DNA of 27,065 nucleotides from Promethearchaeota archaeon (GTDB lineage Archaea; Asgardarchaeota; Thorarchaeia; Thorarchaeales; Thorarchaeaceae): the NCBI GenBank assembly GCA_027031765.1, contig JALVPN010000181.1, positions 1 to 27,065 of the forward strand, given 5' to 3'. The notes beneath the pieces are model-generated. The model was not told the origin of the DNA, searched no databases, and was given only the letters and a program-made list of their open reading frames with translations. Shown here piece by piece: positions 1-27,065 of the stretch (positions within the stretch are counted from its first letter, which is position 1; each line of letters starts with the position of its first letter). The position numbers were made by a program, and so were the translations under genes.

Positions 1-56
1 CATCTCCAGTGCCACGGGCCCGTCGCAGCACAGTGCGATGGAGCAGGGGCTAGCAG

Positions 57-1271
57 TCACCACTCTTCTTCTGGCAGGTCGTGCGGATGGTCGTCCTCGC
101 CCCCTTCGTAGGCGAAGTACTGGCCCCCACGGAGTGGGCTGAACTCGCGGAGGCGTTCAACAGTGGGTACCAGCGCCTCTACGAAGGCGTCAATCTCGGC
201 CTGTGTGTTGAACCGCGACAGTGAGACACGTAGGGAACCGTGGGAAATCTCTGGTGGCAGTCCGACCGCCTTGAGCACATGGCTCCCCTGCAGGGTCTTC
301 GACGAGCACGCTGAGCCAGTTGAGACCGCGAAGCCTTCCGTGTCGAGGTGTACGAGCATCGACTCGCCCTCCACCTGTTCGACGACCATGCTGAATATAT
401 GTGGCACCCGCCGGGTGGGGTGCCCGGTGAGCCTGTAGTCCGTGAGCGTCTCGGCAATCTTTGCCGCAAGGTAGTCCTGCAGAGCGGCAATCCGTTCGTT
501 GTCAGCCGGGTCCCAAAGCTCCACAGCCCGTGCGAACCCAACAGCACCGGGGATGTTCTCAACACCGGGCCGCAGTCGCCGCTCCTCGTCGCCGCCCTCC
601 ATTATCCTCCTGATCTTCGTCCCCCTGCGGATGTAGAGTGCGCCGATGCCCTTGGGACCATGGATGTGGTGTGCATCAAACGTAGTCAGGTCAACGGGCA
701 GCGTGGTCACATCAATGGGGACACGCAGATAGCTGTGTGTTGCGTCCATGTGGAAGAGGACACCGTGCTCGGACGTGATACGGCCAATCTCTTCAACAGG
801 CTGGAGCGTCCCGATCTCGCCGTTCGCGTGCTGGACTGACACGAGGACCGTGGTGTCCCGGATGACCTCTTCAAGCGCTGAGGGGTCCACCATCCCGTAC
901 TCGTCGACACCCAGTACTGTCACCTCGAAGCCGTCAGCCTCAAGTGCCTTGCATGTCCGCAGCACCGACTGGACCTCCACAGCACTGGTGATGATGTGGT
1001 CACCGCGCGCCCTGTTCGCCAGGGCCGCCCCACGAATGCCCAAGTTGTTGGACTCTGTTGCACCCGACGTGAACACAATCTCCCGCGGGTCGGCCCCTAT
1101 TGAAGCTGCTATCGTCTTCCGGGCACTCTCAAGGCCCCTGACGGCAGCCACATCCCTTGAGTGGCTCAGTTCCAGGCCCGCCGTACCGACATGCTCCCTG
1201 AAATATGGCAGCATGGCCTCAATTACCCGCTCATCAACAGGTGTCGAGTTAGCATTGTCAAGATACGCCAT
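57..1271 (-). CDS. iscS: IscS/NifS-like (class V PLP aminotransferase fold) cysteine desulfurase homolog, probably catalytically atypical
   Basis: Family motifs present: YLDNxxxTP, IVFTSGATESNN, EIGTLQP, HxDA, HGPKGIGALY, AVSTGSACSS (Cys322), SLRVSLSRFNT. GGGGTGA Shine-Dalgarno lies 7 nt before the ATG. The PLP-binding Lys, His and Gln positions are substituted (see findings). Confidence 0.9.
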   Translation of the reverse strand: MAYLDNANSTPVDERVIEAMLPYFREHVGTAGLELSHSRDVAAVRGLESARKTIAASIGADPREIVFTSGATESNNLGIRGAALANRARGDHIITSAVEVQSVLRTCKALEADGFEVTVLGVDEYGMVDPSALEEVIRDTTVLVSVQHANGEIGTLQPVEEIGRITSEHGVLFHMDATHSYLRVPIDVTTLPVDLTTFDAHHIHGPKGIGALYIRRGTKIRRIMEGGDEERRLRPGVENIPGAVGFARAVELWDPADNERIAALQDYLAAKIAETLTDYRLTGHPTRRVPHIFSMVVEQVEGESMLVHLDTEGFAVSTGSACSSKTLQGSHVLKAVGLPPEISHGSLRVSLSRFNTQAEIDAFVEALVPTVERLREFSPLRGGQYFAYEGGEDDHPHDLPEEEW

Positions 1272-1277
1272 TCCAGT

Positions 1278-1673
1278 TCACCCCACGCTACAGGCCGTGC
1301 AGCCCTCATGCACACCCTCGGAGTACCGGCGATGAATGTCGCACAACAGGCCAGACTTGTGGAACAGCCGTATCAGTCGGTTGATCTCGCGCGTCATGAC
1401 CTCGTATGCCCGGCCCGGAGGCGGGTCGTCGGCCCAGGCCATGACTATGCGTTCGGCAGCCCGCTCGATGTCCTTGTGGAACTCGCTTGGGATTTCTATT
1501 TGGTCACCACGCGACCTGCTCGACCGTTCGATCTTGTACTGTGTGACAGCCGGCTCCGTCACACCCAGCATCCTCGCTATGTCCTTCTGTAGGATTCCAC
1601 GCGCAATCATCACACGTGTGAGCTCCCGCCGGATGCTCGGCAAGACGTACCAGACCTCAATCTCCTGTGGCAT
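1278..1673 (-). CDS. Archaeal HTH transcriptional regulator (COG2522-like) with a C-terminal CxxH...CxxC motif
   Basis: MPQEIEVWYVLPSIRRELTRVM...LQKDIARMLGVTEPAVTQY is an XRE-like HTH. The C-terminus is LCDIHRRYSEGVHEGCTAC. The gene ends 6 nt before the iscS-like start. The start was trimmed from the ORF track's 2006 to the ATG at 1673. Confidence 0.85.
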   Translation of the reverse strand: MPQEIEVWYVLPSIRRELTRVMIARGILQKDIARMLGVTEPAVTQYKIERSSRSRGDQIEIPSEFHKDIERAAERIVMAWADDPPPGRAYEVMTREINRLIRLFHKSGLLCDIHRRYSEGVHEGCTACSVG

Positions 1674-1749
1674 GAGCCATGTCCTGCGCTTCCTCTGCCG
1701 CTGCACTGTTCCAGTCTCTGACAAGTGGACGACCTCTCTAAAGTACCCA

Positions 1750-1778
1750 TTCACTATAGTGAAGCCACTGTGATATAA
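1750..1778 (-). promoter_or_regulatory. Putative promoter (TTATAT, 1778-1773) with a downstream perfect 14-bp palindrome TTCACTATAGTGAA (1750-1763), a candidate operator
   Basis: The palindrome was read directly from the sequence. It lies between a TATA-like box and the expected transcription start of the regulator-iscS unit. Confidence 0.5.
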
Positions 1779-2120
1779 GGGTGACGACATGACCATTGTC
1801 ACCACGTGCCGCGGACACGTCGGACGCAACGGAGTCAGGAGGCCTTGATGTCGGTCCAGTGCAGTTGTCATGTGAGGACTACGGACTACACTGTGCCGTC
1901 GGGCCCACCATCTGACGACACTGCAGATGTGACAGGCCTGCCCACGAGGCCGCACGAGTCCATCCCAGCAGACGCCGAAACGGGCCACACGGTATACTGG
2001 GGCCACAATAGCTCAGATAACAGCTGGCCATCCGGGCCGTGGTGTCAGAAAAAGTGTGGGTGCGCACCCCGGAGCCCAGATGGACGCCCGGGGCTGCACA
2101 CGCGGTACTTGATGGGGCCA

Positions 2121-3761
2121 TCAACTGGAGCGGAGTCGTGCGAGGTTGAACACAGCGCCGAGGCCCACCAGACCGAGGACTATGCCTGTCAGCGGCCAGC
2201 CCGCCGAGATGCTGTTCATGAACAGGTCTGACAGGCTCGGCACGACCCTGAGGCCGGCGTCGCGGATGCTCTTCGTGTAGCTCTGGCCCTCGAAAGTGTA
2301 CGTCACCCGGCCATCGAAGAACCCGTACACACCCTCATACTCAGGCACCACCGTATACGTGAGGCTGGTCTCCGCACCAGGCGCCAATGACGGGACGTGG
2401 GCCACAAGACTACCATCAACACTCAGCTGCGGGTATACTTCGGTAAGACGGGCATCGCTGATCTCAATGTCACTGATGGTGTCGCTGCCGGCATTTGTGA
2501 CCGTGATTGTGACCGTGACCGGAGAGCCCACCGTAGGGCTGGCAGGCGAGAACGTCCTTACGGCCTGCACAAGGGGGGGGTACGAGGTCTCGTTGAAGTG
2601 GACGATGTAGTCAGACTGAGGGCCGAGCATAGAGGCCGCCCAGAAGGCCGTCCCATCGGTGTAGTAGCTGTGGTTCGCATCGTAGGGCTCAATGCCCGTG
2701 ATGCTAGTGTCCCCCATGTCAATGGCCACAATGGACATGCCCTGGGATGTCGAACTGAAGGGGGTGATTGTGCCTGTCGACCCGATTGCATCGCTGAGTA
2801 ACATCTCTGTGTCGCCGGCCTGCACGATCTGGTCGCGGACGAACCCGCCAATGCCGACGGCAACAGGCCCCTGTACTTGTGGGGCCTGAGCAATGACGTA
2901 GTCGACAAACCCGTGGCGAGGCCGGTTCATGCTGCTGGAACTAACGAGGCCAACCAGGTCTTCGATGTGCGGCAGACCAACAAGTGCGGCAGCAGAGCCA
3001 GGAGCACTGACGAACAGGTCAGCGTCCATTGCCGTGAGCATGCCCCCGGTAGTGAACGTGCCGACGATGTTCTGGATGAGCTGGCTCATTGGGTTGGAAA
3101 GGGTGTATACGAACAAATCAAGGGAGCTGATATTGCTGCCACCAGTGTTGTTCCCGCCACCAGGGAACATTGACTCATCAAGTCGAATTGAGAACACGCT
3201 CGAAACAGATATGGCAAGCGGTGACCCTGCAAGCTGTTGGACGACCTGTGCCATCCTGCCCGCTGCGACACCCTCCTCAAGGTCCATGTACACACCGACA
3301 ACAATGCTGAACTCGTCGCCGAGGTAGTCAATGATGTCACCAGGACCGCCTATGCCGCCGTCCTGTGCCGGGGCAAACCCCAGGTCACCGGGACCACTAT
3401 CATTGCCACCCATACCCATGAGCTCGAACAAGTAGTCGAGGAGCTCGCCACGGACCGCGAGCACCGCCACAGCGAGACAGCCATCATACATGTCCGCGTC
3501 AAGGTTGAAGACCCCCGTCACACCGGGCAGGGCAATCTGGCCATACAGTACAGCGGGCCGGCCCTCACTGTCAACGTGAGTGTAGATCACTTCTGCCCCG
3601 GACTCTATCAGTTGCGGGAGCATCTCCATTGGGCCTTGGGAAGACCCGGTCACGACAACGGGACCTGGAGGCAGCAGCACAGACGTAGCCACTGGGAGTA
3701 CAAGGAAACCGACCATGAAGAGGAGTGCCAAAGACTCTGTACGAAGACGCATTACCAACAA
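2121..3761 (-). CDS. Secreted, C-terminally membrane-anchored protein with a C-terminal DUF11/BatD/TRAP-beta-like Ig domain
   Basis: N-terminal signal-like helix (RLRTESLALLFMVGFLVLPV). Ig-like segment VRTFSPASPTVGSPVTVTITVTNAGSDTISDIEISD...SLAPGAETSLTYTVVPEYEGVYGFFDGRVTY. C-terminal TM (GWPLTGIVLGLVGLGAVFNL) followed by ARLRSS. GGAGGT SD present. Confidence 0.75.
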   Translation of the reverse strand: MLVMRLRTESLALLFMVGFLVLPVATSVLLPPGPVVVTGSSQGPMEMLPQLIESGAEVIYTHVDSEGRPAVLYGQIALPGVTGVFNLDADMYDGCLAVAVLAVRGELLDYLFELMGMGGNDSGPGDLGFAPAQDGGIGGPGDIIDYLGDEFSIVVGVYMDLEEGVAAGRMAQVVQQLAGSPLAISVSSVFSIRLDESMFPGGGNNTGGSNISSLDLFVYTLSNPMSQLIQNIVGTFTTGGMLTAMDADLFVSAPGSAAALVGLPHIEDLVGLVSSSSMNRPRHGFVDYVIAQAPQVQGPVAVGIGGFVRDQIVQAGDTEMLLSDAIGSTGTITPFSSTSQGMSIVAIDMGDTSITGIEPYDANHSYYTDGTAFWAASMLGPQSDYIVHFNETSYPPLVQAVRTFSPASPTVGSPVTVTITVTNAGSDTISDIEISDARLTEVYPQLSVDGSLVAHVPSLAPGAETSLTYTVVPEYEGVYGFFDGRVTYTFEGQSYTKSIRDAGLRVVPSLSDLFMNSISAGWPLTGIVLGLVGLGAVFNLARLRSS

Positions 3762-3770
3762 CCTCCACTA

Positions 3771-4316
3771 TCACTCCCTGGGCCGTACTACGGCACCGAG
3801 CACTGCGGCCACGCACACCGTGACTATCGGCGTGAGCAAGAACGGTGCAATCCCCATTAGGAGGGATGGCAGTGCCTCTTCCATCGGGGGCGGCCCACCA
3901 CCTCCTCCGGCCATCATTGTCACCACTGTCGTGACCAAGAACTGTGCGATAGGTAGTCCGAGGATGTCTGTTACCGAAACACCTGGAGGTGGCGGAGGGA
4001 TGCCGGACAGGTCGACTCCGGACTGCATGATCTGCCACGCACAGAAGGCAAGGATCAGCAGACAGCTCAGCCACGTCGATATCCCGACAACAACAGCACC
4101 CTTCTTTGTGCCGGCAATCACACCGCCCACAAAGCCTGCACCTGCCCAGAGGGCAACAAACATGATGCTCGCGAGTGGGTGCACAAACAGCAGGTTCACG
4201 AGAACCAATGAGGGCCTGAGGTAATTGCCGATGAAGGGCCCCAGCCACTCAACAATGGTCTCATACCCTGGTGGGAGCAGGTACCAGCCACCAGCCAGGA
4301 CAATCAGTAAACACAC
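3771..4316 (-). CDS. Hypothetical integral membrane protein (about 4 TM) with Pro/Gly-rich loop
   Basis: Four hydrophobic segments; loop contains IPPPPPG and GGGGGPPP; 9-nt gap to the next gene. The true start may be an ATA at 4346 (see findings). Confidence 0.75.
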   Translation of the reverse strand: MCLLIVLAGGWYLLPPGYETIVEWLGPFIGNYLRPSLVLVNLLFVHPLASIMFVALWAGAGFVGGVIAGTKKGAVVVGISTWLSCLLILAFCAWQIMQSGVDLSGIPPPPPGVSVTDILGLPIAQFLVTTVVTMMAGGGGGPPPMEEALPSLLMGIAPFLLTPIVTVCVAAVLGAVVRPRE

Positions 4317-4722
4317 AAGCCAACCAAAATACTTGCTACCGGTTATTGGGAGATCCTCCTGAGAACCTGTCAGACCTACTCCCTTACAGGAAGCGGACCT
4401 ATTAATCGTTTCGAGAGATGGCAGTCCCAGTAATCACCAGCCCAGAGGACGCACACACCCATACTAGGACGGGAGGACTGTGAAGGGCCCTCCATGGGCC
4501 ACTGGCAGACGGGGCGCAGTAGACAGCATGCATTGTAGGGACGGCAACCGTGCGATGCCCCGACGGTCGAGACTGACCTATCAGGGGGTCAAACACGCGT
4601 CCTACGCAAAGCAGAAATAGTATGTTCGCAAGACGAGCGCAGTGGCATGACCGTCGGAACACCGGGCACGGGAGCCGTTGTGCATGCACCAACACAAGCA
4701 ACTAGATAGAGACCCGACCGAG

Positions 4723-5076
4723 ATGAATAGTGACGACACTCTCTCCTCGGTATACGAGCTGATCCAGCTCGTGGCATCCCTCAACGACACCAAGCGTGCT
4801 ATACTGTTCGCCCTAGCACACATCTATCCGAGGAGCGTGAGTGGTGTCCAGCTCAGCCGGCTCATAGGATACAGTGGCAAGTCACGGAGTCTATACCGCG
4901 GTGTCCTGAGCCACATGCAGGAGGACAAGATGATACAGGTCGACCAACTGACACCCAAGCTCTACGCAATAAGGATCAACAACGAACACCCACTCCTCCG
5001 TGTGCTAGTAGAGCTGTGCCGTCAGTATGGCGGAGAGATGCGCGACATCTACTTGCAGGCCATGGAGGGACGTTGA
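4723..5076 (+). CDS. Winged helix-turn-helix protein (putative transcriptional regulator)
   Basis: LNDTKRAILFAL...VSGVQLSRLIGYSGKSRSLYRGVLSHMQEDKMIQVDQLTPKLYAIRIN has the helix-helix-recognition helix-wing pattern. Start taken as the ATG at 4723. Confidence 0.7.
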   Translation: MNSDDTLSSVYELIQLVASLNDTKRAILFALAHIYPRSVSGVQLSRLIGYSGKSRSLYRGVLSHMQEDKMIQVDQLTPKLYAIRINNEHPLLRVLVELCRQYGGEMRDIYLQAMEGR

Positions 5077-5077
5077 A

Positions 5078-5680
5078 GTGGACAGACTGCTACTCCAGGC
5101 ACGGGGCCTGTACGCCGACGGGCGGAGGACGGCAGTCGCAGCCATGGCCGTGGTGCTGGCGGTCACAACAGTCCTCTTCTACTCCGGTGGTCTTCAGGTC
5201 ATAGAAACGGAGCCCCTACCATGGGCCCCGCCAGGGTGGACACAGGGACTCGAAGTGGTGACATCCTTCAACACAGTCCTGTTCTTCTTGGCCTTCTCGC
5301 TGATGGTTTTCTTCTACGCCTTCTGGTCGTGGGCCTTCCTCCCGAGCCCGGCGGTCCTCTATACAGTCGGTGTCCTCCGCGGGATATTCGGTGAGACGGC
5401 AAGGATTGTCCACCGCATGGGTAGACGCTTTCGGGTGCACCTCGACGCGGACAGATACGTCGATGTTGTGTGCAGGGTGAGAGACCATGCATCTGGGGAG
5501 TGGTTCGTGTTCGAGCTCAGGTCCTCACCGGTAATGTGTTCACACAGCCAGGAGATTGCCATGCGGCACGGGATGCGCTTGGACAGGGGGTGCTTTGCCA
5601 CCCGTGTCAGCCACGACGAACTGCATCACCGCACGCTCCTCATGACCCGGGCGCTCGCACTGTGTCACCCCACCACCTAG
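5078..5680 (+). CDS. Hypothetical membrane protein (2 N-terminal TM helices plus soluble C-terminal domain)
   Basis: GTG start 1 nt after the upstream stop, with GGAGG at 5064-5068. Hydrophobic stretches AVAAMAVVLAVTTVLFY and TVLFFLAFSLMVFFYAFWSWAFL. Confidence 0.7.
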   Translation: MDRLLLQARGLYADGRRTAVAAMAVVLAVTTVLFYSGGLQVIETEPLPWAPPGWTQGLEVVTSFNTVLFFLAFSLMVFFYAFWSWAFLPSPAVLYTVGVLRGIFGETARIVHRMGRRFRVHLDADRYVDVVCRVRDHASGEWFVFELRSSPVMCSHSQEIAMRHGMRLDRGCFATRVSHDELHHRTLLMTRALALCHPTT

Positions 5681-5798
5681 CCCTGGACCCGTATCACCGG
5701 CTGCACGCCAGCACCTGCACTGCATGGCCACTGGGCCAACACCCCACAAACCTATTTCTCTGGTCACGACACCAGCTCTCTGGAGTGGACCAAAAGTG

Positions 5799-6185
5799 AT
5801 GCGAGTACGGCGCACTGTTGAGATAGCAATGTCGACGTCCGACCAGATCGTAGGAGCCTGCGCGTTCACCTACGAGGGACGGACTGTCTACTGGACAGAG
5901 AACATGGACATTGGCGACGACGTGCCGGCACTCCTCCAGGCCTGGCGTACGGGGGCAAACAGCGTGACCATCAAGGGCATCCCGTTCGTAGTCGTCATGG
6001 GGGGCAATGACGGGCTCGTGGCCGTCAACCCCGACGGGGCGGTGTCGCTCGTGTGCGGTACGGGGAAAGGGGTCTGGTTCGTTGCAGTATTCGCCACAGG
6101 GGACGCCGACAAGTACACCTTGCTCAAAGAGTGTGTCCAGGCAGCCAAGAACATAGAGGTCTCCGTGTCGGTGTTCGACGTGTGA
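5799..6185 (+). CDS. Profilin-like protein (Asgard-type, divergent)
   Basis: 128 aa: helix, IVGACAFTYEGRTVYWTENMDIGDD, ALLQAW, SVTIKGIPF, LVAVNPDGAVSLV, WFVAVF, C-terminal helix. This follows the Asgard profilin pattern (G-x-v-x-x-T-x-N-W-D, S-v-T-I-x-G-v-x-Y, A-x-N-x-x-G). GGAG lies upstream of GTG5796/ATG5799. Confidence 0.65.
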   Translation: MRVRRTVEIAMSTSDQIVGACAFTYEGRTVYWTENMDIGDDVPALLQAWRTGANSVTIKGIPFVVVMGGNDGLVAVNPDGAVSLVCGTGKGVWFVAVFATGDADKYTLLKECVQAAKNIEVSVSVFDV

Positions 6186-6236
6186 GGGTTGGGCCACCGG
6201 CCATCACACTCTCGGCCGGCAGGCTGGGCGACGCAC

Positions 6237-6683
6237 TCATTCCCGGGGCCGGAGCGGGTACTGCTCAGCGATTATCCGGGCCACTATCCCGAGGATTGCA
6301 CCAATCCACCCGAGCGACTGTCCCAACTGGACGACCAGGTCCATAGTTAGTGTGCCTGTGGCGACGAGCTGGACCAGCGCCATGAACAGACCGAGCACAG
6401 CCATGCCGACGAACAGGAGCAGGAACGTGCGACCTGTCCGGACACGCGGCGTGGTGAGCAGGAACCCAGACACCACAACGCCAATACCGCCAATCACCGT
6501 GAGCACCGACAGGGTGCCGAGCACTATCTGGACTGACAGGGCAGCCTCGTCGCCGAGCAGCTGTCGTACAGCCCCAAGAAAGTCGCCGAGCACACCAATG
6601 GCACCGCTCGCCCCGGCAACCACCAGCAAGAGGCCGCCGATGACGCTCAGCAAGAGCGCACTCCTGTTGTGAATGGGCCGCAT
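6237..6683 (-). CDS. Hypothetical integral membrane protein (about 4 TM)
   Basis: 148-aa ORF with four Gly/Leu-rich hydrophobic helices and basic residues in alternating loops. Confidence 0.75.
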   Translation of the reverse strand: MRPIHNRSALLLSVIGGLLLVVAGASGAIGVLGDFLGAVRQLLGDEAALSVQIVLGTLSVLTVIGGIGVVVSGFLLTTPRVRTGRTFLLLFVGMAVLGLFMALVQLVATGTLTMDLVVQLGQSLGWIGAILGIVARIIAEQYPLRPRE

Positions 6684-6816
6684 TGTGCTCTAAAGGGGCA
6701 CAGCAACACGATTTAAGCGTAGCTGGGACGCTGCACCGGCCAGTCCCGCGGGCGACCACCCCGCAGCATGGTCAGTAGATGCAATGAGGACGCAGACCAG
6801 CCGTGCGCGGCTCTAC

Positions 6817-7776
6817 TCAGCCACGCCCCTCTTTCTCGTATGGTACACCAATGGCCTTGGGCGGCACGGAGCGACGGATACCTGCCAGGGCCACGATGAC
6901 CAAGAGGTACGGTACCATCTTGATGAAGTTGTTGTACGCCTGTAGCCACTCGAGGCCCGGTACGATTGGCAGTGCGTATTGGAGGCCGTTCAGGAACCCA
7001 AAGAAGAGGCCCGCAGCCAGACACCCCAGCGGTGTCCAGTTGCCGAAGATCAGGGCCGCAAGGGCGATGAACCCGCGTCCTGAGGTCATGAGCTTACCGA
7101 AGGCCGCCTCGAAGCCGATTGAGAGGTATGCCCCACCCAGACCGGCAAGACAGCCGCTTATGACCACGGCCACAGTCCTGATGTTCTCCACGTTGACACC
7201 TGCTGCATCGAGCGTCGCAGGGTCTTCACCCGCAGCACGCACCCGGAGCCCGAAAGGCGTCTTGTACATCACATACCAGCTCACAGCCACCATGACGAAC
7301 ATCATGTAGATGATTGGTGACAGCTCACCGAACGCGAGACCGATGACGGGGACGTCACGTATGGCCTCGATGCGTATGCGGGGGAGCTGGGTCACCGTGT
7401 CAGAGTAGCCCTTGGCGCCCCAGATGACCTGTAGCAACAGGGTGGTCAGTCCAGAAGCGAGGAAGATTATCCCGGTCCCACTCACAATGTGGTTGCCCTT
7501 GTACTTGACGCAGACCACCGCATGCACCAGGGCCAAGAGCCCACCGGCGACCACTGCCCCGAGCACGCCGATCCATGGGTTGCCCGTGAAATAGGTCACG
7601 GCCACTGCGGAGAACGCACCGATGAGCATCATCCCCTCAAGTCCGATGTTGACAACGCCCGAACGCTCCGAGAACATACCCCCAAGTGCGGTGAGTACGA
7701 GTGGCGTGCCCATCTGGAGGGTTGCGTGCAACAGCCAGCCCACCAGCACCAGTGTCGGGTCGCCAGTCTGCATCAT
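6817..7776 (-). CDS. ABC transporter permease, nucleoside/simple-sugar (BPD_transp_2, NupC/YufQ-like)
   Basis: TPLVLTALGGMFSERSGVVNIGLEGMML, TPFGLRVRAAGEDP, GRGFIALAALIFGNWTP, PYLLVIVAL, P-x-A-I-G-x-P-Y. ATGA overlap with the upstream permease. Confidence 0.93.
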   Translation of the reverse strand: MMQTGDPTLVLVGWLLHATLQMGTPLVLTALGGMFSERSGVVNIGLEGMMLIGAFSAVAVTYFTGNPWIGVLGAVVAGGLLALVHAVVCVKYKGNHIVSGTGIIFLASGLTTLLLQVIWGAKGYSDTVTQLPRIRIEAIRDVPVIGLAFGELSPIIYMMFVMVAVSWYVMYKTPFGLRVRAAGEDPATLDAAGVNVENIRTVAVVISGCLAGLGGAYLSIGFEAAFGKLMTSGRGFIALAALIFGNWTPLGCLAAGLFFGFLNGLQYALPIVPGLEWLQAYNNFIKMVPYLLVIVALAGIRRSVPPKAIGVPYEKEGRG

Positions 7777-9332
7777 GGTACACCCCCGTTTCCAGATGAC
7801 AGGACACCCGTCCTCTCAAGTCGCAGCGACAGGAGGGCGACGACCAGCAAGAACAGTCCGGTCGCAGACGTGGTCGCTGCCATCGATACCAGTCCAGTAG
7901 CAGCAGCAGTCCCTGCCCCAAGGAGCCACTCTATGGAGGCGAAGAGGGCGAGCGTGATCCCGTCAGACTGCAGTGTCACGAGCCTGAAGAATGCCACAAG
8001 GGCCAGGAAGGCCCCAGTCATGAACAGGAACGCCATGATAGTCCCAGTGGACGAGGTGAAGGCAATGACCAGACCAACGGCACCCAGCACCAAAGAGACA
8101 GTGGTGGTCATAAGGTGCGGCAGGGCCTGTGGGCGCTGCTCACGGAACCACACGGCGTACTGGACACCACTACGGGCCAGCCAGTCCACAAGCTTCGGCG
8201 CTGCCACAAACAGCACAATGAGGCCCTCAATGACCGAAACCATCTCAATGGGCACCCCCGCAACGCGTTGCATGCTGGTCCCACCAGCTTTCAGGGCCCC
8301 AAAGAAGAGGGCCCCGAAGAGCACACCCCAGGGGTTGTTGTTGCCCAGTACCGCCACGGTGATGCCGTCCCAGCCGAGGCCACCCGACCAGCCGTCCCTG
8401 AACCGGTGGTGGTAACCGAGGATCTCTGTACCCCCGGCGAGGCCAGCAAGGACACCGCTCAGCGTGAGCGCGATGGCCATGTTCTTCTTCGCATTGATGC
8501 CGGCATACTCTGCGGCCTCTCTGTTCAGGCCCACGGCACGCATCTCGTACCCGAGCACGGTCCCGTTTATCACGTAGTCGACGACTATGACCGCGCCCAC
8601 TGCAATCAGCAGGCCAGCATGGAGGAACGGACTGCCGAGCTTCGGGAGATAGGCACTGGGCAATATGAGGGGCGTCTGGGGTGAGGGCTGTACCTGACCG
8701 GGCTCGAAGAAGGGGCCATTGCGGCTGACCATCCACTGGGTCAACAGGATGGCCACGTAGCTCAGCATCATCGTCGTGACCACCTCGTGTGCACCACGGT
8801 ATGCCTTGAGGACACCGGGTACCAGGGCCCACAGCCCGCCGACAAGCATGGCGAAGAGCAGGCACGCCAACGGGTGCACGATGATGGGGAGGGCGAACAT
8901 GTAGCCCAGCACGGTGGCAGCAATGGAACCTACGTACAGCTGGCCCTCAGCACCAATGTTGAAGAGGCCACACTTGAAGGCCAGCGCGACCGAAAGGCCC
9001 GTCAGGACCAGCGGCGTGGCATAGAACAGCACCCTGTCGACCTGCGTCGCAGCACCGTAGACCAGGGCGATGTAAGCAAGGCCTGCGTTGTAGCCCGCCA
9101 TGGACATGAGTGTGGCACCTGTGAGCACCGCCAGCACGACTGCACCGACGGCCCAGCCGACCGCTCTCTGCACTTCAGGCTCCGTCACCCGGCGGACCGA
9201 CTCGACCATGAGGCCTACGATGTTCCTGAGCAGCAACACGGGCCCCTTCTCACTCTCACTGGGGGCTCTGTCCTGCATGTCCGCAGTGACGTGTTCACTC
9301 CTGTCGTCGTCAACGGTACTGTCAACACTCAC
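7773..9332 (-). CDS. ABC transporter permease (NupB/YufP-like) with an extra C-terminal membrane domain
   Basis: TPLVLTGLSVALAFKCGLFNIGAEGQLY, AHEVVTTMMLSY, LGYEMRAVGLN, GWDGITVAVLGNNNPWG. AGGAGGTG SD and GTG start overlapping the ATPase stop. Confidence 0.92.
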   Translation of the reverse strand: MSVDSTVDDDRSEHVTADMQDRAPSESEKGPVLLLRNIVGLMVESVRRVTEPEVQRAVGWAVGAVVLAVLTGATLMSMAGYNAGLAYIALVYGAATQVDRVLFYATPLVLTGLSVALAFKCGLFNIGAEGQLYVGSIAATVLGYMFALPIIVHPLACLLFAMLVGGLWALVPGVLKAYRGAHEVVTTMMLSYVAILLTQWMVSRNGPFFEPGQVQPSPQTPLILPSAYLPKLGSPFLHAGLLIAVGAVIVVDYVINGTVLGYEMRAVGLNREAAEYAGINAKKNMAIALTLSGVLAGLAGGTEILGYHHRFRDGWSGGLGWDGITVAVLGNNNPWGVLFGALFFGALKAGGTSMQRVAGVPIEMVSVIEGLIVLFVAAPKLVDWLARSGVQYAVWFREQRPQALPHLMTTTVSLVLGAVGLVIAFTSSTGTIMAFLFMTGAFLALVAFFRLVTLQSDGITLALFASIEWLLGAGTAAATGLVSMAATTSATGLFLLVVALLSLRLERTGVLSSGNGGVP

Positions 9333-10909
9333 GTGGACACCTCCTGCACGCTGTGTCCGGCCATGAGGAGGCCGAGTTCCTCAGCGCTGGTCTCCTCCGG
9401 GTCCCGCAGGGCCACAATCCGGCCGTCAAACATGACTGCAATCCGGTCCGAGAGGTTCATTATCTCGTCGAGTTCCGCCGACACGAGCAGTACAGCTGCA
9501 CCACTGTCACGCATGTCCACCAACACCCTGTGTATGTACTCGGTGGCCCCGACGTCGAGGCCACGCGTCGGCTGTGCCGCGAGGACCACCCGCGGACGAC
9601 CTGCCAGCTCCCGCGCCACGACGACCTTCTGCTGGTTGCCACCTGACAGCGTGGCTGCTGCATCCCTCACACTACCAGCGCGGATGTCATAGTCCTGCAC
9701 GAGGGTGACTGCAAAGTCATGGATGGCGGACAGGTCGAGGAAGGCATGTCCGGGCCCAGTTGCGAAGGGCGCCCGGTACTCACTGCCAAGGATGAGGTTC
9801 TCCATTACGGAGAAGCCCAGTACCAGGCCCCTGCGCTGACGGTCCTCAGGGATGTGACACACGCCGGCCTCCCGGATATCGCGCGCACTCCAATCCGTCA
9901 CATCAACACCGTCCACGAGTATGCGTCCAGACTCCACCCTGCGCAGACCTGCGACGGCCTCCACAAGCTCCGTCTGGCCGTTGCCCTCCACACCAGCAAT
10001 CCCGACGACCTCGCCCCGCCGGACCGAGATGCTGGCACCACGTACCGCCTCGACGCCACGGTTGTCCTGCACGTGGAGGTCCTCCACCACGAGTGCTACA
10101 TCTCCGGGACGGGCGGGGGCCTTCTGCACCTTGAAAGACACTGTGCGCCCGACCATCATGCGGGCAAGCTCCTCGGGGGACGTCTCCTCCCTGTCAACAG
10201 TGCCGACCAGCTCTCCGTCACGGAGCACACTGATACGGTCGCACAGGGCCATCGGCTCCCGCAGCTTGTGGGTTATGAGGATGATAGTCCGCCCCTGCTC
10301 CCTGAAGTGCTCCAGGGTGACGAAGAGCTCGTCCACCTCCTGAGGGGTGAGCACTGATGTCGGCTCGTCCAGTATCAGGATGTCCGCCTGACGGTACAGT
10401 GCCTTCATGATCTCGACCCGCTGCTGCATCCCAACGGAGATGTCTGCGACCCGCGCATCAGGGTCAACTGCAAGGCCGTTCTCGACGGCAATCTCACGGA
10501 TCCGTCGTGCAGCCGCTGTCAGGTCCAGCGGCATCAGGGATGCCACGGGCCCCGGACTCTTGCGTCCGGCTCTGCGGAGGACGTCACGCACCGGCTCCAG
10601 ACCGAGGACAACGTTCTCGGTGACCGTCAGGGAGGGTATCAGCCTGAAGTGCTGGTGCACCATGCCGACGCCCCGGACAATGGCGTCCTGTGGTGACTGG
10701 AGCTCGACCTCCTCGCCCTTTATCACTACGCGTCCACGGTCCTTCGACAGCAGGCCATATAGGATGTTCATCAGCGTCGTCTTGCCGGCCCCGTTCTCTC
10801 CCAGTAGGCCGTGCACCTCGCCTGCCTGCACCCGGAGTGTGATGCCACGGTTCGCCTGTGTGCCGCTGGGAAAGGTCTTCCATATGTCCTCTAGCTCGAC
10901 GGCGTACAC
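9329..10909 (-). CDS. ABC transporter ATP-binding protein, duplicated-domain (NupA/YufO/RbsA-like)
   Basis: Walker A GENGAGKTT, Walker B ILILDEPT, second-half signature LSGGNQQK, AAQPTRGLDVGA, SAELDE. Start placed at GTG 10909 behind AGGAG; the ORF track extends to 11065. Confidence 0.95.
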   Translation of the reverse strand: MYAVELEDIWKTFPSGTQANRGITLRVQAGEVHGLLGENGAGKTTLMNILYGLLSKDRGRVVIKGEEVELQSPQDAIVRGVGMVHQHFRLIPSLTVTENVVLGLEPVRDVLRRAGRKSPGPVASLMPLDLTAAARRIREIAVENGLAVDPDARVADISVGMQQRVEIMKALYRQADILILDEPTSVLTPQEVDELFVTLEHFREQGRTIILITHKLREPMALCDRISVLRDGELVGTVDREETSPEELARMMVGRTVSFKVQKAPARPGDVALVVEDLHVQDNRGVEAVRGASISVRRGEVVGIAGVEGNGQTELVEAVAGLRRVESGRILVDGVDVTDWSARDIREAGVCHIPEDRQRRGLVLGFSVMENLILGSEYRAPFATGPGHAFLDLSAIHDFAVTLVQDYDIRAGSVRDAAATLSGGNQQKVVVARELAGRPRVVLAAQPTRGLDVGATEYIHRVLVDMRDSGAAVLLVSAELDEIMNLSDRIAVMFDGRIVALRDPEETSAEELGLLMAGHSVQEVST

Positions 10910-11263
10910 CTCTCTGGCTCCTATGTGCAGTCTGCCTATGGTCTGCCAGCGTTTTCGGGCACATGCCCGACAGCTCTGCCGGTATTTAACAGTGCGGGGA
11001 GAGCACCTGGGGTCGTGCAGTGGGCACCATGTGGGATGGCCCACGGGAGGGCCCCGAAAGGACACACACGGCCCAGTGGGGGTGGCAGGTCGGCCCTGTC
11101 AGTCGGCACGTTGCATGCAATACCCCACGACCCCTCGCTCCGGACAGGAGGGCCGTGACCCAGCCCCGGTCGAGGCGGGATGGGTGGGAGGCCTGCTGGG
11201 AGTGACCGGCGACTGTTGGAGGAGACGTAAGGATGAGGGTAGGAGAAGTAGAGAAAGGGTGTC

Positions 11264-11288
11264 GGCAGGGGGTTGCATGCCCCCTGCC
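11264..11288 (-). terminator. GC-rich stem-loop downstream of the BMP gene (terminator/attenuator or mRNA-stabilising hairpin)
   Basis: On the minus strand GGCAGGGGG-CATGCAA-CCCCCTGCC forms a 9-bp perfect stem, followed by the pyrimidine-rich tract CCCTTTCTCTACTTCTCCT. Confidence 0.55.
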
Positions 11289-11300
11289 TTGCCCGACGCC

Positions 11301-12344
11301 TCAGTCGAGCCAGTACTTGTGGTCATACTTGGTCATGTTGATCTCGCCGCTGATTATCTTCTGCTTCAGGTTCTCAACAGCGGTCTTCACGTTGTCAGGT
11401 AGGGTGAGGAGGTCTTCATTGACCTCGTAGTCGAGGCCGCCATTCGCAAGGGTGAAGGTCTTGATACCACCCGAGAAGTTGTCGTTCTTGACGTCCTCTA
11501 TGATGTCGTAGACTGCCACGTCCACACGCTTGAGCATGGATGTCAGACAGACAGTGGGCGGCTGCGGGTTCTCAGGGTCAGCGCATCCGAGGTACATCTG
11601 CGGGCTGTCCACTCCAATCACCCACACGTCCTCGTGGTTCTTGGCACTGGTAAAGACGCCAAGGCCCGAACGACCAGCAGCTGCAAAGACTACGTCAATC
11701 CCCGAGTCGTACATTGCATCTGCAATGTGCTGGCCGCCAGCCGTGTCAACCCAGGAGTTCGTGTACTGGACTGTGAAGTTGACACCCGGCCTTGTGTAGT
11801 TGGCCCCGAAGACATAGCCGCCAGCGAACTTGTTGATCAGGGGTATGTCCATGCCACCGACAAAGCCAATCTTGCCGGTCTGTGTCATCAGGCCAGCGAT
11901 TGCCCCCACTAGTGCGGAGCCCTCGTGTTCGTTGAACAACAGGCTCGCCACGTTCGAGGCATTGACGTACATGTCCACTATTGCAAACGACTGGTTCGGG
12001 TAGTCGGCTGCGACCGCGCTCAGGGCATCGGCCTGGTCAAAGCCGATTGAGATTATGAGGTCGTAGCCCTGCGCTGCGTAGTCACGCAAATAAGGCTCGT
12101 ACTCGTCTATCGTTTCCGGCTCGACGTACGTGAAGGGCATCCCGAGCTCTTCCTGTGCTCGCAGTGCGCCGTTGTAGCAGCCATCGTTGAAGGACTTGTC
12201 ACCCAGCCCACCAGTCGCAAAGACAATTGCAATCCTTGGAGCTGGCGGGAACAACATTGGGCCAAGGAACACGACGGCGCCAATCCCAGCCACTGCGAGC
12301 ACCACAATCACAACTATTGCTTTGGTCTTGCTGCTCGCGCTCAT
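11301..12344 (-). CDS. BMP-family (PnrA/TmpC-like) ABC substrate-binding protein, N-terminally membrane anchored
   Basis: GGLGDKSFNDG, YDLIISIGF, FAIVD, FNEHEGSALVGAIA, KIGFVGGM, DVVFAAAGRSGLG, VIGVDS, LTSMLKRVD. N-terminal KTK plus hydrophobic helix with no lipobox Cys. Confidence 0.93.
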   Translation of the reverse strand: MSASSKTKAIVVIVVLAVAGIGAVVFLGPMLFPPAPRIAIVFATGGLGDKSFNDGCYNGALRAQEELGMPFTYVEPETIDEYEPYLRDYAAQGYDLIISIGFDQADALSAVAADYPNQSFAIVDMYVNASNVASLLFNEHEGSALVGAIAGLMTQTGKIGFVGGMDIPLINKFAGGYVFGANYTRPGVNFTVQYTNSWVDTAGGQHIADAMYDSGIDVVFAAAGRSGLGVFTSAKNHEDVWVIGVDSPQMYLGCADPENPQPPTVCLTSMLKRVDVAVYDIIEDVKNDNFSGGIKTFTLANGGLDYEVNEDLLTLPDNVKTAVENLKQKIISGEINMTKYDHKYWLD

Positions 12345-12640
12345 GAGTCTGATACTCCATCTCTTCGTAGTCTGGTGGCCCCGAAGACCACACTCCTGGC
12401 CCTGCACATGCAGCTCGCCGTGCGGGGCCATCGGGCAAACGTATGCGCCACTAATGCAAACGGGCTAAAAAGTCTGGCCCAATGTCGTTTCCAACATGTC
12501 TACGTCCTGGCACTGACGTACGGCCCGTCAGGACTCCCGCTGCACACAGTCCTCATACGCGATGGCGTGGGCAATTGGGACTCCCGAGCCTGTCCTCGCT
12601 ACGGGACAAGGCTATATGTCACAGTGATGACGACAGGCCC

Positions 12641-13378
12641 ATGCTGGTACACTACGAGGAAGCGGGTGACAGCAGTCTTCCGGACATAGTGTTTGTACAC
12701 GGCGCCGGCGGCTCGTCAGCAACATGGTACATGCAGCTGCGCGGACTGGCATCGACACTACACGTCGTCGCCCTGGACCTCAACGGACACGGCCAGACCC
12801 CGGACCGTGGCGACGACGATGTCTTGGCATCGTACCTCAAAGACATCAGCGAGGTCGTACAGCAGTGCGACAGACCAGTCCTCGCCGGCCACTCGATGGG
12901 AGGGGCCCTAGCACAGGCCTACGCCCATCAGCACGGCGATGAGCTGCGCGGGCTCGTACTGGTGGGGACAGGCGCCAAGCTCCGCGTTGCCCCAATGATA
13001 TTTGAGATGCTGGACAACGACTACGAGTCGTACCTCATGACACTGGGCAAGTTCATGTTCCACGAGAGCGCACCGGAGGGTCTCATAGAGGCCACGGTCG
13101 CGGAGGCCAGGAAATGTCCTGTCAGCATTGTCCGCCGGGACTTTGAGATGTGTGACAGGTTCGACATGATGGAGGCTGTACGCGAGATCACGACGCCCAC
13201 ACTGGTGGTCGTGGGCGAAGGCGACAAGATGACACCGGTCAAGTATGCGGAGTACCTCCACAGAGAAATCCCGCACTCCGAGCTCGTGGTAGTAGAGAGT
13301 GCCGGGCATGCCGTGATGCTGGAGAGACCGACCGAGTTCAACGATGCGGTCAGGACATGGGCCCAGCGACTAGAATGA
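12641..13378 (+). CDS. Alpha/beta fold hydrolase (Abhydrolase_1/6)
   Basis: VFVHGAGGSS oxyanion motif, LDLNGHGQT, nucleophile elbow GHSMGG, Asp in GEGDKMTP, His in AGHAVMLE. TATA-like CTATAT about 25 nt upstream of ATG 12641. Confidence 0.93.
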   Translation: MLVHYEEAGDSSLPDIVFVHGAGGSSATWYMQLRGLASTLHVVALDLNGHGQTPDRGDDDVLASYLKDISEVVQQCDRPVLAGHSMGGALAQAYAHQHGDELRGLVLVGTGAKLRVAPMIFEMLDNDYESYLMTLGKFMFHESAPEGLIEATVAEARKCPVSIVRRDFEMCDRFDMMEAVREITTPTLVVVGEGDKMTPVKYAEYLHREIPHSELVVVESAGHAVMLERPTEFNDAVRTWAQRLE

Positions 13379-13450
13379 CACCCACTCAGTGTGTGAGGCT
13401 GGCGCGTCCGTCACCACGGCGGGCGCTACTGACCGACCACCGACACAGGG

Positions 13451-14932
13451 CTATCTGAACTCCAGCATGTCGATACTGATGAGGCCCTCAAGGGCTGGCG
13501 GCACGCTCGGTGACCCCCGCAAGTCCTCGGACGCGTATAGCACCGCCTCCTTGGGGTACGAGAGGGCTAGTAGGCCCGGACATGAGAACAACGGGCTCAC
13601 ATCGATTTCCTCGATGGGGTTGCCGTCAAGGTGCAGCTCTGCGAGCTCGTCGCAGGAGGCCAGCGGGAGCAGGTCGATGTCTGTGAGCGCGTTGTTCGCC
13701 AGCGACAGTCGTTCGAGAGTCGTCACGCTGCTGAACGCGTCCAGACTCACCGTGCGCAGCTCGTTGTCAGCAAGGTCGACCCATCCGAGTTGCTGCAGGT
13801 TCGACAGTGGTGTCAGGTCAATGGCGGTCAGACGGTTGCCACTCAGTATCAGTACTCCGAGTCCAGCACAGCGCCCTAGTGGGCCGAGGTCAACGGTCTT
13901 GAGCTCATTGGAGCCGATGTCGAGGACCTCGAGCTGCTGGCACTCAGCGAGAGGGCTCAGGTCAATCGAGCGGAGGGCGTTGGAGCCCAGGTCGAGGTTC
14001 TCAAGCCGGGGACACTCGCGCAGGGGCAACAGGTCAATCGACGCAATCTCGTTGCCAAAGAGCAGGAGCATCTCCAGCTCCTTGCATCCCGTCAGAGGGG
14101 CTAGGTCGACCCCTGTGAGGGAGTTGTTGTGTAGGCCAAGCTTCTGTAGCGCGCTGCACTGGGCAAGCGGGCCAAGGTCAATCTCTACGAAGTTGTTGTC
14201 CGAGAGAGAGAGTTCTTCGAGTGCCGTGCAGCCCGACAGTGGCGTCAGGTCTATTGACAGGAGGTCGTTGCCACCCAGTTTGAGCGCACGCAGCGACTGG
14301 AGGCCCGCCAGTGGTGACAAGTCCACGTCCTCCAGCACATTGTTCTGCACTGCGACCTCTTCGAGCAGTGAGCAGCTTGCCATGGCCGACAGGTCAACGG
14401 ACGACAACCGGTTGTCTGACAGGTCCACCGAACGCAGTGGGGTGCATGAACCGAGTGGGCTCAGGTCTACGGACGACAACTGGTTGCCGTTGAGAAGGAT
14501 ACGCTCCAGCTGAGAGGATGCCAGTGGCGACAGGTCCACCGCTGCAAGCAGGTTCCCATCAAGGTCCAGGCGCCGCAGGTCGGGGCACTCTGACAGTGGT
14601 GAGAGGTCGACTCCATCTAGCAGGTTGAAGGAGAGGTCGAGCACCTCAAGGTTCTTGCAGGCACGGAGCGGCCCAAGGTCTATGGACTCGAGGTTGTTGG
14701 CCTCCAAGTCGAGAAAAGCGAACTCTGACAGGGCCGACAGCGGGCTCAGGTCCAGCGAGGACAGGCTGTTGTTGTCCAGGTCTAGCACCCGTAGCGAAGA
14801 CAGCGACACAAGGGGTTCCAGCGACAGCTCGCCGATACTGTTGTTCCTCAGTATGATGGCCGTCAGGCCGGTCAGCGAACGCAGCGGCCCGAGGTCAATC
14901 TGCATGATCTCACGTGACGACAGGTCCACCAT
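13451..14932 (-). CDS. Leucine-rich repeat protein (about 18 repeats of 24 aa plus capping segments)
   Basis: Consensus (I/V)DLxPLxxCxxLxxLxLxxNxLxx, counted as 17 units of 24 aa and one of 23 aa, then a degenerate IDVSPLFSCPGL cap. No signal peptide or TM. The reading frame stays open upstream to 15010. Confidence 0.93.
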   Translation of the reverse strand: MVDLSSREIMQIDLGPLRSLTGLTAIILRNNSIGELSLEPLVSLSSLRVLDLDNNSLSSLDLSPLSALSEFAFLDLEANNLESIDLGPLRACKNLEVLDLSFNLLDGVDLSPLSECPDLRRLDLDGNLLAAVDLSPLASSQLERILLNGNQLSSVDLSPLGSCTPLRSVDLSDNRLSSVDLSAMASCSLLEEVAVQNNVLEDVDLSPLAGLQSLRALKLGGNDLLSIDLTPLSGCTALEELSLSDNNFVEIDLGPLAQCSALQKLGLHNNSLTGVDLAPLTGCKELEMLLLFGNEIASIDLLPLRECPRLENLDLGSNALRSIDLSPLAECQQLEVLDIGSNELKTVDLGPLGRCAGLGVLILSGNRLTAIDLTPLSNLQQLGWVDLADNELRTVSLDAFSSVTTLERLSLANNALTDIDLLPLASCDELAELHLDGNPIEEIDVSPLFSCPGLLALSYPKEAVLYASEDLRGSPSVPPALEGLISIDMLEFR

Positions 14933-15347
14933 GGTGGCGTCGTCCGGTATCTCAACGGGCCCGACCTCAATTCCCGCTGACGAGACCCAAGAGATTTCTA
15001 CTGGCAGTATTCATCTCTCCTCGCAGTGCCTTGTCTGTAACAGGGCGTGAGGTGGCTATTATCCTTTGTCCCACCAGCCCAACGCGCCCACATCGTCAGA
15101 ATGCTGGTGGTGCAGCAGGTGGCACCCCCGGAGAAAGTCCCTGCGATGGGCCCACGAGAACAGTGCGACGGAGTGCGGTGCATGGTCGCGTGGCCCCGTC
15201 GGCAGTGGGCGGTTCGTGGGCTGTGTGGTGGTACTGCGCATGTGCGACCAGGTCACAACACTGACACGGGCCACCAGACAGGGTGACCGAATGGATAAAT
15301 ATCTGGTCACCATCACCTTACACCCTTCCAAGGCAGGAGACAGAAAC

Positions 15348-16697
15348 ATGGCAACCGAGAACATTCCCACAGACCGCAAGGAGCGGATTGCATGGTACCT
15401 CTACGACTTTGCAAACACCAGCTTCACGGTCCTCATGGTCACGGCGTTGTTCCCGCTATACTTCAAGGGACTCGTCACACACTTTGTCATGGACGACGGT
15501 TCCCTAGGGACTGCGCTGTGGGGGTATGCTGGTAGCATAACCATGATAGTGATAGCCCTGACATCGCCGGTCCTGGGAGCAATTGCAGACTACTCGGGTA
15601 CCAAGAAGAAGTTCCTCACGTTCTATACGGCACTGTGTATCACGTTCAACGCACTGCTGTACTTCGCCACTCCCGATGTCCCTGCGTTCCTGGGACTCCC
15701 AATATGGGTGTGGGCATGGGTAGTGTTCATTGTGGCAAACATAGGGTTCCAGGGAGCACTGCCATTCTACAACGCGTGGCTGCCCGAGATAAGCGATGAA
15801 GAGACCATTGGTCGGATTGGCGGTATCGGTTTCGCCGCCGGCTACGTGGGTGCTCTGTGCACGATTGTCATAGCACTGATCAGCGTCCTCATGGACCTAC
15901 CACCAACGCTGCCGTTCCTCCTCGGCGCCCTGTTCTTCCTCGTGTTCGCGATACCGAGTATCCTCGGCCTCAAGAACCGTCCACCAACAGCCCGGCCAGA
16001 AGAGGCGGACTTGGGGCTGGCCCGGGTGGGTTTCAAGCGCGTTGCGCGTACCTTCCGTGAGATGAAGCATTATCAGGGCCTACCACTGTTCTTGGTAGCC
16101 TACTTCCTCTTCAGTGATGCCATCACAACCGTGATTTACTTTGCCAGCATCTATGGGGAGACCGTCTATGCCTTCAGCCAGACACAGATACTCGTCTTCT
16201 TCGCAGTCACACAGTTCGCCGCTATCCCGGGTGCTTTCATCTTCGGGTACTTCGCGGACGCGATAGGCACGAAGAGAACGCTGATACTCACACTCATACT
16301 CTGGGTCGACTCGCTCGTGGTTGCGTTCCTAGGGTCGAGTCAGATAGTCTGGTGGGTCGTGGGCATGATTGCAGGCATGGGCATGGGCTCCGCCCAGAGC
16401 ACCGCCCGGAGCATGTTCGGACAGTACATCCCTGAAGAGAAGAAGAGTGAGATGTACGGCCTATATGCCCTGACCGGGAAGTTCGCAGCAATCCTCGGGC
16501 CGGCAGTCTACTCTACGGTCATCCTCTGGGCCAGCGCGACGGGTCACGACATAGTGACTGCAAACAGGCTTGCGCTCCTGGCAATCCTCGCGTTCTTCGT
16601 CCTCTCCATCCTCATCCTCCTGAAGGTGCGACAGCCAGTCATGGGCAAGTCCAAGACCGGGACCCATCTCGAAGACGACTTCGCACCAGGCGCGTGA
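15348..16697 (+). CDS. MFS transporter, UMF1/BtlA (COG2270; Atg22-like) family
   Basis: AWYLYDFANTSF, SPVLGAIADYSGTKKKFL, FYNAWLPEIS, GFAAGYVG, FLFSDAITT, GMGSAQSTARSMF, YGLYALTGKFAAILGP; about 12 TM. GGAG SD before ATG 15348. Confidence 0.9.
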   Translation: MATENIPTDRKERIAWYLYDFANTSFTVLMVTALFPLYFKGLVTHFVMDDGSLGTALWGYAGSITMIVIALTSPVLGAIADYSGTKKKFLTFYTALCITFNALLYFATPDVPAFLGLPIWVWAWVVFIVANIGFQGALPFYNAWLPEISDEETIGRIGGIGFAAGYVGALCTIVIALISVLMDLPPTLPFLLGALFFLVFAIPSILGLKNRPPTARPEEADLGLARVGFKRVARTFREMKHYQGLPLFLVAYFLFSDAITTVIYFASIYGETVYAFSQTQILVFFAVTQFAAIPGAFIFGYFADAIGTKRTLILTLILWVDSLVVAFLGSSQIVWWVVGMIAGMGMGSAQSTARSMFGQYIPEEKKSEMYGLYALTGKFAAILGPAVYSTVILWASATGHDIVTANRLALLAILAFFVLSILILLKVRQPVMGKSKTGTHLEDDFAPGA

Positions 16698-16913
16698 CCG
16701 GACCGCAGTGCTGTGGAGAGGGCCGGTCATCCTACACCTCAGGTCTGAGCCCATGGTCACGCAGCATCACGAGGACTGTAGCGACCATCGACCGACACAC
16801 GCTCATCGCAGACACGTCACTCAGGCACTGCCAAGTAGGCATGGGCCGGTAGCCTACACGGCTGGAGGCACCAGTTTGCCTAGCAAGACTGCCCTCTTTG
16901 ACCCCTCAGGCTC

Positions 16914-17169
16914 GATGGGCTCGACAACTTTGAGGCCACAGGCATCATGACAGTATCACTAGATGAAAGCAGATTGGGCTTCTTTTCCGGCACGGGGAGC
17001 GTCGAAGAGACCGTCACTGGCAAGGGAAAGGGGTACTCTGAACATCCCTCACCCACCCCTCAAAGACGACACCGAGTACTGGCGTGTGTTCGACCAGCTC
17101 GTGGTGCCGCTGTGGCGGGGCTGTGCACCAGACCTCGTCGTGTAGAACGTAGGTGCAGACAGTCACGCT
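16914..17169 (+). pseudogene. Degraded fragment of a histone deacetylase/AcuC-family (Zn-dependent amidohydrolase) gene
   Basis: One frame gives DG...IMTVSLDESRLGFFSGTGSVEETVTGKGKGYS. After a frameshift near 17037-17041 the next frame gives NIPHPPLKDDTEYWRVFDQLVVPLWRGCAPDLVV*NVGADSHA. These match, in order, the family motifs TxSLHE..FFPGTG..E.G.G.GKGYSVNIPLP...D..Y...F..VV.P......PDLVV...GADSH. In-frame TAG at 17143-17145. Confidence 0.75.
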
Positions 17170-17276
17170 GTCCATGTGGGTGACACTTCCACGACCCACG
17201 TAGTGGAAAGACTCCTTGGCCCGGCCCCCGACATCGACTGGCTAGGACTTGAATAGCCCACCAGCTGCCCTGTCGC

Positions 17277-17912
17277 TCAGGGGAATACGAGGGAGGCAAA
17301 CAGCACCACCAATGCCCATACTGTCATCAGGATGCAGCAGAGCGGCGGTGTGCTGAAAGACAACCGCCGACTGTCAAGGCCCGGGAACAGTGCGTAGTCG
17401 GTGACCACAGCACCCATTGCCGCCAGCTCCATGTCCACTCCTCTAGAGACCACCAGCCTGTACTCGTCATGCGGGCCCGGAGCCGTCCTGTCAACACTGA
17501 GTACGAAGTCACCGCCTGTGTCTACGACCCGGAAACGTGCCCCAAGCTCCCAGTCAGAAGACCTAGCCCAGCGCCCTACAAGGTTGAGCCAGATGCGTGG
17601 CCGGAGTGACAGAAGCCCGCGTGACACAGAACCGACCGCTGTGTCGCCGCGGCGCAGCAGGAACATGTTCCGGAAAAGACTGGTGCCCGCAGTCAGCACA
17701 ACCTCTCCGTCTGGTGCCCTCAACTCCAACACGGTCCGCATTGGATGCCCGCCCGCCTCTCTTATTGTGCCCAGCAGCACATGGTCTTCACCATACACCT
17801 CATAGAGGGGTCCCGGTAGTATCCGTCTGCAGACCACTCTCAGTTCTCGGACGCTCAATGCGGTGCGCTCCACACCCTGTCTGCACATGGCAACAACGGG
17901 GTACACAGGCAT
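17277..17912 (-). CDS. LURP-one-related (LOR)/scramblase/tubby-like beta-barrel protein with C-terminal hydrophobic helix
   Basis: PLYEVYGEDHVLLGTIRE, LELRAPDGEVVL, FRVVDTGGDFVLSVDR, DEYRLVVSRGVDMELAAMGAVVTD. C-terminal hydrophobic helix CCILMTVWALVVLFASLVFP. The start could be 17888. Confidence 0.7.
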   Translation of the reverse strand: MPVYPVVAMCRQGVERTALSVRELRVVCRRILPGPLYEVYGEDHVLLGTIREAGGHPMRTVLELRAPDGEVVLTAGTSLFRNMFLLRRGDTAVGSVSRGLLSLRPRIWLNLVGRWARSSDWELGARFRVVDTGGDFVLSVDRTAPGPHDEYRLVVSRGVDMELAAMGAVVTDYALFPGLDSRRLSFSTPPLCCILMTVWALVVLFASLVFP

Positions 17913-18067
17913 GTCCCAACTGGGCTATATCACTGCCGGTAGCCACAGTATGCGGCCAGACTCCAGACACAGATGCGGTCAAGTGTAGGGGTGGGCAGTA
18001 CTGCTGCAGGAGACCGTAGGATGGAGCGGGACGCGCGGGTGGCCGCGGTGGTCAGCCGTGTGGTGTG

Positions 18068-18583
18068 CTAGTAGAACATCTTGTCTAGCACAGCAACGGC
18101 CAAAGCCGCAAAGTCCCACTCAATATCCTCAGGTATTGTGACTGTGTACCGGTCCCGCAGCCTCACGACAGGCCTATCAATCCGGAACACCAAACGGCCC
18201 TCAGTGTCATAGACCTCAAAATGCCGGGTGAAGAAGAGCTTCCCGGTACCGGTGGCAGTACGTCCGGCAAACCTCAGTGTGAAAGTGGGCCTGAAACAGA
18301 TGAGCGGCCGGGAGATGGTGCCGACAGTCGCACCATCACGGATCAGACGGAACGTGAGCGAGAAGTAACCCCCCTTTGCAGTCATGATGAGCTGGTCGTC
18401 GGGGTCCTTCAACTCCAGCGTTGACCGCAGGACGCTCGCCCAAGTCTGCCTCACGCGGGCCATCAGGCCCCCGTACTCGTTGTATATCTCATACACGGGG
18501 CGGAGCGCCAAGATTTTCTGGACGACCTGTAGTCTTCTCTCGGTCACAGTTGCCAACTCCCGGAGCACCGCCGGTGGCGACAT
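18068..18583 (-). CDS. LURP-one-related (LOR)/scramblase/tubby-like protein
   Basis: VVQKILALRPVYEIYNEYG..MARVRQ, LELKDPDD, HFEVYDTEGRLVFRIDR, RDRYTVTIPEDIEWDFAALAVAVLDKM. TTTATG TATA-like box about 27 nt upstream suggests a leaderless mRNA. Confidence 0.8.
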   Translation of the reverse strand: MSPPAVLRELATVTERRLQVVQKILALRPVYEIYNEYGGLMARVRQTWASVLRSTLELKDPDDQLIMTAKGGYFSLTFRLIRDGATVGTISRPLICFRPTFTLRFAGRTATGTGKLFFTRHFEVYDTEGRLVFRIDRPVVRLRDRYTVTIPEDIEWDFAALAVAVLDKMFY

Positions 18584-18744
18584 GCGGAGCTGTTGAGGGG
18601 GTCACACCATACCATAAATGACTGGTGGTCAGCGCACAGGGGTCCAGGAACACCCCGTGGTACCACCTCCCACTCGCGATGTGGGCCACACGTACCCAGC
18701 TCAGGAGCAAGGTTCGCCAACAGCAGAAAATGCGAAGGTTTTTA

Positions 18745-18833
18745 CCAGAGGCGCGCAGGATGCACACCAAGAGGACATGTTGACCAGCACCACAGTACTA
18801 CCACCCAGAGGCACGCACGATGCACACCAAGAG
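18745..18833 (+). repeat. 29-bp imperfect direct repeat (27/29 identical, 60-bp period) duplicating the start region of the surface-protein gene
   Basis: CCAGAGGCGCGCAGGATGCACACCAAGAG at 18745-18773 and CCAGAGGCACGCACGATGCACACCAAGAG at 18805-18833. Confidence 0.85.
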
Positions 18834-21800
18834 AGTACTGCCACTCATAGTGTTAGTTGTAGTAATCCCTGTCCTGCTGGCGGCTGGCCCCATTGCCTTG
18901 ACAGGCCATCACGCGACCGTGGTGACGTGTCCAGATGACGGACAGACCACACGGAACACTGCCAAGCCGGTACCACGCCGGGACAACAGCCCCACTGGGT
19001 CATCTCTCAACGACTACGTCGACGCTCATATCGCGAGTGTGTACGGAGAGGTGGAGCACTTCACTTACATGACCAGGCCGGGTTCCGACTATGCAACACT
19101 GACAGAGGAGCCCACGGGCTATGCTTCCATCGAATACTGCACAGAGTGGGACCCGTGGCCAGACGGCTGGGAAACTGCTGAGAACCCCTATGGGCATGAC
19201 GACTTTGCGGCGATAGGCAGCGGGGGCGTCGATGACGACGGCTTCATAGGCGTGGTAGGAGACCCGCAGGGAGGCCGGAGAGGTGGGGTGCTCCTGAGCA
19301 ATGCGTACAACCTTGTCATGGAGGACTCCTTTAATCTCTCAGTGTTCCTCCTTGACAACCGTGCACCACGTAGCACCGCACAACTGAAGGTCTACTTCCG
19401 TGACAAGAACGGCAACTGGGACTACATGTTCTGTCTCGACGACTGTGACCCGCCTTCGCCCGGCAACTGGAGGCACTACTCAGTCACGGTCACTGACAGT
19501 CAGTACCTGCACCGGTTTTTCAGGGTCAAGTACGAAGCGACCAAAGTGCAGGGCGGCACGGTCCTGGACATGGTTGGAGTGGACAGCCACCACCTCATGA
19601 AGGGTGCGCAGTACCGCATGGAACAGCAATTCCAGTTCACTCACATCCCCTACGACGACTGGGGCGCGGAGCTGCTCACGGTGGAACTCCACAGCACCGT
19701 TTCAGAGCCTTTGGCGGTGGAGGTCAAGACCGGGTCCGGGCAGTGGGTAAGACTGGGGACGGCGACGGGTACTGTGTCCTACAACGTACACAGATACGTG
19801 ACATCACCGACGCTTAGTGTCAGGCTTGTCGACAGATACGCCGACTCTGATAGTGATACCTGGAGGGTGAGTGGTATGTACCTCCACTTTGAGGACGACA
19901 TCCCGACGGACGGCGGCGCGCCTACCACTGACTCGCTGTACGATGGCGACAACTTCTATGCCTGCAAGTCGCCGCACCATGGGATGTATGCATACATGAC
20001 CACCCGACACTTTGACAATGACGGGGCATTGGACATCAACTACTGCAAGCTTGCAGCGGTGTCCGGAAAGCAAACATTGTGGGAGGTCAAGTTCGACGTC
20101 CGTGGGAGAAAGACTACTGTCGAGCGTGGTGCACACTACATTGCAGTCGCAGACTGCATCCCACGCCTACGCGGCATCACACTGGCGGTAACATGGCGCG
20201 TAAGGTTCCTCTGGGACCACCCGGATGTACAGGACGTGTCGTTCCGAGTGACGACCGTCGACGACCACTCCCTTGTCAGTCATACATACGCTAGGAACTG
20301 GGATGTCGAGACCCGACTTGAGCTGATGGAGTATGCGCTGTCTGATGACCGTGTGGATGTTGGCGGCTCGCTCCAGGCCACGGGCCGTGTCAAGTACTAC
20401 CAGTCTGCTGCCAACATAACGCCTGACCCTGACTTTGTTGAGGCCCATGTGCTACGGACAGCACCATCTGACGCCTCGTGGATCGGCTCGATGTCATCGG
20501 GGGGCACCTTCAGTGTCAGCGTGGACATGTCTGAAGAAGTGGGTGTGCAGACCTTCGAGTTTGAAGTGTGCGACACAACGCACCACGTAGACCGGCTTCT
20601 TGGGACATACAACCGGAGCGCAATAGCCGACAGGCTGAGGGTGTGCAGTATGTGGTCTGACGACCCCCAGAACCGCACCGATGTGGGGATCACGGTTACA
20701 CTGTCCGCTCACCTCACGTACGAGTATGACAACAGCCCGTTGACAGCTGGGACCGTACTGTTGAACGGACATACGATGACCCATACTGGGGACGGTATGT
20801 GGACGGTCGAGCAGTCGTATGACACTGTGACCTCGGTCACGTACGACAACATCACGGTCACAGGGGACCCCTACGGCATCACCACAGTCAACAACAACTC
20901 GCAGCAGGTGACCGTGATATGGGACAGGGTGGTGGTGGACATGTGCCATGCGGACGACACACGTATCAATGTCGGCGCCACCACAAAGGTCTATGTCGGG
21001 CTCTACTACGAGTACGACCACGAGGACGTGACAGACGGGCAGGTCCACATCAATGGCCATAGCGCAGTCCATGTGGGAGGTGGCACATGGCAGGCAGCAG
21101 TATCGGAGACGTCGGTCACGGGAGTCACATTCGACACGGTGGTGGTTGCCAACAACACACATGGGATAACCGTCGTCGACCAGAACGGCCAGTATGCTAG
21201 AGTGGTCTGGGATGCCCTTGTAGTGACCATTGTGGGCCCGACCGACCAGCGCATCAATGTGGGCGACAACGCGAGTGGCATTGTCGTGACCGCAACGTAC
21301 TCCTATGACGACACACCGTACCATGGTACCCTCGACCTCAACTGCACGACCTTCGCGTACGACACAGTTGGCAGACATGCCTACACCGTGGCCGCAGCCC
21401 GTGGTGACGACTCGTACGGCATCACGGTCATAGAGACCAACGACGTAGCGTGGTGCATATGGGACGCCCTTGTTGTCACAGTGTCTGGCCCTGATGACCA
21501 ACGTATCAACGTGGGCGACACTGCAACCGGTATTGTGGCGACAGCTGTCTACGCATACGATGGTTCGGAGTATGATGGTGGCCTCAATCTGAACGACACA
21601 GTGTTCACACATGATGCCGTGGGTATGTGGGCCTACACGGTCGAGTCTGCTGTGGGCGATGACCCCTTCGGGATCACTGTCATCCAGACCAATGATGTGA
21701 CCTGGTGCATCTGGGACGCGGTCGAAGTGTACGGGCTCGGCTCTCCCGAGTGGGCCATCCTTGGCATGCCGTTCCAGCTCTGGTGCCAGGCACAACTTGC

Positions 21801-23130
21801 ATACGACGGCCACGCCCTCTGCGGTGACGACGACGTTGTCCTCGCCGGTCAGAACGCCGTCTGGAACGGCACGCATTTCGTGGTCACTGTCACGCCCACA
21901 GCTACTGGTGAGGCCCTCTACTACGTCAACTCCACCGCCGAAACGACGTATGGCATCACCGCAGTGTGTGTTTCACCTGAGACCGTCACCAAGGTCACCG
22001 ACGTACCAGAGGTCAGCAATATTGCCAGCAGTTTCCAGCCGAATGGCAGCCTGTACGTAGGCGTCTACCGTGGAGAACCACTGTGGATCCACTGGGACCC
22101 CGTGAATGACCCTGAGCCGCCAGTCCTCAGTTTTGCAGTTGGAGGCGCATATTTTCGGGAGTGGCGTGTGGTCTCCCTGTGGAGCAGACGTACCGTAGCA
22201 TCGGGCACACAGGCAGGGACATATAGTTTCCAAGTGGAGGCTGGACTGCCATATACCATCGGGAACTACACGTACCGGATTGAAGCATCGAACATGGCCG
22301 GCTACACCACAACAGCACTGGTCCGGGTGACAGTACGTGACTACACGCCCCCTGCTGTGAGCCACCTACAGGATGTCACCCTTGAGTCGGGCACAACCGG
22401 ACACCTTACGTGGGAGATTGTAGAACCGAACCTCCAGTCTGTTGTCCTGACTGTGGACGGCGACACCGTGGACGGGATATCGGGGCCCGTTGCCCAGTAC
22501 GAGTGGACGGTGGAAGGCCTCACCTTGGGTACGCACTCCGTCCTCCTGAACGTGACCAACACTTGGGGCCACATGTCCAACGACACTGTTACCGTGTACG
22601 TCGTGGACACAGTACAACCCACTGTGAGTCACCCGGAGGACATCGAGTTCACGGAGGGGACGACCGGGCACTACGTGGAGTGGACGGGGAGCGACCTGAA
22701 CCCCGCCACATATGAGGTGTACCACAATGACACCCTGGTCCGCTCCGGGCTGTGGAACGAGAGCTCAGAGACCTTCAGAATCGACCTCGACTGGCTCCCA
22801 GCCGGGACACATCTGTTCCGCATCCGGCTCACTGATGGTGCAGGGAACAGTGTCGAGGACGAGGTGGTCATAACCGTCATGACCACGACCACGACCACCA
22901 CCACCACCACTACAACAACACGGGGTACGTCGACTACCGCACCAGACACTACTGCGCCGGGCGGAGTCCTCGACAACGGGCCTCCTACACCAGCTGCACA
23001 GGCGCTCGTCCTTCTCCTGATAGGCAGCGTCGGGACTGGCATTGTGGCAGTCCTGTTTGTGCTACAGAGAAGAGGCATGCTCTCAGTAGGGCGCCTCGGG
23101 CCGGCAACAAACAACATACACCACCCCTGA
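18820..23130 (+). CDS. Large secreted, C-terminally anchored surface protein with beta-sandwich/Ig-like repeats and a poly-Thr linker
   Basis: Signal peptide MHTKRVLPLIVLVVVIPVLLAA; N-terminal beta-rich domains; five ...YGIT...(I/V)WD repeats; Ig-like DxxxPxVSHxxD...GTH...GNS domains; T13 linker; TM ALVLLLIGSVGTGIVAVLFVL followed by QRR. Confidence 0.9.
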   Translation: MHTKRVLPLIVLVVVIPVLLAAGPIALTGHHATVVTCPDDGQTTRNTAKPVPRRDNSPTGSSLNDYVDAHIASVYGEVEHFTYMTRPGSDYATLTEEPTGYASIEYCTEWDPWPDGWETAENPYGHDDFAAIGSGGVDDDGFIGVVGDPQGGRRGGVLLSNAYNLVMEDSFNLSVFLLDNRAPRSTAQLKVYFRDKNGNWDYMFCLDDCDPPSPGNWRHYSVTVTDSQYLHRFFRVKYEATKVQGGTVLDMVGVDSHHLMKGAQYRMEQQFQFTHIPYDDWGAELLTVELHSTVSEPLAVEVKTGSGQWVRLGTATGTVSYNVHRYVTSPTLSVRLVDRYADSDSDTWRVSGMYLHFEDDIPTDGGAPTTDSLYDGDNFYACKSPHHGMYAYMTTRHFDNDGALDINYCKLAAVSGKQTLWEVKFDVRGRKTTVERGAHYIAVADCIPRLRGITLAVTWRVRFLWDHPDVQDVSFRVTTVDDHSLVSHTYARNWDVETRLELMEYALSDDRVDVGGSLQATGRVKYYQSAANITPDPDFVEAHVLRTAPSDASWIGSMSSGGTFSVSVDMSEEVGVQTFEFEVCDTTHHVDRLLGTYNRSAIADRLRVCSMWSDDPQNRTDVGITVTLSAHLTYEYDNSPLTAGTVLLNGHTMTHTGDGMWTVEQSYDTVTSVTYDNITVTGDPYGITTVNNNSQQVTVIWDRVVVDMCHADDTRINVGATTKVYVGLYYEYDHEDVTDGQVHINGHSAVHVGGGTWQAAVSETSVTGVTFDTVVVANNTHGITVVDQNGQYARVVWDALVVTIVGPTDQRINVGDNASGIVVTATYSYDDTPYHGTLDLNCTTFAYDTVGRHAYTVAAARGDDSYGITVIETNDVAWCIWDALVVTVSGPDDQRINVGDTATGIVATAVYAYDGSEYDGGLNLNDTVFTHDAVGMWAYTVESAVGDDPFGITVIQTNDVTWCIWDAVEVYGLGSPEWAILGMPFQLWCQAQLAYDGHALCGDDDVVLAGQNAVWNGTHFVVTVTPTATGEALYYVNSTAETTYGITAVCVSPETVTKVTDVPEVSNIASSFQPNGSLYVGVYRGEPLWIHWDPVNDPEPPVLSFAVGGAYFREWRVVSLWSRRTVASGTQAGTYSFQVEAGLPYTIGNYTYRIEASNMAGYTTTALVRVTVRDYTPPAVSHLQDVTLESGTTGHLTWEIVEPNLQSVVLTVDGDTVDGISGPVAQYEWTVEGLTLGTHSVLLNVTNTWGHMSNDTVTVYVVDTVQPTVSHPEDIEFTEGTTGHYVEWTGSDLNPATYEVYHNDTLVRSGLWNESSETFRIDLDWLPAGTHLFRIRLTDGAGNSVEDEVVITVMTTTTTTTTTTTTTRGTSTTAPDTTAPGGVLDNGPPTPAAQALVLLLIGSVGTGIVAVLFVLQRRGMLSVGRLGPATNNIHHP
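20623..22002 (+). repeat. Five tandem intragenic repeats of about 84-100 aa
   Basis: Units end in WD at 20925, 21213, 21465 and 21717 (periods 288, 252, 252 nt), and a fifth ends near 22002. Shared D-x-R-I-N-V-G, Y-x-Y-D and Y/H/F-G-I-T motifs. Confidence 0.85.
22882..22920 (+). repeat. Poly-threonine (ACN)13 low-complexity linker
   Basis: Thirteen consecutive Thr codons, mostly ACC/ACG. Confidence 0.9.
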
Positions 23131-23365
23131 CAAGAGAAGAGGCCTGTGTTGCGCTGTTGCGGCCATGATACCAGACACGGGTGGACATTGGTATGCAAGG
23201 AGTCGTCGGACTGCTGACCGCGTGGTGCGACCAGATGGCAGGGGGTCGGTCTACTAGTCCTGTAGACGGGAGCAGTACGGCCGTGCCCCTGCCGGCCCCA
23301 GTGTAGGACCTGCTCCGAATGATTGAAATCCTCTCCCGACCACCGGTCACACCGAGGCACCCTGG

Positions 23366-25315
23366 ATGCAACTGCTGGGTTCTTTCAGGTTCTACAAGAC
23401 ATTGATGGACGACGTGGAGTGGCGGTTCTTTGAGGGCTTGGTGGCTGAAGCATCAAGCTTTCGAGACCTGGTCGTCCGGCTCACGGAGGCCATGTGTGAG
23501 ACTCGTCGCACGGACGGTCTGCTGTGCGCCGCCATTGACATGATTACCATCATTGGTGACAGGCAACTAGCACTGAAGATGAGACCCGTATACGCGGGCC
23601 ATCGGCTCTATGATGTCTGGATGCTGTGGGCAAGGTCGTTTTGGGATGCCTCAGTCTACGAGGCTGCCAGTCAAGCAGTCAGGGACATCATCCTCAGCGA
23701 GTCCGACACTTGGATAAGACTCATGTTCATTGACCTTGCATTGATGTTGGTATCAGAGCGAGACATGAAGAGGGCAATGGAATACGTCCAGCAGGGCTTG
23801 GCACTGGCCGGTGAGTCGGAGGACTACGTGTTCGCAAGAGTCCGGCTGCTGCGACATCTGGCACTGCTGTATTGGTTGATGGGCGAGTATGACAAAGGGG
23901 ATTCGATGGCCCAAGAGTCTATCGACCTTGCGAGAAAGTACGATGACGAGCTCCACCTGCCACCTGCGCTCAACGCGCTGAGCCTGAACAGGCCAGCGCA
24001 CGAGACGCTGCCTATCTTTGAAGAGATGCTGGAGATAGCAACAAGGCATGACCTGGAGATACAGCGGGAAGTTGCACTGAACAACATTGGGTTCACGTAC
24101 CTTGTCTTTGGTGAGTACACCAAGGCAATACGTGCGCTCGAAGGGGCGCTAGAAGCAGCAGATGCGATTGGGCTCCCTGTGTTCCATCCCTACCTGAACC
24201 TCGCAGCAGTATACGCAAACCTGGGTGACATTGACAGTGCACTCGCCAATGCAGAGAAGGCTGTTGAGGTTTCCAGAGTCACCGAGCCCGACAATGCCAA
24301 TGCATACCTCATCATGGCGAGGGCACTAGCCCTCAAGCACCGCTTTGAAGAGGCATTTGACTACCTAGAAACGGGTGGAGAGATTGCGCACAGGACAGGC
24401 AGTCCCCGCTACCAGGCACACTACTACTTGGTCAGGGGGGTCTACGAACTGGAACGCGGAAACCTCGGGCCGGCCAAGCGGTCATTTGAACGTGCACTGA
24501 GGACAGCCCAGAGGCACCGTTTTGAACGCTTCATAGTCCGTTCGCTCCTCTATCTGGCCGAGGTAGCAGTTGCAATGTTCGTTGAGGACTCGGACCAGGC
24601 ACATGTGGACGAGGCGAGTGAGGCGCTCGGGCTACTGGAGAAGATTGCTGACGAGCAGGAACTGGTCGGACTTGCAGTACAGGTGGCGGTGGTGAAGGCC
24701 CAGACTGACATCATGCTGAAAGATGTGGAGAGGGCACGCAGCACCCTTGAGAAGGCCCTGCGAAACTGTCAGGAGTTCGGTCTCGACCGACTGCGTGGTG
24801 TGGTCGAGAAACAACTCGAACGTCTGGACACGTACCAGGCCCCCGACTCTCTGTTCCAGCGCTTCAGGAAGTTCGTCAGACAGATCAGCATGCTGGGCAT
24901 CCGCACCCGACGCATCAAGTTCAGGGTACTGGGGACAATAGTGATCCTAGGGGAGTCGGGGATAGAGGTCTTTGCAAAGTACCTTGACGACAGACTGGTC
25001 AGCGACCCCTCCCTCGTGGCCGGACTGATAACGGCAGTCTCGAACTTCGCCCGCGAACTCAGACAGGACTCAAGAGGCCAGCTGCAGTCCATCGTGCACG
25101 AGGACATTGCAGTGCTCCTAGAACACCGGGCAGGAGCAACATGTGCTCTCCTATGTGACAGGGACTGTTCGGAGGCACGACTGCTGGAACGCGAGTTCCT
25201 CTCGAGGTTCACCGACCGATATGCCGATGAGCTGGAACGCTTCGGTGATGGCTTCGCCGAGCGGCTGCCCGCGGACGACCTGTTCGAAGAGGTACTGTCA
25301 CAATGGCGCCTATAG
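23366..25315 (+). CDS. Tetratricopeptide-repeat protein with C-terminal longin-like domain
   Basis: TPR units such as ALNNIGFTYLVFGEYTKAIRALEGAL, YLNLAAVYANLGDIDSALANAEKAV and YYLVRGVYELERGNLGPAKRSFERAL. The C-terminal 130 aa (GTIVILGESGIEVF...LVAGLITAVSNFAREL...LQSIVHEDIAVLLEH...CALLCDRD...FLSRFTDRY) fit the longin pattern. Confidence 0.8.
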   Translation: MQLLGSFRFYKTLMDDVEWRFFEGLVAEASSFRDLVVRLTEAMCETRRTDGLLCAAIDMITIIGDRQLALKMRPVYAGHRLYDVWMLWARSFWDASVYEAASQAVRDIILSESDTWIRLMFIDLALMLVSERDMKRAMEYVQQGLALAGESEDYVFARVRLLRHLALLYWLMGEYDKGDSMAQESIDLARKYDDELHLPPALNALSLNRPAHETLPIFEEMLEIATRHDLEIQREVALNNIGFTYLVFGEYTKAIRALEGALEAADAIGLPVFHPYLNLAAVYANLGDIDSALANAEKAVEVSRVTEPDNANAYLIMARALALKHRFEEAFDYLETGGEIAHRTGSPRYQAHYYLVRGVYELERGNLGPAKRSFERALRTAQRHRFERFIVRSLLYLAEVAVAMFVEDSDQAHVDEASEALGLLEKIADEQELVGLAVQVAVVKAQTDIMLKDVERARSTLEKALRNCQEFGLDRLRGVVEKQLERLDTYQAPDSLFQRFRKFVRQISMLGIRTRRIKFRVLGTIVILGESGIEVFAKYLDDRLVSDPSLVAGLITAVSNFARELRQDSRGQLQSIVHEDIAVLLEHRAGATCALLCDRDCSEARLLEREFLSRFTDRYADELERFGDGFAERLPADDLFEEVLSQWRL

Positions 25316-25505
25316 TACTTGCCTGACCAGACCACGGACACTCCTGCAACGCGACCTGCGACCGCCTCAGCGGGCTGTTGGTGTCCCGGTCGCCTGTGAC
25401 ACTCCAGAACACGTGATGACCTATACGGTGTTCTTGTCAGCCACTACACGCACGGTTTGCTGCTTGCGCTGGAGAGAGGAAAGACAGCAAGTTGAAGCGC
25501 ACACG

Positions 25506-26587
25506 ATGCAGACTAGAAAGGTACTACTTCTGTTGCTACTTGCAGCAATTGTTTCTGTGACTCTGGTCAGTGGCCACACCGGCCGTACCGGCTAGCCAGA
25601 TGAGAAGACAAGTACAGATGACAGCATGACCCATGATTGGGCGGTCGACCTGCAGCCACAACCTATCAACAGGTTCGGCACCGCTGCTACAAACGACCAC
25701 GTCGACGCACATACGTCCGATGTGTACGCGTTTGCGGTGACCACTGACAGCGCCTGCCGTGCGCCATGTCGACGCACATACGTCCGATGTGTACGGGGAG
25801 GTACAGGACTCTGACAAGATGGCCAACCCAGACAGCAGCTATGATACCATCTTGGAAGAGGCCATAGCCTACACTACGCTTGAGTACTGTACCCATTGGG
25901 AACCGTGGCAAACAAGGGGCCAAATCAGAGGCCAACATTGGGGCCAAGATAACTTTGGACGGGCGGAAAACGGTGGGGTCGAAAGTGACAGCTACGCTGG
26001 TGTGGTTGCAAACCCCGATGGGGGTCCACCATGTGGCGTGCTCATCAGCAAGCAGTACGACGTGTCGATTACTGCGCAGTTGAGGTCCTCCGTATACCTG
26101 CTTGACCGACTGCCCTCGGGTCCTGCAGCTCTCAAGATGTACTTCCGTGACAAGGACGGCACTCCAGTCCTGCCAGGCAGCTGGAATGTCACTTCTGAAA
26201 CCATCACGGTGAATCTCAACGGGCCCACAGTAGGGACACACCTTGTTGTGCATCCGTCTGACCGATATAGCAGGCAATAGTGTCGAGGGCGAGGTCGTGG
26301 TCAAAGTCACGTCGCCTGTCACAGCCACGAAGACTACCACCACTACTTCCACCAATAGCACGGCCAAGGCCACAACAACAGAGAACACAGTGACAACTGG
26401 GTCTACAACACCAACAACACCAACAACACCGAGCACGACCACTACGAGAGAGCAGGGTAGCACTCCTAGCACGCCCGGAGTAGTGGTGCTCATCCGGAAC
26501 GTGCCCGCTGGTGGCTCGTCAGTGGCCACTTCCGACAAGCAATACAGAACAGGTGGTCAGCCATGGAGTGGACGGCCATCACCGTAG
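25506..26587 (+). pseudogene. Decayed, internally deleted paralog of the 18820..23130 surface protein
   Basis: Signal peptide MQTRKVLLLLLLAA, then TAG at 25593-25595. NDHVDAHTSDVYGEV...EYCTHWEPW...GVV.NP.GG..CGVL.S...KMYFRDKDG matches the N-terminus of the intact gene and is fused to SWNVTSETITVNL...GTH / IRLTDIAGNSVEGEVVV, which matches its last Ig domain. Thr-rich linker follows. Frameshifts near 25729-25795 and 26242. Confidence 0.88.
25701..25795 (+). repeat. Exact 28-bp direct repeat flanking a 39-bp insert
   Basis: GTCGACGCACATACGTCCGATGTGTACG at 25701-25728 and 25768-25795. Confidence 0.9.
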
Positions 26588-26914
26588 GAACACCGGCCCG
26601 ACGCCACACGTAGAGACGGAAAGAGAACGCACAGGACAGACAGTCCCGGAGCCGGACGCCACCGTACCTGAAGTCCGTCTGCCAATGGTACCCCTCTGAC
26701 TTGAGTTATAGGCCTCCTGAGGTCGTGACCGCGGCTGACCACTGTAGCCCGAACAGCGTGTGGATTCAAACGATCCCGACTGCGCCCGTCACCTGACAGG
26801 GAACACCCCACGCCGCACTCTGTGCAGTACTGTCCCCCGCAGCCCCCATCACAGCAGGCATCAGCGGCCAAGAAAGACATGGTAGGACGCAACAGTCGAG
26901 GGATGCTGTGCCCG

Positions 26915-27064
26915 TCAGACACCACCACCAAGGCCCATCATTGAGCTGATGGCCTTCCTTGTAAGACGCATGAGCTCAGAGATTTCATGGCTCGCAATGC
27001 GGTAGAGCTTCCGCTTGCCCTCTCGCCGTTCAGCGAGAATCCCAACACGCACGAGCTGCGACAG
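26915..27064 (-). CDS. ArsR/SmtB-family transcriptional regulator, C-terminal part (5' end outside the window)
   Basis: Absent from the ORF track. Manual translation gives LSQLVRVGILAERREGKRKLYRIASHEISELMRLTRKAISSMMGLGGGV*, matching the ArsR recognition-helix and wing pattern (L..L...G+L...REG+...YR+). Confidence 0.75.
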   Translation of the reverse strand: MSQLVRVGILAERREGKRKLYRIASHEISELMRLTRKAISSMMGLGGGV

Positions 27065-27065
27065 G

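Follow-up and report, generated by a model that had tools for sequence, protein, structure and literature searches.

The window, that is, the whole stretch of DNA that was analysed (27,065 nucleotides, contig C181 of a Thorarchaeaceae genome), opens with a gene on the minus strand (57..1271, stop codon included) that encodes P0001, an IscS/MisS-like protein without the Schiff-base lysine, whose reading frame of 404 amino acids is unbroken in the ORF listing. Upstream of it, also on the minus strand (1278..1724), lies the gene of a 148-amino-acid HTH protein, with its stop 6 nt ahead of the IscS-like start, and with a C-terminal Cys/His motif of the form C-x2-H-x3-C-x-H-x4-C-x2-C, in which the second cysteine is conserved at 89% and is a serine here. 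No Pfam model covers the family of this protein, which is almost confined to Asgard MAGs. A homolog sits immediately upstream of the P0001 ortholog in all six relatives whose flanks were examined (L010, L011 and L013-L016), the one at L010 being matched in its C-terminal part only because of a run of Ns. Between the start of the regulator gene and a TATA-like box (CTTATATC, 1772..1779, minus strand), the putative operon promoter, stands a perfect, operator-like 14-bp palindrome (TTCACTATAGTGAA, 1750..1763). The box has a counterpart, CTTATTA, in four relatives (L011, L013, L014 and L015), where it is followed at the equivalent place by TTCACwATwGTrAA, a motif related to the palindrome. The whole cassette is probably transcribed from a single promoter, and the upstream HTH/Cys-motif protein, as its candidate regulator, probably controls it via the conserved palindrome; the protein and its palindrome would represent a kind of Fe-S regulator that is new and has no relation to IscR.

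P0001 has the aminotransferase class V fold with type I architecture, as indicated by its match to PF00266 (E 6.6e-72 in a profile search) and by an AF2 model (pLDDT 86.9), with which Foldseek returned NFS1, Archaeoglobus fulgidus IscS and E. coli IscS at a TM of ~0.88. Its scores against the NCBIfam NifS and IscS models were 419.3 and 363.7, compared to curated cut-offs of 530.75 and 643.2, respectively, and it falls under all curated NCBIfam equivalog cut-offs for NifS and IscS.

In a pairwise BLASTP alignment with E. coli K-12 IscS, to which P0001 is 43% identical along its full length, His202 of P0001 (codon CAC, 666..668, minus strand) takes the place of the Schiff-base Lys206. Of the PLP contacts His104, Asn155, Asp180, Gln183, Ser203, His205, Thr76 and Thr243, only Asp180, His205 and Thr76 are kept (as Asp176, His201 and Thr72), and the other five are replaced: His104 by Val100, Asn155 by Gly151, Gln183 by His179, Ser203 by Asp199 and Thr243 by Val237. 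Asp199 would bring a negative charge to the site of the PLP phosphate. Also retained are Arg348, equivalent to the substrate-carboxylate Arg354, and Cys322 of the STGSAC loop (codon 306..308, minus strand), equivalent to Cys328 and the presumed persulfide or ligand cysteine. The initial annotation had listed these substitutions with their numbering, and had described the cysteine, Asp176 and the SLRxS arginine as retained in an intact ORF; BLASTP confirmed all the substitutions, the retained residues and the numbering, and the HMMER alignment of P0001 to the lysine-bearing chain 9wep contains the same substitutions.

In E. coli IscS, mutation of His104, Asp180, Gln183, Lys206 or Cys328 abolishes activity (PMC9978102). 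It could be argued that P0001 is a PLP enzyme still, holding the cofactor non-covalently or through another lysine and keeping some desulfurase or related activity, given that Asp176, His201, Thr72 and Arg348 remain and that a very low reaction rate persists in the E. coli K206A variant (PMC9978102). We consider this very improbable: five PLP contacts are lost together, an aspartate stands at the phosphate-binding Ser203 position, none of the 59 members of the clade of P0001 has a lysine at the Schiff-base position, and the A. fulgidus protein is already inactive with a single Lys-to-Asp change (PMC7585200). PLP binding and cysteine desulfuration would thus both have been lost in P0001.

This clade comprises ~59 Asgard orthologs, mostly from Thorarchaeota, which are 61-72% identical to P0001. 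Cys322 is unchanged in all 59 and in all sampled lysine-less relatives outside the clade, and dN/dS amounts to 0.063-0.069 in the two pairs with unsaturated dS. The family is therefore under strong purifying selection, with its PLP residues gone and its Cys loop kept. Loss of catalytic residues, and nothing else, would suit a decaying pseudogene or an assembly or sequencing artefact; the clade data refute this reading, whose chance we put as negligible, since the ORF is intact, dN/dS is ~0.065, the lysine-less state is common to 59 orthologs and contigs of the probable source run match the whole gene exactly (although the latter do not constitute independent evidence). The earlier view that selection rather than decay or error had shaped the gene is thereby upheld. 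The sequencing-run search listed no RNA run, and its sole match was the probable source sample, a hydrothermal-vent metagenome. Two 33-base pieces that cover the conserved HGPKG region were considered as variants of the gene and rejected, as they belong to canonical homologs of other organisms.

The replacements themselves were found not to be a fixed set, contrary to the six coordinated changes proposed in the initial annotation. Positions 100 (T/V/H/S), 151 (G/S/A/R), 179 (H/Q/Y), 202 (H/L/R/V, never K) and 237 (V/I/T/F) are among the more variable sites of the clade, and residues 179 and 202 each underwent ~7 state changes on the clade tree. Thr72, Asp176, His201 and Arg348 are invariant, Asp176 and His201 being ancestral PLP ligands, and Asp199 is clade-specific and 97% fixed. 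His179 and His202 gave no signal of co-variation as a ligand pair (p ~0.5, with only 5-7 independent pairs). Repeated switches at His179 and His202, with variation at positions 100 and 151, mean that the postulated five-residue His/Asp metal site is not conserved; of its proposed ligands only Asp176, Asp199 and His201 persist.

The proposed site had also included the C-terminal tail, which turned out to be a genuine feature of the clade, acidic in all members, but neither universal in its details nor predicted to be ordered. This clade-specific extension (residues 384-404; 60..122, minus strand) is acidic and His-containing and ends in Trp; of 55 members, 45 have adjacent histidines and 46 a terminal Trp, the last 22 residues hold a median of 8 acidic ones, and the tails of one subclade have neither the His cluster nor the Trp. 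In the AF2 model its pLDDT is <50, and it is predicted to be disordered. BLAST pairs its last 7 residues with DLNSIEW, the end of E. coli IscS, the two segments sharing a D-L-x4-W pattern. When this likeness to the E. coli/NFS1 C-terminus was tested for kinship, E. coli IscS and the ISC-type representatives fell far from the clade in the tree; since E. coli IscS groups elsewhere, the likeness may be convergent, and homology is not claimed. Nor do we claim a link, which we considered, between the terminal acidic-Trp motif and the eukaryotic CIA targeting peptide. An HHHD acidic tail is also present in P0124, an unrelated-looking lysine-less protein.

Taken together, the invariance of Arg348, Thr72, Asp176 and His201 and the fixation of Asp199 hint that the former PLP pocket has kept a binding function. 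In a narrower form of the original metal-site idea, the remodelled pocket (Thr72, Asp176, Asp199, His201 and Arg348, with His179 and His202 in the subclade of P0001) and/or the tail would bind iron or a small ligand, making P0001 an iron donor or sensor for IscU. We regard this as doubtful, and likewise doubtful the specific version in which these five pocket residues and the acidic, Trp-terminated tail jointly form one new site for iron or a small molecule. The clade-specific Asp199 speaks for such a site, as do the four invariant residues (the A. fulgidus type has lost the equivalents of His205 and Arg354), the acidic residues of the tails with adjacent histidines in most of them, the HHHD tail of P0124 and the invariant alternative signature D/Q/H that a sister clade shows at positions 100/151/179; the repeated flips of His179 (H/Q) and His202 (H/L/R/V), the variation at positions 100 and 151, the subclade whose tails have neither His cluster nor Trp, and the predicted disorder of the tail speak against it. 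If the joint site were real, P0001 would be the member that delivers or senses iron in an Asgard pair whose Fe-S assembly depends on sulfide, with a function distinct from that of the co-resident A. fulgidus-type pair.

The partnership with IscU, which the initial annotation had suspected, is supported by the genomic context in relatives. In all six relatives with flanks an IscU gene lies 85-1270 bp downstream of the ortholog, so that the gene order is HTH/Cys regulator, lysine-less IscS-like gene, IscU, and in five of the six an enoyl-CoA hydratase gene follows; no hscAB, iscA or fdx genes were seen in these six flanks. The genome of P0001 itself holds a single IscU, on contig C151 (9053-9415), followed by the same hydratase. 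This cognate IscU is 74-81% identical to the IscUs adjoining P0001 orthologs and 54-62% identical to those paired with A. fulgidus-type IscS; Cys33, Asp35, Cys58 and His101-Cys102 are kept in both IscU types. The contig of P0001 starts 56 bp past the P0001 stop codon, and the source-run contig likewise ends at window position 1. The first 400 bases of the window showed no overlap with the rest of the genome by which it could be joined to C151, where the sequence upstream of iscU runs on into other genes. A canonical second iscS, for which, along with iscU/nifU, a search beyond position 1 had been advised, was not found in the genome, its sole lysine-bearing candidate desulfurase being a SufS-family gene on contig C40 (60545-61675). 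A predicted P0001-IscU complex, which supports the pairing weakly, scored 0.44, compared to 0.00 for the best control, a pass that may reflect likeness or memorization only, since similar complexes are already solved; among 80 solved complexes 58 pass the mark, as do 2 among 110 mismatched pairs, and passes at ≤0.60 comprise 7 of the 80 solved complexes and both passing mismatches. The prediction runs agreed in at least 77% of contacts, with a partner pLDDT of at least 85.

Besides one SufB-type scaffold, the genome contains the SufS-family gene, whose Lys and Cys are intact and next to which no SufE or SufU gene was found. This SufS-family gene and the invariant Cys loop of the IscS-like protein leave room for a persulfide relay, in which P0001 would produce no sulfur of its own and Cys322 would take a persulfide from the SufS-family desulfurase and hand it to IscU. 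Such a relay seems unlikely to us, as the two genes are unlinked and free sulfide is plausible at a hydrothermal vent. Furthermore, we know of no case of transpersulfidation from a type II to a type I protein. Minimal archaeal systems are able to use sulfide (PMC13066941), which also counts against the relay.

The nearest relatives outside the clade, at 50-54% identity, are lysine-less IscS-like proteins that we designate D-Q-D-H-S-H-T. A quick tree made them the sister of the Thorarchaeota clade (93 SH-aLRT), and a careful tree placed both lysine-less groups in one unresolved clade (87/97). To the earlier question of whether the substitution set defines a clade, the answer is yes, and this clade is nested in a wider lysine-less lineage. 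In the ML tree P0001 and the A. fulgidus type fall into separate supported clades (100/95 and 100/100), and an AU test against joining them was borderline (p 0.053, the group having been named after the tree was seen). Judging from these separate clades, this borderline test and the differing substitution patterns, the clade of P0001 probably does not belong to the same evolutionary lineage as A. fulgidus IscS2. Many sister genomes within Thorarchaeia carry both lysine-less types, each with its own IscU.

We therefore favor, with a probability of roughly 60%, the interpretation that P0001 is a PLP-independent, non-desulfurating co-scaffold, a dedicated partner of an IscU-type protein to whose cluster it lends Cys322. 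This interpretation leans on analogy to A. fulgidus IscS-IscU: the P0001 dimer would hold two IscU molecules, and Cys322 on its mobile loop would provide the nascent cluster on IscU with a fourth ligand, the sulfur being drawn from environmental sulfide or perhaps supplied by the separate SufS-family enzyme. It retains much of the pseudo-desulfurase concept of the initial annotation, namely a selected, PLP-less IscS/NifS fold with a kept loop cysteine and a link to IscU, and drops its new metal site. A role as cysteine ligand only does leave the retained pocket residues and the conserved acidic, His-rich tail unexplained.

No archaea are more closely related to eukaryotes than those of the Asgard group, and to our knowledge few studies have dealt with Fe-S cluster building in them. 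In the order sampled here, nearly all stand-alone IscS-type genes are without the catalytic lysine, and many genomes have two different lysine-less IscS-IscU pairs. This near-universal loss, together with the two pairs per genome, suggests that the use of IscS as a structural partner of IscU, for which a single Archaeoglobus protein has so far been the example, is common among anaerobes that live with sulfide and has arisen repeatedly in them. With its partial pocket (Arg, His, Asp and Thr), its new Asp and its tail, the clade lends itself well to testing how a desulfurase fold serves IscU after it has ceased to produce sulfur.

Compared with canonical IscS/NifS/NFS1 proteins (E. coli IscS, PDB 1p3w), P0001 shares the fold, the dimer-type architecture and the Cys loop, and is missing Lys206, His104, Gln183, Asn155, Ser203 and Thr243. 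Among its closest known counterparts is A. fulgidus IscS2 (PDB 4eb5, 4eb7 and 4hvk; D199K variant 4r5f), at E 2e-97 in sequence and at a TM of 0.87-0.93 between these structures and the P0001 model; both have the type I fold, no Schiff-base lysine and a kept loop cysteine, and A. fulgidus IscS2 pairs with an IscU gene just as the orthologs of P0001 do in six of six relatives. The A. fulgidus protein is inactive as a desulfurase, and its cysteine acts as a ligand of the [2Fe-2S] cluster on IscU (PMC7585200). The two differ in how the pocket was altered: A. fulgidus IscS keeps His104 and Asn155 and carries Lys-to-Asp, His205-to-Asn, Gln183-to-Ala and Arg354-to-Leu changes, whereas the clade of P0001 loses His104, Asn155 and Thr243, has Asp for Ser203 and keeps His205 and Arg354; the acidic His-rich tail is absent from the A. 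fulgidus protein. A lysine-less IscS as such is thus already known from Archaeoglobus, and it is the Thorarchaeota (Asgard) lineage that is new; within it, the novelty lies in the acidic His-rich tail and the retained Arg.

The D-Q-D-H-S-H-T proteins occur in Korarchaeota, Heimdallarchaeota, Methanomethylovorans, Methanobacteriaceae and Chloroflexota MAGs, and may include Methanosarcina acetivorans IscS1, which is reported to be likewise without the lysine (PMC7585200; PMC13066941). They share with the clade of P0001 an insertion of two residues close to residue 34, Gln147, a His at the Gln183 position, the Arg354 equivalent and the Cys. Their pocket is invariant for Asp at 100, Gln at 151 and His at 179, with Thr/Leu at 202; they keep Ser at 199, where the Thorarchaeota clade has fixed Asp, and the C-terminal extension is absent. 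No IscU was seen in the flanks of two genome loci of this type (L017 and L018).

Finally, two sources describe MIS (MisS-MisU; Garcia et al. 2022) as a minimal two-gene archaeal Fe-S system (PMC13066941, PMC12192291), and one of them describes it as having an active cysteine desulfurase (PMC12192291). The likeness to our locus lies in an IscS-like/IscU-like gene pair without chaperone or carrier genes, as in the relatives of P0001, and in an anaerobic archaeal host with a SufB-type (SMS) scaffold. With the catalytic lysine and PLP contacts absent, the MisS-like P0001 should be unable to act as an active desulfurase, and to the MIS arrangement its cassette adds a lineage-specific HTH/Cys regulator.

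The IscS-like protein is encoded as a 404-residue ORF on the minus strand (57..1271) of the window, which is a complete contig (C181) of a genome that measures ~2.95 Mb and is 95% complete. Pfam Aminotran_5 spans the protein end to end (E 6.6e-72), and the NifS and IscS models of NCBIfam came closest, all curated cut-offs being missed (419 versus 531 bits for NifS). Its top solved match was 9wep, a lysine-bearing cysteine desulfurase (E 9e-106), followed by relatives that included A. fulgidus IscS2 (4eb5, E 2e-97), human NFS1 and E. coli IscS. An AlphaFold2 model built from 76 sequences was confident overall (pLDDT 86.9), with low confidence at residues 32-36 and 232-235, in the Cys loop and over the final 18 residues, and superposed on NFS1, AfIscS and EcIscS with TM ~0.85-0.89 (normalised by the model's length).

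Pairwise alignment to E. coli K-12 IscS (RefSeq record, 43% identity) confirmed every residue claim and the numbering of the initial annotation, which had proposed loss of the PLP pocket: His104 is replaced by Val100, Asn155 by Gly151, Gln183 by His179, Ser203 by Asp199, Lys206 by His202 and Thr243 by Val237, while Asp180, His205, Cys328 and Arg354 are retained as Asp176, His201, Cys322 and Arg348. In E. coli IscS, mutagenesis found His104, Asp180, Gln183, Lys206 and Cys328 each indispensable, and Arg354 binds the substrate carboxylate (PMC9978102). That an Asp occupies the place of the phosphate-binding Ser203, and that the stacking His is gone, would speak further against PLP binding.

A search of 5.8 billion proteins returned ~60 orthologs at 61-72% identity, with a sharp fall to 54% or less beyond them, nearly all from Thorarchaeota, 'Promethearchaeota', Hermod- or Lokiarchaeota MAGs. 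At 50% clustering this Thorarchaeota clade formed a single cluster (574 bits; next representative, 389 bits). None of its 59 near-full-length members carries Lys at position 202 and all 59 keep Cys322, and dN/dS in two unsaturated ortholog pairs was 0.069 (dS 0.48) and 0.063 (dS 1.10), findings that speak for selection rather than sequencing error or decay. Contigs from the hydrothermal-vent metagenome that is the probable source run match the gene identically, though they are not independent evidence.

The initial annotation had further proposed that five His and Asp residues form a replacement metal site, a proposal that the clade did not sustain. The replaced positions belong to the clade's more variable ones (column entropy, 65th-80th percentile): position 100 is T, V, H or S, position 151 G, S, A or R, position 237 V, I, T or F, position 179 H (36), Q (21) or Y, and position 202 H (37), L (12), R (8) or V (2). 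Since His179 and His202 each underwent ~7 state changes on the clade tree, with no detectable coupling between them there, the five-ligand site cannot have been conserved across the clade. Thr72, Asp176, His201, Cys322 and Arg348 are invariant, and the clade-specific Asp199 is present in 97% of members. The C-terminal tail, predicted by AlphaFold2 to be disordered, is a genuine clade feature, with a median of 8 Asp/Glu among the final 22 residues; of 55 members, 45 have adjacent His and 46 a terminal Trp, and the tails of one subclade have neither the His cluster nor the Trp. P0124, a metagenomic lysine-less IscS-like protein of 417 aa from a different lineage, which the tree places next to a Hodarchaeota-labelled sequence, has an acidic tail with HHHD at its end too, which suggests that such tails recur among lysine-less forms.

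In six relatives (loci L010, L011 and L013-L016) the gene order runs from a gene for an HTH/Cys protein through the IscS-like gene to IscU, followed in five (L011, L013-L016) by an enoyl-CoA hydratase (ECH_1), a conserved linkage. The window contig begins 56 bp beyond the IscS-like stop codon, and the sole IscU gene of the genome lies on contig C151, after unrelated genes and before the same hydratase (L009 469-1206); no overlap between the two contigs was found. Because the C151 IscU shares 74-81% identity with those adjoining the orthologs, it is the predicted cognate partner of the IscS-like protein. The canonical second iscS raised by the initial annotation did not materialise, the genome holding no second type I gene; what it does carry is a SufS-family gene that has both the Lys and the Cys, together with a single SufB-type scaffold gene and a single DUF59 gene. 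Another SufS-like protein of class V (G000:C40:138928-140046, outside the window) also lacks the Schiff-base lysine (motif SGNIGLMGPPG) and keeps a C-terminal Cys, so the genome encodes two different lysine-less desulfurase-fold proteins.

Upstream of the IscS-like gene lies the HTH gene (1278-1724, TTG start, 148 aa), whose product bears a C-terminal Cys/His motif, matches no Pfam family and has ~205 homologs, which come almost exclusively from Asgard MAGs. Three Cys and one His of the motif are conserved at 98-100%; a fourth Cys, found in 89% of homologs, is Ser in the window copy. A perfect 14-bp palindrome (1750-1763) follows a TATA-like box, the region 1278-1779 spanning the gene and both elements, and a related motif occupies the equivalent upstream position in four relatives. 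An autoregulated operon that senses metal or Fe-S clusters would be a reasonable reading of this arrangement.

Of 41 genomes searched in the same order, 14 carried an ortholog with at least 61% identity, and most held a 42-47% paralog, alongside the ortholog or replacing it; some 740-780-aa frames are putative NifS-SelD fusions. Thirteen of 16 paralogs fetched from these sister genomes (loci L095-L109) were of the A. fulgidus type, with Lys to Asp, His205 to Asn and Arg354 to Gln/Glu, and for 12 of these 13 the fetched flank contained a match to IscU, of a distinct subtype; one other paralog retained the Lys but was interrupted by a TAG in frame, and one was aberrant. Both IscU subtypes keep all cluster ligands. 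Many genomes hold an A. fulgidus-type pair in addition to the ortholog, and lysine-less IscS-IscU pairs are thus the rule in the order, often with two kinds per genome.

Fourteen of the 133 nearest 50%-cluster representatives (340-460 residues long) lacked the lysine, all 14 keeping the cysteine. Two trees, one quick and one a careful ML analysis, recovered the Thorarchaeota clade as monophyletic (100/100) on a long stem, within a mostly lysine-less group that includes the D-Q-D-H-S-H-T clade of Korarchaeota, Heimdallarchaeota, methanogens and Chloroflexota. The latter was its sister in the quick tree (support 93); in the ML tree the wider group received 87/97, its internal branching being unresolved. 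The two clades share a 2-residue insertion, Gln147, His179 and the retained Arg. The A. fulgidus type, with its signature H-N-D-A-S-N-D-S/T-C, forms a clade of its own (100/95) apart from the Thorarchaeota clade. Well-supported branches require at least 4-5 changes of lysine state. An AU test against joining the Thorarchaeota clade and the A. fulgidus type gave p 0.053, for a group named after tree inspection, and independent lysine loss in the two is therefore favoured but not proven.

Taken together, the best-supported reading is that the protein acts as a PLP-independent IscU partner, which would lend Cys322 to the nascent cluster on IscU in the manner shown for the IscS cysteine of A. fulgidus IscS-IscU (PMC7585200; PMC13066941). 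The sulfur would come from sulfide. Complex prediction with IscU scored 0.44 (best control, 0.00; at least 77% of contacts agreeing between runs, partner pLDDT at least 85), which is weak support. Of 80 solved complexes 58 cleared the mark, as did 2 of 110 mismatched pairs; only 7 of the 80 did so at 0.60 or below, the range that held both passing mismatches. Similar complexes have been solved, so the score may reflect likeness to them alone. Because Cys lending does not account for the retained Arg348, His201, Asp176 and Thr72, the fixed Asp199 or the tail, a ligand site narrower than the five-residue one stays alive as a hypothesis beside the IscU-partner reading.

Elsewhere in the window, a predicted membrane or secreted protein of 546 aa (2121-3761, minus strand) matches DUF11 and TRAP_beta (E 6.7e-10), the translocon-associated protein beta family typical of eukaryotes. 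A PnrA/Bmp-type ABC uptake operon (6817-12431, minus strand; substrate-binding protein, fused double ATPase and two BPD_transp_2 permeases) looks ordinary. Among Pfam families, an MFS transporter (15066-16697, plus strand) best matches the Atg22-like vacuole effluxers (E 3.9e-47). A 1436-aa ORF (18820-23130, plus strand) matches no Pfam model at E 1e-5, and after it comes a TPR protein of 649 aa (23366-25315).

Lysine-less proteins of this kind are already known from A. fulgidus IscS2 and from M. acetivorans IscS1, reported without the Lys (PMC7585200; PMC13066941). What is new here is the variability of the 'replacement' residues, the retention of Arg354 in one lineage as against the other, the phylogenetic grouping of the Thorarchaeota and D-Q-D-H-S-H-T clades, the presence of two lysine-less pairs side by side in sister genomes, the figures for the tail and the conserved operator-like motif.

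Follow-up and report, generated by a model that had tools for sequence, protein, structure and literature searches.

IscR, an Rrf2 protein of Escherichia coli and other bacteria, is encoded by the first gene of an iscS operon, is autoregulated, and carries a Cys3His ligand set within about 16 to 18 residues; it controls Fe-S assembly genes together with a wider regulon. SufR (ArsR/DeoR-like) and RirA (Rrf2), which are also bacterial, act on Fe-S assembly and iron-uptake genes through a promoter operator. The literature that we searched describes no transcription factor for archaeal Fe-S cluster biogenesis, and a 2026 review on how Fe-S clusters are made gives no regulator for the MIS system, which it describes as "the least studied." We analyzed a 27,065-nt stretch of DNA from a Thorarchaeota genome (here called the window; the genome is G000) that contains a helix-turn-helix (HTH) gene predicted to resemble IscR in each of these respects. 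The encoded protein differs from IscR in having an XRE-like HTH and a helical hairpin instead of an Rrf2 domain, its ligands follow the order C-x2-H-x10-C-x2-C rather than C-x5-C-x5-C-x2-H, and its 14-bp palindrome is unrelated to the type 1 or type 2 sites of IscR. Its family is archaeal and unrelated to SufR and RirA, and its likeness to them, which includes control of sufB in DPANN archaea and of iron-uptake genes, is a prediction. Comparative sequence evidence is what supports the gene, its ligand motif, the conservation of its operator, the membership of its regulon, and a protein-DNA covariation. We describe the gene and its junction with iscS from the following features of the window.

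1278 to 1724, minus strand: regulator coding sequence, 148 aa from TTG 1724 or 131 aa if started at ATG 1673, with a TGA stop at 1280 to 1278.
1733 to 1738, minus strand: putative Shine-Dalgarno (SD)-like AGAGGT read from the sequence, 8 nt before TTG 1724.
1272 to 1284, minus strand: junction of regulator and iscS, with a 6-nt spacer (1277 to 1272) and an SD-like GGGGTGA (1284 to 1278) over the regulator stop.
57 to 1271, minus strand: IscS-like (MisS-type) gene, matching Aminotran_5 at 6.6e-72 and falling below the NifS/IscS equivalog cut-offs.

An earlier note on this DNA had placed an HTH gene 6 nt upstream of the iscS-like gene on the same strand, and the coordinates, when re-read on the minus strand, agree: the iscS-like ATG lies at 1271 to 1269 and the regulator stop at 1280 to 1278, a gap of exactly 6 nt. 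The arrangement suggests an operon junction, across which the regulator and iscS may be cotranscribed. The start that the note had implied, ATG 1673, is probably wrong. In the alignment, homologues (mostly 145 to 160 aa) keep a basic segment, K-(R/K)-R-T-W-L, upstream of Met 1673, and TTG 1724 falls where relatives start, with ATG or GTG, in the pattern (A/G/T)TG-TCA-GA(A/G); because of these two features and the AGAGGT element, the true start is probably TTG 1724, giving a leader of about 26 nt. The IscS-like protein has His at the position of the pyridoxal phosphate (PLP)-binding lysine (FDAHHIHGPKG) and retains the persulfide Cys (STGSACSS). The window covers the beginning of contig C181, which ends 56 nt after the iscS stop, so nothing beyond iscS can be read. 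On the other side, about 400 nt of noncoding DNA (1725 to 2120) separate the regulator from a codirectional gene at 2121 to 3761 (minus strand) for a 546-aa protein with a hydrophobic segment at its N terminus and another at its C terminus. A search of the window against Rfam gave no match.

Two parts of the protein bear on its function.

1533 to 1589, minus strand: HTH, residues 46 to 64, with model helices at 46 to 53 and 57 to 64 and the recognition helix TEPAVTQY.
1290 to 1343, minus strand: metal-ligand motif C128-x2-H131-x10-C142-x2-C145, reading LLC-DI-H-RRYSEGVHEG-C-TA-C-SVG.

The description of the product as a non-Rrf2 HTH protein held up under profile searches. Pfam and NCBIfam returned no family above threshold and only weak XRE/Cro HTH matches, over residues 16 to 50 of the 131-aa form. 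Rrf2 (PF02082) gave no match for the window protein at an E of ≤1 and was absent from the top families of 52 homologues, and the Fur-family domain (PF01475) matched neither the window protein nor these 52. HTH_3 (PF01381) scored 14.9 bits for the window protein against a gathering score of 23, whereas 43 of the 52 homologues matched it at an E of ≤0.01 (best, 1.2e-08); we therefore regard the protein as HTH_3-like but divergent. It has in common with XRE/Cro proteins a DNA-binding HTH, to which its C-terminal metal domain is an addition. We found 286 close homologues, nearly all labelled Thorarchaeota, and an exhaustive search gave 535 cluster representatives (E ≤ 0.001) of about 115 to 125 aa. 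Representatives with names are Woesearchaeota or Hodarchaeales proteins called "transcriptional regulator" or "hypothetical," and JGI has named some homologues "predicted transcriptional regulator."

The AlphaFold2 model of the regulator is confident and all helical (pLDDT, 93.2), with a long helix at residues 19 to 41, the HTH at 46 to 64, a helical hairpin at 80 to 124, a helix carrying C128 and H131, and a loop leading to C142 and C145. A profile search of the PDB brought up nothing but weak Cro matches and designed helical repeats for the family, and Foldseek had no match at an E of ≤0.001 for either the full-length model or its C-terminal domain. A wide VIA-align comparison gave best Z scores of 6.3 (Bcl-2-like bundles) and 6.0 (a helical hairpin), which are at noise level, and the ESM Atlas returned only unnamed archaeal clusters. 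CsoR/RcnR proteins (including CstR and FrmR), which are three-helix bundles with a conserved C-H-C site, are likewise all-helical sensors with Cys and His at helix ends, but they have no HTH, the regulator has no sequence or Pfam match to them, and the weak resemblance of its C-terminal domain model to them (Z, 5.2 to 5.6; root mean square deviation, 5.4 to 6.0 Å) does not rise above the noise expected of helical hairpins. The whole protein has no match among solved structures, and the C-terminal metal domain lies outside every Pfam model. Literature on COG2522 (which an unrelated paper mentions), archaeal isc regulators, the MIS and SMS systems, and oxidative stress in Thorarchaeota contained no characterization of the regulator. 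A family that pairs an XRE-like HTH and helical hairpin with a Cys3His (sometimes Cys4) site at the C terminus has no earlier description in the literature searched.

The C-x2-H-x10-C-x2-C motif is found at the C terminus as first proposed (codons 1343 to 1290), and the Cys3His set holds family-wide in about 100 homologues. C128 and C142 are invariant in 101 aligned sequences, and conservation of H131 and C145 is 90% or higher. Several DPANN members (L169, L172, L173, L166, L177, and L179) have Cys in place of H131, giving C-x2-C...C-x2-C, and two others (L078 and L168) have Ala at this position with a Cys or His nearby. The exchange of His and Cys at the second ligand is the pattern expected for a metal ligand. 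Four such ligands within 18 residues would fit a structural or redox-active zinc as well as an Fe-S cluster. In the zinc-associated anti-sigma (ZAS) factor RsrA and the CxxC protein SurR, too, a site of the Cys3His or CxxC kind goes with regulation of thioredoxin- and peroxiredoxin-type genes, but RsrA is an anti-sigma factor and not a DNA binder, SurR is an ArsR-type winged-HTH protein, and we detected no homology of either to the regulator. C-terminal zinc knuckles are common among archaeal DNA-binding proteins, and sequence data do not reveal the cofactor, so the site might be purely structural, with the signal read elsewhere (from a ligand in the hairpin or through a protein partner such as IscS or IscU) or with the protein acting as a constitutive autoregulator. 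We consider this very unlikely, given that a protein of 115 to 150 aa has no second sensory domain and that the coherent, conserved iron, Fe-S, and redox regulon described below argues for a matching signal.

The promoter of the regulator and iscS contains two further elements.

1772 to 1779, minus strand: TATA-like box CTTATATC of the regulator-iscS promoter, read from the sequence.
1750 to 1763, palindromic, so without strand: putative operator TTCACTATAGTGAA, a perfect 14-bp palindrome (TTCAC-TATA-GTGAA) that follows the TATA box and precedes the expected transcription start.

As the earlier note had reported, the palindrome is perfect and lies just downstream of the TATA-like box; on the coding strand, TTCACTATAGTGAA begins 9 nt beyond CTTATATC. 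The exact 14-mer is present once in the window, even when up to three mismatches are allowed, where 0.34 copies are expected and 29 of 100 shuffled sequences have at least one. Its degenerate form, TTCACWATWGTGAA, occurs once in the whole 2.95-Mb genome (59% G+C) and zero to three times in each of 41 related genomes, with the reversed control pattern found in only two genomes. We examined 80 regulator loci from species-representative genomes and found the same order of a TATA box (CTTATTAG or CTTATATG), a palindrome, and a start codon, with a CTTAT[AT][AT] element upstream of the operator in most of them. The strict form TTCACWATWGTGAA is present in 39 of 64 usable Thorarchaeota-type regulator promoters and the relaxed form TTMACNATNGTKAA in 42 of the 64, versus none in matched downstream control regions; the rest have degenerate operator copies at the same position. 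The operator is conserved whether or not iscS comes next after the regulator. The site is present in most of 30 DPANN loci examined, and in DPANN, Methanosarcinales-labelled, and Hodarchaeota loci, it takes the form TTAAC-NATN-GTTAA, often in tandem, right after the TATA box and a few nucleotides before the start. The palindrome is thus kept at the same promoter position upstream of orthologues in two phyla, Thorarchaeota and DPANN. In several relatives (L105 to L107, L087, L092, and L094 to L096), a gene for a Sir2/CobB-type deacylase is divergent from the regulator, with the operator in their common intergenic region; this arrangement is seen in many Thorarchaeota and is absent from the window.

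The operator follows the TATA box in every promoter examined and sits at the expected start site or just ahead of it. Archaeal repressors that block RNA polymerase recruitment have operators downstream of the TATA box, at or near the start site, and the palindrome is therefore in the position of a repressor site. The recognition helix also varies with the operator. All 41 loci with TTCAC/GTGAA arms encode Thr in the helix (A-[VI]-T-Q-Y; Thr61 in the window protein), all 16 loci with TTAAC/GTTAA arms encode Ser, and the loci with mixed operators have Thr in 12 cases and Ser in 8. This tracking of the C or A at arm position 3 is what direct readout by the regulator predicts, and it is supportive evidence, confounded by phylogeny in that the two classes largely follow it. 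It also bears on the idea that another factor binds the palindrome and that the HTH gene is a mere target. Binding of the operator by the regulator rests on sequence comparison, and genome G024 has a strict site before a Bcp peroxiredoxin gene where our regulator search gave no match; that genome, however, is only 85% complete. The site also stands in the regulator's own promoter across two phyla, a recognition-helix residue tracks an arm base, and motif enrichment is confined to the regulator-carrying family, and we consider binding by another factor extremely unlikely.

The linkage of the regulator to iscS and iscU, which the note had proposed to check, is found in Thorarchaeota, DPANN, and Methanosarcinales-labelled metagenome-assembled genomes (MAGs). 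The iscS gene is directly downstream of the regulator in 33 of the 80 loci, mostly with a gap of 8 to 21 nt (81 nt in L002 and up to 179 nt), and in the 6 of these 33 that are DPANN or Methanosarcinales labelled, iscU follows iscS. In the DPANN phylum to which genome G042 belongs, 107 of 151 sampled genomes of 0.5 to 2 Mb carry the family, nearly always as a single copy. The iscS gene comes directly after the regulator in 17 of 30 DPANN loci, and iscU is its neighbor in another 3; where a DPANN genome has both the regulator and IscU, the two are within 6 kb in 72 of 90 cases. The presence and absence of the regulator and IscU across DPANN genomes are weakly correlated (odds ratio, 2.2; P = 0.07). 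Among genomes of the same family as G000, 23 of 24 have the regulator, and only 10 have the lysine-less iscS orthologue (61 to 69% identity) next to it. These numbers, and the presence of the operator before genes other than iscS, run against the proposal that the regulator is dedicated to iscS. In Thorarchaeota relatives without the adjacent iscS, the regulator is followed directly by an enoyl-CoA hydratase gene, which elsewhere follows iscU. We considered SufC and SufB as identities for the open reading frames (ORFs) of about 245 and 327 aa downstream of the regulator in iscS-less loci and rejected them, as Pfam assigned these ORFs to enoyl-CoA hydratase, amino-acid kinase, and RidA.

Other Fe-S assembly genes have the operator as well. 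The iscU gene of G000 is on another contig (C151, 9044 to 9400), with the enoyl-CoA hydratase gene next to it, and an operator-like palindrome, TTAACAGTTGTTAA, lies about 40 nt upstream of iscU (C151, 9044 to 9460; locus L151). The minimal MIS (MisS/MisU) system consists of an IscS-like desulfurase and an IscU-like scaffold with no accessory isc genes. The iscS and iscU genes, adjacent in relatives, are separated in G000, yet both keep the operator site. All 12 relatives that we examined (L194 to L205) have a second operon, tusA-iscS-iscU, with iscU detected in 11 of the 12 and with an iscS paralogue 41 to 47% identical to that of the window; in all 12 operons, a TATAAG box is closely followed by a site near the consensus, TTAAC-NATN-GTTA(G/A/T). 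This type of iscS paralogue was not found in G000 (95% complete) at an E of ≤1e-60. The search for the palindrome at other Fe-S genes, a further check named in the note, thus found it before iscU, iscS, tusA-iscS-iscU, and sufB.

We defined the consensus operator as TT(C/A)AC-NATN-GT(G/T)AA and a form with a free center as TTMAC-N4-GTKAA. G000 has four sites of the relaxed motif and eight when the central 4 nt are left free, and six of the eight TTMAC-N4-GTKAA sites are close to a TATA box, with a start codon 5 to 40 nt downstream, before Fe-S, iron, or redox genes.

C181, 1750: regulator and iscS downstream.
C151, 9442: iscU, then enoyl-CoA hydratase, downstream.
C22, 6726 (L149): ferritin downstream, in the order TATA box, operator, SD/start.
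C80, 13290 (L084): 72-aa DUF1858 (CxxC) protein downstream, in the order TATA box, operator, SD/start.
C190, 17199 (L082): DUF438-hemerythrin-PAS_10 protein downstream, in the order TATA box, operator, SD/start.
C174, 21336 (L083): 698-aa thioredoxin-like DUF255 protein downstream, in the order TATA box, operator, SD/start.

No operator was found upstream of sufCB in G000. Across 16 genomes of the same family, G000 included, the relaxed motif has 146 matches, versus 6 for the reversed control, and outside the family it has 15 versus 11. Copy number is highest in G005 (34) and G002 (25), compared with 1 to 11 in the other family members; the regulon may have expanded there, or the motif may be part of a repeat element. 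From about 50 fetched sites, with ORFs called by a simple procedure of our own, we counted the following genes downstream of the operator; as the relatives are not independent, the counts overstate the support.

AhpC/TSA (Bcp) peroxiredoxin: 8 genomes.
FTR1 iron permease: 4.
Ferritin: 3, plus G000.
DUF255 thioredoxin-like protein: 3.
NnrU-like protein: 3.
Two uncharacterized families: 3 each.
Pirin: 2.
HMA P-type ATPase: 2.
TusA: 2.
MerA-like protein, DUF1059, DUF302, and UspA: 1 each.

In two relatives, L088 (G022) and L090 (G009), strict palindromes precede genes for a UspA-like universal stress protein and an 83-aa uncharacterized protein. Five DPANN genomes have 12 sites, which include 3 before the regulator (one of them common with a divergent sufB), 3 before sufB, 2 before FTR1, and 1 before iscS. 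The core of the regulon common to the two phyla is therefore Fe-S assembly and iron uptake, to which Thorarchaeota are predicted to add iron storage and oxidant and thiol defense. The IscR-like role first proposed for the regulator is consistent with this picture in that the operator is present in its own promoter and at Fe-S assembly promoters; the restriction to iscS is not, since the predicted regulon is wider.

The thiol and oxidant defense genes in the Thorarchaeota regulon (Bcp in eight genomes, DUF255, a MerA-like reductase, DUF1858, and UspA) would suit a regulator with the same operator and targets whose Cys3His site is a zinc thiol redox switch, as with the ZAS motif of RsrA or the CxxC of SurR, in which an oxidant forms a disulfide, zinc is released, and the repressor leaves the DNA. 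The C-x2-H...C-x2-C arrangement also resembles Cys3His zinc-thiolate switches. We consider such a switch unlikely, since the core common to the two phyla is iscS, iscU, sufB, and FTR1 and not thiol repair, and since DPANN hosts, despite their tiny genomes and the mostly anaerobic life that they lead, keep the regulator beside Fe-S genes.

The reading that we prefer, and hold to be somewhat probable, is that the protein is an autoregulated repressor of an Fe-S, iron, and redox regulon, belongs to a new archaeal family, and senses iron or Fe-S status through a labile Fe-S cluster (or Fe). We infer that a dimer of the regulator would bind the 14-bp palindrome just downstream of the TATA box and block recruitment of RNA polymerase. 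The two 5-bp arms, 9 bp apart from center to center, would fit a dimer on successive major grooves, and a basic N-terminal arm specific to Thorarchaeota could contact the A/T-rich center of the operator. The content of the regulon points to a signal of iron or Fe-S status, or of damage done to it by oxidants, and the Cys3His site would read this signal through its labile cluster (or Fe). Repression would be due to the holo protein, and a shortage of Fe-S clusters or an oxidant would lead to cluster loss and to derepression of the genes for cluster assembly, iron handling, and antioxidant defense. A labile cluster with a holo repressor would explain autoregulation, control of both assembly systems and of FTR1, and induction of ferritin, peroxiredoxin, and hemerythrin upon cluster loss. 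Points against this reading are that sufCB of G000 lacks the operator, that the regulator and IscU are only weakly correlated across DPANN genomes, and that control of ferritin and an iron permease by one repressor is awkward for a pure iron sensor.

The predicted regulon is also like those of PerR and Fur, which include peroxiredoxin, ferritin, metal ATPase, and iron-transport genes together with autoregulation. The same operator and regulon could therefore belong to a PerR- or Fur-like protein with mononuclear Fe(II) as the corepressor, derepressed by iron loss or metal-catalyzed oxidation, and four ligands close together in the sequence might hold such an iron. We judge this quite unlikely: Cys-rich mononuclear sensory sites are unusual, and those of Fur and PerR are rich in His, Asp, and Glu, whereas the ligands here are Cys rich and C-terminal; the regulator has no Fur-family domain; and the tight linkage is to Fe-S scaffold genes and not to iron transport. 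The comparison with known systems points to a regulator that would work like IscR, SufR, or RirA, with a regulon that overlaps that of PerR, outside the Rrf2 and Fur families.

The family is also present in MAGs labelled Methanosarcinales (two), Hodarchaeota, and Hermodarchaeota, and in protein-atlas clusters in which Thermoproteota is the commonest phylum; protein-atlas matches also include Nitrososphaerota clusters. We tentatively suggest, as a possibility somewhat short of an even chance, that the regulator is the founding example of archaea-wide master regulators that sense Fe-S clusters and have a novel fold, set over both ancestral assembly systems (iscS and iscU of MIS, sufB of SMS) and over iron uptake and storage, as a convergent and maybe early-archaeal counterpart of IscR, SufR, and RirA. 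Its presence as a single copy beside Fe-S genes in most sampled DPANN genomes of 0.5 to 2 Mb suggests a core function. The outcome of the analysis is a candidate regulator with a defined 14-bp operator, a predicted regulon, and a specificity residue. The predicted regulon of Thorarchaeota takes in genes for peroxiredoxin, ferritin, hemerythrin, and thioredoxin-like proteins and so is relevant to the way in which Asgard archaea deal with oxygen, and the regulator is a candidate for the missing regulator of archaeal Fe-S biogenesis.

Follow-up and report, generated by a model that had tools for sequence, protein, structure and literature searches.

The window analysed here is a stretch of 27,065 nucleotides, positions 1 to 27,065 of contig JALVPN010000181.1 from a Thorarchaeota genome. 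An initial annotation, made from its letters alone, took one short frame in it for a divergent Asgard profilin paralog. It may be asked whether the product of this frame, called P3 here, is indeed a profilin and, if so, whether actin is still its partner. Few eukaryotic signature proteins have had their biochemistry tested; Asgard profilins belong to these, and they have been used to infer regulation of the actin cytoskeleton before eukaryotes. Their low sequence conservation and multiple duplications are already known (Akil and Robinson 2018; Survery et al. 2021, PMC8410842).

P3 is an unannotated third profilin, with an altered signature, in one Thorarchaeota family, which has three profilin-fold genes for a single conserved actin. 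No description of the P3 subfamily was found in the part of the literature searched, and a prior description is possible.

The P3 gene and its conservation

The coding sequence and the elements of it that bear on its start and its conservation are located as follows:

5799..6185, plus strand: coding sequence of P3, the divergent profilin paralog (128 aa and a stop codon; orthologs span 100% of it; AF2 pLDDT 91)
5802..5834, plus strand: basic N-terminal helix alpha1 spanning residues 2-12, in which R-x-x-R-T-x-x-I is nearly invariant (DSSP of the model; conservation)
6027..6038, plus strand: N-P-D-G turn, residues 77-80, between beta5 and beta6, aligned with the canonical N-x-x-G (N77, P78, and G80 invariant)
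6057..6077, plus strand: G-T-G-K-G-V-W, residues 87-93, beta6-beta7 hairpin, the most conserved block of P3 (T88, G89, K90, G91, V92, and W93 invariant)
6129..6149, plus strand: E-C-V-Q-A-A-K, residues 111-117, in the C-terminal helix alpha3, with E and Q for the canonical invariant D and R (C112 invariant; conservation and alignments)
6054-6056 and 6132-6134, plus strand: codons of Cys86 (common) and Cys112 (invariant)

The N-termini of the orthologs, most of which cover 97-100% of the 128 residues, read M-x-M-R-V-K-R-T or M-R-V-K-R-T; therefore, the start of P3 is either ATG 5799 or the adjacent GTG 5796. The latter is an equally possible start, and the genome-wide profile match spans 5796-6182. 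Neither the longer frame from the upstream ATG 5724 nor the start used in the public gene call has support from the orthologs. This gene call (P0002, 118 aa, named hypothetical) begins at the internal ATG 5829 and drops ten residues of the alpha1 helix that are conserved in all orthologs. The G+C content of the P3 region is about 60%, like that of the remainder of the window. No RNA run is listed as holding the P3 DNA, and the sole run with this DNA is a hydrothermal-vent metagenome.

A search of a 5.8-billion-protein collection recovered 48 P3 relatives of 101-138 aa that are 49-61% identical to P3, with orthologs reaching E values of 1e-34 to 1e-48. Each source name given for them is 'hypothetical protein', each named organism is Candidatus Thorarchaeota, and none of the 48 carries a precomputed Pfam domain. 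The alignment of 25 P3 members (A1) contains 22 invariant and 31 near-invariant columns, and the invariant residues are concentrated in residues 74-95 and 102-117. In the three ortholog pairs with unsaturated synonymous change, dN/dS is 0.07-0.24. P3 is under purifying selection.

The invariant features that are new in P3 are N-P-D-G (77-80), G-T-G-K-G-V-W (87-93), D-x-D-K (102-105), and E-C-V-Q-A-A-K (111-117), and the first helix is basic (R2, R5, T6). The proteins as a whole are acidic, with a median pI of 4.7 versus 5.3 in the canonical Thor profilins. They contain two to five cysteines each, including C112, whereas the canonical Thor profilins of a second alignment (A3) have none.

It is extremely improbable, in view of this conservation, that P3 is a spurious or decaying frame without function. 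Such a reading could draw on the public annotation, with its shorter start and hypothetical product, and on a frame of 167 codons that overlaps P3 on the opposite strand; the latter frame, however, has no support from the conservation data. Against it stand an intact ortholog kept in the same slot in about 60 genomes, the 22 invariant positions, the low dN/dS, and a predicted fold of high confidence.

Relationship of P3 to profilins

Used as a single sequence against solved structures, P3 gives weak matches to the 'Profilin' entry 7PBH (E 0.005) and to Odin profilin 5ZZA (E 0.026). With a profile of the P3 family, the match to 7PBH reaches E 5.4e-7, and 5YED is matched at 0.004. Comparison of P3 with 16 canonical Thor/Asgard profilins by hhalign gives a probability of 97.2% and an E value of 4.5e-11 over 106 columns. 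A phmmer search of 1.84 billion representatives with the single sequence found three archaeal proteins of 122-128 aa that carry N-W-(D/N) and G-I-K-Y (3e-7 to 8e-4); apart from these canonical profilins, the matches were the family's own fragments and some repeat proteins. The language-model clusters nearest to P3 are also profilin clusters. By these comparisons, P3 is evidently homologous to profilins.

The Pfam Profilin model PF00235 (gathering score 25 bits) matches neither P3, up to E 10, nor any of 25 orthologs. It is insensitive here, because the canonical Thor profilin of the same genome scores just 21.8 bits. A search of NCBIfam with P3 likewise gave no meaningful match. Profile searches had been proposed with the initial annotation as a check; they yielded significant matches to solved profilins (7PBH and 5YED) but none to PF00235. 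Since P3 is invisible to Pfam and to public annotation, the profilin copy numbers in Asgard surveys based on these may miss it.

The top of the single-sequence PDB search was occupied by the designed 'Cake' beta-propellers (E 4e-20), which were rejected as an artefact. Each of their repeats matches a stretch of about 30 residues, D-G-x-L-x-A-I-N-P-D-G, at 8-9 bits per repeat, and the score is summed over the repeats. With the P3 family profile, the propellers drop to E 0.001 or worse.

The AF2 model of P3 built on A1 (pLDDT 91, pTM 0.86) contains, in order, a helix, two strands, a short helix, five strands, and a long helix. In a Foldseek search of the PDB with this model, rank 1 is taken by Odin profilin (E 2e-10, TM 0.84/0.90, rmsd 1.6 A), and the top matches are Odin and Loki profilins (TM 0.83-0.84, E 2e-10 to 5e-8). 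After Odin the order is Loki profilin-1/-2, yeast profilin, 7PBH, and then Acanthamoeba, plant, poxvirus, and human profilins.

Profilins are separated from roadblock and longin proteins by seven strands with a three-strand unit after the short central helix (Robinson and colleagues, PMC10933270). The model of P3 has the terminal helices, the seven-stranded antiparallel sheet, and the three-strand insert after the short helix, and by this model P3 is firmly predicted to be a genuine profilin-fold protein. It is accordingly very unlikely that P3 is a GTPase-regulatory module of the roadblock/LC7/MglB or longin type, a fold named at the outset as one that would have argued against profilin ancestry. 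Proteins of the roadblock/LC7/MglB type (e.g. PDB 9JUE, 1J3W, and 6HJM) have five strands and a long central dimerisation helix. In contrast, P3 is modelled with seven strands and the profilin-type insert, and it shows no sequence similarity to them; a five-stranded sheet, a long central helix, and a Robl_LC7 sequence match were all looked for in P3 and are absent. Roadblock entries do occur in the Foldseek list of the P3 model, but only from rank 22.

The canonical signature is altered at two sites ahead of the N-P-D-G turn:

5898..5909, plus strand: E-N-M-D, residues 34-37, at the position of canonical N-N-W-D; Asn kept, invariant Trp replaced by Met (alignments; conservation)
5976..5987, plus strand: G-I-P-F, residues 60-63, in strand beta4, at the position of canonical x-V-K-Y; Lys lost, Tyr replaced by Phe (alignment; model strand)

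In the translation, T-E-N-M-D occupies residues 33-37, K-G-I-P-F residues 59-63, and A-V-N-P-D-G residues 75-80. HMM and profile-profile alignments place ENMD, GIPF, and NPDG of P3 at the canonical NWD, (V)KY, and (A)xNxxG positions. The correspondence of TENMD, GIPF, and AVNPDG to canonical TxNWD, GxKY, and ATNxxG, which had been drawn by eye, is thus correct, and the replacements are fixed family-wide. Among 25 orthologs N35 never varies, and conservation is 90% or higher at M36 and F63; with the Lys replaced by Pro or Ser in the family, the usually conserved Trp and K-Y pair are altered as had been stated.

The columns of reference for the canonical proteins are the invariant positions in A3. 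Several of these are kept in P3, namely the Gly that precedes strand 2, the N-W-D Asn, the A-A pair in the last helix, and the Val of L-V-x-x-N-x-x-G together with its final Gly. Two are changed conservatively (Tyr of K-Y to Phe63, and the helix Asp to Glu111). Three are replaced family-wide: the Trp of N-W-D by Met36, the Lys of K-Y by Pro or Ser, and the helix Arg by Gln114. The Trp lost is W58 of 7PBH. In place of the canonical N-W-D/N, G-x-K-Y, and D-x-x-R, therefore, the P3 family reads N-M-D, x-x-F, and E-x-x-Q, and just the Asn, the aromatic, and the acidic residue of the signature are kept.

A third gene beside a tandem pair

A scan of the source genome (2.95 Mb in 229 contigs, 95% complete) with Pfam Profilin led to another locus, on contig C110, with two tandem genes:

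L002:1447-1824: canonical profilin, first tandem copy, 126 aa, closely resembling 7PBH (PF00235 21.8 bits, below the 25-bit cut-off)
L002:1844-2290: second tandem profilin, keeping N-W-D and S-Y, 32% identical to the first (no Pfam match)

The first copy has 108 relatives that are 59-76% identical to it; PF00235 is present in a few of these, and one bears the name 'profilin family protein'. The tandem pair is present in 80 of the 85 genomes of the family, including genomes without P3. Because the pair resides in the same genome, P3 is a third paralog, lineage-restricted and fast-diverged, additional to a near-universal tandem pair. The profile matches, the predicted fold, and the separate canonical pair together bear out the initial proposal of a divergent Asgard profilin paralog.

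At L003:977-2293 (contig C144), three consecutive genes of 120-153 aa give a faint Pfam Profilin signal (E 0.2); their sequence pattern resembles that of roadblock/LC7-type proteins rather than that of profilins.

The closest characterised relative in lineage is thorProfilin (PDB 7PBH; Inturi et al.; Survery et al. 2021, PMC8410842), whose ortholog is the first tandem copy, L002:1447-1824. P3 has its lineage, fold, and similar size in common with both, at 20-21% identity. Also common are the Asn of NWD, the Leu-Val-x-x-Asn-x-x-Gly strand-turn, the Ala-Ala-Lys/Arg of the last helix, and an aromatic residue at the position of human W31. P3 differs in forming a separate orthogroup on a long stem, in the changes from Trp to Met, from Lys-Tyr to x-Phe, and from the helix Asp/Arg to Glu/Gln, and in its cysteine content, its pI, and the lack of any Pfam match. 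It is without the flexible N-terminal extension of thorProfilin, and has instead the basic first helix, which is without a Tyr equivalent to human Y6. Its locus is that of a single gene, elsewhere than the thorProfilin-type pair.

Odin profilin and Loki profilin-1/-2 (PDB 5ZZA, 5YED/5YEE, and 5ZZB; Akil and Robinson 2018) are 16-18% identical to P3. Their crystal structures were solved with actin bound, and they retain the NW(D/N) and K-Y that are both lost in P3. Judged by length and alignment, P3 is also without the 'Loki loop' of the Loki profilins. The second tandem copy is like P3 in being fast-evolving, unannotated, and without a Pfam match. In contrast to P3, it has retained NWD and (S)Y, clusters in the tree with the canonical Thor profilin (100/97), and adjoins the canonical copy also where P3 is absent, while P3 is unlinked to the pair and found in fewer genomes.

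When 400 Asgard genomes were scanned with A1, the outcome was bimodal. Matches of 170-248 bits occur only in the GTDB family of the source genome, in about 60 of its 85 genomes and usually as a single copy. In all other Asgard families, including the single genome of the sister family, matches do not exceed 55 bits and have canonical signatures. In f22, another large Asgard family (e.g. G204:C122:6542-6778 and G239:C54:265042-265299), and in the sister family (L036, G311:C34), profile matches lie inside frames of 205-245, 400-435, or more than 300 aa. Such placement suggests profilin-like or roadblock-like domains fused to larger proteins.

P3 occupies one syntenic slot in 24 loci from 13 further genera. 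On the minus strand, the genes of a TRAP-beta/CARDB-like surface protein and of a 181-aa protein come first; the genes of a winged-helix protein, a membrane protein with two to three helices, and P3 follow on the plus strand, and the minus strand then carries the genes of a 4-TM protein and of ABC permeases. Within the window, the neighbours are:

2121-3761, minus strand: protein of 546 aa containing a TRAP-beta/CARDB/DUF11-type domain (Pfam TRAP_beta E 7e-10), conserved family-wide in this neighbourhood
4678-5076, plus strand: winged-helix protein with MarR-like look-alikes, 65-77% identity, upstream of P3
5072-5680, plus strand: membrane protein of two to three helices, no Pfam match; its likely GTG start overlaps the stop of the winged-helix gene
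6237-6683, minus strand: 148-aa protein with four predicted transmembrane helices, no family match, convergent to P3; position conserved throughout the family

The AF2 model of the protein at 5072-5680 (pLDDT 87) has a C-terminal alpha/beta domain, for which the best resemblance in the PDB, to CesT-type chaperones, is not significant (E 0.05).

In G331 (genus g9) and G323 (genus g7), the membrane-protein and 4-TM genes abut with about 60-100 nt between them, and P3 is absent from the slot. It was not found elsewhere in these two genomes at E 0.001 or better, and both keep the canonical pair. This clean absence in two genera indicates that P3 is an accessory copy and not essential to actin dynamics. 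With regard to gain versus loss, the tree of three flanking proteins is poorly resolved at its base, and G323 forms a long branch. In G336 (L026, G336:C10:13232-21621), about 2 kb of inserted DNA lies upstream, between P3 and the membrane-protein gene, and about 3.3 kb downstream, between P3 and the 4-TM gene.

In a maximum-likelihood tree of 49 sequences, P3 forms a clade supported at 100/100, whose stem is 2.96 substitutions per site long. Both canonical Thor copies group together in a clade of their own (100/97), and P3 is placed elsewhere with weak support (81/71). In an AU test, a topology uniting all Thor sequences was not rejected (p 0.42). A phylogeny among Asgard profilins, another of the proposed checks, therefore sets P3 apart as a clade of its own but places it weakly. 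On the sequences, P3 may be either a rapidly diverged duplicate from within the Thor lineage or an older paralog. A stem of about three substitutions per site fits functional change as well as relaxed drift.

The altered face and its possible partner

In profilin-actin complexes (2BTF), actin is contacted by strands 4-6, by the loop joining strands 5 and 6, and by the C-terminal helix at its first turns. The invariant residues of P3 cluster on this face of the sheet and C-terminal helix, which profilins use for actin. The sole actin conserved across the family (L016:1474-2613) is 89-93% identical across genera. With invariant residues in the actin-contacting elements and a single conserved actin in the family, an actin-binding isoform is favoured, and we lean slightly towards P3 being a specialised, dispensable profilin isoform that regulates the organism's one conserved actin by binding its monomers through altered contacts. 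P3 would dock on actin by the usual profilin face, made up of strands beta4-beta7 together with the first half of the C-terminal helix. Its contacts would differ in chemistry, with other residues in place of the canonical Lys, Arg, and Trp and with the G-T-G-K-G loop and the E-C-V-Q-A-A-K helix fixed. The Lys of K-Y that is replaced in P3 aligns with human K69, which we take to be an actin contact.

Several points speak against an actin-binding isoform, namely the family-wide replacement of the Trp, the Lys, and the helix Arg, the failure to match Pfam Profilin, the long stem, and the dispensability of the gene. A good part of these is shared by a competing explanation, to which we assign a considerable probability, though one short of even: P3 may be a profilin descendant that no longer binds actin, having re-made the invariant sheet and helix face for another partner, such as a membrane or regulatory protein, or for redox sensing through its conserved cysteines. 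The gain of new invariant blocks in place of the canonical W, K, and R, the very long stem, and the cysteines, invariant C112 among them, where the canonical Thor profilins of A3 have none, are consistent with such neofunctionalisation, as is the absence of the gene from its slot in two genera. However, no test points to an alternative partner, and the predicted fold is closest to profilins crystallised with actin.

The gene order may be thought to name a partner, since across 13 genera P3 follows the winged-helix and membrane-protein genes in the same direction and faces the 4-TM gene. This adjacency is weak evidence, however, because the whole neighbourhood is syntenic. A functional link of P3 to these three genes was rejected: the wider neighbourhood is equally conserved, the neighbours persist without P3 in G331 and G323, and in G336 the insertions separate them from it. 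The neighbours thus serve as context only.

A dedicated actin-like partner was considered as well:

L017:1294-2409, contig C111: actin-like gene of divergent sequence, encoding 371 aa, with about 32% identity to the genome's actin (Pfam Actin 120 bits)

No ortholog of this gene was found in the other 85 genomes of the family, where the best matches are ordinary actin at about 32% identity. As a paralog unique to the source genome it cannot be a family-wide partner of P3, and it was rejected in this role; it likewise offers nothing to the neofunctionalised reading.

A more tentative version of a changed job is that P3 has kept the fold and rebuilt the actin face, through the loss of Trp, Lys, and Arg and the gain of the G-T-G-K-G loop, the invariant Cys, and the E-C-V-Q-A-A-K helix, and that it now either recognises a partner other than actin or engages actin solely in certain redox or membrane settings. 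We regard this as rather unlikely. If it were true, no earlier case would be known of an archaeal protein that derives from profilin and has taken on a new function.

P3 is a naturally occurring variant that has other residues in place of the canonical invariant Trp, Lys, and Arg, with the same face remaining under strong constraint. The behaviour of P3 towards Thor actin therefore bears on what residues an archaeal profilin needs at its interface with actin. It also bears on whether specialised isoforms, a eukaryote-like trait, are already present in these archaea.

As an actin-binding isoform, P3 would be a specialised form and not the housekeeping profilin, and it would also be without the aromatic polyproline-binding cluster. 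The polyproline-site Trp is W53 of 7PBH, which corresponds to human W31 (Inturi et al., bioRxiv 10.1101/2021.08.06.455371), and in the alignment this position is a near-invariant Tyr31 in P3. When the human cluster of W3, Y6, W31, H133, and Y139 is mapped through 7PBH, the W31 position is the only one that is aromatic in P3 (Y31). The Y6 position becomes Thr/Val and the Y139 position Val, an assignment that is alignment-based and concerns a cluster that is not universal in Asgard profilins. P3 thus probably lacks an aromatic polyproline platform, and the remaining polyproline positions map to Arg/Val, Thr/Val, Lys117, Ile119, and Val123.
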